DNA from: Bosea sp. (in: a-proteobacteria)
GTDB lineage: Bacteria; Pseudomonadota; Alphaproteobacteria; Rhizobiales; Beijerinckiaceae
Assembly (NCBI RefSeq): GCF_023953965.1
Contig: NZ_JAMLIX010000002.1
Coordinates: 255,637 to 319,636 of the forward strand
Length of the DNA stretch: 64,000 bases
Direction: 5' to 3'
Every line of letters starts with the position of its first letter. The first letter of the stretch is position 1. The position numbers were made by a program, and so were the translations under genes. The notes below the pieces were generated by a model. The model was not told the DNA's origin. It did not search any database and saw only the letters and a list, made by a program, of their open reading frames with translations. This document shows positions 1-64,000 of the stretch, one piece after another.

Positions 1-1898
1 TCGTTCTCCACCGCCTGCCGCGCGGCCTCGTCGGGCGTGGCGAAGAGCGGGCCGATATCGACGTCGAAGCCGAGATCGGCGAAGGCCGAGGCGATCACCT
101 TCTGGCCGCGGTCGTGCCCGTCCTGGCCCATCTTGGCGACGAGGATGCGCGGGCGGCGCCCGTCCGCCTCCTCGAAAGCCTGGCACATCAGCTGGACGCG
201 CGTGACGGCTGGGTTCATCTCGCCGACCTCCCGCTTGTAGACGCCCGAGATCGCCTTGATCTCGGCCCGGTGGCGCCCGAAGACCTTCTCCATCGCCAGC
301 GAGATCTCGCCGACCGTCGCCTTGGCGCGGGCCGCCTTGACCGCGAGGTCGAGCAGGTTGCCGTCGCCTTGCGCGCCATGGGTCAAGGCTTCGAGCGCGG
401 CTTGCGTCTCGCTCTCGTTGCGCTCGGCCTTGAGGCGCTTCAGCTTGTCGAGCTGCCGGGCGCGCACGGCGGCGTTGTCGACCTTGAGCACCTCGATCGC
501 CGCTTCGCTGTCGGGCTTGTAGCAGTTGACGCCGATGATCGCCTGCTGGCCGGCGTCGATGCGCGCCTGCGTCCTGGCGGCGGCCTCCTCGATCCTGAGC
601 TTCGGGATGCCGGCCTCGATCGCCTTGGCCATGCCGCCGAGCGCCTCGACCTCCCGGATATGGCCCCAGGCCTTCTCGGCGAGCTCGGCGGTCAACCGCT
701 CGACGTAATAGGAGCCGCCCCAGGGATCGATGATGCGGGTGGTGCCGCTCTCCTGCTGCAGCAGGATCTGGGTGTTGCGCGCGATCCGGGCCGAGAAGTC
801 GGTCGGCAGGGCGAGCGCCTCGTCGAGCGCGTTGGTGTGCAGCGACTGGGTGTGGCCCTGGGTTGCGGCAAGCGCCTCGATCATCGTGCGCGGCACGTTG
901 TTGAACACGTCCTGCGCCGTCAGCGACCAGCCCGACGTCTGGCAATGGGTGCGCAGCGGCAGGGATTTTTCGTTCTTGGCGCCGAAATCCTGGACGAGCT
1001 TGGCCCAGATCAGCCGGGCGGCGCGCATCTTGGCGACTTCCATGAAGAAGTTCATGCCGATCGCCCAGAAGAAGGACAGCCGCGGCGCGAAGACGTCGAC
1101 CGACAGTCCCGCCCGCTGGCCGGCGCGGATGTATTCGACGCCGTCAGCCAGCGTATAGGCGAGCTCGAGGTCCTGCGTCGCGCCCGCCTCCTGCATGTGG
1201 TAGCCGGAGATCGAGATCGAGTTGAACTTCGGCATGTTGGCCGAGGTGAAGGCGAAGATGTCGCCGATGATCCGCATCGAGGGCGAGGGCGGGTAGATAT
1301 AGGTGTTGCGGACCATGAACTCCTTGAGAATGTCGTTCTGGATGGTCCCCGAGAGCTTGGCCTGCGGCACGCCCTGCTCCTCGGCCGCGACGATATAGAG
1401 CGCCAGAACGGGAAGCACCGCGCCGTTCATCGTCATCGACACGCTCATCTGGTCGAGCGGGATGCCGGAGAACAGCGTGCGCATGTCGTATATCGAGTCG
1501 ATCGCGACGCCGGCCATGCCGACGTCGCCGGCGACGCGCGCATGGTCGCTGTCATAGCCGCGATGGGTCGCGAGGTCGAAGGCGACCGAGAGGCCTTTCT
1601 GACCGGCGGCGAGGTTGCGCCGGTAGAAGGCGTTGGAATCCTCCGCCGTGGAGAAGCCGGCATATTGCCGGATCGTCCAGGGCTGGTTGACGTACATCGT
1701 CGGATAGGGGCCGCGCAGATAGGGCGGCAGGCCGGGCAGCGTCGCGACGAAGGGCAGCCCGTCGCGGTCTGCCGCCGTGTAGACCGGCTTGACCGGGATA
1801 TCCTCCGGCGTCTGCCAGGCCTCGCCCGCCGGCAGCTCGCCGGCGGCGGGGCGACCTCCGGCAAAGGCGAGCTTGGTGAAATCCGGGATCGCGGTCAT
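1..1898 (-). CDS. mutB: Methylmalonyl-CoA mutase large (B12-binding) subunit; 3' end runs off the window
   Basis: The minus strand from ATG 1898 ([12 protein letters not shown]) encodes [22 protein letters not shown] and the cobalamin-binding [12 protein letters not shown] near position 110-140. Absent from the ORF track because no stop codon lies in the window. ATGA overlap with the thiD stop. Confidence 0.95.
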
Positions 1899-2707
1899 GG
1901 TTTGCTCTCCCACCAGTGATGGAAATGATGCACCGGTCCGTGGCCGTGGCCAACCGCGACCTGGTCGGCGGCGGCGATGGCCGCGGAGATATAGCTCTTG
2001 GCGTTGCCGACCGCCTCCGGCAGGGCCTGCCCCTTGGCGAGATTGGCGGCGATCGCCGAGGACAGGGTGCAGCCGGTGCCGTGCGTGTTGCGGGTGGAAA
2101 GGCGCGGCGCGTTGAAGCGCTGGCGCGTGCCGCCGGCGAGCAGCAAGAGGTCGCTGCTGACGTCGCCCCCGCCATGGCCGCCCTTGACCAGCACGTTCGC
2201 GGCGCCGAGCGCGGCGAGCCTGTCGGCCTGCTCGTCGACTGCCGCATCGGTCTGGGCGATGCTGGTGCCGATGAGCGCTGCCGCTTCCGGCAGGTTCGGC
2301 GTGACGAGCGTCGCGAGCGGGAAGAGATGCGCGCGGATCGCCTCGACCGCCGCCGTTTCGAGCAGCCGCGCGCCGGAGGCCGCGATCATCACCGGATCGA
2401 GCACGACGTTCTTCGCCCCGTGCTTCCTCAGCCCGGCTGCGACGGTCTCGATCAGCTCGGCCGTCGCCAGCATGCCGATCTTGACGGCATGCACGTCGAG
2501 ATCCTCGAAGACCGCGTCCATCTGCCTGGCGACGAAGTCGCGCGGCACGGCGTGGATGGCACTGACGCCCCTGGTGTTCTGCGCCGTCAGCGCCACGATG
2601 ACGCTGGCGCCATAGACCTGATGCGCCGCGAAAGTCTTCAGATCGGCCTGGATTCCGGCGCCGCCGCTGGAATCCGAGCCGGCGATGGTCAACGCGATGG
2701 CGGTCAC
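1895..2707 (-). CDS. thiD: Hydroxymethylpyrimidine/phosphomethylpyrimidine kinase
   Basis: [49 protein letters not shown] and C-terminal GHGPVHHF motifs. Confidence 0.95.
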
Positions 2708-2720
2708 GGTCTCTCTCCGG

Positions 2721-4697
2721 TCAGGTGTTCGCGATGGCCTGCGCTTGCGTCAGCGTCTCGATCGCATCGCAGCCTGCGAAGATGAACGAGGCGACGCCGG
2801 CCTTGTTCAATGCCGCTTCGCTCTCGCCCGGCCGGCCGGCGAGCCAGACGGTGGCACCGGCCCTGACGAGCGCTTCAGCCGCGGCTGCGCCTTCTTCGGC
2901 ATAGGCGGCGTCCGAGCCGCACAGGCAGGCGAGCTTCGCGCCCGAGGCACGGAAGGCGCCGACCAGAGCGTCGAGATCGGTCGTGCCGTCCCTGGCGAAG
3001 CCGTCGCCGCTCGGCGCCGCGAGGCCGCCGGCCTCGAACAGGTTGCGGGCGAAGCCAGCGCGCGCGGTGAAATCGGCGATCGGGCCGAGCGTAGCCAGGA
3101 ACACGGCCGGGCGCCGCGGCTGGGCATCGGCCTTGTCGCGCAGGGCCTCGAACGGCGCCGCGAGCCTGAGCGAGGGCAGGGCTGGCGCGCGCAGCGCCGC
3201 GGCCGGCGCGGCCAATGCCTCGGCCCGGCCGGCGCCGCCGACGAAGCAGCGGATCAGCTCGCTCTGGTTCCGCTCGGCGAGGCTGCCTTGCGAATGGCGC
3301 AGATCCGGCCCGACCGGTGCGACGTCGAGCACCGCGACGGCTTCCTCGCGGAGATTGGGGAACTCGCTCGTGCCGGTGATCGGCTCGCGGCGGGTGGCGA
3401 TCGCCTTCGTGCGGGCGGCGCGCTGCGCGGCGAGCGTCTGCTGGAGCCGGCCCTCGGCCAGGGCCGCGACGATGCCGCCGGGCTCGCCGCCGGGCTCACG
3501 CTCGATCGCCTGGAAAGCGTGCCAGCCTTTCTCGCAGAGCGCCTGCGTCAGCGCCTCGAAGCCGCCGGCGCCGGCGGCGGGATCGGCGACGCGCCAGAGA
3601 TTGCTCTCCTCGAGCAGGATGAGCTGGGTGTTGCGCGCGACGCGGCGCGCGAAGGCGTCGGCTAAGCCGAGCGCGGCGGTGAAGGGCTGGACGGCGATCG
3701 AATCGGCGCCGCCGATCCCGGCCGCGAAGGCGGCGACGGTGCCGCGCAGCAGGTTGACGTGGGGGTCGCGCCGCGTCAGCGCCCGCCAGGCGGTCTCGGC
3801 ATGGATGCGGGCAGGCTCAGGCGTCAGGCCGCAGGCCTGCTGGATGCGGTTCCAGATCAGCCGCGCCGCCCTGAGCTTCGCCACCGTCAGGAACGCGTCG
3901 GTATCCGCGACCAGCGTGAAACCGATGGCGTCGCGCGCCTCGGCCAGGCTCATGCCCTGCGCCTCGAGCGCGCGCAGATAGGCGACCGCCGTGGCCATGA
4001 CCGCGCCGAGCTCCTGGCCCTCGCTGGCGCCGGCTTCGTGATAGGGCCGGCTGTCGGCCTCGACGAAGGGGCCGGCATAGCCGCGTTCCTTCAGCGTCCG
4101 GATCGTCGCGGCGAGCCGGCGGCCGAGCTCCGGCCAGGGCGCGCTGAGCGAGCCGCGGCTGGCGAAGACGCCGATCGGATCGAGCCCGAACGAAATCGAA
4201 AGCCCGCCCGGCGCGTGCCCGCGCTTCTCGACCAGCGCCGCCAGCAGCAGGGCGTTGATGCGCCCCTGAGGGGCCGGATCGAGGCGCAGCTGGACGAGGT
4301 CGAGCATCACGCCGTGGAGCGCGGCATCGAGCGTCGCGACATCGTCGGCGGCAAGCCCGTAGCCGTGCGCGGCCGGCGCCCCGGCGAAGCTGATGCTCAG
4401 CGTGTCGGCGCCGCCCTCGAGATCGGCGAGCGCCAGCGCCCGCGCCGCCTCGGCCAGCGGATGGTCGAGCCGGGCCGCGACATGCCAGCGCCCGGCCTCG
4501 GCGCGCAACGCGCGTGCGGGCTCACTCGCGGCGGGATAGAGCGGCTCGATGCGGATGCCGTCGGCGCTGCGGCCGACCAGCCGCTTCTCGAAATCGGCGC
4601 CCTTCAGCACCTTGTCGACCGCCGCGCGCCACGCGTCATGCGACGCCGCCGCGAAAGCGTCGAGATAAGGAAGGTCGGATGGGGCAGTCGATGTCAT
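2721..4697 (-). CDS. mutA: Methylmalonyl-CoA mutase small subunit
   Basis: WRAAVDKVLKGADFEK N-terminus, RDPHVNLLRGT, ARNTQLILLEES and DFTARAGFARNLFEAGG; no DxHxxG cobalamin motif. Confidence 0.92.
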   Translation of the reverse strand: MTSTAPSDLPYLDAFAAASHDAWRAAVDKVLKGADFEKRLVGRSADGIRIEPLYPAASEPARALRAEAGRWHVAARLDHPLAEAARALALADLEGGADTLSISFAGAPAAHGYGLAADDVATLDAALHGVMLDLVQLRLDPAPQGRINALLLAALVEKRGHAPGGLSISFGLDPIGVFASRGSLSAPWPELGRRLAATIRTLKERGYAGPFVEADSRPYHEAGASEGQELGAVMATAVAYLRALEAQGMSLAEARDAIGFTLVADTDAFLTVAKLRAARLIWNRIQQACGLTPEPARIHAETAWRALTRRDPHVNLLRGTVAAFAAGIGGADSIAVQPFTAALGLADAFARRVARNTQLILLEESNLWRVADPAAGAGGFEALTQALCEKGWHAFQAIEREPGGEPGGIVAALAEGRLQQTLAAQRAARTKAIATRREPITGTSEFPNLREEAVAVLDVAPVGPDLRHSQGSLAERNQSELIRCFVGGAGRAEALAAPAAALRAPALPSLRLAAPFEALRDKADAQPRRPAVFLATLGPIADFTARAGFARNLFEAGGLAAPSGDGFARDGTTDLDALVGAFRASGAKLACLCGSDAAYAEEGAAAAEALVRAGATVWLAGRPGESEAALNKAGVASFIFAGCDAIETLTQAQAIANT

Positions 4698-4817
4698 GCG
4701 CGCCGATGCTCCTATTCCGTACGATGTACGGTCGTGGAACGCTGATTGCCACGGGCGCGCGCGGACCGCTACCCCTCCTTCACCGCAAGGCGGCGGGATA
4801 CGAAAAGCCCGCCGCGC

Positions 4818-5198
4818 TCAGACGAACTGGCCAAGACCCGGAATCGCGCCGACGATCGCGCCCATCGCGTCCTCGCCGGCCTTCTCGCGGCCGACCGCGA
4901 ACATCTCCTTCGAGACGCGCTGGATCTGGTCCATCGAAAGGCCCGCGCCCATCAGCTGGCCGCCGAGCGCCATCACGCCGCCGCCCATCATCCCGCCGAT
5001 CGCGCCGAGCATGCCACCCTTGGCGCCGCCTTCTGCATCGGCGAGCGCCTGCGCGCCCGGCAGCGCCGCCATCAACTCGCCGATCTCGGCCGCCGGACCT
5101 TCCTTCTGCAGGAAGGCGAGGATGATGCCGATCGCCTTGCCGGCGAGCCCTTCGTCGATGCCGGCCGCCGCCGCCACCCGCGCGAGCAATTCTTCCAT
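4818..5198 (-). CDS. Conserved Gly-rich hypothetical protein (DUF2267-like)
   Basis: Probable start ATG 5198 (MEELLARVAA...GAIPGLGQFV) resembles a conserved rhizobial small-protein family. The longer ORF-track start at 5276 looks spurious. Confidence 0.65.
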   Translation of the reverse strand: MEELLARVAAAAGIDEGLAGKAIGIILAFLQKEGPAAEIGELMAALPGAQALADAEGGAKGGMLGAIGGMMGGGVMALGGQLMGAGLSMDQIQRVSKEMFAVGREKAGEDAMGAIVGAIPGLGQFV

Positions 5199-5353
5199 GG
5201 ACCTGAAACCCCTCGCCAAACGGCTTCGCCGCGAAGCCTTCGGAAAATAGTTTACATATTTACGACCCGATTCCAACGGCGTCGGGCTTCCGCCTGCCGC
5301 GTCGTTTGGTTACACCCACCATCAGGTTCCGGAAAATCTCATGGGCGAATGCG

Positions 5354-6892
5354 ATGGCGAGTGACGGCGCGATTCTGATCGGCAAGAGCGGCAAGCCCGA
5401 AAATCTCCTGCTCAAGCTCGCCAACCGCCACGGACTGGTGACGGGGGCGACCGGCACCGGCAAGACAGTGACCTTGCAGGTGATGGCGGAAGGCTTCGCC
5501 AGGAACGGCGTCCCGGTCTTCGCCGCCGACATCAAGGGCGACCTCTCCGGCATCGTGGCACCGGGCGATTCGAAGCCCCCCTTCGTCAACCGGGCCAAGG
5601 AGCTCGGCATCCCCTACGAGCCGGACCAGTTCACCACCGTCTTCTGGGACGTGTTCGGCGAGCAGGGCCACCCGGTCCGCGCCACCATCTCCGAAATGGG
5701 GCCGTTGCTGCTTTCCCGCCTGCTCGACCTCAACGACACGCAGGAAGGCGTGCTCAACATCGCCTTCCGCATCGCCGACGAGCAGAAGCTCCTGCTGCTC
5801 GACCTGAAGGACCTGCGCGCGATCCTGACCTTCATCGCCGAGAACGCGCAGGATCTGACCACGAAATATGGCAATGTCAGCGCGGCCACCGTCGGCACGA
5901 TCCAGCGCGCGCTGCTCGTGCTGGAGAACCAGCGGGGCGACCTCTTCTTCGGCGAGCCGGCGCTCGACATCGCCGACCTGATGAAGACGGATCGCGACGG
6001 GCGCGGCATCGTCAACATCCTCGCCGCCGACAAGCTGATGAACAATCCGAGGCTTTACGCCACCTTCCTGCTCTGGCTGCTCTCGGAGCTGTTCGAGCAG
6101 CTGCCGGAGGTCGGCGATCTCGACAAGCCGAAGCTCGTCTTCTTCTTCGACGAGGCGCATCTGCTCTTCAACGGCGCGCCCAAGGCGCTGCTGAGCGCGG
6201 TCGAGCAGGTGGTGCGCCTGATCCGCTCCAAGGGCGTCGGTGTCTATTTCGTCACCCAGAACCCGCTCGACATCCCCGATACCGTGCTCGCCCAGCTCGG
6301 CAACCGCGTCCAGCATGCGCTGCGCGCCTTCACCCCGCGCGACCAGAAGGCGGTGCGCGCCGCAGCCGAGACCTTCCGCCAGAACCCGAAGATCAAGACC
6401 GAGGAGGCGATCAGCCAGCTCGCCGTCGGCGAGGCGCTGGTCTCGATGCTGGAAGGCAAGGGCTCGCCCGAGATGGTCGAGCGCGCCCTGATCGCGCCGC
6501 CGATGGCGCAGGTCGGCCCCTGCACCCCGCAGCAGCGCCGTCAGGCGATCGACGCCTCGCCCGAAAAGGGCAAGTACGACACCATGATCGACCGCGAGTC
6601 GGCCTATGAGGTGCTGATGCAGCGCAAGAACCTCAATCCGGACGGCTCGGCGATCGAGGCGCCGGCGGGCGAAGGCGGCATCCTCGACACGATCGGCGGC
6701 TGGTTCGGCGGCGGATCGCCCCAGCCGCGTCCGAAGACCGGGCCCGGCTCGCGCGGCGGCCCGCTGCCGCAGAGCATGGCCGAGAAGGCCATCAACTCGG
6801 CCGTGCGCTCGGCCGCGACCTCGATCGGCCGGCAGGTCGGCACCGCGATCCTGCGCGGCATTCTGGGCTCGATGGGCGGCGGAAAGCGCTGA
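5354..6892 (+). CDS. HerA-like/DUF853 (YjgR-family) P-loop ATPase
   Basis: ANRHGLVTGATGTGKTVTLQ Walker A, FFFDEAHLLF Walker B, IRSKGVGVYFVTQNP and QHALRAFTP. Start taken at ATG 5354. Confidence 0.9.
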   Translation: MASDGAILIGKSGKPENLLLKLANRHGLVTGATGTGKTVTLQVMAEGFARNGVPVFAADIKGDLSGIVAPGDSKPPFVNRAKELGIPYEPDQFTTVFWDVFGEQGHPVRATISEMGPLLLSRLLDLNDTQEGVLNIAFRIADEQKLLLLDLKDLRAILTFIAENAQDLTTKYGNVSAATVGTIQRALLVLENQRGDLFFGEPALDIADLMKTDRDGRGIVNILAADKLMNNPRLYATFLLWLLSELFEQLPEVGDLDKPKLVFFFDEAHLLFNGAPKALLSAVEQVVRLIRSKGVGVYFVTQNPLDIPDTVLAQLGNRVQHALRAFTPRDQKAVRAAAETFRQNPKIKTEEAISQLAVGEALVSMLEGKGSPEMVERALIAPPMAQVGPCTPQQRRQAIDASPEKGKYDTMIDRESAYEVLMQRKNLNPDGSAIEAPAGEGGILDTIGGWFGGGSPQPRPKTGPGSRGGPLPQSMAEKAINSAVRSAATSIGRQVGTAILRGILGSMGGGKR

Positions 6893-6904
6893 GCGCTTCG
6901 CCCC

Positions 6905-8251
6905 TCACACCGCTCCCGTCGCGACGTCGAACAGGAGCTTGAGGTTCAAGGCGATGATGATCGCGGCGATGACGCCTGCGGTCAGGCTGAGCCAGCGCGG
7001 GGCGACGAGCGCGCCCATCTTGCCTTTCGAGGCGGTGAATAGCACCAGCGGCACCACCGCGAAGGGCAGCTGCAGGCTGAGCACGACCTGGCTGAGGATG
7101 AGCAGCTTCGCCGTCTGGCCCTCGCCATAGATCAGCGTGACGACGATCGCCGGCACGATCGCGACGAGCCGCGTCACCAGCCGCCGCAGCCAGGCGGGCA
7201 GGCGGATGCGCAGAAAACCTTCCATCACGATCTGCCCGGCCATGGTCGCGGTCACGGTCGAGTTCAGGCCGCAGCAGATCAGGGCGATGGCGAAGAGCGA
7301 GGGCGCGATCGAGGCGCCGAGCAGGGGCTGGAGCAGTTCCTGCGCCCGGCCGAGTTCGGCGACGTCGTGGTGCCCCGCCTTGTGGAAGGTCGCGGCGGCG
7401 AGGATCAGGATCGAGGCGTTGATCAGGAGCGCGAAGCACAGCGCGACGGTGGAATCGATCGTCGCGAATTTCAGCGCCTCCCGTTTTTCGGGCAGCGTCT
7501 CGCCATAGGCGCGGGTCTGCACGATGCCGGAGTGCAGGTAGAGGTTGTGCGGCATCACCGTCGCCCCGATGATGCCGAGCGCGATGTAGAGCATGTTCGG
7601 ATCGGTCACGATCTGCGTCGTCGGCGCGAAGCCGCGGATGACCTCGCCCCAGTTCGGATCGGCGAGCGCGATCTGGATGCCGAAGCACAGCGTGATCACC
7701 CCGAGCAGCGTGATGATGAAAGCCTCGATCCAGCGGAAGCCGCGCGTCTGCAGCCACAGGATCAGGAAGACGTCGAAGGCGGTGATCATGACGCCGATCT
7801 CGAGCGGAACGCCGAAGAGCAGGTTGAGGCCGATCGCGGTGCCGATCACCTCGGCGAGGTCGGTCGCGCAGATCGCGAGCTCCGCCAGAAGCCAGAGCGG
7901 CCGGGCGAAATAAGGCGGATAGGCGTCGCGGCAGGCTTGCGCGAGATCGCGGCCGGTGGCGATGGCAAGCCGCGCGCAGAGCGATTGCAGGATGATCGCC
8001 ATCAGGTTCGAGACCAGCGCGACGACGAGCAGGGTGTAGCCGTACTGGGCGCCGCCGGCGAGCGAGGTCGCCCAGTTGCCGGGGTCCATATAGCCGACCG
8101 CGACGAGATAGCCCGGCCCGAAGAAGGCGAGGAACTTGCGCCATGTCGAGGAATTCGGCGTCACCGCGACCGTCCTGAAGACGTCGGTCAGCGATGGCTC
8201 GCCGCGCGATCTGAGCCAGACGGAGGTGGATTCCGGAGTGCCTTGGGACAT
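6905..8251 (-). CDS. mntH: Nramp-family divalent metal (Mn2+) transporter
   Basis: GYMDPGNW and MPHNLYLHS signature motifs; multiple hydrophobic segments. Confidence 0.95.
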
Positions 8252-8316
8252 GCACGGGCCTTGCTGCGACTTGATCGCAACAGGAGGTACAGGCCGGCCG
8301 CCGGATTGTCAATGCA

Positions 8317-8335
8317 GTTGCAAATCGTTGGCAAT
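8317..8335 (-). promoter_or_regulatory. Candidate Mur/Fur(alpha) box and adjacent -35 of mntH
   Basis: GTTGCAAATCGTTGGCAAT differs at 2 positions from the recalled alphaproteobacterial Mur-box core TGCAAATAGTTTGCAAT. A minus-strand TTGACA lies at 8312-8307, just downstream in mntH orientation. Confidence 0.65.
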
Positions 8336-8434
8336 TAGAGGCTCCGAGCCTTATTGTTCGGATATGGGCTGACGCGCGCGCCGGTGCTTGCCATGATGGC
8401 GTCGTCTGAATCGCATGCTGGAGGCATTGGGCTC

Positions 8435-9016
8435 ATGAGATCGGTCTGCATCTTCTGCGGCTCCAATCCGGGCCATGATCCGGTCTACGCGGCCGGTGCC
8501 CGCGCCATGGGCGCCGAGATCGCCCGGCGCGGGCTTATGCTGGTCTATGGCGGCGGCGCGGTCGGCCTGATGGGCATTGTCGCCAATGCCGCGATGGAGG
8601 CGGGCGGTGAGGTGCACGGCGTCATCCCCAAGGCGCTCAAGGACAAGGAGATCGGCCATGTCGGGCTGACCCGGCTCGAGGTCGTCGACACCATGCACAC
8701 GCGCAAGGCGCGCATGGCCGAGCTTTCGGACGGCTTCATCGCCATGCCCGGCGGCATCGGCACCTTCGAGGAGCTGTTCGAGATCTGGACCTGGGGCCAG
8801 CTCGGCATCCACGCCAAGCCGCTCGGGCTGCTCAACGTCGCCGGTTTCTACGATCCGCTCGCGACCTTCCTCGACCGCACCGTCGCGGCGGGCTTCCTGA
8901 AGCAGGGCCACCGCGCCATGGCGATGACCGACGACGAGCCCGCGACGCTGCTCGACCGGATGGAGGCTTACGTCCCCGCCGCGACCTATAAATGGATCGA
9001 GAAGGAGCAGGCCTGA
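8435..9016 (+). CDS. LOG-family nucleotide phosphoribohydrolase (TIGR00730)
   Basis: [28 protein letters not shown] and [12 protein letters not shown] motifs. Start ATG 8435 follows a GGAGG-like sequence. Confidence 0.92.
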
Positions 9017-9059
9017 CTTATCCTCGCGGGATGCTCTTAAGGGTTGTAGGAATATTGTC

Positions 9060-9088
9060 TTGACATCGTGGCGCTGATCGGGTAGAGA
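9060..9088 (+). promoter_or_regulatory. Candidate sigma70 promoter of the GTA cluster
   Basis: Perfect TTGACA at 9060-9065, 17-nt spacer, weak -10 (TAGAGA), in a locally AT-rich stretch. Confidence 0.5.
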
Positions 9089-9118
9089 TCGGGAACGCTC
9101 ACGAAATCCGCCCGAACG

Positions 9119-9151
9119 AAGCCGCCGCGCTGCCTCAGCCGGCGGCTTTTT
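9119..9151 (+). terminator. Intrinsic terminator-like hairpin directly upstream of the first GTA gene
   Basis: Arms AAGCCGCCG and CGGCGGCTT with an inner GCTG/CAGC stem and CCT loop, followed by TTTTT. Confidence 0.7.
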
Positions 9152-9176
9152 CGTGCCCGCAGCCGGAAGGGACGAC

Positions 9177-9527
9177 ATGGCCGAACAGCCCAAACGCAAG
9201 GCGGTCTCGCGCAAGGCGGTGGTGGGCCAGCTCTGGCGCGCCGCCAAGCGCCAGATCGACGCCCATGAGGACCATCTCGGCGACCTGCCGAAGGGCTCGA
9301 CCGTAAGCGAGGCCGACGCCAAGGCGCTGGCGACGCTCGCCCGCACGGTGCGCGAGCTGGTCGCGATCGACGAACCCCAGGCGGTGAAGAAGGACAAGCA
9401 GACGGATGATCTTTCCGCCGCCGACGGCCTGCGCCATGTCGCCGAGCTCCGCCGCGAGCTTGCCCGACGTCTTGAGGCTCTTGCCCGCCGCGAAATGGGC
9501 GAGGGTGATCCCGAGGATCCTGCCTGA
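9177..9527 (+). CDS. Putative GTA small terminase (g1-like)
   Basis: Small helical ORF with RBS (GGAAGGGA) immediately before and overlapping the large terminase; ALATLARTVRELVAID. Assignment is positional. Confidence 0.6.
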   Translation: MAEQPKRKAVSRKAVVGQLWRAAKRQIDAHEDHLGDLPKGSTVSEADAKALATLARTVRELVAIDEPQAVKKDKQTDDLSAADGLRHVAELRRELARRLEALARREMGEGDPEDPA

Positions 9528-10782
9528 GCTCGAACCCGCGCTGGCCGAGGTGCTGCTGGAATGCTGGCCGCTCTGGTCGCGCGACGACCAGAAGCCGCCG
9601 GCTCCGCCAAAGCCGGTCTGGCTCGTCCTCGGCGGGCGCGGCGCCGGCAAGACCCGCACCGGCGCCGAATGGGTGAAGGGCATGGCGCTCGGCGTGGCGC
9701 CCTTCGCCGAAGCGCCGACCGAACGGATCGCGCTGGTCGGCGAGACGCAAAGTCAGGTCCGCGACGTGATGATCGAGGGCGTCTCCGGGCTGCTCTCGAT
9801 CCATACCCGCTGGGAGCGGCCGGACTGGCTGCCCTCGCTCAGGCAATTGCGCTGGCCGAACGGCGCGATCGCGCAGGTCTTCACGGCCGAGGACCCGGAA
9901 GGCTTGCGCGGCCCGCAATTCGGCGCCGCCTGGTCCGACGAGCTGGCGAAATGGCCGAACCTTCAGGAGTGCTGGGACATGCTGCAATTCGGGCTTCGCC
10001 TCGGCGACCATCCCCGCCAGGTCGTGACCACCACGCCGCGCCCCGTGCCGCTGGTGAAGCGCCTGCTGGTCGAGCCGCATGTCGCGGTGAGCCGGGCGCG
10101 GACGCAAGACAATCGCTACAACCTTGCCGCCGAATTCCTGCGCACCGTCACGCAGACCTATGGCGGGACGCGGCTCGGCCGCCAGGAGCTCGACGGCGAG
10201 ATCGTCGAGGAGAGTCCCGACGCGCTCTGGACGCGGGCGATGATCGAGGCCACCCGCGAGCAGCGGCATCCGCCGCTGGCGCGGATCGTCGTCGCGGTCG
10301 ATCCGCCGGCGACCTCCTCGCAGCGGGCCGACCGCTGCGGATTGATCGTCGCCGGCATCGACGGCGACGGCCTCGGCCACATGCTGGAGGATGCGACCCT
10401 TGCCGGCGCGCGGCCGCAGGAATGGGCGCAAAAGGCCGTCGCGCTCTATCGCCGCCACGAGGCGGATGCGCTCGTCGTCGAGGTCAACCAGGGCGGCGAG
10501 ATGGTCGAGAGCATCATCCGCGAGGTCGATGCCGGCGTGCCGGTGGTCTCCGTGCGGGCGACGCGCGGCAAGTATCTCAGGGCCGAGCCGGTGGCGGCAC
10601 TCTATGCGCAAGGCCGGGTCCGCCATGCCGGCACCTTCCCGGAATTGGAGGACGAGATGTGCGCCTTCGGCCCGAAAGGGCTCGAAACCGGCCGTTCGCC
10701 GGACCGGCTCGACGCGCTCGTCTGGGCGCTGACGCATCTGATGCTCGCGCCCAAGCCCCGGCCGCGGGTCAGGGGCATCTAG
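9436..10782 (+). CDS. GTA large terminase (DNA-packaging ATPase/nuclease)
   Basis: GGRGAGKT Walker A, AWSDELAKW Walker B, VAVDPP and SPDRLDALVWA nuclease motifs. Start uncertain (9406, 9436 or 9505). Confidence 0.93.
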   Translation: MSPSSAASLPDVLRLLPAAKWARVIPRILPELEPALAEVLLECWPLWSRDDQKPPAPPKPVWLVLGGRGAGKTRTGAEWVKGMALGVAPFAEAPTERIALVGETQSQVRDVMIEGVSGLLSIHTRWERPDWLPSLRQLRWPNGAIAQVFTAEDPEGLRGPQFGAAWSDELAKWPNLQECWDMLQFGLRLGDHPRQVVTTTPRPVPLVKRLLVEPHVAVSRARTQDNRYNLAAEFLRTVTQTYGGTRLGRQELDGEIVEESPDALWTRAMIEATREQRHPPLARIVVAVDPPATSSQRADRCGLIVAGIDGDGLGHMLEDATLAGARPQEWAQKAVALYRRHEADALVVEVNQGGEMVESIIREVDAGVPVVSVRATRGKYLRAEPVAALYAQGRVRHAGTFPELEDEMCAFGPKGLETGRSPDRLDALVWALTHLMLAPKPRPRVRGI

Positions 10783-10818
10783 CCTTCGCTTACTTCACGC
10801 TCCAACAGCGAGACATCC

Positions 10819-12000
10819 ATGTTCGATTTCCTTCGCAGCCTGCGCGGCCTTGCCGCGCCGGACCGGAAGCGCTCGCGTGTCGGGCCGCTGATCGCGCTCC
10901 ACGGGGCCGGGCGCGCCGTCTGGACGCCGCGCGACTATGTCGCGCTCGCCCGCGAGGGCTATGAGCGCAACCCGGTCGTGCATCGCTGCGTCCGCCTGAT
11001 CGCGGAGGCGGCCGCGCAGACGGCGCTCGTCGCCAAGGTCGGTGCCCGCGAGATGCCTGAGCATCCGGTGCTCGCCCTGATCGAGCGGCCCAATCCGCGC
11101 CAGGGCGGCATCGCCTTCCGCGAGATGCTGGTCGGCCACCTGCTCGTCGCCGGCAACGCCTATGTCGAGGCGGTGAGCGCAGGCCACGAGCCGCGCGAGC
11201 TCTATGCGCTGAGGCCCGACCGGATGCGGGTCGTGCCCGGCCGCGATGGCTGGCCGGAGGCTTACGACTACACTGTCGGCGGCGACACGGTGCGCTTCCG
11301 GCAGAACGAGGACGGCCTGCCGCCGATCCTGCACCTGACGCTGTTCCACCCCGTCGACGACCATTACGGCCTTTCGCCCATCGAGGCGGCGGCGGTCTCG
11401 CTCGACATCCACAACGCCGCCGGCGGCTGGCACAAGGCCCTGCTCGACAACGCGGCGCGGCCGTCGGGTGCCCTGGTCTATGACGGGCCGGAAGGCGCGA
11501 CGCTGACCGAGACGCAGTTCGAGCGGCTGAAGCAGGAGCTGGAGGATTCGTTCCAGGGCGCGCGCAATGCCGGCCGCCCGCTGCTGCTCGAAGGCGGGCT
11601 CGACTGGAAACCGCTCTCGCTGACGCCGGCGGAGCTGGATTTCGTCGCCGCCAAGGGCGTCGCGGCCCGCGAGATCGCGCTCGCCTTCGGCGTGCCGCCA
11701 CTCCTGCTCGGCCTGCCCGGCGACAACACCCACGCCAATTTCGCCGAGGCGAACCGCGCGCTCTGGCGCCAGACGGTGATCCCGCTGGTGCGCCGCACGG
11801 CGCAGTCGCTGGCGCAATGGCTCGGCCCGGCCTTCGGCGACGAGCTCACGCTGGAGCCCGATCTCGACGCCATCGAGGCGCTGGCCGACGAGCGCGAATC
11901 GCTCTGGCGGCGGCTGGGCAGCGCGTCCTTCCTCGACGAGGACGAGAAGCGCGAGGCGGTCGGCTACGGCCGGCGTGCCCCCGGGAAGGAGACCTCATGA
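10819..12000 (+). CDS. GTA portal protein (HK97 family)
   Basis: GYERNPVVHRCVRLIAEA, ALLDNAARPSGAL, NAGRPLLLEGGLDW and AFGVPPLLLG. Confidence 0.95.
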   Translation: MFDFLRSLRGLAAPDRKRSRVGPLIALHGAGRAVWTPRDYVALAREGYERNPVVHRCVRLIAEAAAQTALVAKVGAREMPEHPVLALIERPNPRQGGIAFREMLVGHLLVAGNAYVEAVSAGHEPRELYALRPDRMRVVPGRDGWPEAYDYTVGGDTVRFRQNEDGLPPILHLTLFHPVDDHYGLSPIEAAAVSLDIHNAAGGWHKALLDNAARPSGALVYDGPEGATLTETQFERLKQELEDSFQGARNAGRPLLLEGGLDWKPLSLTPAELDFVAAKGVAAREIALAFGVPPLLLGLPGDNTHANFAEANRALWRQTVIPLVRRTAQSLAQWLGPAFGDELTLEPDLDAIEALADERESLWRRLGSASFLDEDEKREAVGYGRRAPGKETS

Positions 12001-12197
12001 ACCTCATCGAACAGATCGTCGCCGCCTTCGTCGGGCGCGCCGATGTCGGCCATCTCGGCCTCTTGCTCTGGGCGGCGAGCGCCTCGGGGCTGGCCTGGCT
12101 CGTCCTGCGCGAGCTGACCGCCGCCAATCGCCGCTTCGACGACTTCGTCCGCGAGCTCAACCGCTTCAACGCACGTCACGAAGGGGATCCGTCATGA
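11997..12197 (+). CDS. Small hypothetical membrane protein (66 aa) in the GTA cluster
   Basis: ATGA-coupled to the portal stop, with RBS GGAGA. One hydrophobic segment (HLGLLLWAASASGLAWLVL) and a charged C-terminus. Confidence 0.65.
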   Translation: MNLIEQIVAAFVGRADVGHLGLLLWAASASGLAWLVLRELTAANRRFDDFVRELNRFNARHEGDPS

Positions 12198-12385
12198 AAG
12201 GCCGAAACGGCGCCGCCGAGCCGGCGTCCAAATCTCCCGCCAGATCTTCGTCCAAGGTTCCCGCCAAGGTTCCCGCGAAGGCTCCCGCCAGGCCGCCCGT
12301 CGAGACCTTCGGCCGTTTCGTCCGCCAGCTCGCCAGGCTCGAATCCGAGCGGGTGAAGGGCGGCGAGGGGGAGGCGTCGCGATGA
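12194..12385 (+). CDS. Small basic, low-complexity hypothetical protein (63 aa) in the GTA cluster
   Basis: ATGA-coupled on both sides. Carries (S/A)K(V/A)P repeats and VETFGRFVRQLARLE. Confidence 0.5.
   Translation: MKGRNGAAEPASKSPARSSSKVPAKVPAKAPARPPVETFGRFVRQLARLESERVKGGEGEASR
12251..12298 (+). repeat. Four imperfect 12-bp tandem repeats
   Basis: tccaaggttccc gccaaggttccc gcgaaggctccc gccaggccgccc, encoding SKVP-AKVP-AKAP-ARPP. Confidence 0.7.
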
Positions 12386-12891
12386 GGCGGCTCGACCCCG
12401 CCGGCGCCGCCTTCGAATCCAAGCTCCTGCCGCTCCATCCGGAGCGTATCGGGCGCGACGGCGTCTTCGAAGGCTATGCCAGCCTCTTCCGCGTGCCCGA
12501 TCTCGGCCGGGACGTCGTCGAGCCCGGCGCCTTCCGCGACAGCCTGCTCAGGCGCGGGCCGGGCGGCGTGAAGATGCTCTGGCAGCACGACCCGGCCGAG
12601 CCGATCGGCCGCTGGTCGAGCCTCGTCGAGGACGGGCGCGGCCTTTACGTGCGCGGCCGGCTGTCGCTCTCCGTCGCCCGTGCGCGCGAGATCCACGCGC
12701 TGATGCTCGACGGCGCCATCGACGGGCTTTCCATCGGCTTTCGCCGGGAGAAGGCCCGCACAGAGCCTCGCACCGGCCTGCGCCGGCTCGAGCGCATCGA
12801 CCTCTGGGAGGTGTCGGTCGTCACCTTCCCGATGCTGCCCCAGGCCCGGATCGCCGCCGTGAAGGCTGAGCGGCCCCGCGCTTTCACCTGA
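12382..12891 (+). CDS. HK97-family prohead protease
   Basis: FEGYASLF, MLWQHDP, GLSIGF and LWEVSVVTFP motifs. Confidence 0.95.
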   Translation: MRRLDPAGAAFESKLLPLHPERIGRDGVFEGYASLFRVPDLGRDVVEPGAFRDSLLRRGPGGVKMLWQHDPAEPIGRWSSLVEDGRGLYVRGRLSLSVARAREIHALMLDGAIDGLSIGFRREKARTEPRTGLRRLERIDLWEVSVVTFPMLPQARIAAVKAERPRAFT

Positions 12892-12914
12892 TTCGATCAC
12901 CCCGAGGAGAGACC

Positions 12915-14159
12915 ATGAGCCATCTCAATACCGCGCCCGAGACCAAGGCAGCCGGCGCCGATCTCGCGCTGGCCTTCGAGGACCTGCGCTACACCCTCGA
13001 AAACTACCGCGTCACCAATGAGGAGCGCCTCGCTGACATCGAGGCGCGCCAGGGCGCCGACCCGCTGACCGAGGAGAAGCTTACCCGCATCGATGCCGCG
13101 CTCGACGACACCATGCGCCGGATCGACCGGCTGGCGCTGGAGCGCGCCCGCCCGCCGCTCGGCCGGGACGGGCCGCGCGACCCGCTGGCGGCGGAGCACA
13201 AGGCGGCCTTCGCGGCTTATGTCCGCAGCGGCGAGGCCGGCGGGCTGAAGCGGCTGGAGGCCAAGGCGCTTTCCGCCGGCTCCGGGCCGGATGGCGGCTA
13301 TCTCGCGCCGGCGACCGTCGAGGGCGAGATCCTGCGCCGCCTGGCGGGCGTCTCGCCGATCCGCTCGCTCGCGACGGTGCGCACCATCTCGTCCGGCACC
13401 TACAAGAAGGCCTTCTCGACCACCGGCCCCGCCTCCGGCTGGGTCGCCGAGACGGGGGCGCGGACGCAAGGTGCCGCGCCGACGCTGGCCGAGCTCTCCT
13501 TCCCGGCGATGGAGCTCTACGCCATGCCGGCGGCGACGCAGACGCTGCTCGACGACGCCATCGTCGACATCGACCAGTGGATCGCCGAGGAGGTCGAGAG
13601 CGCCTTCGCCGAGCAGGAGGGCAAGGCCTTCGTCAGCGGCGACGGCACCGACAAGCCCAAGGGCTTCCTCGCCTATCCGACGGTCGCCGACGGGAGCTGG
13701 AGCTGGGGCAATATCGGCGTGCTCAACACCGGCGTCGCCGGCGCCTTCCCGGCCTCCGACCCCTCCGACGTGCTCGTCGACCTGGTCTATGCGCTGAAGG
13801 CCGGCTACCGCCAGAACGCCTGCTTCGTCATGAACCGCAAGACGCAAAGCTCCGTCCGCAAGTTCAAGGACGCCAGCGGCCATTATCTCTGGCAGCCCCC
13901 GGCCTCGGCCGGCGCACCGGCGACACTGCTCGGCTTCCCGCTCGTCGAGGCGGAGGAGATGCCCAACATCGCCAACAACGCGATCTCGATCGCCTTCGGC
14001 GATTTCCGGCGCGGCTACCTCGTCGTCGACCGGGCGGGCGTGCGCATCCTGCGCGATCCCTATTCCGCCAAGCCCTATGTGCTGTTCTACACGACCAAGC
14101 GCGTCGGCGGCGGCGTCCAGGATTTCGCCGCGATCAAGGGGCTGAAATTCGCGGTCTGA
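12915..14159 (+). CDS. GTA major capsid protein (HK97 fold)
   Basis: DGGYLAP, ELYAMPAATQTLLDD, FVSGDGTDKPKGFL and KPYVLFYTTKRVGG. Confidence 0.96.
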   Translation: MSHLNTAPETKAAGADLALAFEDLRYTLENYRVTNEERLADIEARQGADPLTEEKLTRIDAALDDTMRRIDRLALERARPPLGRDGPRDPLAAEHKAAFAAYVRSGEAGGLKRLEAKALSAGSGPDGGYLAPATVEGEILRRLAGVSPIRSLATVRTISSGTYKKAFSTTGPASGWVAETGARTQGAAPTLAELSFPAMELYAMPAATQTLLDDAIVDIDQWIAEEVESAFAEQEGKAFVSGDGTDKPKGFLAYPTVADGSWSWGNIGVLNTGVAGAFPASDPSDVLVDLVYALKAGYRQNACFVMNRKTQSSVRKFKDASGHYLWQPPASAGAPATLLGFPLVEAEEMPNIANNAISIAFGDFRRGYLVVDRAGVRILRDPYSAKPYVLFYTTKRVGGGVQDFAAIKGLKFAV

Positions 14160-14160
14160 A

Positions 14161-14213
14161 CCGGAGTATCGGACCGAAAAATGGAATCCACTTTTCGGAT
14201 CAATCCGATACGG
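14161..14213. repeat. Palindromic intergenic repeat, family R2
   Basis: GTATCGGACCGAAAAATGGAATCCACTTTTCGGATCAATCCGATAC has nested inverted repeats and aligns by eye with the reverse complement of 54619-54673. Confidence 0.7.
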
Positions 14214-14259
14214 GGAAAAGCTGGATCGCCGCTTCGCGTCCGTCAGGGCGCATGGCGAT

Positions 14260-15096
14260 CTAGCGCGTGAACCACCAGGAAAAGGCGGCGGGTGGCTCCG
14301 CCGCCTGCGCCGCCGGCACCCCGTCGCGAAACGCGCGCAGCCGGGCGCTGGCCTCGGTGATCCAGCCGCGATGGTCGCCGATCGGCGTGATCGCGGTGAA
14401 GCCGCCGCAGATCCGGCGGGCCTGCGTCTTCAGCGGGCCGCTCGACCAGCTGACGATGCCGACGAGGTCGCGCGAGCGGGCCGGGCCCCTGAGCACCGGC
14501 CCGCCGGAATCGCCGCGGCAGGCGCCGGCGCCGGGCGTCTCGCCGCGGCCTTCGACGTCGACGGCGACCTTGACCGTGTTCTGCGTGGTGTAGTTGCCGG
14601 CATTGACGAGCTCGGTCTCGCGCAGGCGCCGGGCTGTGCCCTTGTTGTTCTCCAGCGACAGCCCGAAGCCCGCCATGGTGACGGTTTCGCCCTGCCAGAG
14701 GCCGCCGCCCAGCGTCAGCGGCTCGATGTCGCGCGGCAGCGGCTTCGCCAGGAGCAACAGGGCGAGGTCGGTGCCGGGCTGGGTGCGCGGCGTCGTGCCC
14801 GGCACGAAGCTCGGATGGGGCAGCACGGCGACGACCGCCTGGCGGCGCGCCCGGAAGCGGGTATCGAGGCTGACGACGCTGATCGTGCCGCCGCCCATCA
14901 GGCAATGCGCCGCGGTCAGGACGATCTCGGGAGCGATCACCGCCCCCGAGCAGAGTTCGCCCCGGCTCGTCTCGACCCTGACGGTCGAGGCGCGGGCACC
15001 GGATGCATCGCGCGAATCGACGCCGCCGACCACGGCGAGCGCCGGCTGGGCGGCGATCAGGAAACACGCAAGGGCGAATGACGAGCGAAGGATCAT
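14260..15096 (-). CDS. Secreted S1 (chymotrypsin/trypsin-like) serine protease 1
   Basis: Signal peptide ending ALA-VVGG; LTAAHC (His), DLALL (Asp), GACRGDSGGP (Ser). Confidence 0.9.
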   Translation of the reverse strand: MILRSSFALACFLIAAQPALAVVGGVDSRDASGARASTVRVETSRGELCSGAVIAPEIVLTAAHCLMGGGTISVVSLDTRFRARRQAVVAVLPHPSFVPGTTPRTQPGTDLALLLLAKPLPRDIEPLTLGGGLWQGETVTMAGFGLSLENNKGTARRLRETELVNAGNYTTQNTVKVAVDVEGRGETPGAGACRGDSGGPVLRGPARSRDLVGIVSWSSGPLKTQARRICGGFTAITPIGDHRGWITEASARLRAFRDGVPAAQAAEPPAAFSWWFTR

Positions 15097-15159
15097 GAAG
15101 CGAACCAATGGACCAGCCGATCAATCTATGTCGTGTCGCGCCACAGTCCAGCCCCTCCG

Positions 15160-15930
15160 TCAGCGGCCGCTGATCCAGCCGGCGCTTTCGCCCCATCGCG
15201 CCAGGGTCTTGTCGATCCAGCCGCGCTGCGGCGCGACCAGCACGCCCTGGCTCAAAAGCCCGCACTGGCGCCCGGACGGCCCGGTCGACCAGCTCGTGAC
15301 CGCGACGATGCCGGCCTCGCCGAAGATCGGCCCGCCGGAATCGCCCTGGCAGGCGCCGGCGCCCGGCTTCTTGCCGTCGCCCGCGCCGTCGGCGGCCCAG
15401 AGCAGGATGCGGCCCGGCCCATAGGGCTCGACGGTCGTCAACGCCGCCGAGCGATAGGTCCCGGTGCTGCGGGCCTCGCCTTCGCGGGCGACGCCGTAGC
15501 CGGCGAGCGTGATGCGGCTGCCGGCGCGTGGCAGCGGCCCGTCGACGAGGTCGGCGGCGCTGAACCGGCCGGGCAGGGGCTCCGCCAGCCGGATCAGCGC
15601 GAGATCGACCGAGCGGCGCCGGCTGCGGATCGCACCGGCGTCGAACTCGGGATGCAGCGCGACCGCCGCCGGCGTGACGAGGACAGGCTCTCCCGCCTCC
15701 CGCCAGTGGACCCTGAGCTCCGCGCCTCCCGCCGCGCAATGGGCGGCGGTCAGGATCGCCCGCGCCGAGACGACGATGCCGGTGCAGACCCCGCCGCGGG
15801 CGTTGAGCACCATCAGCGTCGCTTCGGCGTCGGGTCCGCCCTCCTGCCCCGCCACCACGGCCTCGGCCGGATGGCTGCCCAGCAGGGCGCAGGCGAGGCC
15901 GATGGCGGCGATCCTTTTGGCGATGGGCAT
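15160..15930 (-). CDS. Secreted S1 serine protease 2
   Basis: Start ATG 15930 (MPIAKRIAAIGLACALL); AEA-VVAG; LTAAHC, DLALIRL, GACQGDSGGP. Confidence 0.9.
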   Translation of the reverse strand: MPIAKRIAAIGLACALLGSHPAEAVVAGQEGGPDAEATLMVLNARGGVCTGIVVSARAILTAAHCAAGGAELRVHWREAGEPVLVTPAAVALHPEFDAGAIRSRRRSVDLALIRLAEPLPGRFSAADLVDGPLPRAGSRITLAGYGVAREGEARSTGTYRSAALTTVEPYGPGRILLWAADGAGDGKKPGAGACQGDSGGPIFGEAGIVAVTSWSTGPSGRQCGLLSQGVLVAPQRGWIDKTLARWGESAGWISGR

Positions 15931-16042
15931 CGGGCGTCTCCTCCGAGAGGGCGCTGATAGCGCGCTCCGCCCCGCAGATGAACCCTCCCGGCTGCGATTT
16001 CGCGGCCGGACCCGTGCAATCGACCTTTCGAACGGAGCGATC

Positions 16043-16612
16043 ATGACGCCGCTTGCCCTGGCACCGCCGGCGATGGAGCCGGTGACGCTCGCCGAGACCC
16101 GCCAGTTCCTGCGCCTCGACCAGACCGACGAGGACGCCCTGCTGACGACCCTGATCACCGCCTCCCGGCTGATGATCGAGGCGCAGGCCGGCCGCTGCCT
16201 GATCGAGCAGCCCTGGCGCATCGTGCTCGACCGCTGGCCGGCGGCCGGCGAGATCCGCCTGCCGCTCTCACCGCTGATGCGGATCGAGGAGGCGCGCGTC
16301 TACGACGTGCTCGGCGAGGCGCAAGCCGTCGCACCTGCTTCGCTCACCCTGGAGATGGCAGCCGACCCGCCGCTGATCCGCGTGACGGGGGAGCTGCCCG
16401 AGATCGGCCGCAGCCATGGCGCGATCGAGATCGACATCGTAGCCGGCTATGGCGCGACGGCTGCCGCCGTGCCGGCGCCGCTCAGGCAGGCGGTGTTGCG
16501 GCTTGCCGCCCGTTGGTTCGAGCAGCGCGGCGATGTCGCCGGGCGCGACGGGCAGGCCCTGCCGGCCGCAATTGCGGCGCTCATCGCGCCTTTCCGCCGC
16601 GGGAGGCTCTGA
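16043..16612 (+). CDS. GTA head-tail adaptor/connector (g6-like)
   Basis: EPVTLAETRQFLRLD, GYGATAAAVPAPLRQAVLRLAARWFEQRG. Start ATG 16043 with RBS GGAG. Confidence 0.88.
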   Translation: MTPLALAPPAMEPVTLAETRQFLRLDQTDEDALLTTLITASRLMIEAQAGRCLIEQPWRIVLDRWPAAGEIRLPLSPLMRIEEARVYDVLGEAQAVAPASLTLEMAADPPLIRVTGELPEIGRSHGAIEIDIVAGYGATAAAVPAPLRQAVLRLAARWFEQRGDVAGRDGQALPAAIAALIAPFRRGRL

Positions 16613-16613
16613 G

Positions 16614-16949
16614 ATGGCGGAGGAACCCGCCGCGATCGGCCGCCTGCGCCGCCGGCTCGTGCTGGAGGCGCCCGTCGCATCGCCCGACGGGCTCGGGGGC
16701 GCGACGCACGGTTTCGAGGCCGTGGCCGCGCTCTGGGCCGAGGTCGAATGGCTCTCGGGCTCCGAATCCTGGCGTCGGGGACGGCCGGAACAGGCGCGCG
16801 ACTATCGCGTCACCATCCGCTGGCGCGGCGATGTCGATGCCGGCCGGCGCCTGCGCGACGGCGATCGCCTGTTCGACATCCGCTCCGCCGCCGATCCGGA
16901 CGGGTCGCGCCGGCGGCTCGTCTGCCTGGTCGAGGAGGTGGTGCCGTGA
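16614..16949 (+). CDS. GTA head-closure/stopper protein (g7-like)
   Basis: IGRLRRRLVLEAP, DGLGG, RVTIRWR and FDIRSAADPD. Confidence 0.85.
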   Translation: MAEEPAAIGRLRRRLVLEAPVASPDGLGGATHGFEAVAALWAEVEWLSGSESWRRGRPEQARDYRVTIRWRGDVDAGRRLRDGDRLFDIRSAADPDGSRRRLVCLVEEVVP

Positions 16950-17356
16950 GCGATCCCATCCTTGCGCTTCGCGCCGCCGTGCAGGCGCTCCTCGTCGCGG
17001 ATGCAAGCCTCACGGCGCTGATCGGCCCGACCCGCGTCTTCGACGAGGCGCCACGTGCGGCGCGCGGGCTCTATGTCGTCCATGGCGAGGTCGAGGCGCG
17101 CGACTGGTCGACCGGCAGCGACGAGGGCTGCGAGCAGGAATTCGTGCTCGTCGTCTGGGCGGCCGAGAGCGGCTCGTCGCGCCAGGCGCTGGAGGCGGCC
17201 GGGCGGATCGTCGCGGCGCTGCATGAAGCCGATCTCGCCTTGGACGGGCACAGGCTGATCAATCTGCGCTGGCTCACGAGCCGGCTTTCCCGCGAGGCGC
17301 GCAAGGGGCTGCCCTCCGTGGCGATCCGCTTCCGCGCCGTGACCGAAACGCTCTAG
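16946..17356 (+). CDS. GTA tail terminator protein (DUF3168, g8-like)
   Basis: GTG start coupled to the previous stop; LTALIG..RVFDEAPR and RFRAVTE. Confidence 0.85.
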   Translation: MSDPILALRAAVQALLVADASLTALIGPTRVFDEAPRAARGLYVVHGEVEARDWSTGSDEGCEQEFVLVVWAAESGSSRQALEAAGRIVAALHEADLALDGHRLINLRWLTSRLSREARKGLPSVAIRFRAVTETL

Positions 17357-17366
17357 GCGCATCCGC

Positions 17367-17408
17367 CGTCATTCCGGGGCTTCGCGAAGCGAAGAACCCG
17401 GAATGACG
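17367..17408. repeat. REP-like 42-bp palindrome, family R1
   Basis: CGTCATTCCGGGGCTTCGCGAAGCGAAGAACCCGGAATGACG; a reverse-complement copy with one mismatch lies at 38105-38145. Confidence 0.85.
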
Positions 17409-17462
17409 GAGGGAGCGAGCCTGCGGTCGTTCGCACCACCTAACCGACAAAGGAGAAGCCGC

Positions 17463-17873
17463 ATGGCGGCACAGAAGGGCAAGGACCTGCTGCTCAAGGC
17501 GGCTGATGGCGCCGGCGGTTTCGTCACGGTCGCGGGCCTGAGGGCGCGCCAGATCGCCTTCAACGCCGAGACCGTCGACGTGACGCATTCGGAATCGGCC
17601 GGGCGCTGGCGCGAATTGCTGGCGGGCGCCGGCGTGCGCCGCGCCAGCATCAGCGGCGCCGGCATCTTCAAGGACGAGGCCTCCGACGCGCTCGTCCGCC
17701 AGAGTTTCTTCGACGGGACGATCCTGGAATGGCAGGTCGTCGTGCCGGATTTCGGCACGATCTCCGGCGCCTTCCAGATCACGGGGCTGGAATATCGCGG
17801 CGACCATGCCGGCGAGGTCACCTTCGATATGTCGCTCGAATCCGCCGGGCTTCTCGCCTTCGCGGCGCCGTGA
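17463..17873 (+). CDS. GTA major tail tube protein (TP901-1 family, g9-like)
   Basis: MAAQKGKDLLLK, FNAETVDVT, WRELLAGAG and PDFGTISGAFQIT. Confidence 0.93.
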   Translation: MAAQKGKDLLLKAADGAGGFVTVAGLRARQIAFNAETVDVTHSESAGRWRELLAGAGVRRASISGAGIFKDEASDALVRQSFFDGTILEWQVVVPDFGTISGAFQITGLEYRGDHAGEVTFDMSLESAGLLAFAAP

Positions 17874-17883
17874 GGAGGTGAGC

Positions 17884-18225
17884 ATGGTCAATCGTCATCG
17901 CGGCGAGACCGCGCTCATGGTCGCCGGCGAAAGCCTGCCGATGCGGCTGACGCTCGGCGCGCTGGCCGAGCTGGAGCACGCTTTCGCGGTCGACAGCCTT
18001 CCCGCGCTGGGTGAGCGCTTCGTCGAGGGCAGGCTCTCCGCCCGCGACATCATCCGCATCATCGCCGCCGGTTTGCGCGGTGCCGGCCGGGCGATCCGCG
18101 ACGAGGAGGTCGCGGAGCTCGCCTTCGACGGCGGGCTTAGCGGCGCGATTCAAGCCGCGATCGCCCTGCTCGAAGCGACCTTCGGCGAGGGAAACGCGGC
18201 CCGCCCTCCGCAGCCGCCGGCGTGA
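17884..18225 (+). CDS. GTA-gp10 tail assembly chaperone
   Basis: MVNRHRGE and LTLGALAELE signature. Confidence 0.9.
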   Translation: MVNRHRGETALMVAGESLPMRLTLGALAELEHAFAVDSLPALGERFVEGRLSARDIIRIIAAGLRGAGRAIRDEEVAELAFDGGLSGAIQAAIALLEATFGEGNAARPPQPPA

Positions 18226-18452
18226 GCGCGCCGGCGGGTTTTCCCTGGGGCGAGGTGATGGCCTTCGGGCTCGGCCGGCTGGCCTGGCCGCCCGAGCACT
18301 TCTGGGCGGCGACGCCGCGCGAGATCGCGGCGGCGTTGCGCGCCCACCAGGCCCCGCAGCGCGGCCCCGCCCCGGAACGCGGGGCGCTCGCCGCGCTGAT
18401 GGACGCCTATCCCGACGCAACTGAACCGAGAGGATGCCATGACGGACGATGA
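18222..18452 (+). CDS. GTA tail assembly chaperone (g10.1/rcc01693-like)
   Basis: GLGRLAWPPEHFWAATPRE and ALMDAYPD. Confidence 0.85.
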   Translation: MSAPAGFPWGEVMAFGLGRLAWPPEHFWAATPREIAAALRAHQAPQRGPAPERGALAALMDAYPDATEPRGCHDGR

Positions 18453-19032
18453 CGGCTTCGATACGGGGCGCCTCGCCGATCTGAGGACGATGGACCGGCT
18501 GACCCAGTCGCTGAGCCGGTCCTCGGAGAGCTTCGGGAAATCGATCGTCGGCGCCTTCTCGCGCGGCATCGTCGAGGGCAAGCGCTTCGAGGATGTGCTG
18601 CGCAGCGTCGGCCGCTCGATGACCGACAGCCTGCTGAAGACGGCGCTGAAACCGCTGCAGAGCGGCCTGTCGAGCCTGCTCGGCTCCGGCATCCAGAGCC
18701 TGAGCGGCCTGTTCGGGGGCCTGAGCCTCGGCGGTGCGGGCGCGAGCCTGCCGGTCGCGCCCTTCGCCGAGGGCGGCATCGTCGCCTCGCCGTCCTACTT
18801 CCCGACCGGGCGCGGGCTCGGCCTTATGGCAGAGCGCGGAGCCGAGGCGATCATGCCGCTCGCGCGCGGGCCGGACGGCCGGCTCGGCGTGCGCGCCGGC
18901 GGCGGGCAGGCCCGGCCGCTCAGCGTGGTCGTCCAGGTCTCGACCCCCGATGCCGAGAGTTTCCGCCGCTCGGAGGCGCAGGTCTCCGCCGCCATCGCCC
19001 GCGCCGTCGCGCGCGGCGGACGGGCGCTCTAG
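18439..19032 (+). CDS. Short GTA tape measure protein
   Basis: 197 aa; PFAEGGIV, GLMAERGAEAIMPLARGPDGRLGV and FRRSEAQV. Confidence 0.9.
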   Translation: MTDDDGFDTGRLADLRTMDRLTQSLSRSSESFGKSIVGAFSRGIVEGKRFEDVLRSVGRSMTDSLLKTALKPLQSGLSSLLGSGIQSLSGLFGGLSLGGAGASLPVAPFAEGGIVASPSYFPTGRGLGLMAERGAEAIMPLARGPDGRLGVRAGGGQARPLSVVVQVSTPDAESFRRSEAQVSAAIARAVARGGRAL

Positions 19033-19045
19033 AGGGAGGGCGGAC

Positions 19046-19684
19046 ATGCCGGATTTCCATGAGGTCCGCTTTCCGCTGGATGTCGCGCGCGGCGCGCGCG
19101 GCGGGCCGGAACGCCAGACCCAGATCGTCACGCTCGCCTCCGGGCGGGAGGTGCGCAACAGCCGCTGGGCCCATTCGCGCCGCCGCTACGATGCCGGCCT
19201 CGGCATCCGCACGCTCGACGCGCTGGCGGCGGTGGTGAGCTTCTTCGAGGAGCGTCGCGGCCGCCTCTACGGCTTCCGCTGGCGCGATCCGCTCGACTGG
19301 AAGAGCTGCCCGCCCTCGCAGGAGCCGGCGGCGACAGATCAGGTGATCGGGACCGGAGACGGCGTCGCCAGCGTCTTCCAGCTCAGCAAGCTCTACGGAT
19401 CCGGCCCCTCCGCCTACAGCCGGGAGATCACCAAGCCCTGCGAGGGGACGGTCAAGGTCGCTCTGGACAGCATAGCGCTGGCGCCGGAGGACTTCTCCTG
19501 CGACCCCGCGACCGGCGAAGTCAGCTTCGCGCCGGGGGCGATCCCGCCCGCGGATGCCGTGGTGACCGCCGGCTTCGCCTTCGACGTGCCGGTCCGCTTC
19601 GACACCGATGCGATCGAGGTCGATCTCTCCGCCTTCGCGGCCGGCGAGATCCCGCGCGTTCCCGTGGTCGAGATCGTTCCCTAG
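19046..19684 (+). CDS. GTA distal tail protein (DUF2460, g12-like)
   Basis: FHEVRFP, GGPERQTQIV, FFEERRGRLYGFRWRD and FDVPVRFDTD. Confidence 0.93.
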   Translation: MPDFHEVRFPLDVARGARGGPERQTQIVTLASGREVRNSRWAHSRRRYDAGLGIRTLDALAAVVSFFEERRGRLYGFRWRDPLDWKSCPPSQEPAATDQVIGTGDGVASVFQLSKLYGSGPSAYSREITKPCEGTVKVALDSIALAPEDFSCDPATGEVSFAPGAIPPADAVVTAGFAFDVPVRFDTDAIEVDLSAFAAGEIPRVPVVEIVP

Positions 19685-19694
19685 AGGCTATCCC

Positions 19695-20576
19695 ATGCGT
19701 GACATTCCATCCGGGCTTGCCGCCCATATCGCGGCCGGCGCGACGACGCTCTGCCATTGCTGGAGCCTGACGCGCCGCGACGGCCTCGTGCTCGGCTTCA
19801 CCGATCACGACCGTCCCCTGTCCTTCGACGACATCGCCTTTGCCGCCGCGACCGGCCTCGAGGCGGCGGAAAGCGCAGCCGAGCTCGGCTTCGCCATCGG
19901 TGGCGGCGAGGTCGCGGGCGCCTTTGCGGCGTCCGGGCTGAACGAGGCCGATCTGGCACGCGGGCTCTACGACGATGCGCGGGTCCGGATCTGGCTGGTC
20001 GACTGGGCCGATCCCGGTGAGCGTCTCCTGCTGGAAGAGGGTTATGTCGGCGAGGTCAAGCGCGGCGAGACCGGCTTCACCGCCGAGGTTCGCGGCCTGG
20101 CCAAGGCGTTCGACGAGGAGCGCGGCCGGCTTTATCTGCGCGCCTGCTCGGCCGATCTCGGCGATCAGCGTTGCGGCGTCGCGCTCAGCGCCGCCACGGC
20201 CGGCGTCGACGAGAGCGACGGGCGCCTTTCGCTGTCGGCCGATGGGCTTGGCTCCTATGCGGACGGATATTTCACCGGCGGCCGGCTCGTCTTCACCGGC
20301 GGCGCGAATGCCGGCTTCGCGACCGAGGTCAAGCGCCACGGCCGCGAGGGGACGCGCGCGCTGTTCCAGCTCTGGCAGGCTCCGGCGGCTGCGATCCTGC
20401 CCGGCGACGGCTTCAGGGTGACGCCCGGCTGCGACAAGAGCTTCGCGACCTGCCGCGCCAAATTCGGCAACGGCGTCAATTTCCGCGGCTTCCCGCACAT
20501 GCCGACGAACGACTTCATCATCGGCGGCGTTCGCCCCGGCGACGGGGGGCTCGACGGCGGGAGCCTGTTCCGATGA
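19695..20576 (+). CDS. GTA baseplate hub protein (DUF2163, g13-like)
   Basis: GFTDHD, CSADLGDQRC, GCDKSFATCRAKFGNGVNFRGFPHMP; Cys set typical of the Fe-S-bearing hub. Confidence 0.93.
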   Translation: MRDIPSGLAAHIAAGATTLCHCWSLTRRDGLVLGFTDHDRPLSFDDIAFAAATGLEAAESAAELGFAIGGGEVAGAFAASGLNEADLARGLYDDARVRIWLVDWADPGERLLLEEGYVGEVKRGETGFTAEVRGLAKAFDEERGRLYLRACSADLGDQRCGVALSAATAGVDESDGRLSLSADGLGSYADGYFTGGRLVFTGGANAGFATEVKRHGREGTRALFQLWQAPAAAILPGDGFRVTPGCDKSFATCRAKFGNGVNFRGFPHMPTNDFIIGGVRPGDGGLDGGSLFR

Positions 20577-21004
20577 GGCGCGCCGAGATCGTCGCGGCGG
20601 CCCGGCTCTGGCTCGGCACGCCCTATCATCACCAGGCCTCGCTTTGCGGCGTCGGCTGCGATTGCCTCGGCCTGGTGCGCGGCGTCTGGCGCGAGCTCTG
20701 CGGCGCGGAGCCCGAGGCGCCGCCGCCCTATTCGCAAAGCTGGGCGGAAAGCCTCGGGCAGGAGACGCTGGCGCTGGCCGCCGCGCGCCATCTGCGCCCG
20801 CTTGCCGTGGAGCATGCGCGGCCGGGCGACGCGCTGCTCTTCCGCTGGCGCGAGCATCTGCCTGCCAAGCATTGCGCGATCCTGTCGGCGCCCGGGAGCC
20901 TGATCCACGCCCATGACGGCGCCGCCGTCGCCGAGGTCGCCTTCACCCCCTGGTGGCGGCGCCATCTCAGCCATGCCTTTTCCTTTCCCGGAGTGACGGA
21001 CTGA
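20573..21004 (+). CDS. GTA NlpC/P60 cell-wall peptidase (g14-like)
   Basis: ARLWLGTPYHHQAS, GCDCLGLVRGVW and KHCAI. Confidence 0.93.
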   Translation: MRRAEIVAAARLWLGTPYHHQASLCGVGCDCLGLVRGVWRELCGAEPEAPPPYSQSWAESLGQETLALAAARHLRPLAVEHARPGDALLFRWREHLPAKHCAILSAPGSLIHAHDGAAVAEVAFTPWWRRHLSHAFSFPGVTD

Positions 21005-24000
21005 TGGCGACGCTTCTTCTCCAGGTTGCAGGCGCCGCGCTGGGCACGGCGCTGGGCGGGCCGGTCGGCGGCGCCATCGGCCAGGCGCTGGGCGGCCTCG
21101 CCGGGGCGAGCCTCGACCAGGCCTGGCTCGGCGGCTCCGGCGGCAACAAGATCGTCGACGGGCCGCGCCTCAAGGAGGTGAACGGGCTCGCGGCGACCGA
21201 GGGCGCCGCGATCCCGCGCGTCTATGGCCGCGCCCGGCTCGGCGGGCAATTGATCTGGGCGACGCGCATCGAGGAAGAGGTCACCGTCGCGATCACGCGC
21301 ACCAAGAGCGGCGGCAAGGGCGGGCGTTCGACCAAGACCTACGAGACGACCTACAGCTACTACGCCAACCTCGCCATCGGCCTGTGCGAAGGGCCGATCG
21401 CCTTCATCCGGCGCATCTGGGTCGACGGGCGCGAGTATGATGTCCAGACCGCCGCGATGCGCCTCCATCGCGGCGACGAGGTGCAGGCGCCCGATCCCCT
21501 GATCGTGGCGAAGGAGGCGGGCGAGGCGCCGGCCTATCGCGGGCTCGCCTATGTCGTGTTCGAGCGCTTCCCGCTCGCCGACTACGGCAACCGCGTGCCG
21601 CAATTCGATTTCGAGGTCGTGCGGGCCGTCGAGGGCCTCAACCGCATGATCCGGGCCGTGGCGCTGACGCCGGGCGCGGGCGAGTTCGTCTACGACATGC
21701 GGCCGGTCAGCCACGAGCCCGAGCCCGGCGTCAGCGAAAGCCTGACGCGCCACCAGCTCTATGGCAACAGCGACGCCGATACGGCGCTGGTCCATCTCCT
21801 GTGGCTCTGCCCGAATCTCCGCCGCGTCTCGCTGGTCGTGAGCTGGTTCGGAGACGATCTGCGCGCCGGCGCCTGCAGCGTCGCGCCCCGGGCCGAGATC
21901 GTGCAGAAACCGACTGAGGGAGCGGACTGGTCGGTCGCCGGGCTGACGCGCTTCACCGCCCGCATCGTCAGCGAGGTCAATGGCCGGCCCGCCTTCGGCG
22001 GCACCCCCTCCGACGAGAGCGTCGTCGCGCTGATCCGGCGCCTGCGCTTCGATTACGGGCTCGAGGTCGTGCTCTACCCCTTCCTGATGATGGATATCCC
22101 GGCCGGCAACACCCTGCCGGATCCCTGGTCGGGCGCGGCGAGCCAGCCGCGCTATCCCTGGCGTGGGCGCATCACCTGTGATCCGGCGCCGGGCCGCCCG
22201 GGAAGCCCGGAGGGCGGCGCGGGCGCGGCGGCGCAGATCGCCTCCTTCGTCGGCACGGTCGGCCCGGCGGACATGACGGAGGTGGGCGGCGTCGTCGCCT
22301 GCGCCAAGCCGGGCGAGTGGTCCTATCGCCGCCTGGTGATGCATTGCGCCGCGCTGGCGAGGCTCGCCGGCGGGGTGGATGGCTTCGTCGTCGGCTCCGA
22401 GATGGTCGGGCTGACGCATCTGCGCGGCGCCTCCGGCTATCCCATGCCGGACCATCTCGCCGCCATCGCCGGTGACGTCGCGACCGTGCTGCCGGGCGCC
22501 GTCCTGACCTATGCCGCGGACTGGACCGAATACGGCGCGGATGTCCGCAACGGCGGGCAGGATGTCGACTTCCCGCTCGATTCCGTCTGGGCGTCCTCCG
22601 CCATCGGCGCGATCGGCATCGACTTCTACCCGCCGCTCTCGGACTGGCGCGATTCCGCCAGCCATGCCGATGCCGGCATGGCGCGCGGCCCGGCCGATCT
22701 CGCCTATCTGCGCGAGCGCCTGACCGCCGGCGAAGCCTATGACTGGTATTATGCCGACGCGGCCGGCCGGGCCGCGCAGGCGCGCCTGCCGATCACCGAC
22801 GGCGCCCATGGCAAGCCCTGGACGTTCCGGCCGAAGGATCTCCGGGGCTGGTGGAGCAACGCCCATATCCGCCGCGCCGGCGGCGCGGAGACCACCGCGA
22901 CCGCCTTTTCGCCCGGCGGAAAGCCGATCTGGCTGACCGAGATCGGCGTGCCGGCCGTCGACAAGGGCGCCAATGCGCCCAACATGTTCCCCGACCCCAA
23001 ATCCGCCGAGAGCGGCTATCCGCCCTTCTCGAGCGGCGCGCGCGACGATCTCGTCCAGGCGCGGGCGCTGGAGGCGATCATCTCCGGCTTCGATCCGGCG
23101 CGTCTGGGCTTCGAGGCGGCGCGCAACCCCGTCCATCCGGTCAGCGGCATCCGCATGGTCGATCCGGCTCACATCTTCGTCTGGAACTGGGACCTGCGGC
23201 CTTTCCCCGCCTTTCCGGATTTGTCCGGCATCTGGGCGGATGGGGCGAATTTCGACACCGGCCACTGGCTGAACGGGCGTCTCGAAGGCACGCCGGTCGA
23301 CCGGCTCGTGGCGCGGCTCCTCGCCGATTTCGGCCTGCCCGCGGCCAGCCGGATCACGGTCGACGGCTTCGTCGACGGCTATGTGCTGGACCGTCCGCTC
23401 TCGGCCCGGCAGGCGCTGGAACCGCTGGCCCAGAGCTTCGGCTTCGACGCGATCATGAGCGCCGGCGCCCTGCGTTTCGAGGGCCGGGGCGGCAAGGTCG
23501 CGCATTGGCTCGGGGCCGACGATCTCGTGCCCGACCGCGGCGGCGAGCCCTTCACGCTCAGGCGCGGCCAGGAAAGCGAGCTGCCGCTCGAGCTGCGCCT
23601 CGGCTTCAGCGACAGCGAGGCCGATTACCGCAGCGCCGCCGCGCGCTCGCGCCGTCTCGCCGGGGCAGCCCGGCGCGAGGTCGCCGTCGAGACCGCGATC
23701 GTGACCCGCTCGGCCGAAGGGCAGCGCCTGGCCGATCAGCGGCTCCAGGAAGCCTGGGCGGCGCGCGAGAGCCTGGAATGCGAGCTTTCGCCGCGCTGCG
23801 TCGCGATCGAGCCGGGCGATGTCCTGTCGCTCCCGGTCGATGCCGGCAGCCGCCTCTTCCGCGTCACCCGCATCGCTGAGGGCGCGACGCGGCGGATCAG
23901 CGCGCGGGCCGTGGAGCCTGCGGTCTATGTCGGGGCGGGAGCCGGCGGAAACCCCCGCCCGCCGCGCAATCCGCCTGCCCTGCCGGGGCGCCCGCTGGCC

Positions 24001-24921
24001 GTTCCGCTGGAACTGCCGATCGTCACCGTCGAGCCGCCGCCGCTTCTGTCGCTCGCCGCCTTCGCCGCCCCCTGGCCGGGCGCGCTCGCGATCTGGCGCG
24101 CCGACGAGGCGGGACTGTTCACCGTGGACGGTTTCGTCGAGGCGCCCTCGATCGTCGGCGAGACCTTGACCGCGCTGCCGCCCGGACCGCTCTGGCGGAC
24201 GGACCGGGGCGCCGTGCTGGAGGTCAGGCTGCGCGGCGGCATCCTCGCCTCCGTCCCGCCGGAGGCGGCGCTGTCGGGCGCGAACGCGCTGGCGCTGATC
24301 GGCGAGGACGGGGAGGTCGAGATCGTCACGGTCGCGGAGGCCGAGCTCGTCGGGCCGCAGCGCTTCCGCCTGTCGCGGCTGATCCGCGGCATCGGCGGCA
24401 GCGAGGCCGCGGCGGGGCGCCTTCTGCCGGAGGGCGCCCGTGTCGTCGTCCTGGATGGCGCGGCGGTTCCCCTGACGACCAGTCTCGCCGATCTCGGCCG
24501 CAGCCGGCGCTACCGTGTCGGCCCCGCCCGCCACGATGTCGGCGATCCGACGATGGTCGAGTTCGAGGCCGGTGTGACCGGCCGGGCGCTCGTTCCCCTG
24601 TCCCCGGTCAGGCCGCGGGCGCGCCGCGGCGATGCCGGCATCGCCTTGAGCTGGCTCAGGCGGACGCGAATCGACGGCGATTCCTGGGAGCTCACGGAGG
24701 TGCCGCTGGGCGAAGCGGACGAGCGCTACGAAATCCGCATCTTCGACGGCGACACCGCGCTCCATGCCGAAATCGTGAACGGTCCCGGATGGACCTATCC
24801 CGCCGCGCAGGAGATCGTCGATTTCGGCGCGCCGCAGCTGGAGATCGCGCTTTCGCTCCGCCAGCTCAGCACGACGGTGGGGGTAGGCGGCGAATGGCGT
24901 GGACGGATCCCGGTGCGCTGA
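21004..24921 (+). CDS. GTA baseplate multidomain 'megatron' protein (g15-like)
   Basis: About 1305 aa; AYRGLAYVVFE, DFPLADYGNRVPQ-type motif, YAADWTEY, GKPIWLTEIG and GHWLNGR. Confidence 0.95.
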   Translation: MATLLLQVAGAALGTALGGPVGGAIGQALGGLAGASLDQAWLGGSGGNKIVDGPRLKEVNGLAATEGAAIPRVYGRARLGGQLIWATRIEEEVTVAITRTKSGGKGGRSTKTYETTYSYYANLAIGLCEGPIAFIRRIWVDGREYDVQTAAMRLHRGDEVQAPDPLIVAKEAGEAPAYRGLAYVVFERFPLADYGNRVPQFDFEVVRAVEGLNRMIRAVALTPGAGEFVYDMRPVSHEPEPGVSESLTRHQLYGNSDADTALVHLLWLCPNLRRVSLVVSWFGDDLRAGACSVAPRAEIVQKPTEGADWSVAGLTRFTARIVSEVNGRPAFGGTPSDESVVALIRRLRFDYGLEVVLYPFLMMDIPAGNTLPDPWSGAASQPRYPWRGRITCDPAPGRPGSPEGGAGAAAQIASFVGTVGPADMTEVGGVVACAKPGEWSYRRLVMHCAALARLAGGVDGFVVGSEMVGLTHLRGASGYPMPDHLAAIAGDVATVLPGAVLTYAADWTEYGADVRNGGQDVDFPLDSVWASSAIGAIGIDFYPPLSDWRDSASHADAGMARGPADLAYLRERLTAGEAYDWYYADAAGRAAQARLPITDGAHGKPWTFRPKDLRGWWSNAHIRRAGGAETTATAFSPGGKPIWLTEIGVPAVDKGANAPNMFPDPKSAESGYPPFSSGARDDLVQARALEAIISGFDPARLGFEAARNPVHPVSGIRMVDPAHIFVWNWDLRPFPAFPDLSGIWADGANFDTGHWLNGRLEGTPVDRLVARLLADFGLPAASRITVDGFVDGYVLDRPLSARQALEPLAQSFGFDAIMSAGALRFEGRGGKVAHWLGADDLVPDRGGEPFTLRRGQESELPLELRLGFSDSEADYRSAAARSRRLAGAARREVAVETAIVTRSAEGQRLADQRLQEAWAARESLECELSPRCVAIEPGDVLSLPVDAGSRLFRVTRIAEGATRRISARAVEPAVYVGAGAGGNPRPPRNPPALPGRPLAVPLELPIVTVEPPPLLSLAAFAAPWPGALAIWRADEAGLFTVDGFVEAPSIVGETLTALPPGPLWRTDRGAVLEVRLRGGILASVPPEAALSGANALALIGEDGEVEIVTVAEAELVGPQRFRLSRLIRGIGGSEAAAGRLLPEGARVVVLDGAAVPLTTSLADLGRSRRYRVGPARHDVGDPTMVEFEAGVTGRALVPLSPVRPRARRGDAGIALSWLRRTRIDGDSWELTEVPLGEADERYEIRIFDGDTALHAEIVNGPGWTYPAAQEIVDFGAPQLEIALSLRQLSTTVGVGGEWRGRIPVR

Positions 24922-24950
24922 TCTAGTCTTCGCCCGGGAGGGGGCGATGC

Positions 24951-24966
24951 ATTCATGGCGTATTCA
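24951..24966 (+). promoter_or_regulatory. Candidate OmpR-family direct repeat upstream of the PepSY-RR-HK operon
   Basis: ATTCA-N6-ATTCA with 11-bp periodicity. Confidence 0.4.
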
Positions 24967-24984
24967 CGCGGATGGGACTAGCCG

Positions 24985-25308
24985 GTGGCGATGATGCCGG
25001 TCGAACCGATTCTCGCTTTTGCGCTCTTGGCCTCCTCGCCGCTGCCGGTCCTGCGCGTCGACGACGCGACGCCGATCGCCTGCCTGTCGTCCGAGGAAAC
25101 GCGTGACGCCGTCGCCGAAGGGCGCGTCATGCAGCCGGCGGAAGCCTCCCGCCATGCCCGCCGCGCCGCGCCGGGCGAGGTCCTGCGCATCCAGCTTTGC
25201 CGGCAGGGTGGGGATTTCGTCTATGTGGTGACCACGCTGAAGCGCGACGGCCGCGTCGCGCGGGTGACGCTGGAAGGACAATCCGGCAAGATCGCCACCA
25301 TCCGCTGA
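24985..25308 (+). CDS. feuN: PepSY-domain periplasmic protein (FeuN-like)
   Basis: CLSSEETR, LC..G..YVVTTL..DGRV. Lies directly upstream of the RR/HK pair that precedes ccmI, as for rhizobial feuNPQ-cycHJKL. Confidence 0.65.
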   Translation: MAMMPVEPILAFALLASSPLPVLRVDDATPIACLSSEETRDAVAEGRVMQPAEASRHARRAAPGEVLRIQLCRQGGDFVYVVTTLKRDGRVARVTLEGQSGKIATIR

Positions 25309-25334
25309 TCTGAAGCAACTGGAGCGAACCGACC

Positions 25335-26003
25335 GTGAGATTGCTCGTCGTCGAGGACGACAAGGACCTCAACCGCCAGATCGTGACCGCGCTCGAGAAT
25401 GCCGGCTACGCCGTCGACAAGGCTTTCGACGGCGAGGAAGGGCTCTATCTCGGCGAGAACGAGCCCTATGACGCCGTCATCCTCGATCTCGGCCTGCCCA
25501 AGGTCGACGGCGTCGCCGTGCTGCAGGGCTGGCGCCGCGCCGGCAAGGTGATGCCGGTCCTGATCCTGACGGCGCGCGACCGCTGGAGCGACAAGGTCGG
25601 CGGCTTCGACGCCGGCGCCGACGACTATGTCGTCAAGCCCTTCCATATCGAGGAATTGCTGGCGCGCGTCAGGGCGCTCCTGCGCCGCGCGGCGGGCCAT
25701 GCCACCTCGGAGCTCACCTGCGGCCCCGTCCGGCTCGATACCCGCGCGAGCCGCGTCGTCGTCGACGGCAACCCGGTGCGGCTGACCTCGCACGAATACC
25801 GGCTGCTCTCCTATCTCCTGCACCACCAGGGCCGCGTCGTCTCGCGCACGGAGCTGGTCGAGCATCTCTACGATCAGGATTTCGACCGCGATTCCAATAC
25901 GATCGAGGTCTTCGTCGGCCGCCTGCGCAAGAAGCTCGGCGTCGAGATCATCGAGACCGTCCGGGGCCTCGGCTACATCGCCGCCGCCCCGGAAAAGGTC
26001 TGA
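25335..26003 (+). CDS. feuP: OmpR-family response regulator (FeuP-like)
   Basis: MRLLVVEDD, ILDLGLP, GADDYVVKPF and IETVRGLGY; synteny with ccmI. Confidence 0.75.
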   Translation: MRLLVVEDDKDLNRQIVTALENAGYAVDKAFDGEEGLYLGENEPYDAVILDLGLPKVDGVAVLQGWRRAGKVMPVLILTARDRWSDKVGGFDAGADDYVVKPFHIEELLARVRALLRRAAGHATSELTCGPVRLDTRASRVVVDGNPVRLTSHEYRLLSYLLHHQGRVVSRTELVEHLYDQDFDRDSNTIEVFVGRLRKKLGVEIIETVRGLGYIAAAPEKV

Positions 26004-26012
26004 TCGCGGGCG

Positions 26013-27395
26013 ATGCCGCTCAAATCCCATCGCTATTCGCTGGGAACGCGGCTGTTCTTCTCGGCGGCCTTCTGCTGCGTCCTCATCCTCGTGCTGGCCG
26101 GCATCGGGCTGACCACCTTCTACCGCCGCTCGGCCGAGCGCGGCTTCGACGAGCGGCTGTCGGTCTATATCAAGCAGCTCGTCGCCGACCTCGCCGCCCC
26201 GCCCGAGACCGAACGCCAGACGGTCGGCGATCTCGGCGAGCCGCGCTTCGACCTGCCGCTGACCGGCTGGTACTGGCAGATCACCCGGCTCGACGGCGAC
26301 CGGCCGAACGTGCGCGCCTCGCGCTCGCTGGTCGGCGGGCAACTGCCCAGGCTGCTCGATCAGGCGATCCAGCCCAACAGCCGGGGGCTGCACGAAAGCT
26401 ATGTCCTCGGCCCCGATGATCGCCGCCTGCGCATCCTGGAGCGCGAGATCGATGTCGGCGAGGACGGCCGCTTCATCGTCGCCGTCGCCGCGCCCGCCGA
26501 CGAGATCGAGGGCGACATCCAGGATTTCCGCTTCGCGCTGGCGATGACCTTCCTGCTGCTCGGCATCGCCCTGGTCGCCTCGACTTTGGTGCAGGTCCGC
26601 TTCGGCCTGCGCCCGCTGGTGCGCCTGCGGGCGGCCGTGGGGGCGGTCAGGACGGGCGAGACCCCGCGGATCGTCGGGCGCTATCCGCCCGATCTCGCGC
26701 CGCTGGCGAGCGAGCTCAACCAGCTCATCGACGCCAACCACGAGATCCTCGATCGCGCCCGCACCCAGGTCGGCAATCTCGCCCATGCGCTCAAGACCCC
26801 GCTCAGCGTGATGATCAACGAGGCCGACACCAGCCCCGGTGACGGGCCCTTGTCCCAGACCGTCCGCACGCAGGCCGCGGTGATGCGCGACCAGGTCCAG
26901 TATTATCTCGACCGCGCGCGGGCGGCGGCGCTTTCCGGAGCGCTCGGCGGCGTGACCGAGGTCGTCCCCTCGCTCGACGCGCTGCTGCGCACCTTCATGA
27001 AGATCGCGCAGGGCAGGGGCGTCACGGGCTCGCATACGGTTCCGCCCGGCCTGCGCTTCCGCGGCGAGAAGCAGGATCTGGAGGAGATGCTCGGCAATCT
27101 CCTCGACAATGCCTTCAAATGGGCGACTTCGCGGGTTGAAATCTCGCTTGCGGACGGCAAGGCGGCCGAGGCGGGGCGGATCGCGCTCGTGATCGACGAT
27201 GACGGCCCCGGCCTGCCGCCCGACGCGATGGCCGAGGTGCTGAAGCGCGGGCGCCGTCTCGACGAGACCACGCCGGGCTCCGGATTGGGCCTCTCGATCG
27301 TCGTCGACCTCGCCAAGCTCTATGGCGGGGGGCTGAGTCTCGACCGCTCGCCGCTCGGCGGCCTCAGGGCGCGTCTGGAACTTCCTTCGGTTTAG
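26013..27395 (+). CDS. feuQ: Sensor histidine kinase (FeuQ/PhoQ-like)
   Basis: Two TM segments; LAHALKTPL H-box, NLLDNAFKW, DDDGPG and GSGLGL. Confidence 0.75.
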   Translation: MPLKSHRYSLGTRLFFSAAFCCVLILVLAGIGLTTFYRRSAERGFDERLSVYIKQLVADLAAPPETERQTVGDLGEPRFDLPLTGWYWQITRLDGDRPNVRASRSLVGGQLPRLLDQAIQPNSRGLHESYVLGPDDRRLRILEREIDVGEDGRFIVAVAAPADEIEGDIQDFRFALAMTFLLLGIALVASTLVQVRFGLRPLVRLRAAVGAVRTGETPRIVGRYPPDLAPLASELNQLIDANHEILDRARTQVGNLAHALKTPLSVMINEADTSPGDGPLSQTVRTQAAVMRDQVQYYLDRARAAALSGALGGVTEVVPSLDALLRTFMKIAQGRGVTGSHTVPPGLRFRGEKQDLEEMLGNLLDNAFKWATSRVEISLADGKAAEAGRIALVIDDDGPGLPPDAMAEVLKRGRRLDETTPGSGLGLSIVVDLAKLYGGGLSLDRSPLGGLRARLELPSV

Positions 27396-27462
27396 AGGAA
27401 TTCATCGCCGCGTGACCCTTTGTCACCATGAACCCGACCGGACGATTGGCTAAGAACGCCGC

Positions 27463-28566
27463 ATGATGATCTGGGCCATCTTCGCAGCCATGACGGGAGC
27501 GGCGGTCTTCGCCCTGCTCTGGCCGCTCGGCCATGGCCGGATGCAGGGCTTTGCCGATGTCGCCGATGCCCGCAGCCTCTACCGCGCCCAGCTCAAGGAG
27601 ATCGACCGCGATCTCGCCCGCAGGCTGATCGGAGAGGAGGAGGCACAGGCCGCCCGCACCGAGGCCGCCCGCCGCCTGCTGCGCGCCGCCGGCGACGAGG
27701 CCGGGCCCGCCGGCGAGACCGAGCCCTCGCTGCGCCGCCGCCGGGCGAGCTCGGCGCTGATGCTCTCCGTGGTGCCGCTGCTCGCGCTCGTGATCTACGG
27801 CCTCTACGGCGCTCCCGGTCAACCCGACCAGCCGCTGGCGGCGCGGCTGGAGAAGGCCGGCCCGCAGCAGGATTTCGCCGTCATGCTCGCGCGGATGGAA
27901 GCCCATCTCGCCGCCAACCCCGCCGATGCGCGGGGCTGGTCGCTGCTCGCGCCGATCTATCTGCGCCAGGGCCGCTATGACGAGGCGGCGAAAGCCTTCG
28001 CCGCCGCTGTCCGCTTCGGCAAGCCCGATGCCGAGCTTTACGCAGGGCTGGGCGAGGCCCGCATCATGGAGGCGGGCGGCGTCGTCACCGCCGCCGCGCG
28101 CGAGGCGCTGGCCGAGGCGGTGAGCCTCGATCCGAAAAGCCCGCGCGCCCGCTACTACCTCGCCCTCGCGAAGGAGCAGGACGGCGACGGCGCGGGCGCC
28201 GAGGCTGCGCTCGTCGAGCTCCTCGCCGAGGCGCCGGCGGATGCCGACTGGGCCGGCGCCGTGCGCGGCCGGCTGGAGCGGATGCGCGGCGATGCCGGCG
28301 GCAAGGCGATCGCGGCCCTGCCCGAGGCCGAGCGCCAGCAGGCGATCAGGGCGATGGTCGACGGCCTTGCCGAGCGCTTGAACGCCGGCGGCGGCAGCCT
28401 GCCCGAATGGAGCCGTCTGATTCGCGCCCGCACCGTCCTCGGCGACAGGGCGGCCGCGCTTCAGGCGATGAAGACCGCGCGCGAGCGGCTGGCGGGGGAC
28501 GAGGCGGCGCTTGCGGCGCTCGGCGCTCTCGCGCAAGAACTGGCCTTGAAGGAGGCCGCGCCATGA
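27463..28566 (+). CDS. ccmI: c-type cytochrome biogenesis protein CcmI/CycH
   Basis: [12 protein letters not shown]-terminal motif and TPR-like repeats; first gene of cycHJKL. Confidence 0.88.
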
Positions 28567-29063
28567 CCGTTGCCCAGCCGACGCGGCCGGCGAAGCGCCG
28601 CCTGACCCGCAAGCAGCTCAGGCTGACCCTGATCGCGGCGGCCGGCGCCGTGCTGTTCCTGGCGGCGGGCCTCGTCCTCTTCGCGATGCGCGACACCATC
28701 GTCTTCTTCTTCGGCCCGACGGAGATCGTTGAGAAGGGCGTTCAGCCCGGCACGCGCATGCGGCTCGGCGGGCTGGTCGAGACCGGCTCCGTCCAGCGCG
28801 GCCCGGGCCAGCGCATCTCCTTCGGCGTCACCGACGGCAGGACCTCGATCAAGGTCGGCTATGACGGGCTCCTGCCCGACCTGTTCCGGGAAGGGCAGGG
28901 CGTCGTCACCGAGGGTATTTTCGAGGGCGCCGGGCACTTCAAGGCGGATTCGGTGCTGGCGAAGCACGACGAGACCTATATGCCGCGCGAGGTCGCCGAC
29001 GCGCTGAAGAAGCAGGGGCACTGGCAGGCCGGCGGCACTGCGCCTGCGCCGGTGAAGCCGTGA
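28563..29063 (+). CDS. ccmE: Heme chaperone CcmE/CycJ
   Basis: [12 protein letters not shown] and VLAKHDETY heme-binding motif. Start ATG 28563. Confidence 0.95.
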
Positions 29064-29070
29064 GCCGCGC

Positions 29071-31047
29071 ATGATCGTCGAGATCGGCCATTATGCGCTG
29101 GCGCTGGCGCTCGGCGTCTCCGTCATCCAGACGGTGGTGCCGTTCTGGGGCGTGTTCCGCCAGGACCGGACGCTGGCCTCGGTCGGCGCAAGCGCGGCGC
29201 TCATCTCCTTCGCGCTGGTCGCGCTTTCCTTCGCGGCTCTGGTGACCTCCTATGTCCGTTCGGATTTCTCGGTCGCCAACGTCGCCGCCAATTCCCATTC
29301 GGCGCAGCCGCTGATCTACAAATTCACCTCGGTCTGGGGCAACCACGAAGGCTCGATGCTGCTGTGGGTGCTGATCCTGACGCTGTTCGGGGCGCTGGTC
29401 GCGCTGTCGCGCCGCTCGCTGCCGCCGCGCCTGCGGGCCGGCGCGCTCGCCGCGCAGGGCCTCGTCGCGGTCGCCTTCCTCGCCTTCACCCTTTTGACCT
29501 CGAACCCGTTCCAGCGCCTCAGTCCCGCGCCGGCCGAGGGGCAGGACCTCAACCCGATCCTGCAGGATCTCGGCCTCGCGATCCATCCCCCGCTCCTCTA
29601 TGTCGGCTATGTCGGCTTCTCGATCACCTACGCCTTCGCGGTCGCCGCCCTGATCGACGGGCGCATCGACGCGATGTGGGCGCGCGCCGTCCGGCCCTGG
29701 ACGCTGCTGGCCTGGACCTTCCTGACGCTCGGCATCGCGATGGGCTCCTACTGGGCCTATTACGAGCTCGGCTGGGGCGGCTGGTGGTTCTGGGACCCGG
29801 TCGAGAACGCCTCCTTCATGCCCTGGCTCGCCGGCACGGCGCTGATCCACTCGACCGTGGTGATGGAGAAGCGCGACGCGTTGAAAGTCTGGACGATCCT
29901 GCTCGCGATCCTGACCTTCTCGCTCTCGCTGCTCGGCACCTTCATCGTCCGCTCCGGCGTGCTGACCTCGGTGCATTCCTTCGCCACCGAGCCGGCGCGC
30001 GGCCTCTTCATCCTGTTCATCCTGATCTTCTTCGTCGGCGGGTCGCTCGCGCTCTTCGCCTGGCGGGCGCCGCTCTTGCGGCAGGGCGGGCTGTTCGCGC
30101 CGGTCTCGCGGGAGAGCGCGCTCGTCGTCAACAACGTCTTCCTGGCGACGGCCTGTGCCACCGTCTTCGTCGGCACGCTCTATCCGCTGCTGCTGGAGCT
30201 TTTGACCGGCGACAAGATCTCGGTCGGCCCGCCCTTCTACAACGCCACCTTCGTGCCGGTGATGGTGCCGCTGCTGCTGCTCATGCCGATCGGCCAGTCG
30301 CTCGCCTGGAAGCGCGGCGACCTGCTCGGCGCCGCGCAGCGCAATGCCGCCGCCTTCGGGCTCGCCGTGCTGGCGGCGCTTGCGCTCATCGCCATGACGC
30401 GCGGCGGGCCGGTGCTGGCGCCGCTCGGCGTGGGCTTGGGGCTTTTCCTCGTCCTCGCCGCCGGCTTCGACCTCGCCGAGCGCATCGTGACGCGCGCCAG
30501 CGGCCCGAAGGCGATGCTGTCGCGCGCCAGGGGCCTGCCGCGCTCGGCCTGGGGCACGGCTTTCGCCCATGCGGGCCTGGGCTTGAGCATCATCGGCATC
30601 GCCGCCGCAGCCTGGAGCAGCGAGGCGATCGCGGTCCTGAAGCCCGGCGAGCGGCTGACCAGCGGCCGCTATACCGTCGTCCTCGAGGCGATCTCGCCAC
30701 GGACCGGGCCGAATTTCCGGGCCGAGGTCGCCCGTTTCCGGGTTTTCTCCGGCGACCGCGAGCTTCAGCCGGTCGAAGCCTCCAAGCGCGTCTACACCGC
30801 CCGCTCGATGCCGACGACCGAGGCCGGCATCCGCACGGATGGCTTGAGCCAGGCCTATATCGGCCTCGGCGAGGTGGAAGGCGGCGGCATCGCCGTGCGC
30901 CTCCACGACAAGCCGCTGATCCTGCTGATCTGGATCGGCGCGCTCGTCATGGCGTTCGGCGGCGGGCTTTCCCTGACCGACCGGCGCTTCCGGCTGGCGG
31001 CGCCCAGGCGCGCCGCGCCTGCCGCCGTCGCTGAGCCGGCGGAGTAG
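29071..31047 (+). CDS. ccmF: Heme lyase CcmF/CycK
   Basis: WGNHEGS, AIHPPLLY and WGGWWFWDPVENASFMPW (WWD domain). Confidence 0.97.
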   Translation: MIVEIGHYALALALGVSVIQTVVPFWGVFRQDRTLASVGASAALISFALVALSFAALVTSYVRSDFSVANVAANSHSAQPLIYKFTSVWGNHEGSMLLWVLILTLFGALVALSRRSLPPRLRAGALAAQGLVAVAFLAFTLLTSNPFQRLSPAPAEGQDLNPILQDLGLAIHPPLLYVGYVGFSITYAFAVAALIDGRIDAMWARAVRPWTLLAWTFLTLGIAMGSYWAYYELGWGGWWFWDPVENASFMPWLAGTALIHSTVVMEKRDALKVWTILLAILTFSLSLLGTFIVRSGVLTSVHSFATEPARGLFILFILIFFVGGSLALFAWRAPLLRQGGLFAPVSRESALVVNNVFLATACATVFVGTLYPLLLELLTGDKISVGPPFYNATFVPVMVPLLLLMPIGQSLAWKRGDLLGAAQRNAAAFGLAVLAALALIAMTRGGPVLAPLGVGLGLFLVLAAGFDLAERIVTRASGPKAMLSRARGLPRSAWGTAFAHAGLGLSIIGIAAAAWSSEAIAVLKPGERLTSGRYTVVLEAISPRTGPNFRAEVARFRVFSGDRELQPVEASKRVYTARSMPTTEAGIRTDGLSQAYIGLGEVEGGGIAVRLHDKPLILLIWIGALVMAFGGGLSLTDRRFRLAAPRRAAPAAVAEPAE

Positions 31048-31051
31048 GCCG

Positions 31052-31522
31052 ATGCGGCGGATCGCCCTCGCCCTTTTCCTCCTGCTGCTGGTTTCGCCCG
31101 CCGCCCGCGCGGTGCAGCCCGACGAGATCCTGCGCGATCCGGTTCTGGAGCAGCGGGCGCGGGATATCTCCGCCGGCCTGCGCTGCCTCGTCTGCCAGAA
31201 CCAGTCGATCGACGATTCCGACGCGCCCTTGGCCCGCGACCTGCGCATCCTCGTCCGCGAGCGGCTCACCGCCGGCGACGACGACAAGGCGGTGGTCGCC
31301 TTCGTCGTCGCCCGCTATGGCGATTTCGTCCTGCTCAGGCCGCCCTTCAACGCCCATACGCTGATGCTCTGGGCCGCGCCCTTCCTCATCCTGCTGGCGG
31401 GAGCGGGTTTCGTCTGGCGCCGCGGCCGGCAGCGCGCGGGCGAGGAGCCCGCGACCCCCGCGCCACTGACGGAGGAGGAACGCCAGCGCGTCGACAGCCT
31501 GCTGCGGGACGAGCCGGAATAG
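31052..31522 (+). CDS. ccmH: Cytochrome c biogenesis protein CcmH/CycL
   Basis: LRCLVCQNQSIDDS motif. Confidence 0.95.
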   Translation: MRRIALALFLLLLVSPAARAVQPDEILRDPVLEQRARDISAGLRCLVCQNQSIDDSDAPLARDLRILVRERLTAGDDDKAVVAFVVARYGDFVLLRPPFNAHTLMLWAAPFLILLAGAGFVWRRGRQRAGEEPATPAPLTEEERQRVDSLLRDEPE

Positions 31523-31647
31523 GCGCCGGCGGGCGTCTCAACCTTACCAAAACGTCATCTTCAGGCCAAAGCCGCGTAAGGCGCCGGCCGCCATGGTCCT
31601 CCTCACGAGCAGGGGAAAGCGCCCTGTCACTCCACGAGGTTTCCGCC

Positions 31648-32814
31648 ATGACGACACAGACTGAACATCGCAAATCCATCCTGAAGCGCGGCGCCCTTCT
31701 CGCCGGCACCGCCATTCTCGGCATCGGGCTCGTCGCCGGCGTCGCCGATCGCGCGCTGATGCAGGACCATGCCGCCCTCGCGCAGCCGATCCAGCTCTCC
31801 GGCGCGCAGGCCACGCTGCCCTCCTTCGCCGACCTCGTCGACAAGGTGAAGCCGGCCGTCGTCTCGGTGCGCGTCAAGACCGGCGGCGCGGCTTCCGACG
31901 AGCAGAGCCTCGACGACCTGCCGCCGGAGCTGCGCCGCTTCTTCCGCAACCAGGAGACCGAGCGCCCCAATAGGCCGCAGCGGCCCCAGGGCATGGCCCA
32001 GGGCTCGGGCTTCTTCGTCAGCCAGGACGGCTATGTCGTGACCAACAACCACGTCGTCGAGAAGGCGACCGAGGTCCAGATCGTCACCGATGCCGGCAAG
32101 ACGCTGGAGGCCAGGGTGGTCGGCACCGATCCGCGCACGGATCTGGCGCTGCTCAAGGTCAAGGACGAGGGCAATTACCCTTATGTCCCGCTCTCCGGTG
32201 CCAAGGCGCGCATCGGCGACTGGGTGCTGGCGATCGGCAACCCCTTCGGGCTCGGCGGCACGGTGACCGCCGGCATCGTCTCGGCCCAGGGTCGCGACAT
32301 CGGCTCGGGCCCCTATGACGACTTCATCCAGATCGACGCGCCGATCAACCGCGGCAATTCCGGCGGGCCGACCTTCAACCAGAACGGCGAGGTCGTCGGC
32401 GTCAACACCGCGATCTATTCGCCCTCGGGCGGCAATGTCGGCATCGCCTTCGCGATCCCCGCCTCGACCGTCAAGTCGGTCGTCGACCAGCTCAAGAAGG
32501 ACGGCAAGGTGGCGCGCGGCTTCATCGGCGTGCAGATCCAGCCGGTGACCGGCGAGATGGCCGATGCGATCGGGCTGAAGGAGCCCAAGGGCGCGCTCGT
32601 CGCCGAGGCGCAGGGCGATGGCCCGGCCGCCAAGGCGGGCATCCGCCGCGGCGACACCATCACCGCCGTCAACGGCGAGGCGGTCAAGGACGCGCGCGAC
32701 CTGTCGCGCAAGATCGCCGCCTTCGCGCCCGGCGCCAAGACCACGATCACCCTCTACCGTGAAGGCAAATCGCGTGACGTGACCTTCGAGGTCGGCCGCC
32801 AGCCCGCGGCCTGA
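31648..32814 (+). CDS. degP: HtrA/DegP-family periplasmic protease with a single PDZ domain
   Basis: VTNNHV, TDLALLK, GNSGGP; one PDZ; 388 aa. Confidence 0.88.
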   Translation: MTTQTEHRKSILKRGALLAGTAILGIGLVAGVADRALMQDHAALAQPIQLSGAQATLPSFADLVDKVKPAVVSVRVKTGGAASDEQSLDDLPPELRRFFRNQETERPNRPQRPQGMAQGSGFFVSQDGYVVTNNHVVEKATEVQIVTDAGKTLEARVVGTDPRTDLALLKVKDEGNYPYVPLSGAKARIGDWVLAIGNPFGLGGTVTAGIVSAQGRDIGSGPYDDFIQIDAPINRGNSGGPTFNQNGEVVGVNTAIYSPSGGNVGIAFAIPASTVKSVVDQLKKDGKVARGFIGVQIQPVTGEMADAIGLKEPKGALVAEAQGDGPAAKAGIRRGDTITAVNGEAVKDARDLSRKIAAFAPGAKTTITLYREGKSRDVTFEVGRQPAA

Positions 32815-32935
32815 GCGTAGCCGGCGGGTTCACCGGTTCCTGTCGCCCCAGTCGGGGGACCCGCCGTTACGGCGGCAGGTCGGATGCGTATGCTCCGGCC
32901 TGCCGTTCTCGTGATTCTTGCGATAGGGTTGGCCG

Positions 32936-33619
32936 ATGCGACTCCTCATTGTCGAAGATGATGCCGAGGCTGCGGCCTATCTGACCAAGGCGTTCCGCGA
33001 GGTCGGCCATGTCGCCGACCATGCCGCCGACGGCTTGCAGGGCTATGCCATGGCCGAGGGCGGCGGCTACGACGTGCTGGTCATCGACCGCATGCTGCCG
33101 CGCCTCGACGGCCTCTCGCTGATCCGCTCGCTGCGCGAGCAGAAGGACGACACCCCGGCGCTGATCCTCTCGGCGCTCGCCCAGGTCGACGACCGGGTGA
33201 AGGGCCTGCGCGCCGGCGGCGACGACTACCTGCCCAAGCCTTATGCCTTCTCGGAGCTGCTCGCCCGCGTCGAGGTTCTGGCGCGCCGGCGCGGGGCGCC
33301 AGCCGCCGAGCCGACCTCCTACCGCGTCGGCGAGCTTTCGCTCGACCGGCTCGCCCACCGCGTCACCCGCCAGGGGCAGGAGATCGTCCTGCAGCCGCGC
33401 GAGTTCCGGCTGCTCGAATATCTGATGAAGCATGCCGGCCAGGTCGTGACCCGCACCATGCTGCTGGAGAACGTCTGGGACTATCATTTCGACCCCCAGA
33501 CCAACGTCATCGACGTGCATGTCAGCCGCCTGCGCGCCAAGGTCGACAAGGGCTTCGAACCGCCGATGATCCACACCATCCGCGGCGCGGGATACATGGT
33601 CCGTGACAACGCCCGCTGA
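32936..33619 (+). CDS. OmpR-family response regulator
   Basis: IVEDD, IDRMLP, GGDDYLPKP and IHTIRGAGY. Confidence 0.92.
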   Translation: MRLLIVEDDAEAAAYLTKAFREVGHVADHAADGLQGYAMAEGGGYDVLVIDRMLPRLDGLSLIRSLREQKDDTPALILSALAQVDDRVKGLRAGGDDYLPKPYAFSELLARVEVLARRRGAPAAEPTSYRVGELSLDRLAHRVTRQGQEIVLQPREFRLLEYLMKHAGQVVTRTMLLENVWDYHFDPQTNVIDVHVSRLRAKVDKGFEPPMIHTIRGAGYMVRDNAR

Positions 33620-35105
33620 CCCCCTTCCGAGGAAGCGCCAGAAGTTCCTGCCGACGCTGTTCCGCACGACCGCCTTCAAGCTGACGGCGGCCTATCTCGT
33701 CATCTTCGCGCTCTTCGCCGCCTTCGTGCTCGGCTATGTCTCCTGGAACGCCAGGCGCCTGCTGACCGACCAGATCCGCTCGACGATCGACGCCGAGATC
33801 CGGGGCCTGGCCGAGCAGCAGCGCCAGGGCGGCATCCGCCGGCTGGTCAACATCATCGAGCGCCGTTCGCGGGCGCCGGGCGCCTCGCTCTATCTCGTCA
33901 CCACGCCGGTGGGCGAGCGCATCGCCGGCAATGTCGAGGCGATCCCGCCCGGCACGCTCGATCGCACCGGCGAGAGCGAGATCGAATATGCCCGCTCCAG
34001 CGAGGCGATGGATACGCCGGGACGCGCGCTGGTGCGCGTGTTCATCCTGCCGGCGGGGTTTCGCCTGCTCGTCGGGCGCGACCTTGAGGAGCGCGAGCGG
34101 CTCGGCATCGTCATCCGCCGCGCCGCCGGCTGGTCGCTGGCGCTGGTCTTCGTGCTCGGCTGCTTCGCGAGCTGGTTCGTGGCGCGGCGCGTCCTCAAGC
34201 GCATCGACGGCATGAGCGAGACGGCGCACGCCATCATGGCGGGCGACCTCGAAGGCCGGATCGCCATCACCGGCACGGGCGACGAGCTCGATCGCCTCGC
34301 GCTCAACCTCAACGCCATGCTCGACCGCATCGGCGAGCTGATGGCCGGCATGCAGCAGGTCACCGACAACATCGCCCACGACCTCAAGACGCCGCTGACG
34401 CGCCTGCGCAACCGGGCCGAGGAAGCGCTGCGCACGGCGAAATCGCCGGACGAGCTCCGGGCCGCCCTCGACGGCGCGATCGAGGAGGCGGACAACCTGA
34501 TCCGCGTCTTCAACGCGCTCCTGATGATCGCGCGGCTGGAGGCCGGCCGCGTCAGCGACAATATGAGCGAGCTCGACATCTCCGAGATCGTCTCGGGCCT
34601 CGCCGAGCTTTACGAGCCGCTGGCCGAGGAGGCGGGCCTGTCGCTGGCGAGCGACGTCGCCCCGGGGCTTAAGATCCGCGGCAACCGCGAGCTGATCGGC
34701 CAGGCCCTCAACAACCTGATCGACAACGCGCTGAAATACGGTGGCCCGGAGCAGGGCGGCGACGGCACCGTGACCGTCGTGGCCCGGCAGGCGGGCGACC
34801 GGGTCGCGCTGTCGGTCGCCGATCATGGGCCGGGCATCCCGGAGGCCGATCGCGGCCGCGTCTGCGACCGTTTCGTCCGGCTCGACGCCAGCCGCAGCAA
34901 GCCGGGCTTCGGGCTCGGCCTGTCGCTGGCGGCGGGCGTGGTGCGCCTGCATGGCGGCGAGCTCAGGCTCGAGGACAATGCGCCGGGCCTGCGCGTGGTC
35001 ATCCTCCTGCCGGCGAGCGGCCCCAAGCCTGTGGACACGCCCGTCCTCGCCGAGCCCGCCGCCTCGACACAGGCGCCAAACCCTGCTGGCGTGTCTTCCC
35101 ACTGA
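33603..35105 (+). CDS. HAMP-containing sensor histidine kinase
   Basis: IAHDLKTPL, NLIDNALKY, DHGPG and GFGLGL. Confidence 0.92.
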   Translation: MTTPADPLPRKRQKFLPTLFRTTAFKLTAAYLVIFALFAAFVLGYVSWNARRLLTDQIRSTIDAEIRGLAEQQRQGGIRRLVNIIERRSRAPGASLYLVTTPVGERIAGNVEAIPPGTLDRTGESEIEYARSSEAMDTPGRALVRVFILPAGFRLLVGRDLEERERLGIVIRRAAGWSLALVFVLGCFASWFVARRVLKRIDGMSETAHAIMAGDLEGRIAITGTGDELDRLALNLNAMLDRIGELMAGMQQVTDNIAHDLKTPLTRLRNRAEEALRTAKSPDELRAALDGAIEEADNLIRVFNALLMIARLEAGRVSDNMSELDISEIVSGLAELYEPLAEEAGLSLASDVAPGLKIRGNRELIGQALNNLIDNALKYGGPEQGGDGTVTVVARQAGDRVALSVADHGPGIPEADRGRVCDRFVRLDASRSKPGFGLGLSLAAGVVRLHGGELRLEDNAPGLRVVILLPASGPKPVDTPVLAEPAASTQAPNPAGVSSH

Positions 35106-35121
35106 GGCAGGAAGATGCGCG

Positions 35122-38076
35122 ATGGCGGAACGGCTCTGTGACAGGCTCGAAGCGGCGCCGGTCCTGCCGGCGAAGGCCAAGGCCGAGACGCTGCTGAAGC
35201 GCGAGCTGATCGAGCGCCTCCACGACGAGGAGGCCGCCGCGGCGCTGAAGGCGCATCTGGCCGAGCATCCACGCTCGGCCGCGCTCATCGCCGGCATACT
35301 GAGCCATTCGCCCTTCCTCACCCAGATCATGCGCTTCGATCCGGCCGGACTGCTCGCCAGCCTGGTGCAAGCGCCGGAAGCGCGCCGCGACGCGCTTCTC
35401 ACCGATATCGCGGCCTTCGGTGCGGCAGGCCCCGAGACCGCCGATCTGATGCGCGCGCTGCGCCGTTTCCGCCGCTCGATGGCGCTCCTGATCGCGCTTT
35501 CCGATATCGGCGGCGCCTGGGACGTCGAGACCGTGACGCAGGCGCTGACCGCGACCGCCGACATGGCCGCGCGGCTGGCCACCGACCATGTCCTGCGCCA
35601 GGCCGCCGATCTCGGCCGGATCAACCTCGCCGACCCCGCCGATCCCGGTCCCGGCTCCGGCCTCGTCGTACTGGCGCTCGGCAAGCACGGCGCGGGCGAA
35701 CTGAACTATTCCTCCGACATCGACATCGTCGTCTTCTTCGACCCCGAGGCGGCGGAGGCGGCCGGCGTCGGCGAGCCGTCGAGCTTCTTCGTCAAGCTGA
35801 CCCAGCAGATCGCCCGCATCATCCAGGAGCGCACGCCGGACGGCTACGTCTTCCGCGTCGACCTGCGGCTGCGGCCGGACCCGGCCTCGACCCATGTCGC
35901 GATCGCGCTGCCCTCGGCCTATTCCTATTACGAGACGGTGGGGCAGAACTGGGAACGCGCCGCGATGATCAAGGCCCGGCCCATCGCCGGCGACATCGCG
36001 GTCGGGGTGCGTTTCCTGAAGGACCTCGCCCCCTTCATCTGGCGCAAATATTTCGACTTCGCGACCATCGCCGACATCCATGCGATGAAGCGCCAGATCC
36101 AGACCGTGAAGGGCCACGAGACCATCGCGGTCGCCGGCCACAACGTGAAGCTCGGCCGCGGCGGCATCCGCGAGATCGAGTTCTTCGTCCAGACCCAGCA
36201 GCTCGTCTTCGGCGGCCGCCGCCCGGCCTTGCGCGGCCCGCGCACGCTCGACATGCTGAAGGAGCTGACCAACGAAGGCTGGATCACGCCTGCGGCCCGC
36301 GACGAGCTCTCCGAATCCTATCGCTGGCTGCGCACCATCGAGCATCGCCTTCAGATGCAGGACGACGAGCAGACGCAGACCCTGCCGAAAGCCGCGGCCG
36401 ATCTCGAAGGCTTCGCCCGCTTCTGCGGCTATCCTTCCGCGGCCGCCTTCGGCAAGGCGCTGACGGCGCACGCCAGGCGCGTCGAGGGCCATTACGCCCT
36501 GCTGTTCGAGGAGGGGCCGAGCCTCGCCTCCGAGGCCGGGACGCTGAGCTTCACCGGCTCCGAGGCCGATCCCGAAACCATCGAGACGCTGGTCAAGCTC
36601 GGCTTCCGCGACGGCGCACTCGCCGCGGAGACGGTGCGCGGCTGGCATTTCGGCCGCCGCGCCGCCGTCACCAGCGCGCGAGCGCGGGAGGTGCTGACGG
36701 AGCTGACGCCGGCGCTGCTCGTCGCGCTCGGCCGCACAGCCGATCCGGATGGCGCGCTCGCCCATCTCGACAATGCCTTCGTGCGGATGCCGGCGGCGAT
36801 CGAGCTTCTGACGCTGCTGCGCTCGCATGATTCCCTGCTGACGCTCTTCGCCGAGATTTTGGGCAGCGCGCCGCGCCTCGCCAAGGTCGCCGCGCTCCAT
36901 CCCCATGTGCTCGACGGCGTCATCGATCCGGCCTTCGGGCAGGCGGCGCCGGATGTCGCAGCGCTCGAGAAGCGCATCCGCGCCTATGTCGGTTCGCCGC
37001 CGCCGAGCGTCGAGGACGGGCTCGATCGCCTGCGCGACGCTGCCCGGCAGGAGAATTTCCTGGTCGGCGCGCGGCTCCTCTCCGGCGCCTATCCGGCGCA
37101 AGGCGCGGGGCAGGCCTATTGCGCGGTCGCGGAAGCCTGCCTGCGCGTCGCCTTCGCCGATACGCGCCGGGCCTTCGCGGAAGACCACGGCGTCGTCGAG
37201 GGCGCCGAGACGGTGGTGCTCGGCCTCGGCCGGCTCGGCGCGGGCGAACTGACACCGTCATCCGATCTCGACCTGATCCTGCTCTACGACCGGCCCGAGG
37301 AGGCCGCCCAGAGCGACGGCGCGCGAAGCCTCGACCCCGTCACCTGGCATGTCCGGTTCACCCAGCGCCTCGTCGCGGCGCTGACGGTGCCGACCCGGCG
37401 CGGCACGCTCTACCAGGTCGACATGCGCTTGCGCCCGACCGGCAACAAGAGCCCGGTCGCGACCCAGTTCGCGAGCTTCGAGGCCTATCACGCCGGCGAT
37501 GCGGAGATCTGGGAGGAGATGGCGCTGACGCGTGCGCGGGTCGTCGCCGGCGATGCCGGGCTCGCGCGGCGGGTCGAAGCCGCGATCCGCGCGATCCTGT
37601 CGCGCGAGCGTGTGCCCGCAAAGGTCGCGACGGCGGTGGCGGAGATGCGCGCGCTGATCGCGAAAGAGAAGGGCGATAAGGACCCCTGGGACCTGAAGCT
37701 CGCCGCCGGCGGCATCACCGATCTCGATTTCCTCGCCCAGTTCCTGCTGCTCGCCTATGCCGGCCGGCATCCCGGCCTGATCGTCAACGACACGGCCGCG
37801 GTCTTCGCCGCCGCGCGTTCAGCCGGGCTTCTGTCGGAAGGCGATGCGTCGGTCCTTCTGGAGGCGCATCGCCTGATCGGCGACGTCCAGCTCTGGCAGC
37901 GCTTCACCGTCGAGGAGGCGTTCGATCCCAAGGCCGTGCCGCCGCGTGTGCTGCGCCGGATCGCGACCGCGGTCGGCCGGCCCGACGCCAAGGTGCTGAA
38001 AGCGGAGCTCGACGAGGTGCGCGGGGCGGTGAGGGCGATCTTCACGCGGGTTCTGGGCGAGGCGCGGAAGAATTGA
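35122..38076 (+). CDS. glnE: Bifunctional glutamine synthetase adenylyltransferase/adenylyl-removing enzyme
   Basis: Two nucleotidyltransferase domains (GKHGAGELNYSSDIDI and GRLGAGELTPSSDLDL), RVDLRLRP and KLGRGGIREIEF. Start ATG 35122. Confidence 0.95.
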   Translation: MAERLCDRLEAAPVLPAKAKAETLLKRELIERLHDEEAAAALKAHLAEHPRSAALIAGILSHSPFLTQIMRFDPAGLLASLVQAPEARRDALLTDIAAFGAAGPETADLMRALRRFRRSMALLIALSDIGGAWDVETVTQALTATADMAARLATDHVLRQAADLGRINLADPADPGPGSGLVVLALGKHGAGELNYSSDIDIVVFFDPEAAEAAGVGEPSSFFVKLTQQIARIIQERTPDGYVFRVDLRLRPDPASTHVAIALPSAYSYYETVGQNWERAAMIKARPIAGDIAVGVRFLKDLAPFIWRKYFDFATIADIHAMKRQIQTVKGHETIAVAGHNVKLGRGGIREIEFFVQTQQLVFGGRRPALRGPRTLDMLKELTNEGWITPAARDELSESYRWLRTIEHRLQMQDDEQTQTLPKAAADLEGFARFCGYPSAAAFGKALTAHARRVEGHYALLFEEGPSLASEAGTLSFTGSEADPETIETLVKLGFRDGALAAETVRGWHFGRRAAVTSARAREVLTELTPALLVALGRTADPDGALAHLDNAFVRMPAAIELLTLLRSHDSLLTLFAEILGSAPRLAKVAALHPHVLDGVIDPAFGQAAPDVAALEKRIRAYVGSPPPSVEDGLDRLRDAARQENFLVGARLLSGAYPAQGAGQAYCAVAEACLRVAFADTRRAFAEDHGVVEGAETVVLGLGRLGAGELTPSSDLDLILLYDRPEEAAQSDGARSLDPVTWHVRFTQRLVAALTVPTRRGTLYQVDMRLRPTGNKSPVATQFASFEAYHAGDAEIWEEMALTRARVVAGDAGLARRVEAAIRAILSRERVPAKVATAVAEMRALIAKEKGDKDPWDLKLAAGGITDLDFLAQFLLLAYAGRHPGLIVNDTAAVFAAARSAGLLSEGDASVLLEAHRLIGDVQLWQRFTVEEAFDPKAVPPRVLRRIATAVGRPDAKVLKAELDEVRGAVRAIFTRVLGEARKN

Positions 38077-38104
38077 GTCTCCGCTGTGCGCAGCCCACAC
38101 CTTT

Positions 38105-38145
38105 GTCATTCCGGGTTCTTCGCTTCGCGAAGCCCCGGCATGACG
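38105..38145. repeat. REP-like palindrome, family R1 (second copy) between convergent glnE and pleC
   Basis: Reverse complement of 17367-17408 with one mismatch. Confidence 0.85.
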
Positions 38146-38167
38146 AGGGCAGGGTGAGCTGGACCTT

Positions 38168-40462
38168 TCAAGCCGCCTGCGCGGTGACGTGTTCGGCGCC
38201 GCCGTCGAGCGGCAGGTGAACCATGACGATGGTGCCGGCGCCCACCGCCGAGCGCAGGCGCAGCGAGCCGCCATGCAGCTCGGTCAGCGAGCGGGCGATG
38301 GCGAGCCCGAGCCCCGAGCCCTTGTAGCTGCGCACCAGATCGCCCTCGACCTGCTCGAAGGGCCGGCTGATGCGCTCGATCTTCTCCTTCGGGATGCCGA
38401 TCCCGGTATCCTCGACGAAGATGTTGAGCGCGCCGGGGACGGAGCGGGTGCGCACCGCGATCCGTCCGCCTTCGGGCGTGAACTTGGCGGCGTTGTCGAG
38501 CAGGTTGCCGAGGATCTGGTAGAGCGCGTGCGGATCGGCCGAGAGCGGGGTGTCGAGCGGGCCTTCGATGGTGAGCACGATCTGCTTGCGCTCCACCTCG
38601 GGCTGGACCTTCAGCAAGACCTGGTCGAGCACGGGCTTAAGCGCGATCTCGGCCTTCTCCAGCCGCATCCTGCCGGATTCGATGCGCGACATGTCGAGGA
38701 TGTCGTCGATAATGCCGAGCAGATAGCCGCCGCTGGAACGGATGTCGCGGACGTAATCGGTGTATTTCTCGCCGAGCGGGCCGAACATCCCGCCTTCCAT
38801 GATCTCGGAGAAGCCGATGATGGCGTTGAGCGGCGTGCGCAGCTCATGGCTCATATTGGCGAGGAATTCGGATTTGGCGCGGTTGGCGCTTTCGGCGGCG
38901 GCCTTCTGCTCGAGATAGCGCTCGGCGAGGTCGGCGAGCTGCTGGGCCTGGGCCTCAAGCTTCTGGCGCGAGGCCTTGAGGTCGGTGACGTGCATCAGGA
39001 GCTGGTGCTCGGACTGGGTGAGCCGTTCCTCCTGCTGCTTCAGCTTGGTGATGTCGGTGCCGACCGAGACCGAGCCGCCGTCCTTGGTGCGCCGGCCGTT
39101 GATCTGCAGCCAGCGCCCGTCCGAGAGGCGGGCCTCGTAGGAGGCGCCGGCGGTGCCGCGCTGCACCCGCAGCGGCTCGCGGTCGATCTGCGGCTGGGCC
39201 GAGAACTCCATGATCTCGTCGTAAGGAGTGCCCGATTGCAGCGCCTCGGCCGGAAGCTGGTGGAGCTGCTGGTATTTCGCGTTGCAGAGCACGAGGCGGT
39301 TCTCGGCGTCCCAGAGCACGAAGGCTTCCGAGATCGCCTCGACCGCGTCGCGCAGGCGCGCGTCGGCGGTGGCGGTGCGCTCGGCCATGCGGCGCTGCTC
39401 GGAGATGTCGACGACGATGCCGACGAGATGGCGCGAGCGGGTGCGCCGGTCGATCACGAGCTCCGCGCGCGCCTTGAGCCAGAGCCATTCGCCCGAGGCG
39501 GCGCGCACCCGGAATTCGCGGTCGAGATGGTCTGCCTCGCCGCGGCTGATCGCGTCGGCGAGCGCGTAGAGGTCGACATCCTCGCGGTGGATGAAGCTCG
39601 AGACCTCGCCGAAGGACATGTACTCGCCCGAGCGGTCGTAGCCGAGCAGCGCATACATCGAATCCGACCAGTAGATCCGGCCGCGCGCTAGGTCCCAGTC
39701 CCACAGCCCGCAATGGCCGCGGTTGAGCGCGGTGTCGATGCGCTCGCGCACGCAGTCGCAATCCTGGTCGGCTGCGCTCGCCCGCTTCGACTGGAGCATG
39801 AAGGCGAGCGTGGTGACGCCGAGCACGAGGCCGGCGGCGCCGAACAGGATGGCCAGCCCCGAACGGCGGATCTGCCAGGTCGAGAGCGCCCGCGACACCG
39901 GCTGCAGCACCGCGACCTGCCCGAGCGGGGCTGTGAGGTTGCGCACGCTGGCGAAGGCGTCTGCGCCGTTGGGGAGCGTGATGCGCATCACGCCGGCGCG
40001 GTCGCCGAAGACGGTGAGCGGCTGGGTCTGCCCGAGCAGGTCGACGAGCGTGCGCTGGGTCTGGCCGATCACCGGCTCGCTGGCGACGACGCGCCCGTCA
40101 GCGCGGCTGACATGGACGATGCGGCCCTGCTTGGCGAGGTGGCGGGCGGCGAGCGCGGCGAGCGCGGCCGCCGGCTCCCGCTCCGCCAGCGTCGCGGCAT
40201 CGAGCTCGCGTGCGACCAGCGCGGAGACGAGCTCCATGTCGCCGGCCGCGTCGATCAGGGCGTCGTCGCGCATGGCGGTGATCTGGATCAGCGCGCCGGC
40301 GCCGAGGATGACGAGGAAGATCCCGACCAGCGTGGGTATGGCGGTGCGGAAGGTCGGCTCGAAGCTTTCGAAGCGCTGGTACAGAGGATGCGTCAGCGAT
40401 CGTGCCACACCCAGAATCGTGTCGGCGCGCACGGATGCGCAGCTCGCGTTGGCACGCGACAT
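38168..40462 (-). CDS. pleC: PAS-domain cell-cycle histidine kinase/phosphatase PleC
   Basis: N-terminal TM region, PAS domains, FLANMSHELRTPLNAIIGFSE; glnE-pleC-pepN synteny as recalled for rhizobia. Confidence 0.82.
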   Translation of the reverse strand: MSRANASCASVRADTILGVARSLTHPLYQRFESFEPTFRTAIPTLVGIFLVILGAGALIQITAMRDDALIDAAGDMELVSALVARELDAATLAEREPAAALAALAARHLAKQGRIVHVSRADGRVVASEPVIGQTQRTLVDLLGQTQPLTVFGDRAGVMRITLPNGADAFASVRNLTAPLGQVAVLQPVSRALSTWQIRRSGLAILFGAAGLVLGVTTLAFMLQSKRASAADQDCDCVRERIDTALNRGHCGLWDWDLARGRIYWSDSMYALLGYDRSGEYMSFGEVSSFIHREDVDLYALADAISRGEADHLDREFRVRAASGEWLWLKARAELVIDRRTRSRHLVGIVVDISEQRRMAERTATADARLRDAVEAISEAFVLWDAENRLVLCNAKYQQLHQLPAEALQSGTPYDEIMEFSAQPQIDREPLRVQRGTAGASYEARLSDGRWLQINGRRTKDGGSVSVGTDITKLKQQEERLTQSEHQLLMHVTDLKASRQKLEAQAQQLADLAERYLEQKAAAESANRAKSEFLANMSHELRTPLNAIIGFSEIMEGGMFGPLGEKYTDYVRDIRSSGGYLLGIIDDILDMSRIESGRMRLEKAEIALKPVLDQVLLKVQPEVERKQIVLTIEGPLDTPLSADPHALYQILGNLLDNAAKFTPEGGRIAVRTRSVPGALNIFVEDTGIGIPKEKIERISRPFEQVEGDLVRSYKGSGLGLAIARSLTELHGGSLRLRSAVGAGTIVMVHLPLDGGAEHVTAQAA

Positions 40463-40632
40463 GCCCGTTCCCCTTCGGATACTTCACCGTCAGCAGATCG
40501 GGAGACGTGCCGCATCCCCGCGAATCACCGTCAGTTGAATCCGGGCGCTCCGGTTTGTCTAGCCTTGAGTTGAGTCAAGGGTGTCGAATTCTCCTTTAGG
40601 TTGTGGCGCTTGCGGCGATGAATCCTGTGCGG

Positions 40633-40672
40633 GTAATGAAACGTTAATGTTTTGGACAGGTCGGCATTAACC
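40633..40672 (-). promoter_or_regulatory. Candidate CtrA sites upstream of pleC
   Basis: The minus strand reads TTAA-N7-TTAC at 40647-40633 (one mismatch to TTAA-N7-TTAA). A TTAACC half-site lies near 40667-40672. Confidence 0.55.
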
Positions 40673-40688
40673 ACTGCCGGAAGAGCGC

Positions 40689-43334
40689 TCAGGCGAGCGC
40701 CCTTTCGGCGATGTCGGCGACGTCGCGCGACAGGTTCGGCAGGTTTGCGACGGTGCCGAGCGCCTCCCGCGCCAGCTGCTTGCGGCCGGGCTCCAGCATG
40801 CGCCAACTCTTGAACGAGCCGAGCAGGCGCGAGGCGACCTGCGGGTTCGTCCTGTCGAGCGCGACGACGATCCCGGCGACGAAGCGGTAGCCGGCGCCAT
40901 CGGCCCGGTTGAACTGTGTCAGGTTCGCCGCGAAGCCGCCGATCAGCGCCCGGACGCGGTTGGGGTTGCCGAGCGAGAAGGCGGGATGGCGCATCAGCCG
41001 CTCGACGCGCTCCAGCGTGGCAGGCTCGGGAATGAGCGCTTGCGCCATCAGCCATTTGTCGAGCACCAGCGGCTCGTTCGCATAGGTTTCCGCGAAGCGG
41101 GCGATCAGAGCCTCGCGGCGTTCGCCGGGGATCAGCGTCATCGCCGCGAGCGCCGCCAGCCGGTCGGTCAGGTTGTCGCCGCCGTCGAACTGCGCCTCGC
41201 AAAGATCGGCGGCCTCGGCCGGCGCGGAGAGCGCCGCGAGCCCGAGCAATTCGTTGCGCAGCGCCCGCCGCCCGGCGGAAGCGGAGTCGGGGCGATAGGC
41301 GCCGCTCGCGACGAGCGTCTCGCGCAAGGCCGGCAGCGCCTCGAGAAGGCTCGAGCCGATCGCGGTCGAGAGGCCGCGATGGGCGGCGAAGATCGCCTCG
41401 GGATCGACGTCCCGACCGATCTCGCGGGCGATGTCGGCGGGCGCGGGCAGCCGCAGCACCTGCGCCGCGAAGGCCGGGTCGGACAAGGCATCGCTTTGAA
41501 GGAAGCTGCGTAGCGCCGTGCCGAGCCGGCCCGCGGTCGCGGCGAGGAGGCCCGGATCGGCGCCGGGCCTGCCCGCGGCCACGAGCGCGCGGGTGGCCAC
41601 GCTCTGCAAGGCTTGCCAACGGTTGAAGGAATCGCTGTCGGAAGCGAATTGCCGCACGAGATCGGCATCGGACAGGTCGAGTTCGAGCCGCGCCGGCGCC
41701 GAGAAGCCGCGCATCAGCGAGGGGATCGGCGCCTCCGGGACATCCTCGAAGGTGATCGCGAGCGAAGCCCGGTCGAGCACGACGAGCCCGTCGCCGGCAT
41801 AGGCGTTCGAAGCGGTCTTCAGCGGCAGGTCGCCCCTGCTGCCGACGAGGCCGAGCCGGATCGGCAGCACCATCGGCTCCTTCCCGCTCTGGCCGGGAGT
41901 CGGTGGCGTGCTTTGCGCGAACTCCAGCGTGTAGCGCTTCCCCGCGGCATCGTAGCGGCCGGATGCCACGATGGTCGGCGTGCCGGCCTGCTCGTACCAG
42001 CGGGCGAAATGGGAGAGGTCCCGGCCCGCGCTTTCGGCGAAGCAGGCGAGAAAATCCTCGATCGTCGCGGCGGTGCCGTCGCAGCGTTCGAAATAGAGGT
42101 CCATGCCCCGCCTGAAGGCGTCGTCGCCGATCAGGGTTTTGAGCATGCGGATCACCTCCGCACCCTTCTCGTAGACGGTCGGCGTGTAGAAGTTGTTGAT
42201 TTCCTTGTAGGCGCGCGGCCGGACCGGATGGGCGAGCGGCCCGGCATCCTCCGAGAACTGGGTCGAGCGCAACGTGCGCACATCGGCGATGCGCTTCACC
42301 GGGCGCGAGCGCTCGTCGGCGGAGAATTCCTGGTCGCGGAAGACGGTCAGCCCCTCCTTCAGGCAGAGCTGGAACCAGTCGCGGCAGGTGATGCGGTTGC
42401 CGGTCCAGTTGTGGAAATACTCATGCGCGATGATCGCCTCGATCGAAGCGTAGTCGCCGTCGGTCGCGGTCAGCGGATCGGCCAGCACGTATTTGTCGTT
42501 GAAGATGTTGAGGCCCTTGTTCTCCATCGCGCCCATGTTGAAGTCGGAGACGGCGACGACGTTGAATACGTCGAGATCGTAGCTCAGGCCGAAGACGCGC
42601 TCGTCCCAGCGCATCGAGCGGGCGAGGCAATCCAGCGCCCAGCCGGCGCGCCCCGCCTTGCCGGGCTCGACATGCACGGCGAGCTCGACCTTGCGGCCCT
42701 CGGCCGTGACGTAGTCCTGCCGGACATGGTCGAGCGCGCCGCCGACCAGCGCGAAGAGATAGGCGGGCTTGGGATGCGGGTCGTGCCAGACGGCGAAATG
42801 CCGCTCGCCGCCCGGCAGTTCCGCCGCCGCGACGAGATTGCCGTTGGAGAGCAGCACCGGCGCCTCGGCCTTCGCGGCTTCGAGCCTCACCGTATAGACG
42901 CTCATCACGTCCGGCCGGTCGAGGAAATAGGTGATGCGGCGGAAGCCGTCGGCCTCGCATTGCGTGCAATAGACCTGCGACGAGCGGTAGAGCCCCATCA
43001 GCCTGGTGTTGGCGGAGGGGTCGATCTCGGTCTCGATCGTCAGCGTGAAGTCGTGCGGCGGCGGGGTGGGGATCGTCAGCGCGCGCGGCGTCGCCGTATA
43101 GGCTGAACGGTCGAGCGGCTTGCCGTCGAGGCTGATCGCCTTCAGCGCAAGCTCGTCGCCATCGAGGATGAGTGGGGCGCCGGGCCTTCCGTCCGGGTTG
43201 GGCCGCAGCGCGAGCAAAGCGCGCACCTGTGTCTTGCGTGGATGCAGGCCGATATCGAGATCGACGGTATCGATCAGCCAGTCGCTGGGGCGGTAATCCT
43301 CGAGGCGGATCAGCGGGGCGTCGTCGGTCGGCAT
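40689..43334 (-). CDS. pepN: Aminopeptidase N (M1)
   Basis: GAMENKGLNIFN, HEYFHNWTGN, LKEGLTV and TVYEKGAEV. Confidence 0.97.
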   Translation of the reverse strand: MPTDDAPLIRLEDYRPSDWLIDTVDLDIGLHPRKTQVRALLALRPNPDGRPGAPLILDGDELALKAISLDGKPLDRSAYTATPRALTIPTPPPHDFTLTIETEIDPSANTRLMGLYRSSQVYCTQCEADGFRRITYFLDRPDVMSVYTVRLEAAKAEAPVLLSNGNLVAAAELPGGERHFAVWHDPHPKPAYLFALVGGALDHVRQDYVTAEGRKVELAVHVEPGKAGRAGWALDCLARSMRWDERVFGLSYDLDVFNVVAVSDFNMGAMENKGLNIFNDKYVLADPLTATDGDYASIEAIIAHEYFHNWTGNRITCRDWFQLCLKEGLTVFRDQEFSADERSRPVKRIADVRTLRSTQFSEDAGPLAHPVRPRAYKEINNFYTPTVYEKGAEVIRMLKTLIGDDAFRRGMDLYFERCDGTAATIEDFLACFAESAGRDLSHFARWYEQAGTPTIVASGRYDAAGKRYTLEFAQSTPPTPGQSGKEPMVLPIRLGLVGSRGDLPLKTASNAYAGDGLVVLDRASLAITFEDVPEAPIPSLMRGFSAPARLELDLSDADLVRQFASDSDSFNRWQALQSVATRALVAAGRPGADPGLLAATAGRLGTALRSFLQSDALSDPAFAAQVLRLPAPADIAREIGRDVDPEAIFAAHRGLSTAIGSSLLEALPALRETLVASGAYRPDSASAGRRALRNELLGLAALSAPAEAADLCEAQFDGGDNLTDRLAALAAMTLIPGERREALIARFAETYANEPLVLDKWLMAQALIPEPATLERVERLMRHPAFSLGNPNRVRALIGGFAANLTQFNRADGAGYRFVAGIVVALDRTNPQVASRLLGSFKSWRMLEPGRKQLAREALGTVANLPNLSRDVADIAERALA

Positions 43335-43367
43335 GGCAACCCTGATGGCGAAGGTCAGGCGGCGTTT

Positions 43368-43500
43368 CTAGAGCATGCCGGCGTGGGAGGGAAACACCGC
43401 CGTCATGTTCGGGCTTGACCCGAACATCTCGGAAACCAGTGCCTTCCCGTCCTGAGATAGATCATCGTGACCGCGTCCGATAGGACGCGCGATGATCTAG
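43368..43500. repeat. Composite palindromic intergenic element ending in family R3
   Basis: Bounded by CTAGAGCAT and ATGATCTAG. Contains the hairpin GTCATGTTCGGGCTTGACCCGAACAT (43402-43427) and R3 (43454-43500), whose reverse complement matches 54568-54614. Confidence 0.7.
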
Positions 43501-44936
43501 GGCGCCACCGCCGGCTCCGCATGGCTGACCAGCCGGCAGACCTGCGGGCGGGCGATCCGGACCGCCCGCTCGATCGCATCGACCGCTTCATGCACGGCGG
43601 CGACGTCGAGCCCGGCGTCGACCCGGCAATGGTAGTTGACCACCAGCCCCTTGGCGGTCTGGCGCACGCGCACGCTGTGGATGTCGTGGATCGGCCCGTC
43701 AAGCTTGCCGGCCTCGCCCGCCAGCGTCTTGCCGATGTCCTCGACCGTTTCCCAGGCGGCGTTGTGGCCGGCGGGCTGGCCGGTCTCCATCGGCTCGATA
43801 TGGGTCTCGACCTCGGTTTCCCCGCCGAACTCGGCCCTGATCGCGCTTTCGAGCCGCGTCGCGATCTCGTGCGCGGCGCCGAGCGGCAGGGTGGCGTCGA
43901 CCTCCATGTCGAGGCTGACCGAGAGCTTGTCGCCGATCGAGTGGACGGTGACGTGGTGCACCGGGATCTTGAGCTTCAGCGCGATCAGCAGCACGCGTTC
44001 GAGCGCCGTCTCGTCGTCGACCTGCACGGGGTCGGCCGTGATCGTGATCTCGGCGCCGGGCTCGGCCGCGGCCAGGGCCTCGCCGAGCTCGGCCTTGATC
44101 GCCACGACCCGGTCGAGCGGCAGCGTCCGCGAGACGCTGATGCCGATCTCGCCATGGACGCGCCCGCCGGCCGGGCGGATGCGCAGCCAGTTGAGGCCGA
44201 CCACGCCGGGCACGCCGCGGGCCGCGTCGCGCAGCCTCTCGCCGACGCCTTCAGGGGCGGTGTCCATCAGCGTGTCGAGCACGCGCCGGGCGAGCCGGTA
44301 GGCGCAGAAGGCGGTATAGGCCGCGATCGCGAAGGCGGCGGCGGTGTCGGCCCGCTCGAGCCCGTACCAGGTTCCGATGAGGCCGAGCAGCACCAGCGCC
44401 GAGCCGACGAAATCGGCCGAGAAATGGGTGGCCTCGCCGGCCAGCGCCTCGCTGCCGGTCTCCTTCGCGACCTTGGTCAGGGAGCGCCAGCGGATGGCGT
44501 CGACCGTCATCGACAGCAGCATCACGCCGATGACGAGCGGCGTCACCTCGACATGGGCGGTGATGTTGCTCCAGAGCCGGTTGCCGGCTTCCCAGAGGAT
44601 CGCACCGGCGAGAATGAACAGGATCGCGGTCTCGACCAGCGCGGCGAGAGCCTCGACCTTGCCATGGCCGTAATGATGCTCCTCGTCGGCGGGCTTGTCG
44701 GAGGCGCGCACGGCAAACCAGGTGAACAGCGTCGAGCCGACATCGACCAGCCCCTGCAGCGCGTCGGTGAGCAGGGCGAGCGAGCCGGAGATGACGGCGC
44801 CGAGGATCTTCGCCCCCGTCAGCAGGATCGTCGCCATCACCGAGAGGATCGCGGCGCGCTGCTTGATCAGCGCGATCTGGGCGGGCGTGGCGCGCGCGGC
44901 CGGTTCCGTCGCCGGCCCGTCTTGCGTTGTCGTCAT
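43497..44936 (-). CDS. Cation diffusion facilitator (FieF-like) with three tandem C-terminal domains
   Basis: [25 protein letters not shown] and HFSAD in the TM domain, then three ~80-aa cytosolic units ending ITADP, THIEP and SHAEP. Confidence 0.88.
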
Positions 44937-45029
44937 GGCTCGTCCTGTTCGGAAGCGCTTGGAACGGGGATGCTCTTGCCTGATTTAGGAAACGGATCAA
45001 CCCTGCCGCCCTTTCGACGAGGACAGACG

Positions 45030-45479
45030 ATGCGTTATCTCCACACCATGGTGCGCGTGACCGACCTGGATCAGGCGCTTGATTTCTACGTCGGCAGGCT
45101 CGGGCTCACCGAGACCCGCCGTGTCGAGAACGAGAAGGGCCGCTTCACCCTGGTCTTCCTGGCCGCCCCGGACGACCTCGCGCAGGCGAAGGCCGGCGCC
45201 TCGCGCGGCCGCCCGACCCTGGAGCTGACCTGGAACTGGGACCCGGAAACCTACACCGGCGGTCGCAATTTCGGGCATCTCGCCTATGAGGTCGACGATA
45301 TCTACGCCACCTGCGACAGGCTGATGAAGGCCGGCGTCACCATCAACCGCCCGCCGCGCGACGGCAATATGGCCTTCATCCGCTCGCCCGAGAACATCTC
45401 GATCGAGCTGCTCCAGAAGGGCGAGCCCAAGCCCCCGGCCGAGCCGTGGCTGAGCATGCCGAACACCGGGAGCTGGTGA
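45030..45479 (+). CDS. gloA: Lactoylglutathione lyase (glyoxalase I, Ni/Co-activated type)
   Basis: [25 protein letters not shown] and SIELLQ give the His/Glu/His/Glu ligand set of E. coli-type GlxI. Confidence 0.88.
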
Positions 45480-45499
45480 ACGCGATATTGGCGGGCGAT

Positions 45500-45536
45500 A
45501 GCCTCCATGATATCATCGATTGATATCATGGAGGCT
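45500..45536. promoter_or_regulatory. Perfect 16-bp inverted repeat over the vapB RBS (putative VapBC operator)
   Basis: AGCCTCCATGATATCA-TCGAT-TGATATCATGGAGGCT; each arm holds the palindrome ATGATATCAT or its TGATATCA core. Confidence 0.65.
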
Positions 45537-45539
45537 GCG

Positions 45540-45785
45540 ATGGGCATTCTCGTCCGCGACCCGAGGATCGACCGCATGGTCCGCGAACTCGCGGAGCGTG
45601 ACGGCATCAGCTTGCAGGCCGCGATCGGCATGGCGGTGGAACGCGAGCTGAAGCGCCGCGAGGAGCGGCGTCGGCAGGTCGACGAAGCCACGCGCAAGGC
45701 ACAGGAAAGGCTGGCGGCTTACCCGACTGTCGATGACGGCCTGACTCATAAGGAATTCTTCGACCGCGAATATGGTGACGCCTGA
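45540..45785 (+). CDS. vapB: Type II antitoxin, VapB (Rv0623-like) family
   Basis: MGILVRDPRIDRMVRELAERDGISLQAAI ribbon-helix-helix-like N-terminus; coupled to the PIN gene. Confidence 0.8.
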   Translation: MGILVRDPRIDRMVRELAERDGISLQAAIGMAVERELKRREERRRQVDEATRKAQERLAAYPTVDDGLTHKEFFDREYGDA

Positions 45786-46195
45786 TGTTTCTGGACGCCT
45801 CCGTCATCGTGGCGAATTTGTTGGAAGAGCCTGAAGCTCCCTCGATCAGGGCATCGCTGGTCGACGAGAACGAGATCCTGACGTCGCCCATCGCCATATT
45901 CGAGGCGTCGGCGCGCCTGGCTGCAGTAAAGCGCTTCGGCATCGACGAAGGGTACAGGGTGGTGCGGGACTTCCTCGAAGACGCGAAGATTCGGATCGTC
46001 GCAATCGATGACGGGGTCGGTCGGATCGCTCACGCCTGCGCGGCCGCATACCATCATTCGACCCGCCATCCCGCGCGCCTCAACATGGGGGATTGTTTCG
46101 CCTATGCGTCCGCCCGGGCGGCCGGTATGAAGCTCGCCTACAAGGGCGATGATTTCGTCCACACGGATATCGAAGGCCAACGTTTTGGCTCGTGA
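45785..46195 (+). CDS. vapC: Type II toxin VapC (PIN-domain RNase)
   Basis: MFLDASVIV, IFE, LNMGDCFAYA and YKGDDF give a complete acidic tetrad. Confidence 0.92.
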   Translation: MFLDASVIVANLLEEPEAPSIRASLVDENEILTSPIAIFEASARLAAVKRFGIDEGYRVVRDFLEDAKIRIVAIDDGVGRIAHACAAAYHHSTRHPARLNMGDCFAYASARAAGMKLAYKGDDFVHTDIEGQRFGS

Positions 46196-47096
46196 AACCG
46201 GTCGTCCCGGCGTCTTCTGCCTCGGCATCGCCACGCTGGATTACGTCTACAGCGTCGAGACCCTGCCCGTGGGCGGCGAGAAATACCGCTCGCGCGGGCT
46301 CGCCGTCGTCGGTGGCGGCTGTGCCGGCAACGCCGCGGTCGCGATCGCGCGGCTCGGCGGCGCCTGCTGGCTCGCCACCCGCCTCGCCGACGATCCGACC
46401 GGCGACCAGATCGTCGCCGATCTCGAAGGCGAGGGTGTCGATGCCGGCTTCGTGCGCCGGGTCGCGGGGTTACGCTCCCCCGTCTCGGCCATCGTCGTCG
46501 ATGCTGAGGGCGAGCGCATGGTGATCTCCTATTCCGACCCGGCCATGCCGGAAGATACCGGCTGGCTGCCGCGGGCGCTGCCGGAAGGCGCGGGCGCGGT
46601 GCTTGCCGACACGCGCTGGGGCGAGGGCGCTTTCGCCGCGCTCGAGCTTGCGCGCAAAGCCGGCGTGCCCGGCGTGCTCGACGGTGACCGCAACCCGCCG
46701 CATCCGGGCCTCGTCGGCACGGCGAGCCATGTCGCCTTCAGCCAGCAGGCGCTGCGCGAGCTCTCGGGCGAGGACGATCCGCGCGCCGGGCTTAGCCGGG
46801 TCGCGGCCGAGGTCCCGAGCTGGCTTGCGGTCACGCTCGGCCGGGAGGGCGTGCTGTTCATGGAAGACGGCGCGGTCAGCCACGTTCCGGCTTTCAGGGT
46901 GGAGACGGTCGATACGCTCGGCGCCGGCGATGTCTGGCACGGGGCCTTCGCGCTCGCGCTCGCCGAGGGGCAGGGCGAGCTCGCCGCGATCCGCTTCGCC
47001 TCCGCGACCGCCGCGATCAAATGCACCCGCTTCGGCGGGCGCGCCGGCGCGCCGCGGCGCGAGGAGGTCGAGCGTCTGCTGGCCGAGGCCCCCTGA
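46185..47096 (+). CDS. PfkB-family carbohydrate kinase
   Basis: GGGCAGNAAVAIARLG and DTLGAGDVWHG signatures. Start uncertain (TTG 46185 or ATG 46149). Confidence 0.88.
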   Translation: MARETGRPGVFCLGIATLDYVYSVETLPVGGEKYRSRGLAVVGGGCAGNAAVAIARLGGACWLATRLADDPTGDQIVADLEGEGVDAGFVRRVAGLRSPVSAIVVDAEGERMVISYSDPAMPEDTGWLPRALPEGAGAVLADTRWGEGAFAALELARKAGVPGVLDGDRNPPHPGLVGTASHVAFSQQALRELSGEDDPRAGLSRVAAEVPSWLAVTLGREGVLFMEDGAVSHVPAFRVETVDTLGAGDVWHGAFALALAEGQGELAAIRFASATAAIKCTRFGGRAGAPRREEVERLLAEAP

Positions 47097-47192
47097 GAGC
47101 CGGGTAGCACGGCCGCCGGTTTGTGCTACTAAGCTGCGGTCCGGGCTCTGGGCGCCGTCGCGCCTCCGGCCCATGCCAGGGAACCGCCGCAG

Positions 47193-47861
47193 ATGCTTCG
47201 CGCCACCTCCGTTCTTCGCAAAGCCGCCGTCAAGGCCGATCGCGTCGCCGATACGATCGCGCTGGGCCACAAGGACCGCAACCGCGGCGGCGCCACCGTC
47301 ACGACGGCGGGCGGGCTGTCCGTCACGATCGACCTCGACAGGCCGGCGGTGCTGAACGACGGCGACGCGCTGAAGCTCGAGGACGGCCGCCTCGTCCAGG
47401 TCAGGGCCGCGGCCGAAAGCCTGCTCGAGATCCGCGCCGAGAACCCGCTGCGGCTCATCCGCCTCGCCTGGCATCTCGGCGGCCGTCACGTTCCGGCCGA
47501 GATGACGGCGGAGGCGCTCTATGTCGCCAACGACGCCGCGCTCGGCGAGCTGGTGCGCGGGCAGGGCTGCGCGATGAGCGTGGTCGAGCGCCCGTTCCAG
47601 CCGGAGCCGGAGGTCCGTCACCACGCCCATGGCGACGATTGCGGCTGCGGGCACGAACACCATCACCATGGCCACGATCATCATCACGGCGATGACCATG
47701 GCCACCGTCATGGGCATCATGGTCACGACCATGCGCATGCGCACGAGCACCATCATGCGCATGGCGAGGGTTGCGGCTGCGGCCATGACCACGGCCATCA
47801 CGATCATGGCCACGCTCACGGCGCGGCGCATGGCCACAAGGGCCATTCCCACGATCATTGA
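47193..47861 (+). CDS. ureE: UreE-like metallochaperone with a long His/Cys-rich tail
   Basis: LNDGDALKLEDG, RLAWHLGGRHVP and FQPE resemble UreE; the last ~80 aa are His-rich. Confidence 0.75.
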   Translation: MLRATSVLRKAAVKADRVADTIALGHKDRNRGGATVTTAGGLSVTIDLDRPAVLNDGDALKLEDGRLVQVRAAAESLLEIRAENPLRLIRLAWHLGGRHVPAEMTAEALYVANDAALGELVRGQGCAMSVVERPFQPEPEVRHHAHGDDCGCGHEHHHHGHDHHHGDDHGHRHGHHGHDHAHAHEHHHAHGEGCGCGHDHGHHDHGHAHGAAHGHKGHSHDH

Positions 47862-47876
47862 GGCGGCCGGCGCCGC

Positions 47877-49073
47877 CTATGCGGCGTAGCCCCTGACCTG
47901 CGCCAGCGCGGTCATGACGCCGCGCAGCTCGGCGAGCCCGCGCAGGCGCCCGACCGCCGGATAGCCCGGGAAGCTGCCCTTGCCGACGTCGTCGAGCAGG
48001 GCGTGGCCGTGGTCCGGGCGCATCGGGATCTGCCAATGCGGCTGGCCTTCAGCCTTCCGGCGCTGCTCTTCGGCCATCAGCGCGTCGACGAGCGCGACCA
48101 TGTCGGTGTCGCCGCTCAGATGCTCGGCCTCCATGAAGGAGCCGTCCGGCTGCTTGGCGACGTTGCGCAGATGCGCGAACCAGATCCTGTCGGCGAAGCG
48201 GCGCGCGATCGCCGGCACGTCGTTCCTCGGATTGGCGCCGAGCGAGCCCGAGCACAGCGTCAGCCCGTTCGCCGGTGAATCGACAGCACCGAGGATATAG
48301 GCGATGTCGTCCTCGTCCGAGCAGATCCGCGGCAGGCCGAACAGCGGGCGCGGCGGGTCGTCGGGATGGATGCACATCCGGATGCCGACCTCCTCGGCCG
48401 TCGGGACGATCGCCTCGAGGAAGCGCTTCAGGTTCTCGCGCAGCCGCTCATGCGTCATGCCGGCATAGCGTTCGAGGATGCGCGCCAGGCCCGGCAGGTC
48501 GTAGCGGTCGAAGGCGCCGGGCAGGCCCGCCATGACGCTCGACAGGAGCCGGTCGCGCTCGGCCTGGTCGGAGGCGTCGAACCAGGCTTTCGCTTTGTCC
48601 ATGACCTCGCGGGAATGGCCCTCCTCGGCGCCCTTGCGCTTCAGCATGAAGTGATCGAGCGCGACATATTCGTGCAGGTTGAAGCGCAGCGCCGTGCCGC
48701 CGCCGGGCAGCTTGTGGGCGAGCTCGGTGCGGGTCCAGTCCAGCACCGGCATGAAATTGTAGCAGATCACCTGAAGCCCGCAGGCGGCGAGGTTTCGCAT
48801 CGACTGGCGGTAGTTCTCGAAGATGGTTTCGAGGTCGCCTTCGCCGATCTTGACGCTCTCGTGGATCGGCAGGCTCTCGACCACGCTCCATCTCAGGCCG
48901 AGGCTGCCGTCGCCGCGGATGATCGCCTGGCGCTTCTCGATCTCGTCCACGCTCCAGACCACGCCATAGGGGATCTGATGCAGCGCGTTGACGATGCCGC
49001 TCGCTCCGGCCTGCCTGGCGTCGGTGAGCGTCACCACGTCGTCTGGCCCGAACCAGCGCCAGCATTGTTCCAT
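47877..49073 (-). CDS. uxuA: Mannonate dehydratase
   Basis: MEQCWRWFGPDD, WSVVESLP, CYNFMPVLDWTRT, IHPDDPP and PMRPDHG. Confidence 0.95.
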   Translation of the reverse strand: MEQCWRWFGPDDVVTLTDARQAGASGIVNALHQIPYGVVWSVDEIEKRQAIIRGDGSLGLRWSVVESLPIHESVKIGEGDLETIFENYRQSMRNLAACGLQVICYNFMPVLDWTRTELAHKLPGGGTALRFNLHEYVALDHFMLKRKGAEEGHSREVMDKAKAWFDASDQAERDRLLSSVMAGLPGAFDRYDLPGLARILERYAGMTHERLRENLKRFLEAIVPTAEEVGIRMCIHPDDPPRPLFGLPRICSDEDDIAYILGAVDSPANGLTLCSGSLGANPRNDVPAIARRFADRIWFAHLRNVAKQPDGSFMEAEHLSGDTDMVALVDALMAEEQRRKAEGQPHWQIPMRPDHGHALLDDVGKGSFPGYPAVGRLRGLAELRGVMTALAQVRGYAA

Positions 49074-49121
49074 GGTCGGATATCCTTCGCGCGAGGCTGC
49101 TGTATCGAAAAAAGGGTCGCG

Positions 49122-49817
49122 TCAGGGGGTGTCGTGGGCGAGGCGGGAATCGTCGAACACGTCGGCATGATCCTTGGCGATCGTCTCGATCGTCGCGAAG
49201 ACGGTGCGCAGATGCGCGCGCATCGCAGCCTCGGCGGCTTTCTCGTCGTGCCTGACGATGCAGGCCGCGATGATCCTGTGCTCGCGCAGGATCACCTGCG
49301 ACCAGGACGGCGTTTCGAGCGAGAGGCAGCGCACCCGGTCCATCTGGGCCTTCACCCCCTCGATCACGCTCCAGACGGCGCGGTGGCCGGCGATGCGCGA
49401 GATCTCGGCATGGAAGACCTCGTCGAGACGGAAGATCTCGGCCCGGTCCTGCCGCTCGACGGCCCGCGCCTGCTCCTCGACCAGCGCCTCGAGCCGCTGC
49501 CTGCCGGCCACGCCGATGCGCTGGGCGGCGAGCACCACGGTGCGGCATTCCAGCGTCTCGCGCACGAACTGGCTGTCATGCACCGCGGCGAGGTCGATCG
49601 GCGCGACGAAAGTGCCGACCTGCGGCACCGCGACCAGGAAGCCTTCCTCGACGAGCCGCTTGAACGCCTCCCTGACCGGCGTGCGGCTGACGCCGAAGCG
49701 CAGCGCCATGCGCGCCTCGGACATCGATTCGCGCGGCTTCAGCGCGCCGCTGACGATGTCGGTGCGCAGCACGCTGTAGATCTGGTCCGTGCTGTGACGC
49801 GTTGCAGGATGGGCCAT
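49122..49817 (-). CDS. GntR-family (FCD) transcriptional regulator
   Basis: wHTH FGVSRTPVREA and FCD domain (DEVFHAEI, EHRII). Start ATG 49817. Confidence 0.92.
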   Translation of the reverse strand: MAHPATRHSTDQIYSVLRTDIVSGALKPRESMSEARMALRFGVSRTPVREAFKRLVEEGFLVAVPQVGTFVAPIDLAAVHDSQFVRETLECRTVVLAAQRIGVAGRQRLEALVEEQARAVERQDRAEIFRLDEVFHAEISRIAGHRAVWSVIEGVKAQMDRVRCLSLETPSWSQVILREHRIIAACIVRHDEKAAEAAMRAHLRTVFATIETIAKDHADVFDDSRLAHDTP

Positions 49818-49834
49818 TGCCAAGCTCTCGACGA

Positions 49835-49846
49835 CTAGTATACTAG
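49835..49846. promoter_or_regulatory. GntR/FadR-VanR-type operator
   Basis: Perfect palindrome CTAGTATACTAG matching TNGTATACNA, in the divergent intergenic region. Confidence 0.7.
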
Positions 49847-49975
49847 GATACCGATCAACCGGGGGCTGCGTCAACTTGGCAGCGTCCGCGGGTGAGGGCC
49901 GGGCGCCGGATGGCGGGGCCGGACCGGCATACGACAAAACGTCAAGAAGCGGGTGTCCGCATCGGGAGGAGCATC

Positions 49976-51166
49976 ATGGGTCAGGACAACATCAATCGGC
50001 GTCATTTTCTCGGCGGCGTCGCCGGGCTTGGCGTGGCTGCGCATGCGCCGGGCGCCTTCGCGCAGCAGCTCAAGCTGCCGACCTCGCCGGTGGCGCTGTC
50101 GATCGTCGACGTCGCGGGCAATCTCGCCCTGACGCAGCGGGCCATCGAGAACTATCGCAAGGCCAAGCCCAACGTCGTCTCGCGCATCACCTTCACCAAG
50201 GCGCCGGCGCCGGAGCTGCCGGGCAAGATCAAGGCCCAGCAGGCCGCCAACCGCGTCGACATCGACATGGTGCTGACCGGCACCGACGCGCTCTCGGCCG
50301 GCATCAGCCAGAATCTGTGGGTGCCGCTCCTGCCGCAGCAGGCCGCCAACCTGCCGAAGCTTCAGGATATCTTCCTCGAGGGCGCCTGGAAGATGCAGGG
50401 GCTGGCCGGCGGGCAGGGCGTCGTCGTGACCTATTACCCCTCCGGCCCGCTCATCCAGTACATGCCCGACAAGGTCAAGACGGTGCCGACCACGGCCGAG
50501 GAGCTGATGGCCTGGACCAAGGCCAACAAGAACCGCCTGATCTATGCCCGCCCGGCGAATTCCGGACCGGGGCGCACCTGGATCATGGGCCTGCCCTACA
50601 TCCTCGGCGACAAGGACCCGAAGGACCCCGAGAAGGGCTGGGACAAGACCTGGGCCTATCTCAAGGAACTCGGCGAGAACATCGAGTACTATCCCGCGGG
50701 CACCGGCGCGGTGATGAAGGAGCTCGGCGACGGCTCGCGCGACATGACGCTGACCACCACGGGCTGGGACATCAACCCGCGCGCGCTCGGCGTCGTGCCG
50801 AAGGAGTCCAAGGTCGGCGCGATCAAGGGTTTCCACTGGGTCACGGACGCGCATTACATGTGCATCCCGAAGGGCGTCTCGGACGAGAAGCTCGCCGTCC
50901 TCCTCGACCTGATGAACTTCCTGCTCACCAAGGAGCAGCAGGCCTACACCTTCGACGAGGGTTATTTCTATCCGGGCCCGGCGGTGAAGGGCGTGACGCT
51001 CGACATGGCGCCGGAGGACAGCCAGAAGGTGATCAAGGAGTTCGGGCGGCCGGAATATGCCCAGCTGATCGCGGACAATCCGCTCGAGGTGCCGCTCGAT
51101 CCCGACAAGATGGTCATCGCCTTCCGCATCTGGGACGAGCAGGTCGGCGGCGCCAAGAAGAAGTAG
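49976..51166 (+). CDS. ABC transporter substrate-binding protein (PotD/Fe3+-like fold), Tat-exported
   Basis: NRRHFLGG twin-arginine signal; YARPANSGPGRT. Confidence 0.88.
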   Translation: MGQDNINRRHFLGGVAGLGVAAHAPGAFAQQLKLPTSPVALSIVDVAGNLALTQRAIENYRKAKPNVVSRITFTKAPAPELPGKIKAQQAANRVDIDMVLTGTDALSAGISQNLWVPLLPQQAANLPKLQDIFLEGAWKMQGLAGGQGVVVTYYPSGPLIQYMPDKVKTVPTTAEELMAWTKANKNRLIYARPANSGPGRTWIMGLPYILGDKDPKDPEKGWDKTWAYLKELGENIEYYPAGTGAVMKELGDGSRDMTLTTTGWDINPRALGVVPKESKVGAIKGFHWVTDAHYMCIPKGVSDEKLAVLLDLMNFLLTKEQQAYTFDEGYFYPGPAVKGVTLDMAPEDSQKVIKEFGRPEYAQLIADNPLEVPLDPDKMVIAFRIWDEQVGGAKKK

Positions 51167-51278
51167 CCCGCGGGCTGTCGGCCAGGGCCCCGGCGGGGCC
51201 TTGGCCCGCTCACGCGACCGGGAGCCGTCCCCGTCGGGGCGGCCCCGCCATGCCAGCTGTTTCACAAGCCCGGACGCC

Positions 51279-52352
51279 ATGACCATCAACGCAGCCTCCT
51301 TTCGCGAGCTCAGGCTCGACCGCCTGAGCCGTGACTTCGGCACCCACAACGCGCTCAAGGATGTCTCGCTGACGATCGGCAAGGGCGAGTTCATCGCCCT
51401 TCTCGGCCCTTCGGGCTGCGGCAAGTCGACGACGCTGAACCTGATCGCGGGCTTGCTGCCCGCGACCGGCGGCGGGATCTGGCTCGACGACAGGCGCATC
51501 GACCCCTTGCGGCCGGAGGAGCGCGGCTTCGGCATGGTCTTCCAGAACTATGCGCTCTTCCCGCATATGACGGTGGCGAAAAACATCGGCTTCGGCCTGA
51601 AGATGCGCGGCACGCCCAGGGCCGAGATCGACCGGCGCGTCGCTGAAGCCGCGGCGCTGGTGCATCTGCAAGGCCAGACCGAGAAGCTGCCCGGCCAGCT
51701 TTCCGGCGGCCAGCAGCAGCGCGTCGCCATCGCGCGCGCCATCGTCGTCGAGCCGCCGCTGGTGCTGATGGACGAGCCGCTCTCCAATCTCGACGCCAAG
51801 CTGCGTCTCGAGATGCGCGCCGAGATCCGCCGCATCCACAACACGCTCGGCGCCACCACGATCTACGTCACCCACGACCAGGAGGAGGCGATGTCGCTCG
51901 CCGACCGCATCGTCGTGCTGCGTGACGGGCAGGTCCGCCAGGTCGGCACGCCGGAGGACCTGTTCTCGCGGCCCGACCACCTCGACGTCGCCGAGTTCAT
52001 GGGCTTCCGCAACAAGGTCGCGGGCAAGGTCGCGAGCGTCGCCGAAGGCCGCGCCACCGTCGCGCTGGGGGAGGCCGCGTTGTCCGGCCGTACCCGTCGC
52101 GCGCTTACCGCCGGCGGCGACGCCTGGCTCGCCATCCGGCCCGAGGATCTGCACCCGGTCGCGGCCGGCGAGCCCGGCCTGAAGGCCGAGGTCGTCTCGA
52201 CCGAGTTTCGCGGCCGCGAATTCGTCGGCTTCGCCCGCATGGCCGACGGCACCGATTTGTCCTTCCTCGCCGCGCAGAAGCTGACGCCGGGCGAGGCGGT
52301 GACGCTTTCCGCCGATCCCGAACGCGTCCTCGTCTATGGAGGCGCGGCGTGA
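51279..52352 (+). CDS. ABC transporter ATP-binding protein (PotA-like)
   Basis: GPSGCGKST, VFQNYALFPH, LSGGQQQR and DEPLSNLD. Confidence 0.93.
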   Translation: MTINAASFRELRLDRLSRDFGTHNALKDVSLTIGKGEFIALLGPSGCGKSTTLNLIAGLLPATGGGIWLDDRRIDPLRPEERGFGMVFQNYALFPHMTVAKNIGFGLKMRGTPRAEIDRRVAEAAALVHLQGQTEKLPGQLSGGQQQRVAIARAIVVEPPLVLMDEPLSNLDAKLRLEMRAEIRRIHNTLGATTIYVTHDQEEAMSLADRIVVLRDGQVRQVGTPEDLFSRPDHLDVAEFMGFRNKVAGKVASVAEGRATVALGEAALSGRTRRALTAGGDAWLAIRPEDLHPVAAGEPGLKAEVVSTEFRGREFVGFARMADGTDLSFLAAQKLTPGEAVTLSADPERVLVYGGAA

Positions 52353-53236
52353 GCACGGACACCTCCATCCCGCTGAAGCAGCGGCTGGCGGCGCGCGGCC
52401 TCGACGGGCTGACGCTGCTCGTCCTGCCGGCGGTCCTGTTCCTGCTGGCGCTGTTCATCTACCCGTTCCTCTACGGGCTCGTGCTCTCCTTCGAGCCGAA
52501 GGAGGGCGGCATCTTCGCCAATTACCAGCGCTTCTTCTCGGATTCCTTCCTCTACGGCACGATCGCGACGACGCTCTGGCTCGCGCTTCCGGTGACGGTC
52601 GCGACGCTGGCGCTGGCGATCCCGATCTCCTTCCGCGTCCGGCTGATGAAGAACCAGCGCCTGCTCACCACGATCCTGGTGATCCCGATCACGCTCGGCA
52701 CGGTCCTGGTCGCGCAAGGTCTCCTGAACTATCTCGGCCCGCAGGGCTGGTTCAACCGCGTGCTGATGGCGGTGGGCCTGATCTCCTCGCCGGTGAAGCT
52801 TCTGCACAATTACTGGGGCGTGATGCTCTCGCTGGTGATCACCGGCTTTCCCTTCACCTTCCTGCTGACGCTCTCCTATCTCTCCGGCATCGACCCGGCG
52901 CTGGAGCAGGCGGGGGCGACGCTGGGAGCGGGGCCGTGGGAGCGCTTCAGGCACATCCTGTTCCCGCTGCTGCTGCCGGGGCTCGCCATCACCTTCTGCC
53001 TGAGCTTTGTGCAGGCTTTCTCGGTCTTTCCCTCGGCGGTGCTGCTCGGCGCGCCGGCGGGGCCGACCCGCGTGATCTCGATCGCCGCCTATCAGGCCGC
53101 CTTCGAGGATTACGACTACTCCATGGCCTCGGCGATCGCGATGATCATGGCGCTGGTGCAGTTCGCCATCGTCGTCCTGGTGCTGGGCGCGCGCGGCTTG
53201 CTGTATCGCGGCCCGGCCGGCGGCGGAAAGGGCTGA
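52349..53236 (+). CDS. ABC transporter permease (PotB-like)
   Basis: Hydrophobic helices; EAA-loop LEQAGATLGA. Confidence 0.9.
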   Translation: MSTDTSIPLKQRLAARGLDGLTLLVLPAVLFLLALFIYPFLYGLVLSFEPKEGGIFANYQRFFSDSFLYGTIATTLWLALPVTVATLALAIPISFRVRLMKNQRLLTTILVIPITLGTVLVAQGLLNYLGPQGWFNRVLMAVGLISSPVKLLHNYWGVMLSLVITGFPFTFLLTLSYLSGIDPALEQAGATLGAGPWERFRHILFPLLLPGLAITFCLSFVQAFSVFPSAVLLGAPAGPTRVISIAAYQAAFEDYDYSMASAIAMIMALVQFAIVVLVLGARGLLYRGPAGGGKG

Positions 53237-53240
53237 TCCG

Positions 53241-54071
53241 ATGGTCAAGGACACCCGGCTCTCGACGAAGCTGTGGGCAGCCGCGAACTGGGCGCTGATC
53301 GCCTTCTTCGTCGTCAACCTGTTCGGGATGATCGCGACGGTGGTGACGTCGTCCTTCGCGACGCGCTGGCTCGGCACCTGGCTGCCCGCCGGCTGGACGA
53401 CGCGCTGGTATTCCTCCGCCTGGGCCGAATTCCAGCTCTACGACGTGCTGCTCGTCACCTTCCAGATCGTCTTTTTGGTGGTGGCGCTGTCGGGGCTGAT
53501 CGGCGTGCCGGCGGCCTATGCGCTGGCGCGACGCGATTTTCCCGGCAAGAAGCTCGTGATGCTGCTGTTCCTCTTGCCCTTGCTGGTGCCGCCGATCACC
53601 TTCGGCATTCCGCTCGCGACCGTGCTCTACCAGACCGGTTTCGCCGGCCAGATGTCGGGCGTGGTGCTGGCGAACCTGGTGCCGACGGTGCCTTTCGTCA
53701 TCCTGGTGATGATCCCCTTCATCGAGCAGATCGACACCAAGATCGAGCAGGCGGCGCGCGTCTTCGGCGCCAATACCTTCAAGCTCTTCGTGCATGTGCT
53801 GTTGCCGCTCCTGCTGCCGGGCATCCTGGCGGCGCTGCTGCTCGTGCTGGTCCGGACGCTCGCCATGTTCGAACTGACCTTCCTGACGGCCGGCCCGACC
53901 AGCCAGACGCTCGTCGTCGCGCTCTACTACGCCGTCTTCGCCGCCGGCGTGCGCGCGGTGCAGTCGATCGATGCCATGGCGGTGATCTACATGATCACGA
54001 CGCTGATCTGGCTCGTCATCGCGCTGCGCTTCGTCAACCCGACGCAGATCGTCGCCCGCGCCAAGAAGTGA
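53241..54071 (+). CDS. ABC transporter permease (PotC-like)
   Basis: EAA-loop IEQAARVFGA. Confidence 0.9.
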   Translation: MVKDTRLSTKLWAAANWALIAFFVVNLFGMIATVVTSSFATRWLGTWLPAGWTTRWYSSAWAEFQLYDVLLVTFQIVFLVVALSGLIGVPAAYALARRDFPGKKLVMLLFLLPLLVPPITFGIPLATVLYQTGFAGQMSGVVLANLVPTVPFVILVMIPFIEQIDTKIEQAARVFGANTFKLFVHVLLPLLLPGILAALLLVLVRTLAMFELTFLTAGPTSQTLVVALYYAVFAAGVRAVQSIDAMAVIYMITTLIWLVIALRFVNPTQIVARAKK

Positions 54072-54103
54072 GGGCGCGGTCTGCGGAGCAGACGGCGCTT
54101 TCG

Positions 54104-54508
54104 CTACCGCCTCGGAGGCGCCGATTTGTCAATCGCGACGCCGTCCAGCTCGATGAGATAGCCGTGGTGTAGTTCAGGAACAGGCACCACCGAGCGGGCC
54201 GGCCTGTGCTCTCCGAATAACGCCGAGAAGGCCGTGTTGAACGCAGGCCAGTTTTCGACCCCGACGATATAGGCCGTGACCTTTACGACGTCTTCGCGGC
54301 GCCCTCCGGCTGCCGCGACGATGGCCAGGAAATTCTGGACGACGAGCGTCGCCTGCTCCGGGAACGCGCGAGGCACGCAGCCTGGCGCTTCTCCCGGCCG
54401 GATCGGCAGTTGCCCGGAAACATGGACGAGGCCGGCCGCCCTGATGCCTTGCTGATAGTGACCGAGCGGTTGCGGAGCCTGATCGGTTGTGACGGGGGAC
54501 AAGGTCAT
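54104..54508 (-). CDS. RidA/YjgF-family imine deaminase
   Basis: APQPLGHYQQ, VSGQLP, RPARS (catalytic Arg) and LIEL. Start ATG 54508. Confidence 0.9.
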   Translation of the reverse strand: MTLSPVTTDQAPQPLGHYQQGIRAAGLVHVSGQLPIRPGEAPGCVPRAFPEQATLVVQNFLAIVAAAGGRREDVVKVTAYIVGVENWPAFNTAFSALFGEHRPARSVVPVPELHHGYLIELDGVAIDKSAPPRR

Positions 54509-54532
54509 CGGAACGAACATCCTGTCTTGCTG

Positions 54533-54673
54533 CGGAAGAAGCGGATTCCGCTTCTCGGTCCGATGCTCCAGATCGTCGCGCGTCCTATCGGACGCGATAA
54601 CGATGATCTATCTCATTGCTGGAGCATCGGATTTTTCCAAAAAATGGGTCTATTTTTCGGTCCGATGCCCTAG
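54533..54673. repeat. Mosaic of palindromic repeats R2-R3-R2
   Basis: Partial R2 at 54533-54571, R3 at 54568-54614 and R2 at 54619-54673. The final CTAG supplies the TAG stop of the upstream M24 gene. Confidence 0.75.
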
Positions 54674-55866
54674 CGATCTGCCGTGGAGAACGCCTTCCGG
54701 GGCGCCTGTGTCAGGCGGCGCGCGCCGTCGTCCGTGACGAGAATGGTCTCGCTGAAGGCCAGCCCCTGCGCGGAGGTGTACATGTGAAAGACCATGCCCG
54801 CTTCCAGCCGCCAGTCCGCATTCGGCCTGAATGTCCGGGTGAAGTCGCTCGACCTGATCGCCGCGGTTCCGTAGAATCCGAGCGTATAGCCGGTGATGTT
54901 CGCATAGCTTTCGCGAAGCCCGGCATCGAGGACGCCCTGTCTCAGGATGGCGTCCACGTCGCGTGCGATGGCGCCGGGCTTCATCGCCTCGAACTGCCGA
55001 TCCTGGAGGGCGACGAGTTTGTCCGCCTTGTCCTGCAACGGCGCGGCGATCGGCCCGATGACGACGGACCGCATCAACCGCGCGCCGTAGCCGCGCATCC
55101 GCGGCGTCAGCTCCAGATGCAGGATGTCGCCGTCGCTCAAGGGCGTCGTGCTCATCGCGGCATGGAGAAATCCCCAGCCCTTTCCCGCGGTGATGGGGCC
55201 GATATGGTGGGTGCTGCCGCCGAGCGCGATGTAGCGGCCGGCGGCGTAGCCGGATATGCCGCGCGTGGTGTCTCCGGCCCGGGTGTATTCGGCGATTTCC
55301 GAGACGATCGTGTCGGCGATGGCGGCCGCCGCCGTGATATAGGCGATTTCATGCCGGCTCTTGATCAGGCGGTTCTCCCAGAGCAGGCCGCCGAGATCGA
55401 CGAGCTGCGCGGAAGGAAGCGCCCGCTGCAGGCGGTTGAAGGTCGCGACCGTCAGCGCATGACTGCCGAAGTCGATTCCGATCGGCCGGGACGCGATCCC
55501 GAGCTTGCCGGCGACCTCCGCGACGCGGGCGACCGGATCGTCGTCATCGCGATAGCCGACCGCCTCCGACATCCACGAGGCGGCGCGAAACGGATCCAGA
55601 TCCAGAGCGCGCAACACCATCACGGGAGCGCCCTCGGCCGGAACGACGCAGGCCCGGTAATAGCTTACGGTGCGCTCGTAATTGCAGATATAGGACAGGA
55701 TCTCCTGGTCGTCGATGATCGCCCCGGCGAGATTGCGGTCCTTCAGCTGTCCTTGCAGGCGCGCGAGGCGCTGCTCGAACTCCTCGCGCGGAAAATCGGG
55801 GACCTGAAACGGGGAGGTCGCCATGGCCTCGTCCCAGCCGTTGCGCGAGGATGCAGGTTTTTTCAT
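54670..55866 (-). CDS. M24-fold hydrolase, creatinase/ectoine-hydrolase (DoeA/EutD)-like
   Basis: Creatinase-type N-domain, IKS..EI, TGYTLG, GMVFH and SETILVT; most dinuclear metal ligands are missing. Alternative start 55824. Confidence 0.75.
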   Translation of the reverse strand: MKKPASSRNGWDEAMATSPFQVPDFPREEFEQRLARLQGQLKDRNLAGAIIDDQEILSYICNYERTVSYYRACVVPAEGAPVMVLRALDLDPFRAASWMSEAVGYRDDDDPVARVAEVAGKLGIASRPIGIDFGSHALTVATFNRLQRALPSAQLVDLGGLLWENRLIKSRHEIAYITAAAAIADTIVSEIAEYTRAGDTTRGISGYAAGRYIALGGSTHHIGPITAGKGWGFLHAAMSTTPLSDGDILHLELTPRMRGYGARLMRSVVIGPIAAPLQDKADKLVALQDRQFEAMKPGAIARDVDAILRQGVLDAGLRESYANITGYTLGFYGTAAIRSSDFTRTFRPNADWRLEAGMVFHMYTSAQGLAFSETILVTDDGARRLTQAPRKAFSTADR

Positions 55867-55923
55867 CGCAGTGCCTTCCGTGGGAGCGTGTCTGATCCGA
55901 AAGCCGTCACCGGGCCAGCCCCT

Positions 55924-57501
55924 TCAGCCGACAGGCGCGGGCGAGGCTGCCATGAGCTCGCGTGTATAGGGTTGAACCTCGCCGCCGTTCACTTGCGCGA
56001 TGCTGACCAGATCGATCAGATCGCCGTCGCGCATGACGGCGATCCGGTGTGCGATCTGCCGGACGAGATTGAGATCATGCGTGATGAACAGGTAGGCGGT
56101 TTCATATCTGCGCCGCAACGAGATCAGCAGCTCGATGACCGAGGCCTGGACCGAAACGTCGAGCGGGGCCGTGATCTCGTCGCAGATGATCAGCTCGGGC
56201 TTGGCGGCAAAGGCGCGCGCGATCGCGACCCGCTGTTTTTCACCGCCCGAAAGCTGATGGGGATAGCGCCGCCCGTAATCGGCGGGCAGCCGGACCTGCT
56301 CGAGCAGCGCGGGGATTTCGGCGACGTCGCCACCGTAGAGCTTGAGCGGCCTGGACAGGATCTGGGCGACGGTCTGGCGTGGGTTCAGCGACGAATCCGG
56401 GTGCTGGAAGATGATCTGGACGCGGCGCCGGTAATCCTTGCTCAGATCGCCGCGCGCGGAGATCGGCACGCCGTCCAGCGTGATCTCCCCTGTGAAGCTC
56501 GCCAGCCCGGTCATCGCCCGCGCCACGGAGGATTTGCCGGAGCCCGATTCCCCGACGAGACCGAGGATCTCGCCTTTGCGGACGTCCAGTGTGGCGCCGG
56601 ACGTCACCGGCTTGGGGGCCGGCGCGAACAGCTTCTGCGTCTGGTACCAGACCTGAAGATCCTTGACGGCGAGCAGGGGGGCCGCGGCGGGCGCATCGTC
56701 GATCAGGCGATGGTCGGGGCGGGGCACGGCGTCGACCAGCCGGCGCGTATAGGGATGCTGCGGCTGCCGGAAGATCGTCTTGGCGGGCGCCTCCTCGACG
56801 ATGTCGCCCTTTTCCAGGACCAGGACACGGTCGGCGACGCGCGAGACCAGAGCAAGATCGTGCGAGATATAAAGCGCCGCGACGCCGGTCTCGTCGCGCA
56901 GCCGGCGGAACAGCTCGAGGATCCTGGCCCCGGTGATGACGTCGAGCGCCGTTGTCGGCTCGTCGAAGACGATCAGCTCCGGCCGGCAGGCGAAGGCGGT
57001 CGCGATGATGACGCGCTGCTTCTCGCCCCCCGATGCCTGATGCGGGTAGCGACGCATCAGCCCCTCGACATCGCGAAGCTCGACATGGGTGAGCGCCTCG
57101 GCCCCGGCCGCCCAGGCTTCGGCCTCGGACATCCCGCGATGGGTGACGAGGACCTCGGTGATCTGGCGGCCGATCGTCAGCGTCGGATTCAGGGCCGTCG
57201 CCGGGTCCTGGAAGACCATGCTCATCCGGCTGCCGCGGATCGACGTCAGCGCTTCGTCCGACAGGCCGCACAGATCGGTGTCGCGCAGCTTGATCGCGCT
57301 GCCGGCCGCCTCCCTGGCGTTGCGGGGCAGGTAGCGCATGATGGCCCATGCGAGCGAGGACTTGCCCGAGCCCGATTCGCCGACGAGGCCGACGACCTCG
57401 CCGGCCGCGATGTCGAAGGAGATGTCCTTCAGGACCTGATGCGTGCCGAAGCGGCCGGCATAGGCCAGCCCGTAGTTCCGAATGCTGAGCGCCGCGGTCA
57501 T
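55924..57501 (-). CDS. Fused dual ABC ATPase (peptide/nickel/opine family)
   Basis: Two GESGSGKSS Walker A motifs, ASGGEKQR and LSGGEKQR. Start ATG 57501. Confidence 0.92.
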   Translation of the reverse strand: MTAALSIRNYGLAYAGRFGTHQVLKDISFDIAAGEVVGLVGESGSGKSSLAWAIMRYLPRNAREAAGSAIKLRDTDLCGLSDEALTSIRGSRMSMVFQDPATALNPTLTIGRQITEVLVTHRGMSEAEAWAAGAEALTHVELRDVEGLMRRYPHQASGGEKQRVIIATAFACRPELIVFDEPTTALDVITGARILELFRRLRDETGVAALYISHDLALVSRVADRVLVLEKGDIVEEAPAKTIFRQPQHPYTRRLVDAVPRPDHRLIDDAPAAAPLLAVKDLQVWYQTQKLFAPAPKPVTSGATLDVRKGEILGLVGESGSGKSSVARAMTGLASFTGEITLDGVPISARGDLSKDYRRRVQIIFQHPDSSLNPRQTVAQILSRPLKLYGGDVAEIPALLEQVRLPADYGRRYPHQLSGGEKQRVAIARAFAAKPELIICDEITAPLDVSVQASVIELLISLRRRYETAYLFITHDLNLVRQIAHRIAVMRDGDLIDLVSIAQVNGGEVQPYTRELMAASPAPVG

Positions 57502-58328
57502 CGGTCGTCCCTCGGATTCAGCGCATCCCGCAACCCGTCGCCCAGGAGGTTGAAGCAGATCGCGGTCAGGGCGATGGCCAGCGAGGGGAAGATGATGACC
57601 CAGGGGGCCTGATGCAGGTAATGGCGCGCCTCGGAGACCATCAGCCCCCATTCGGAAGCCGGCGGCTGGGCGCCCAGGCCGAGGAACGACAGCGTCGCGA
57701 ACGACATGACGGCGAAGGAGACGCGGATCGTCGCCTCGACGATCACCGGGGCGGCGACGTTCGGCAGCATCTCGCGGAAGACGATCCAGCTGCCGCTCTC
57801 GCCGCGCGCGATCGCAGCCTTCACGTAATCCTGCTGGCGCACGGAGAGCGCGACGGAGCGCGTCACGCGCGCCATGCTGGGCGCGAACGAGATGCCGATC
57901 GCCAGGGCGGCGTTCAGGCTTCCCTTCCCCAGCGAGCTGACCAGGATGAGCGCCAGCAGAAGATGCGGGATAGCCAGGATCGCGTCGACGGTGCGCATGG
58001 TGAATTCGTCCCAGCGGCCGCCCAGATACGCCGACAGCGTCCCGATCGTCGCGCCCAGCGCCGTGCCGAAGAACGTCGCGAACAAGGCGAGCGGTATGGT
58101 CGCATAGGCGCCGACGAGGAGGCGGCTCAGCACGTCGCGGCCGAGCTGGTCGGCGCCGAACCAGTGCTTCGCGCCGGGCGGCGCGAAACGCCCGAGAAAA
58201 TCGATGGCATCGGGCTCGTAGGGGGCAACGAACCGCCCGAAGACGCACATCGACAGCAGCACGAGCAGAAGTCCCGTGCCGATGACGCCCTGGGGTGTCC
58301 GCCAAAGCCGGTAGAGAGCGTCATGCAT
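57498..58328 (-). CDS. Peptide-type ABC permease (OppC-like)
   Basis: HWFGADQLGRDVLSRL, LSFLGLG and FNLLGDGLRDALNP. Confidence 0.92.
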   Translation of the reverse strand: MHDALYRLWRTPQGVIGTGLLLVLLSMCVFGRFVAPYEPDAIDFLGRFAPPGAKHWFGADQLGRDVLSRLLVGAYATIPLALFATFFGTALGATIGTLSAYLGGRWDEFTMRTVDAILAIPHLLLALILVSSLGKGSLNAALAIGISFAPSMARVTRSVALSVRQQDYVKAAIARGESGSWIVFREMLPNVAAPVIVEATIRVSFAVMSFATLSFLGLGAQPPASEWGLMVSEARHYLHQAPWVIIFPSLAIALTAICFNLLGDGLRDALNPRDDR

Positions 58329-59268
58329 AGCGGATTCGCCGGTCGACGAGCGCATAGGCGACGTCCGCCAGGGTGTTCGCCAGAGCATAGGTCGTCGCCA
58401 TGATCACCGCTCCCGCCTGGATGGAAGGAAGATCGCGGGAGGTGATGGCGACGATGAGCGCGCGTCCGATCCCGGGAATCGCGAAGATCTCCTCGACCAC
58501 GATGATCCCGCCCAGAATATAGCCGACGTCGAGCGCGACGATCGTGATGGTGGGGATCATCGCGTTCCTGAGGATGTGGCGCCTCAGGACGATGCGGCCC
58601 GGCAGCCCCTTCAGCCGGGCGGCGCGGACATAATCGCTGTGAATGACGTCGATCGTCTCCGAGCGCACCATCCGCGAGGCGTGCGCGACCATGATCAGCG
58701 AAACCGTGAGGACCGGCAGCACGAGATGGCGGATGGACTCGATCGGGTTTTCCATGAAGGGGACGAAGCCCGTCGCCGGGAGCAGCTGAAGCTGGCTGGC
58801 GAAGACGAGGATCAGCAGCGTCGCCGTCACGAACTCCGGCAGCGAGACGCCGAAATACGAAAACAGGCTGGCGAGGACGTCCAGCGCCGTCCCGCGCTTG
58901 AGAGCCGCGAGGACGCCGATCGGCACCGCGATGACCAGCATCAGGACGAGAGCCGCGCTTCCGAGCAGAAGCGAGCGGCCGAGCGCCGTGAACATCGCAG
59001 GCCCCACCGGTTGCCCGGTGCGCATCGAGGTGCCGAAATCGCCTTGCAGCATGCTCGAGAGCCAGTGCCAGAACTGGATATAGACCGGATTGTTGAGACC
59101 CATCTGCTCGCGAACGGCCGCCAGAGCCTCGGCCGTCGCGTTCTCTCCCAGCAGCGTCACGGCCGCGTCGGCGGGCAGGACCTGCGTGATTCCGAAGACG
59201 ATCACGGAAACGACGAGGAGCGTGTAGATGGTCGTCAATATTCTCCGGACGATCCAAGATACCGACAC
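58321..59268 (-). CDS. Peptide-type ABC permease (OppB-like)
   Basis: GDFGTS, DYVRAARLKGL and EEIFAIPGIG. Confidence 0.92.
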   Translation of the reverse strand: MSVSWIVRRILTTIYTLLVVSVIVFGITQVLPADAAVTLLGENATAEALAAVREQMGLNNPVYIQFWHWLSSMLQGDFGTSMRTGQPVGPAMFTALGRSLLLGSAALVLMLVIAVPIGVLAALKRGTALDVLASLFSYFGVSLPEFVTATLLILVFASQLQLLPATGFVPFMENPIESIRHLVLPVLTVSLIMVAHASRMVRSETIDVIHSDYVRAARLKGLPGRIVLRRHILRNAMIPTITIVALDVGYILGGIIVVEEIFAIPGIGRALIVAITSRDLPSIQAGAVIMATTYALANTLADVAYALVDRRIRYA

Positions 59269-59272
59269 GAGG

Positions 59273-60832
59273 TCACCCTCTCTTTGGCGCGCCCTGATCC
59301 AGCCAGACCCGTTCGAAGCGGAACATCGCTCCGGTGGGGTGATGCTCGTATCCCTTCACGTAGTTGCGATGGCCTGCCAGCAGATCGAAGAAAATCGGGA
59401 TGACCGACGGCACCTGCTCGCTCATCAGGTCTTGCGCACGCGCGTAAAGCTCGCGGCGGCGGCCTTCGTCGCTGACGGCGCGTGCCTCGGCCACCAGCTT
59501 GTCGAAGTCGGCGTTGTTCCAGCGGGTCTCGTTCCACGCCGAATCGGAGGTGTAGAGCTGCGAGAAGATCTGGTCCGCGGTCGCCTGGGCCGCATAGGAG
59601 CCGACATAGAAGCTGCCCTTCTTCCAGACCTGGTCGAGATAGGCCGCATGCGGCATGGTCTGGACGTTGATCCGGAAGCCGGCCGGACGGGCCATCTCCC
59701 GCATGGCGATCGCGAGCTGCGCGCGCGTGCCCGGGTTCTCAGAGGCCACGAGCGTGACATCGAGGCCGTCCGGATAACCCGCCTCCGCGAGAAGCTTCTT
59801 CGCCGCGGCCATGTCGGCCTTCTTCAGCGGAAGCTGCTTATAGTAATAATAGGAGGGGTTCAGCGGAGTGTCGGCGCCGGTCTGGCCCAGCCCGTGCGCG
59901 ATGAAGCCGACCAGCGCCTCGCGATCGACGGCGAGCGACAAGGCCTTGCGGACACGGACATCGTCGAACGGCTTCTGGTCGCAACGCATGTTGACGTTGA
60001 GGAACCGGCCCGAGGGCTTTTGAATCGCGGTCACGCCGCTGGTCTTCGACAGCCGGCCGAACTCGCTCTGGCTGACCGTCACCATCAGGTCGTTGTCGCC
60101 GGCGATCAGCGCCGACGTCTCCGCGGCGTTGTCCGGGTAGACCCGGATCTCGATGCGGGCGAGGTAAGGCTGGTCGGGAATGAAGTAGTTCGGATTGCGC
60201 TCGACGACGACGAGCCGGTCCGGCTCGAACGAAACCAGCTTGAACGGACCGGTTCCGATCCCTTCGCGGGACAGGCGCGCATAGTCGCCCTTGGCGATGG
60301 CCTCGGGGATGATCCGGGCCGTGGTGTAGGCGACGGCGACGGGGAAATCCGCCGAGGGCGCGCCGAGCTTCATGACGACGGTCGTATCGTCGACGACGAC
60401 GACCTCCTTGAGGGCGCCCAGCGCCGTGCGCGCCGTCGAGGCCATCTTCGGGTTGAGCATGGCCTCGAAGCTCGCCGCGACATCCTTGGCCGTGCAGGGC
60501 GAGCCGTCGTGGAAGCGAACGCCGGGGCGAAGCTTGAACGTCCACTCCGTCAGCTCCGGATTGGAGCTCCACGACTCGGCCAGGTCCGGCTCCGGCGCCA
60601 TGTCCTGCTTGAGCTTGACGAGGTTGCTGTAGATCAGGCCTCCGACCAGATGCTCCGGAACCACGCGGGTCAGCTGGGGGTGGATGACCGACGGTGCCTG
60701 GTCGACGGATATGCGCAGCGTCCCGCCCGGACGCGGAGTCGATGCGGATTGCTGGCCAAGCACAGTGTTTGCTTGTGAAAACAATGCCAGAGAAGTTCCC
60801 GTGGCGAGCAAGGAGCGACGAGTCAAGAGCAT
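59273..60832 (-). CDS. Family-5 ABC substrate-binding protein, Tat-exported
   Basis: MLLTRRSLL signal; PDLAESWS, LRPGVRFHDG and GTGPF. Confidence 0.92.
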   Translation of the reverse strand: MLLTRRSLLATGTSLALFSQANTVLGQQSASTPRPGGTLRISVDQAPSVIHPQLTRVVPEHLVGGLIYSNLVKLKQDMAPEPDLAESWSSNPELTEWTFKLRPGVRFHDGSPCTAKDVAASFEAMLNPKMASTARTALGALKEVVVVDDTTVVMKLGAPSADFPVAVAYTTARIIPEAIAKGDYARLSREGIGTGPFKLVSFEPDRLVVVERNPNYFIPDQPYLARIEIRVYPDNAAETSALIAGDNDLMVTVSQSEFGRLSKTSGVTAIQKPSGRFLNVNMRCDQKPFDDVRVRKALSLAVDREALVGFIAHGLGQTGADTPLNPSYYYYKQLPLKKADMAAAKKLLAEAGYPDGLDVTLVASENPGTRAQLAIAMREMARPAGFRINVQTMPHAAYLDQVWKKGSFYVGSYAAQATADQIFSQLYTSDSAWNETRWNNADFDKLVAEARAVSDEGRRRELYARAQDLMSEQVPSVIPIFFDLLAGHRNYVKGYEHHPTGAMFRFERVWLDQGAPKRG

Positions 60833-61059
60833 GGATTTCCTCCCCGATTGTTGCGTATAGTCGTCTTGTTCAGCGTGCTAAACGCCGGTAAGATTGTAGT
60901 TTCGATTGCTTTTATCTCTTGTCGCGCGCCAATGGCTCAGGAGGACGGGCGCAAGATATGGCCGAACGGCTTGCGACCAGAAACGGCTTCGCGTTCCTGC
61001 TGCAGTCAATCCGCAACGATCCGGTCCAAACGATCATTCGGGCAAACTGGCGAAATGCA

Positions 61060-61078
61060 GATAAATTGTCAATATATC
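61060..61078. promoter_or_regulatory. Near-perfect 19-bp palindrome containing a minus-strand TTGACA, upstream of the island operon
   Basis: GATAAATTGTCAATATATC versus its reverse complement GATATATTGACAATTTATC. Confidence 0.45.
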
Positions 61079-61120
61079 GTTTGTGTTCGGGGCCGCGAAC
61101 CGCGGTGGAACCCAGGCGCA

Positions 61121-61324
61121 GCCAGGCTGCCGCTTCAGCAGCGCGAGGGTCGCGGCCTTGCAGCGTAAAGGAGCCTTGCCGACCTCGCATAGGTCGTCGA
61201 TATGGAGGGGCGATGAGGTTGGGGCTCGGCCGCGATGGCCCGGCGTCGCGCATCTTCGCATGGAGGTCCTTTCGGCGGATCTGGACACGCCAGGACTTGG
61301 AGGAAGGCTTCGTGAAGGTGGCAT
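61121..61324 (-). pseudogene. Decayed N-terminal remnant of a dusA-associated tyrosine integrase
   Basis: Three minus frames give consecutive blocks (A)TFTKPSSKSWRVQIRRK, EDARRRAIAAE and LHIDDLCEVGKAPLRCKAATLALLKRQPG, matching my recollection of alphaproteobacterial dusA-linked integrase N-termini. Divergent from dusA. Confidence 0.7.
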
Positions 61325-61377
61325 AGTTTCATATGCGGGCGAGGTCACCAAACAGATTGATTCTGCCGAAAAATGCC

Positions 61378-62370
61378 ATGAAATATCAGATGCATAGATT
61401 CGCCGTGGCACCGATGATGGACTGGACCGACCGCTATTGCCGGCTCGTCCATCGCCTGCTGTCGCGCCATGCTCTGCTCTATACGGAGATGGTGACGGCG
61501 CAGGCGGTGATCCGCGGCGACCGGGAGCGCCTGATCGGCTTCGACGCGCTGGAGCACTCCGTCGCGCTTCAGCTCGGCGGCAACGACCCGGCCCTGCTCG
61601 CCGAGGCCGCGAAAATCGGCGCCGATGCCGGCTATGACGAGATCAACCTGAATTGCGGCTGCCCTTCTGACCGGGTGCAGGGCGGGGCCTTCGGCGCCTG
61701 CCTGATGCGCGAGCCGGCGCTGGTCGGCGATTGCGTCGCGGCGATGAAGGCGGCGGTCCGGGTCCCCGTCACGGTGAAGTGCCGCATCGGGGTCGACGAT
61801 CAGGACCCCGAGGCCGCCCTCGACGCATTTGCCGCCGCCGCGACGGCAGCCGGCGTCGACGCCCTGATCGTCCATGCCCGCAAGGCGTGGCTCAAGGGGC
61901 TCTCGCCCAGGGAGAACCGCGAGATCCCGCCGCTCGACCATGCGCGCGCCTACCGCCTGAAGGCGGCCAATCCCGATCTTCCGGTCAGCCTGAACGGCGG
62001 CATCGTCGATCCGGCGGAATGGCTGCCGCATCTGGAGCATGTCGACGCCATCATGGTCGGCCGCGAGGCTTACCGGAACCCGGAGATCCTGCTCAGGGTC
62101 GATCCGCTGCTCTACGGCACGCCGGCGCCCGTGCCGGACGCCTTTGCCATGCTGGAGGCGCTGGAGCCGCACATCGCCGCGCATCTGGAGCGGGGCGGGC
62201 GGCTGCATGCCTTCACCCGCCATCTCGTCGGACTGTTCCCCGGCCGTCCGGGCGCGCGCCTCTTCCGCCGCCACCTCGCCGAGCGCTGCGTCGGCGCCGA
62301 TGCGGGGCTGGACGATCTGCGCGCGGCCGTGGCTCATCTCTCCCGCCACGAGGCGGCCGTGGCCGCGTGA
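61378..62370 (+). CDS. dusA: tRNA dihydrouridine(20/20a) synthase
   Basis: RFAVAPMMDWTD, LYTEMV, QLGG, INLNCGCPSDRVQ, TVKCRIG and HARKAWL. Confidence 0.96.
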   Translation: MKYQMHRFAVAPMMDWTDRYCRLVHRLLSRHALLYTEMVTAQAVIRGDRERLIGFDALEHSVALQLGGNDPALLAEAAKIGADAGYDEINLNCGCPSDRVQGGAFGACLMREPALVGDCVAAMKAAVRVPVTVKCRIGVDDQDPEAALDAFAAAATAAGVDALIVHARKAWLKGLSPRENREIPPLDHARAYRLKAANPDLPVSLNGGIVDPAEWLPHLEHVDAIMVGREAYRNPEILLRVDPLLYGTPAPVPDAFAMLEALEPHIAAHLERGGRLHAFTRHLVGLFPGRPGARLFRRHLAERCVGADAGLDDLRAAVAHLSRHEAAVAA

Positions 62371-62376
62371 GGCCGG

Positions 62377-62868
62377 TCAGCCGCGCCGGGCCGCCTCGAT
62401 CGCGGCGACGTCGATCTTGCGCATCGCCATCATCGCCGTGAAGGCGCGCCTGGCCTCGTCGCCGCCGATGGCGAGCGCCTCGCTCAGCACGCGCGGGGTG
62501 ATCTGCCAGGAAACGCCCCATCTGTCCTTGCACCAGCCGCAGGCGCTCTCCTGTCCGCCATTGCCGACGATGGCGTTCCAGTAGCGGTCGGTCTCCTCCT
62601 GGTCGTCGGTCGCGACCTGGAAGGAGAAGGCTTCGTTGTGGCTGAAGGCGGGGCCGCCGTTCAGCCCGAGGCAGGGGATGCCGATGACCGTGAAGCTCAC
62701 CGTCAGCACGTCGCCCGCCTTGCCCGAGGGAAAATCGGTCGGCGCATGGAAGACCGCGTTCACCGCGCTGTCGGGAAAGGTCCGGGCGTAGAAGCGCGCC
62801 GCCGCCTCGGCATCCTTGTCGTACCACAGGCAGATCGTGTTCCTGGGCGTCTTCTCGGGCTTCGCCAT
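62377..62868 (-). CDS. VOC/PhnB-like protein (3-demethylubiquinone-9 3-methyltransferase family)
   Basis: KNTICLWY-like start, LNGGP, EAFSFQV and CGWCKDRWGVSWQI. Confidence 0.88.
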   Translation of the reverse strand: MAKPEKTPRNTICLWYDKDAEAAARFYARTFPDSAVNAVFHAPTDFPSGKAGDVLTVSFTVIGIPCLGLNGGPAFSHNEAFSFQVATDDQEETDRYWNAIVGNGGQESACGWCKDRWGVSWQITPRVLSEALAIGGDEARRAFTAMMAMRKIDVAAIEAARRG

Positions 62869-63000
62869 GGCATGTCCTTTCGCCTGCTGGAGCTGCGCTC
62901 GCTGTTCTCATCTTTGGAATGCGCCGGCGCCACGGGCGTTCCGAAGACGCCGCGCCGACGCCCCCGCATGTCGCGATATGGACCCGCTGTAGTCTATTGC

Positions 63001-63012
63001 GTTGATATCAAC
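63001..63012. promoter_or_regulatory. Perfect 12-bp palindrome between the divergent VOC and DUF1428 genes
   Basis: GTTGATATCAAC, in an AT-rich promoter-like stretch. Confidence 0.45.
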
Positions 63013-63058
63013 ATTTAGGGTGCGGTCGCAATCCGGCCGCGAGCAAGGGAGAGACGCA

Positions 63059-63169
63059 ATGGCTTATGTCGATGGTTTCGTCCTCGCGGTGGGCGAGACC
63101 ATGCCCTTCGACGGCAGGCGCATGATCCATGGCGGCTTCGTCCCGCTCCTCGATACCGGGCGAGGGTGA
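63059..63169 (+). pseudogene. DUF1428 (YbaA-like) gene with a large in-frame internal deletion (36 codons remain)
   Basis: MAYVDGFVLAV is joined via GET to MPFDGRRMIHGGF, the recognisable N- and C-termini of the family. RBS GGGAGAGA is intact. Confidence 0.75.
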
Positions 63170-63291
63170 GGCCGCCGGTCGTCCGGCTGCCGGCGCGAGC
63201 CCGGATTCACGCGGCGGCCATGCGGGAGCGGCATCTTGCCCCGACCGGCTAAATGGTCGAGAGAACGGGCGGCCCCACCGGATCTCTCCTC

Positions 63292-64000
63292 ATGATTGCT
63301 GGCATCCCCATCGGCGACCTCGCCTTCCTGGCCGTCTCCCTCATCCTGGCGGGGGCGGTCACGGGCCTGCTCGCCGGCGTCTTCGGCGTCGGCGGCGGCG
63401 CCGTCATCGTGCCCGTGCTCTACGAGGTCTTCCGCGTCATCGGCGTCGCCGACGAGGTGCGCATGCCGCTGGCGGTCGGCACCTCGCTCGCCGTCATCAT
63501 CCCGACCTCGATCCGCTCCTTCAACGCGCATCGCGCCAAGGGGCTGGTCGATCTCTCGATCCTGAAGATCTGGGCGGTGCCGGTGATCATCGGCGTGATG
63601 TTCGGAAGCTGGATCGCCCGCTATGCGCCCGCCGACCTGTTCAAGATCGTCTTCGTCCTCGTCGCGACGATCTCGGCGGCGCGTCTCCTCTTCGGCGCCG
63701 ACAGCTGGAAATTCGGCGACGATATGCCGGGCAAGCCGCTGATGGTCGCCTATGGCGGCGTCATCGGCGTGCTCTCGGCGCTGATGGGCATCGGCGGCGG
63801 CCAGCTCTCCAGCCTGTTCATGACCTTCTACGGACGGCCGATCCATCAGGCGGTCGCGACCTCGTCGGGGCTGGGCGTGCTGATCTCGATCCCCGGCGCG
63901 CTCGGCTTCATCTATGCCGGCTGGCCGAAGATGGCGATCCTGCCGCCGCTCTCGCTCGGCTATGTCTCGCTGATCGGCATGATCCTCTTCATCCCGACCT
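63292..64000 (+). CDS. TauE/SafE-family sulfite exporter (partial, runs off the window)
   Basis: GLLAGVFGVGGGAVIVP, AVGTSLA, SALMGIGGG and AVATS. Confidence 0.88.
   Translation, partial: MIAGIPIGDLAFLAVSLILAGAVTGLLAGVFGVGGGAVIVPVLYEVFRVIGVADEVRMPLAVGTSLAVIIPTSIRSFNAHRAKGLVDLSILKIWAVPVIIGVMFGSWIARYAPADLFKIVFVLVATISAARLLFGADSWKFGDDMPGKPLMVAYGGVIGVLSALMGIGGGQLSSLFMTFYGRPIHQAVATSSGLGVLISIPGALGFIYAGWPKMAILPPLSLGYVSLIGMILFIPT

Follow-up and report, generated by a model that had tools for sequence, protein, structure and literature searches.

Two paralogous genes for S1A serine proteases lie in antisense, on the minus strand, between the g5 capsid and g6 adaptor genes of a GTA cluster in the window analyzed here, a stretch of 64,000 nucleotides of a Bosea genome. 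With a probability of about 0.6, we consider that they form an old, moron-like cargo cassette, equipped with its own promoter and endowed with a GTA-independent role in the periplasm or outside the cell, which became trapped at the head–tail junction. Indeed, the proteases outlast the deletion of the surrounding GTA genes and therefore most likely serve the cell, not the particle. RcGTA-like clusters are treated as a single co-directional operon of phage-derived genes, and a backward cellular cassette in the middle of such an operon raises the question of whether the tail genes are transcribed by read-through with antitermination or from an internal promoter. In the literature that we searched on GTAs in combination with trypsin or S1 peptidases, Methylobacterium, Bosea, and antisense organization, no description of this arrangement was found.

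Results

A Protease Pair Interrupts a Complete GTA Cluster

The surrounding cluster comprises the full RcGTA-like complement in syntenic order, with terminase, portal, S78 protease, capsid, adaptor, and the further genes up to g15. Its last head-module gene, the g5 major capsid gene (12915–14159, plus strand; PF05065 Phage_capsid, 8.6e-91), is convergent with the first protease gene, S1_A (14260–15108, minus strand; PF00089 Trypsin, 4.6e-25, 89.2 bits), which is followed by S1_B (15160–15930, minus strand; PF00089 Trypsin, 1.5e-20, 74.4 bits) and then by the first tail-module gene, the g6 head–tail adaptor (16043–16612, plus strand; PF05135, 1.2e-07). Both protease scores exceed the PF00089 gathering cut-off of 20.6 bits, and the Pfam matches obtained for all four genes bear out what an earlier note on this DNA had proposed, namely that an opposite-strand S1 pair sits between capsid and adaptor with both flanks intact. 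Whereas the canonical RcGTA-like cluster (g1–g15) is co-directional, with g5 followed by g6, the head and tail modules are here about 1.9 kb apart, interrupted by an opposing transcription unit.

S1_A encodes 278 amino acids if translated from the ATG at 15096, which is the form found in public databases, or 282 from the TTG at 15108, and S1_B encodes 256 amino acids from an ATG at 15928–15930, inside a longer open reading frame (15160–16221). These are the sole two copies in this genome. The GC content of the cassette (0.73–0.77) is not foreign with respect to its flanks (0.70–0.75), as would be expected if the insertion is ancient. On the 3′ side of g15, a context marker (24985–27395, plus strand), delineated by Pfam and by synteny with GTA-less loci, comprises a small open reading frame followed by an OmpR-type response regulator (25335–26003) and a histidine kinase (26004–27395), with ccm genes downstream.

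Predicted Exported Proteases of the S1A Family

The two proteins share 34% identity (E 7e-35) and the TAAHC, DLAL, and GDSGGP motifs, and each consists of a signal peptide and a single S1 domain, with no other domain found by Pfam or in the models (256–282 amino acids). The full catalytic triads claimed for both (His57-Asp102-Ser195) turned out not to vary in any of three orthologue alignments (20, 41, and 29 sequences). In S1_A, the triad and four cysteines are invariant across 41 orthologues; in S1_B, H64/D109/S198 and Cys49/65/194/223 are invariant across 20 genera. Likewise, the glycine that had been proposed to replace the S1 aspartate of trypsin, Gly189, which lies six residues before the catalytic serine in GAC(R/Q)GDSGGP in both proteases, does align with the aspartate of a bacterial trypsin by phmmer, and this substitution suggests a specificity that is not trypsin-like. 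S1A enzymes are activated through a new I/V-V-G-G amino terminus. With a cleavage point placed by eye, the amino-terminal regions read ...QPALA/VVGG in S1_A and ...HPAEA/VVAG in S1_B, which would place a putative signal peptide directly before VVGG or VVAG, as the earlier note had it. Some orthologues display L-D-G-G, L-G-G, or V-V-L-G after the predicted cut instead of V/I-V-G-G.

The AlphaFold2 models (pLDDT 78 for S1_A and 86 for S1_B) predict a two-β-barrel chymotrypsin fold for both proteins: the best Foldseek matches of S1_A are trypsins (target-normalized TM 0.77–0.78), those of S1_B are trypsins and a kallikrein (TM 0.75–0.79), and the E-value is about 1e-13 in both cases. The closest solved sequences are the Streptomyces trypsins. 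With secreted bacterial and fungal S1A proteases such as the trypsins of Streptomyces griseus and S. erythraeus (PDB 1sgt, 3i77, 4m7g) and of Fusarium oxysporum (1try), the Bosea proteases have in common the PF00089 domain, the triad, the Cys42–58 and Cys191–220 pairs, the double β-barrel (target-normalized TM 0.77–0.79, predicted models), and, as predicted here, export by a signal peptide and a putative mature amino terminus of the I/V-V-G-G type. They differ from these proteases in being only about 21–25% identical to them, in having Gly and not Asp at position 189, in apparently lacking a propeptide, in a conserved carboxy-terminal tail W-G-x-x-A-x-W (S1_B) or carboxy-terminal helix with an aromatic end, ...SWWFTR (S1_A), and in their genomic home inside a GTA cluster.

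Several other identities were considered and set aside. The Pfam scores, the conservation, and the dN/dS values rule out chance open reading frames or pseudogenes; a lipoprotein reading of the "LAC" present in both signal peptides is contradicted by the cysteine not being conserved among orthologues; and membership in a defense system was rejected, PADLOC returning no more than weak, generic similarities to protease domains (LmuA, 6.6e-06; Avs1b, 2e-4). A search of both proteases against NCBIfam yielded nothing meaningful, and a phage origin was discarded on the basis of no PHROG family and no tblastn match in 50,697 phage records.

The Same Slot Is Occupied across at Least Four Families

The tandem pair was found in 24 of 24 same-genus genomes; g5 orthologues that adjoin S1_A in this genus are 80–92% identical. 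Beyond the genus, the g5–S1–g6 order was observed in 14 of 20 family loci, each from a different genus, and in 54 of 80 named loci, with the pair in 44 and S1_B only in 10. The carriers include Bosea, Methylobacterium, Methylorubrum, Microvirga, Enterovirga, Chelatococcus, and Alsobacter, among others, and three more families of the order present the same slot, which brings the distribution to at least four GTDB families; in all carriers, S1 is on the strand opposite to the cluster. The earlier note had suggested looking for recurrence at this exact position, and such recurrence is thus established across many genera; the homologues, rather than lying mostly away from GTA clusters, are mostly found within them or within their deletion scars. 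In the control lineages, two genera from within the family and five families outside it, g5 directly abuts g6, with no S1.

In pairwise comparisons, S1 identity correlates with capsid identity (r 0.76–0.87) about as well as the identities of g9 and g6 do. S1_B is the only copy in single-copy lineages, and in the tree the S1_A clade (support 0.71) gathers 49 A copies and one sequence labeled B, which was probably mis-sorted by the filter.

The Proteases Persist Where the GTA Has Been Lost

Family-wide, 115 genomes carry both S1 and the capsid gene, 39 S1 only, 13 the capsid gene only, and 34 neither; the capsid gene is therefore absent in 39 of the 154 S1-bearing genomes. In four Bosea species, both GTA modules are gone and the pair is flanked on one side by the gene that precedes terL and on the other by the block that follows g15. 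In one genome, that of Bosea psychrotolerans, ~49 bp from the 3′ end of the capsid gene are still recognizable right after the S1_A stop codon (82% identity, E 4e-9). In S1-only loci of at least 10 genera, the neighbor is again the regulator/kinase/ccm block otherwise located after g15, which borders S1_B wherever the tail module has been deleted, and three loci in partial decay (L067, L111, and L115) retain intact proteases. The S1 genes are under purifying selection where the GTA has been lost, with dN/dS values of 0.14 for S1_A and 0.23 for S1_B in GTA-less Bosea, to be compared with 0.23–0.24 for the S1 genes and 0.20 for the capsid in GTA-keeping Bosea. Because it remains intact where the GTA has decayed, the cassette is under selection that does not depend on the GTA.

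These observations qualify the notion of a "GTA-linked module" put forward in the earlier note: the positional link does recur, but the functional link is weakened by the constraint on S1 in GTA-deleted lineages, and further so by control GTA clusters devoid of S1 and by the lack of phage relatives. Within S1-bearing lineages, no clear instance was found in which the GTA is intact and the protease missing, whereas 34 genomes have neither, and on this basis the loss of S1 is tied to that of the GTA. Such a tie is accounted for by physical linkage, as it would be by functional coupling. The converse does not apply, S1 not sharing the fate of the GTA, as deletion scars keep intact S1 genes.

Spacers and Candidate Regulatory Elements

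The 100-bp convergent spacer between g5 and S1_A (14160–14259) shows marked structure on either strand (z about −4), but corresponds to a species-specific, dispersed palindromic repeat, REP/MITE-like, that gives 61 matches when the two strands are counted, spread over some 40 sites of its own genome, and has no U-tract on the GTA strand. In close relatives, the repeat is absent and the g5 and S1_A stop codons are 13–40 bp apart. A dedicated g5/S1_A terminator was accordingly rejected, since the structured element is a dispersed genome repeat that relatives lack, and no conserved terminator was found between the two genes among close relatives. The spacer between S1_B and S1_A (15109–15159, or 63 nt if S1_A starts at the ATG 15096) shows no significant structure (z 0.24), and the two genes, in same-strand tandem in every pair-bearing locus, are probably co-transcribed.

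The extent of the 112-bp divergent spacer between S1_B and g6 (15931–16042), as delimited in the earlier note, was confirmed by the g6 ATG at 16043. On its minus strand, it contains promoter-like −35 (GTTCAT, 15978–15983) and −10 (CTATCA, 15955–15960) hexamers separated by 17 nt, together with the S1_B ribosome-binding site, GGAGGAG; that of g6, GGAG (16034–16037), lies on its plus strand. Every Bosea sequence in the alignment, two GTA-less species among them, keeps the block GGGTTCA...GCGCTAT upstream of S1_B, and we infer that it represents the cassette's own promoter. The spacer measures about 70 bp in other Bosea, with a median of about 105 bp between matched segments in the named loci. 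Upstream of g6, no match to the sigma-70 consensus was found, and the comparison of this spacer with the region upstream of g1 revealed no shared k-mer beyond chance. The proposal that a divergent promoter at this place splits head from tail transcription is thus not upheld, the promoter-like element facing S1_B and not g6, and the spacer being devoid of any motif of the g1 region. A terminator-like hairpin lies in the GTA leader (9129–9146).

Discussion

A Probable Cargo Cassette Trapped at the Head–Tail Junction

The scenario that we favor would unfold as follows. A single gene, S1_B, the presumed older copy, would have been inserted backwards between g5 and g6 of an RcGTA-like cluster in the common ancestor of a large branch of Hyphomicrobiales (GTDB Beijerinckiaceae and at least three other families), would have been vertically inherited in place since then, and would later have been duplicated into S1_A in the Bosea/Methylobacterium/Microvirga/Enterovirga group. 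The same would be expected of a phage "moron" that had become fixed in a domesticated prophage. Transcribed from its own putative promoter in the 112-bp S1_B–g6 spacer, the cassette would give rise to two active, Sec-exported S1A serine endopeptidases working in the periplasm or outside the cell, which would not be parts of the GTA particle and whose V-V-G/A-G amino terminus, of the S1A-activating kind, would be exposed by removal of the signal peptide. With an opposing unit between head and tail, the tail genes would need to be reached either by read-through, whose transcript would be antisense to the protease genes, or from a promoter of their own. Besides the tie between S1 loss and GTA loss, other points temper this cargo reading: the deep conservation of the position could also reflect selection for linkage to the GTA, and the moron hallmarks of foreign GC content and a terminator are missing or have been erased by age.

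Morons are extra, independently transcribed genes found between the conserved structural modules of lambdoid and HK97-like prophages. The Bosea cassette resembles them as an extra gene at the head–tail boundary that is absent from related clusters, that would form its own transcription unit, and that presumably benefits the host and not the particle; in other genera, moreover, the g5/g6 junction has received further cargo. It departs from them in that its carrier is a domesticated GTA and not a phage, in that the insert is ancient (at least four families), without foreign base composition or conserved terminator, and in that it demonstrably outlives its carrier element. Nor do the proteases group with the RcGTA-like accessory set, being absent from control clusters, encoded on the opposite strand, and without tailed-phage homologues.

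Alternative Readings of the Antisense Layout

The most serious competitor, although we regard it as unlikely, is an excludon-like switch, in which antiterminated GTA transcription would run from g1 to g5, across the antisense proteases, and on to g6–g15, GTA read-through silencing the proteases through antisense RNA and transcriptional collision while protease transcription damps leaky expression of the GTA tail, the layout being selected so that proteases and GTA particles do not coexist. The excludons and non-contiguous operons of Listeria and Staphylococcus likewise involve genes of opposite orientation that lie within an operon or face it, so that a long transcript from either strand is antisense to the genes on the other, but the likeness to the Bosea locus is topological only. 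The compactness of the locus is consistent with such a switch: with stop codons 13–40 bp apart in close relatives, overlapping g5 and S1_A transcripts are hard to avoid, no conserved terminator separates the two genes, the REP-like spacer has no U-tract on the GTA strand, and the short S1_B–g6 spacer, without a g1-like promoter motif, favors read-through. The hairpin in the GTA leader, the conservation of the slot over family-level or greater depth, and the antitermination documented for the Caulobacter GTA (PMC11150451) point in the same direction. However, the proteases remain in place and under constraint once the GTA has been lost, and must therefore have a value independent of any switch; trapping in a conserved cluster explains their position without selected coupling; and an undetected g6 promoter is weak negative evidence. 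The stronger version, in which the cassette is a built-in GTA switch whereby read-through shuts off periplasmic proteases that would otherwise damage particles, tail fibers, or receptors and protease transcription blocks leaky tail expression, strikes us as rather improbable. If true, an excludon would have been maintained in several families over hundreds of millions of years, which would account for the slot never being vacated as long as the GTA remains intact.

A direct accessory role, through which periplasmic proteases would assist the release of particles, trim proteins of the tail or the receptor, or alter the envelopes of producers or recipients, could account for the only two genomic copies both lying at the GTA locus and for the lack of a clear protease-less GTA genome within S1 lineages. 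It also has a precedent of sorts in LypABC, a CARD-NLR-like system of Caulobacter in which trypsin-like peptidases control GTA-linked lysis (PMC13236601). Yet what the two systems have in common is a trypsin-fold serine peptidase with a GTA link, whereas LypA and LypC combine several domains (CARD, ATPase, endonuclease), reside in the cytoplasm, and have their genes outside the structural cluster (PMC13236601), and the Bosea proteases are small, single-domain proteins with a signal peptide and no CARD, NLR/ATPase, or endonuclease domain. Given, in addition, that control lineages have working GTA clusters in which g5 abuts g6 without S1, that the 39 S1-bearing genomes without a capsid gene keep a protease under purifying selection, and that phage homologues are lacking, we find this role very unlikely. 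We are equally skeptical that the insert broke the GTA operon in two and that a new divergent promoter in 15931–16042 drives g6–g15. Admittedly, the tail genes downstream of the insert are intact and constrained (dN/dS 0.13–0.27 for g6, g9, g13, and g14), hence must be expressed somehow, and g6 has a good ribosome-binding site. But the sole conserved promoter-like block of the spacer faces S1_B and is kept in GTA-less species, the spacer of other Bosea, at ~70 bp, could hardly accommodate another promoter, and neither a sigma-70 consensus nor a motif in common with the g1 upstream region is present.

Coming back to the trapped-cargo reading, the cassette would provide a clean natural example of cargo outliving its domesticated prophage, and an orphan S1 gene beside the regulator/ccm block could serve as a marker of a former GTA locus. 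The proteases themselves define an uncharacterized, widely conserved, and predictedly exported S1A family of plant- and soil-associated Alphaproteobacteria.

Two S1A Proteases at the Head-Tail Junction of a GTA Cluster

The plus strand of the window holds a complete RcGTA-like cluster, with the terminase (9406-10782), the portal (10819-12000), the S78 prohead protease (12382-12891), the capsid gene g5 (12915-14159), which ends the head module, the adaptor gene g6 (16043-16612), which opens the tail module, and the remaining tail genes, the last of which is g15 (20953-24921). Between g5 and g6, on the minus strand, lie two paralogous genes, S1_A (14260-15096, or up to 15108 with a TTG start) and S1_B (15160-15930). 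The earlier note had seen here two antisense S1 proteases, and this proved right in each detail that we checked. Both proteins score far over the cut-off of PF00089 (Trypsin; Pfam), share 34% identity with one another, and have no further copies in the 4.5-Mb genome. Each starts with a typical predicted signal peptide (assessed by eye) that ends in A-x-A and is directly followed by VVGG in S1_A and VVAG in S1_B, and each has its catalytic triad within TAAHC, DLAL, and GDSGGP motifs. Position 189 is a Gly in both, which says no more than that their specificity would not be trypsin-like. Trypsins and kallikreins superpose on both AlphaFold2 models (pLDDT of 78 and 86) with target-normalised TM-scores of 0.75-0.79, and the nearest solved sequences are Streptomyces trypsins; S1_A and S1_B are new members of family S1A. 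Their C-terminal tails are conserved and paralogue-specific: that of S1_B (15160-15200) reads W-G-x-x-A-x-W and forms a short C-terminal strand in a high-confidence model, and that of S1_A (14260-14330) is a long helix, then a disordered stretch with an aromatic end (...SWWFTR).

Distribution and Age of the Cassette

The tandem pair was found in 24 of 24 sampled Bosea genomes, in most of which no more than tens of bases separate S1_A from the capsid gene. Across the GTDB family, at least one S1 copy is present in 154 of 201 genomes and 46 of 53 genera, and when the 20 kb around S1 matches were compared with the GTA proteins of the window, 14 of 20 loci, one from each of 20 genera, displayed the order capsid, S1 on the opposite strand, g6. 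The named genomes that were scanned contributed 80 S1 loci, which belong to Bosea, Methylobacterium, Methylorubrum, Microvirga, Enterovirga, Chelatococcus, Pseudochelatococcus, Alsobacter, Salinarimonadaceae, Lichenihabitans, Methylocapsa, Roseiarcus, and Beijerinckia. Protease genes are flanked by both g5 and g6 in 54 of these loci (44 with the pair, 10 with S1_B only), 19 have no GTA genes, and seven are partial, three of which are merely cut by contig ends. In the analysis as a whole, part of the loci are from metagenome-assembled genomes, whose labels are uncertain. An even sample across the whole order added three families with this arrangement, so that the suggestion that the proteases recur at this exact position is not only borne out but extended to four or more families. 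In control clusters, taken from two genera within the GTDB family and from five families outside it, g6 directly follows g5, at a distance of 65-330 bp.

S1_B is the universal copy and S1_A sequences form a single clade in the tree (support 0.71), which points to S1_A as the later duplication. Pairwise identities correlate with those of the capsid (r of 0.87 for S1_A and 0.76 for S1_B) about as well as those of g9 (0.85) and g6 (0.82), a pattern that fits vertical inheritance in place.

Persistence of the Proteases after Loss of the GTA

The capsid and g6 genes are missing from four Bosea genomes that keep the pair, among them B. psychrotolerans and Bosea sp. OK403. Their loci are collinear with the window: the LOG-family gene located before the GTA (8354-9016), S1_A and S1_B, and the block after g15 (24951 onward). 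In B. psychrotolerans, the S1_A stop is directly followed by about 49 bp of the capsid 3' end (82% identity over 55 bp, E 4e-9), and upstream of S1_B there is still a short sequence similar to the ribosome-binding site and ATG of g6; both GTA modules were thus deleted around the cassette. Intermediate states, all with intact protease frames, are provided by an Enterovirga locus without g6-g13, a metagenome-assembled-genome locus from which g6-g11 are gone, as is most of the capsid gene, and another locus with only g6 and g13 fragments. In S1-only loci of at least 10 genera, including Methylobacterium platani, Methylocapsa, Roseiarcus, and several others, as well as in one other family of the order, S1_B adjoins the very block of response regulator, histidine kinase, and ccm genes found after g15 in the window. 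This neighborhood (24985-31047: a small ORF, an OmpR-type response regulator, a histidine kinase, and ccmI/E/F for cytochrome c maturation) is kept in several families and serves as a marker of former GTA loci.

Family-wide, S1 and capsid co-occur in 115 genomes, S1 is found alone in 39, the capsid alone in 13, and neither in 34, all of these being counts of genomes; of the 13 with the capsid alone, 11 are from the two control genera and two are fragmentary assemblies. The dN/dS ratios of S1_A and S1_B are 0.24 and 0.23 in GTA-bearing Bosea pairs and 0.14 and 0.23 in GTA-less pairs, in the same range as those of the capsid (0.20), portal (0.13), and g6 (0.27), the underlying dS being compressed by codon bias in these high-GC genomes. 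In locus L057 of a metagenome-assembled genome (7858-11382), the capsid, prohead protease, and portal genes are each in pieces beside intact S1 genes, which reflects either GTA decay or assembly errors.

Function of the Cassette and Transcription of the Junction

The earlier note had also proposed a GTA-linked function, which the evolutionary pattern does not support, given the retention of the pair in GTA-less genomes and the controls without S1; at the level of transcription, such a link may still exist. Since g5 directly precedes g6 in the control clusters, GTAs in general do not need S1 proteases; these are kept by selection after GTA loss and are not phage-derived, matching no PHROG family and giving no tblastn hit in 50,697 phage records. 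On this basis, the best-supported reading is that of a very old, moron-like cargo cassette, whose predicted exported S1A endopeptidases would have a separate role for the cell, either in its envelope or extracellularly.

With regard to transcription, a promoter-like block on the minus strand (GTTCAT at 15978-15983, 17 nt, CTATCA at 15955-15960), followed by a GGAGGAG ribosome-binding site before S1_B, is conserved in all aligned Bosea, GTA-less ones included, and is therefore a plausible promoter of the cassette itself. Expression of the tail genes by GTA read-through antisense to the proteases, which is option (a) of the earlier note, is plausible from the layout: no promoter-like element towards g6 was found in the S1_B-g6 spacer, which shares no motif with the region upstream of g1 and spans only ~70 bp in other Bosea, and in close relatives the convergent g5 and S1_A stop codons are 13-40 bp apart with no hairpin between them. 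The GTA leader (9060-9177; TTGACA, 17 nt, TAGAGA) also contains a terminator-like hairpin (9129-9146) and a TTTTT run before the g1 ATG, and antitermination is documented for the Caulobacter GTA (PMC11150451). Such read-through, if true, would automatically oppose protease expression. In the window, the g5-S1_A spacer (14160-14259) is 100 bp long and strongly structured on both strands (z about -4); it represents one instance of a palindromic (REP/MITE-like) repeat dispersed over the genome, with 61 matches (both strands counted) at ~40 places, and is lacking in close relatives.

Returning to the cargo reading, the arrangement is a new form of the moron idea: a domesticated GTA carries a cellular gene as its cargo, at least four families have the insertion in common, and the cargo outlives its carrier. 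Full-text searches of the literature found no description of an S1 peptidase inside GTA clusters. The trypsin-like peptidases LypABC, which control GTA-linked lysis in Caulobacter (PMC13236601), are cytoplasmic CARD/NLR-type proteins of unrelated architecture.

Other Insertions at the Junction

Further unrelated ORFs occupy the same g5/S1 junction in loci of other genera (L024, 10652-12002; L029, 10541-11140; L034, 10454-11560). One encodes a protein of 367 aa that matches Nal1_C weakly and has a GGDSGS motif, paralogous ones of 137 and 174 aa have no Pfam match, and in locus L145 a 2.7-kb stretch (10419-13146) separates S1_B from capsid fragments. These extra ORFs fit a head-tail boundary that is permissive for insertions and looks like a hot spot for cargo.

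The capsid gene itself is interrupted near residues 315-328 in two Bosea species (see also locus L021, 6996-8981), with inserts of 60 kb (G002:C44, pieces at 14329-15309 and 74717-75004) and 23 kb (G022:C13, pieces at 7757-8437 and 31266-31556). The pieces overlap by ~14 codons, and a 661-aa large serine recombinase (Resolvase, Recombinase, and Zn_ribbon_recom) is encoded at the G022 junction. This resembles the integration of a mobile element into the capsid gene, possibly of an excisable intervening one.

Follow-up and report, generated by a model that had tools for sequence, protein, structure and literature searches.

An integrase remnant and an island-type dusA start point to a decayed dusA-specific island in a Bosea genome

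What is the unannotated stretch beside dusA in this Bosea genome, and where does the unusual start of the gene come from? We addressed these questions in a window of 64,000 nt (positions 255,637 to 319,636 of contig NZ_JAMLIX010000002.1), in which dusA lies on the plus strand (61378-62370) and encodes a full-length Dus protein. In the published islands of dusA-associated integrases (DAI), the 5' sequence of dusA is island-derived and the original 5' end is found at the far side. A pair of ~21-bp semiconserved att direct repeats flanks these islands, as reported for all 94 islands examined (Farrugia et al. 2015, Nucleic Acids Res 43:4547, PMC4482086). The original prediction for the present locus was that three minus-strand frames next to dusA are the ghost of such an integrase, left behind by an island that also supplied the start of the gene. 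We put the probability that a dusA-specific island integrated at the 5' end of dusA in this Bosea lineage, and then decayed, at about 0.88. The features on which this reading is built are collected in Table 1.

Table 1. Features between the conserved permease gene and the end of dusA, in window coordinates.
Feature	Position	Strand	Basis or remark
Native flank: last permease gene of a conserved ABC operon	53241-54071	+	blastn synteny
Left (distal) junction	54082-54103	.	ends homology to empty-site relatives
RidA/YjgF gene, last of the putative cargo operon	54104-54520	-	PF01042, E 8.7e-26; GC3 0.755
M24 / creatinase-like hydrolase gene	54670-55866	-	PF00557, PF01321
Fused double ABC ATPase, oligopeptide/dipeptide type	55924-57501	-	PF00005 (two stretches), PF08352
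Two ABC permease genes, DppC and DppB type	57498-58388, 58321-59268	-	PF00528, PF12911, PF19300
Family-5 solute-binding protein, first operon gene	59273-60832	-	PF00496
AT-richer 270-bp spacer (GC 0.53-0.56), putative operon promoter region	60833-61102	.	composition
Ghost piece C, LHIDDLCEVGKAPLRCKAATLALLKRQPG(CAWVPP)	61103-61207 (61121-61207, extending to 61103)	-	integrase residues 67-101
Ghost piece B, EDARRRAIAAE	61225-61257	-, second frame	integrase residues ~31-41; DNA alignment to L083-L087
Ghost piece A, ATFTKPSSKSWRVQIRRK	61269-61322 (to 61324 with disrupted start codon)	-	integrase residues 2-19
Rest of island-type int-dusA intergenic region	61325-61377	.	shortened by ~66 bp relative to relatives; ends in conserved GAAAAATGC
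Island-supplied dusA 5' end	61378-61398	+	ATG AAA TAT CAG ATG CAT AGA (MKYQMHR); AT-rich, rare AGA
Native dusA body	61399-62370	+	intact; Pfam PF01207, E 1e-78
Conserved VAPMMDWTD-coding core	61405-61430	+	taken as att target

Integrase remnant beside dusA

We found the three pieces exactly as they had been described, in three different reading frames of the minus strand and within ~220 bp (61103-61322). When positions 60850-61400 were compared by BLASTX with 120 intact integrases, piece A matched residues 2-19 (up to 83% identity) and piece C matched residues 67-101 (up to 65% identity, E down to 1e-6), and the two matches were collinear. The reference proteins matched are intact tyrosine integrases of 353 residues, encoded divergently beside dusA in other Alphaproteobacteria. 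Piece B showed clear homology in the DNA alignment to remnants in congeneric species (L083-L087), where its counterpart reads DDARRWAIEAE; relative to these it is flanked by deletions of ~22 and ~58 bp.

An N-terminal family profile (HMM of the first 112 residues of 68 family members) was run against the 105,861 six-frame segments of the genome (two contigs, 4.53 Mb in total). Its top two matches genome-wide were pieces A and C (E 0.008 and 0.36), which lie 60 bp apart on the same strand, in the right order, beside dusA. Single pieces scored weakly in genome-wide tblastn (E ~0.3), so the case for the ghost is built on the collinear order and position of the pieces and on their homology, at the DNA level, to longer remnants. 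This homology was found in a DNA search, where positions 61121-61220 were 77-85% identical to dusA-side integrase remnants in other Bosea (E down to 2.5e-24). The remnants matched have the same position and orientation beside dusA and span residues 1-118, 1-159, 1-188, 1-204 and 1-209. Selection on this 100-bp block was considered and rejected because of ascertainment bias, the remnants having been found by that very block; L002, G038 and G100 are without it. No paralogous integrase was found in the genome with tblastn of the ghost pieces, and none of its 11 PF00589 loci lies near dusA or is related to the ghost.

The ghost ends after residue ~101; residues ~102-353 are missing, the whole catalytic domain included, and no intact tyrosine-recombinase domain (PF00589) is present there. 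With nothing kept beyond this point it is a pseudogene remnant of a family member and not a working member, and it is among the most eroded of the dusA-side remnants in Bosea. Reduction of the gene to ~200 bp had been predicted, close to the ~220 bp that we find. Taken together, the alignments support the view that the ghost is the N-terminal wreck of a dusA-associated integrase gene.

The start of the ghost can be aligned in two ways. The loss of a single base had been proposed (ATG-CC-ACC against ATG-GCC-ACC), and the reading ATGCCACC, one base short of ATGGCCACC, does fit the alignment to the intact gene of L107. However, the spacer between integrase and dusA in relatives (L083-L087, L002, L107) carries the direct repeat TTTCGTGTGC twice, ~66 bp apart, and the ~66 bp that separates the copies is missing from the window (61320-61345), apparently through a repeat-mediated deletion. 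Because of this repeat and gap, MAFFT favours an alignment that has the original start codon among the lost bases. This alignment and the first fit about equally well, so that the one-base loss stands as one of two fits; judged from either, the reading frame is dead. The ghost start region (61322-61324) is separated from the dusA ATG by 53 bp, the two being on opposite strands. A consensus scan of 60700-61500 gave no match to the sigma-70 promoter consensus or a terminator, and Rfam gave none in 60500-61600; the promoter role of the island-derived region upstream of dusA is putative.

A match of the ghost to the DAI family had been proposed, and we could support it through intact relatives. 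These lie divergent from and directly upstream of dusA in L058 (an uncultured alphaproteobacterium; 353 aa), L028 (a Methylocapsa MAG), L053 (a Mesorhizobium MAG), L017, L052 and L067 (other MAGs) and L107 (Bosea sp. NPDC055332). PF00589 is present in the intact relatives, and Pfam assigns a Phage_integrase domain to the L058 protein. Among 50,697 phage records, the best matches of the L058 integrase include BcepIL02 (Burkholderia), H66 (Pseudomonas) and mEp460 (Escherichia), with 37-38% identity over >92% of the length (E 1e-53 to 1e-58). All three phages are named as DAI homologues by Farrugia et al., whose query was the DAI of A. baumannii D1279779 and who give identities within the family down to 22.8% (PMC4482086). 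Through the L058 integrase family and these phages, the ghost is indirectly linked to the DAI family.

Origin of the dusA start and of the adjoining segment

The 5' end of dusA had been singled out as AT-rich, in agreement with a GC content of 0.55 at 61300-61499 against 0.69-0.76 in the remaining gene. In a nucleotide alignment, similarity to native-type dusA begins at ~61399. The protein starts MKYQMHRF in the window (codon 8 TTC). Beside integrases elsewhere, dusA starts MQPDQSF·RF (L058), MQLNQEF·IF (L028), MQKKQDY·RF (L047) and MQQYQVF·RF (L107), and these four share an AGA or ATA codon and the conserved GAAAAATGC motif upstream. The native starts of Bosea, found in empty-site relatives, are GC-rich with CGC, as in ATGACCTTGCCGCTCCCGAATATGCGCTTC (MTLPLPNM·RF). 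Alignment with such island-free relatives, which had been proposed as a check, showed that the window start differs from the native type: its first seven codons and the 50 bp upstream align with integrase-side or remnant-side regions, not with empty-site relatives such as L003. Comparison with ten Bosea species gave dN/dS of 0.14-0.21 for the body of the gene, showing it to be under purifying selection.

We searched the 4.5-Mb genome for a displaced native dusA 5' fragment by blastn-short, using the native 5' regions of six relatives, and only dusA and the permease end were matched. Neither a displaced 5' fragment nor a second att core turned up in searches of the window, the whole genome or the 10 kb beside intact integrases. 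Allowing up to 4 mismatches in 26, we found a single copy of the dusA core GTGGCNCCGATGATGGACTGGACCGA in the genome. The search that the original prediction had suggested for the displaced fragment therefore yielded none in the window or the whole genome. Since no native 5' fragment is left in the genome, the island-supplied ATG is the only start of dusA, in line with the claim that the host now depends on it. DusA would here be translated from the start codon of a since-dead mobile element, as the product of a chimeric housekeeping gene.

Comparison with relatives showed that dusA in the window adjoins an inserted segment. From the permease end to the dusA crossover point we measured ~7.3 kb (7.33 kb; 54082-61398), as opposed to 78-184 bp in seven species (G073, G051, G094, G074, G026, G015 and G047) whose permease gene is 90-93% identical to that of the window. 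In L003, a Bosea MAG with an empty site, window positions 47103-54081 correspond to 2946-9935 and positions 61399-62370 to 10004-10975, and only 70 bp separates the two aligned blocks. GC3 of the segment genes is 0.76-0.89, compared with 0.93-0.94 in the flanking genes, and the overall GC content of the segment places it at the 14th percentile genome-wide. No orthologue of the operon was found in 100 other Bosea species, the best match of the solute-binding protein being 59-63%. Its closest match anywhere (80%) comes from a metagenome contig of 2.6 kb and has a further binding protein next to it, and the next (70%) lies in an unrelated context; the cargo operon was not found beside dusA or an integrase in these nearest relatives. 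Pfam searches detected no mobile-element genes in 54104-60832, and a DNA search found no homologue of the spacer (60833-61102) in 100 Bosea genomes, the match beginning at 61121.

The low GC3, the lack of Bosea orthologues and the insertion position indicate that the segment is of foreign origin and occupies the very place expected of a DAI island. On this basis the RidA/M24/ABC-importer operon is probably cargo of the dusA island. The idea of a locked-in cargo thus finds agreement in position, lower GC3 and missing orthologues, but not in the lack of mobility genes or in the contexts of the nearest relatives, and no link between the operon and DAI islands elsewhere was found. Positions 54082-61398 should be treated as a horizontal acquisition, a point to consider in any reading of the RidA/M24/importer operon. 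Two long open frames, of 998 aa (54616-57612, plus strand) and 125 aa (61034-61411, minus strand), are antisense to real genes or overlap the ghost. They are typical artefacts of high GC and could be mis-called as genes.

At the left junction, homology to empty-site relatives stops ~10 nt past the permease stop codon and ~20 nt before the RidA stop. The att copy has been lost here, as have the displaced native start of dusA and ~40 nt of the native spacer. With no recombinase and no second att site, we predict that the segment 54082-61398 is immobile and that its excision as a circle, with native dusA restored, would fail. Lock-in had been ascribed to reduction of the integrase, and no working integrase is left, but the loss of the far att site, which had been missed, implies immobility as well. 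Because neither a far att site nor a displaced dusA fragment marks the boundary, the extent of the island cannot be defined.

Bosea survey, proposed history and alternatives

We surveyed the dusA 5' regions of 92 other Bosea species genomes (L108-L199), which together with the window genome gave 93. An island-type start (MxxYQxx·RF) was found in 27 of the 93 species, and an intact integrase of the ghost's subfamily in none. Integrase remnants lie beside dusA in 12 other Bosea (G092, G070, G028, G002, G093, G034, G001, G027, G025, G038, G008 and G100), whereas the remaining island-type species (about half of the 27) have no integrase sequence within the 2.3 kb examined. In one of the latter, G006, a ghost lies ~2.3 kb upstream, and a clade of five species has a fossil in common. 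A tree of dusA without its 5' end, indicative only since it covers a single gene, requires 15 changes of the island-type label, of which well-supported branches force at least 6; the average for shuffled labels is 18.6. The window dusA is placed, weakly, with native-type species. We rejected the idea that all island-type Bosea inherited one ancient fossil, as truncation points, frameshifts and neighbours differ and the label is scattered on the tree.

Several loci add observations of their own. Bosea sp. OK403 (L005, from G006) carries an integrase ghost together with an orphan island-type dusA 5' fragment (L005:7583-7850, core at 7826). Its working dusA lies 2.2 kb downstream and has a second, different island-type start, MQHYQSH; the two tandem fossils (the second at L005:9990-10050) suggest serial integration and decay. 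In three species (G050, G079 and G095) dusA is accompanied by an intact integrase of the more distant L053-like subfamily; the dusA starts of these species end ...(A/P)W·R(L/F)SV, so some starts scored as native may be a second island type. In the close relative G100 (G100:C1:2261792-2334658; L111, L242), ~71 kb lies between the conserved permease gene and dusA. It was rejected as a model of the intact island, since its integrase has an internal deletion of residues ~34-225 and its far junction ends just before the native ATG site, with no native dusA fragment. The permease-dusA interval is 52 kb in G087 and 26 kb in G067. A topoisomerase IB gene is found directly upstream of dusA in several Bosea (L007, L008, L011) and is absent from the whole window genome.

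The following history would account for the locus, in an order of events that we infer. A tyrosine recombinase of the DAI family, encoded on the island, would have joined the island att to the VAPMMDWTD-coding stretch of dusA. The island would have brought replacement first codons and an upstream region, so that dusA was kept whole with the integrase divergent beside it. The integrase gene may then have lost everything past residue ~101, and three internal deletions would have left 220 bp in three frames. A deletion that took the far island end, ~40 bp of native intergenic DNA and the dusA 5' fragment displaced by the island would leave the immobile 7.3-kb segment and a dusA that uses only the island-supplied start.

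Three other explanations were weighed against this history. The strongest of them, which we still consider unlikely, is that the island is gone save ~300 bp (the ghost and the dusA start) and that the 7.3-kb operon arrived in a later, separate insertion or recombination that replaced the interior and the far end. It agrees with the lack of mobile-element genes in the operon, with solute-binding protein homologues that have no integrase or dusA nearby, with the abrupt end of the ghost at a 270-bp spacer without a homologue in 100 Bosea genomes, and with other Bosea remnants that abut different ordinary metabolic genes. Such an event would, however, have had to strike the same few hundred bases and to remove the far end as well, while the segment fills exactly the gap of 78-184 bp in the seven close relatives. 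The GC3 below that of the flanks and the absence of an orthologue in the genus also count against this alternative, and metabolic cargo has been reported for DAI islands (PMC4482086).

A far less probable course is that no integration took place in this lineage, and that homologous recombination spanning dusA and its flank brought in the dusA 5' region of another Bosea, dead integrase remnant included. At least 12 other Bosea species do carry homologous dusA-side remnants, to which the ghost is 77-85% identical over 100 bp, and recombination could give the same scatter of the island-type label on the dusA tree. Yet no sampled species shares the deletions of the ghost or its neighbouring sequence, and the dusA body groups with native-type species. 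Moreover, the identity of the ghost (70-85%) is comparable to that of dusA third codon positions (68-75%), which points away from a recent donor among 100 species. That the peptide matches arose by chance in GC-rich intergenic DNA, with the AT-rich dusA start a native variant, we regard as almost certainly wrong, in spite of pieces only 11-35 residues long and the weak single-piece tblastn score. This explanation is already contradicted by the profile search, in which the two best-scoring segments were adjacent and in order, and by the DNA matches (E ~1e-24), which link the pieces to remnants running to 159-209 integrase residues; the same type of dusA start also occurs beside intact integrases in four distant genomes. 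Integration of a dusA-specific island, followed by its decay, remains our preferred reading.

Comparison with known dusA islands

The window holds the decayed representative of a class of elements already described; it reveals no new mechanism and leaves what is known of the island mechanism unchanged. What is modestly new is that in Bosea the island-supplied dusA start routinely outlives the island. We lean towards regarding this start and its upstream region as a scar that persists long after the island has gone. In that case the N-termini of dusA could record past island residence across the genus, and repeated fixation would speak for a neutral or even favourable effect of the island-derived start and putative promoter after loss of the native fragment. 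Dead dusA islands are several-fold commoner than live ones in Bosea, and island finders based on integrases miss such fossils; in the present genome, the ghost explains the unannotated stretch beside dusA. The published account of DAI islands mentions phage remnants and not orphan 5' ends (PMC4482086).

The locus agrees with the published islands in several respects (PMC4482086). The integrase adjoins the 5' end of dusA and is divergent from it, the 5' end is island-supplied, and the target is a conserved 5' coding stretch of dusA. The divergent position and the replacement of the 5' end, which the original prediction had given as typical of DAIs, are thus both stated in the literature and matched here. 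The family also occurs in Alphaproteobacteria, and the intact relatives of the ghost match the same phage integrases (BcepIL02, H66, mEp460). The window differs from those islands in that its integrase is a ~220-bp wreck in three frames with no catalytic domain, in that the second att repeat and the original dusA 5' end at the far side are missing, and in that the 7.3 kb kept here is without mobility genes.

Within the genus, the window ghost and the 12 other Bosea remnants are homologous pseudogene pieces in the same position, all inactivated and all next to an island-type dusA start. Truncation points (residues 22 to 209), frameshifts and neighbouring genes nevertheless differ from one of the 12 to the next. 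The intact DAI island of L107 (integrase P0116, 353 aa) belongs to the same genus and integrase subfamily and has the same divergent arrangement, with an integrase-dusA distance of 113 bp and a dusA start (MQQYQVF·RF) that likewise contains AGA. In contrast to the window, where a transport operon follows the ghost, the L107 integrase is whole and is followed by accessory or defence-like genes (HTH_3, CTD10/DUF2326, MC6, DUF2971).
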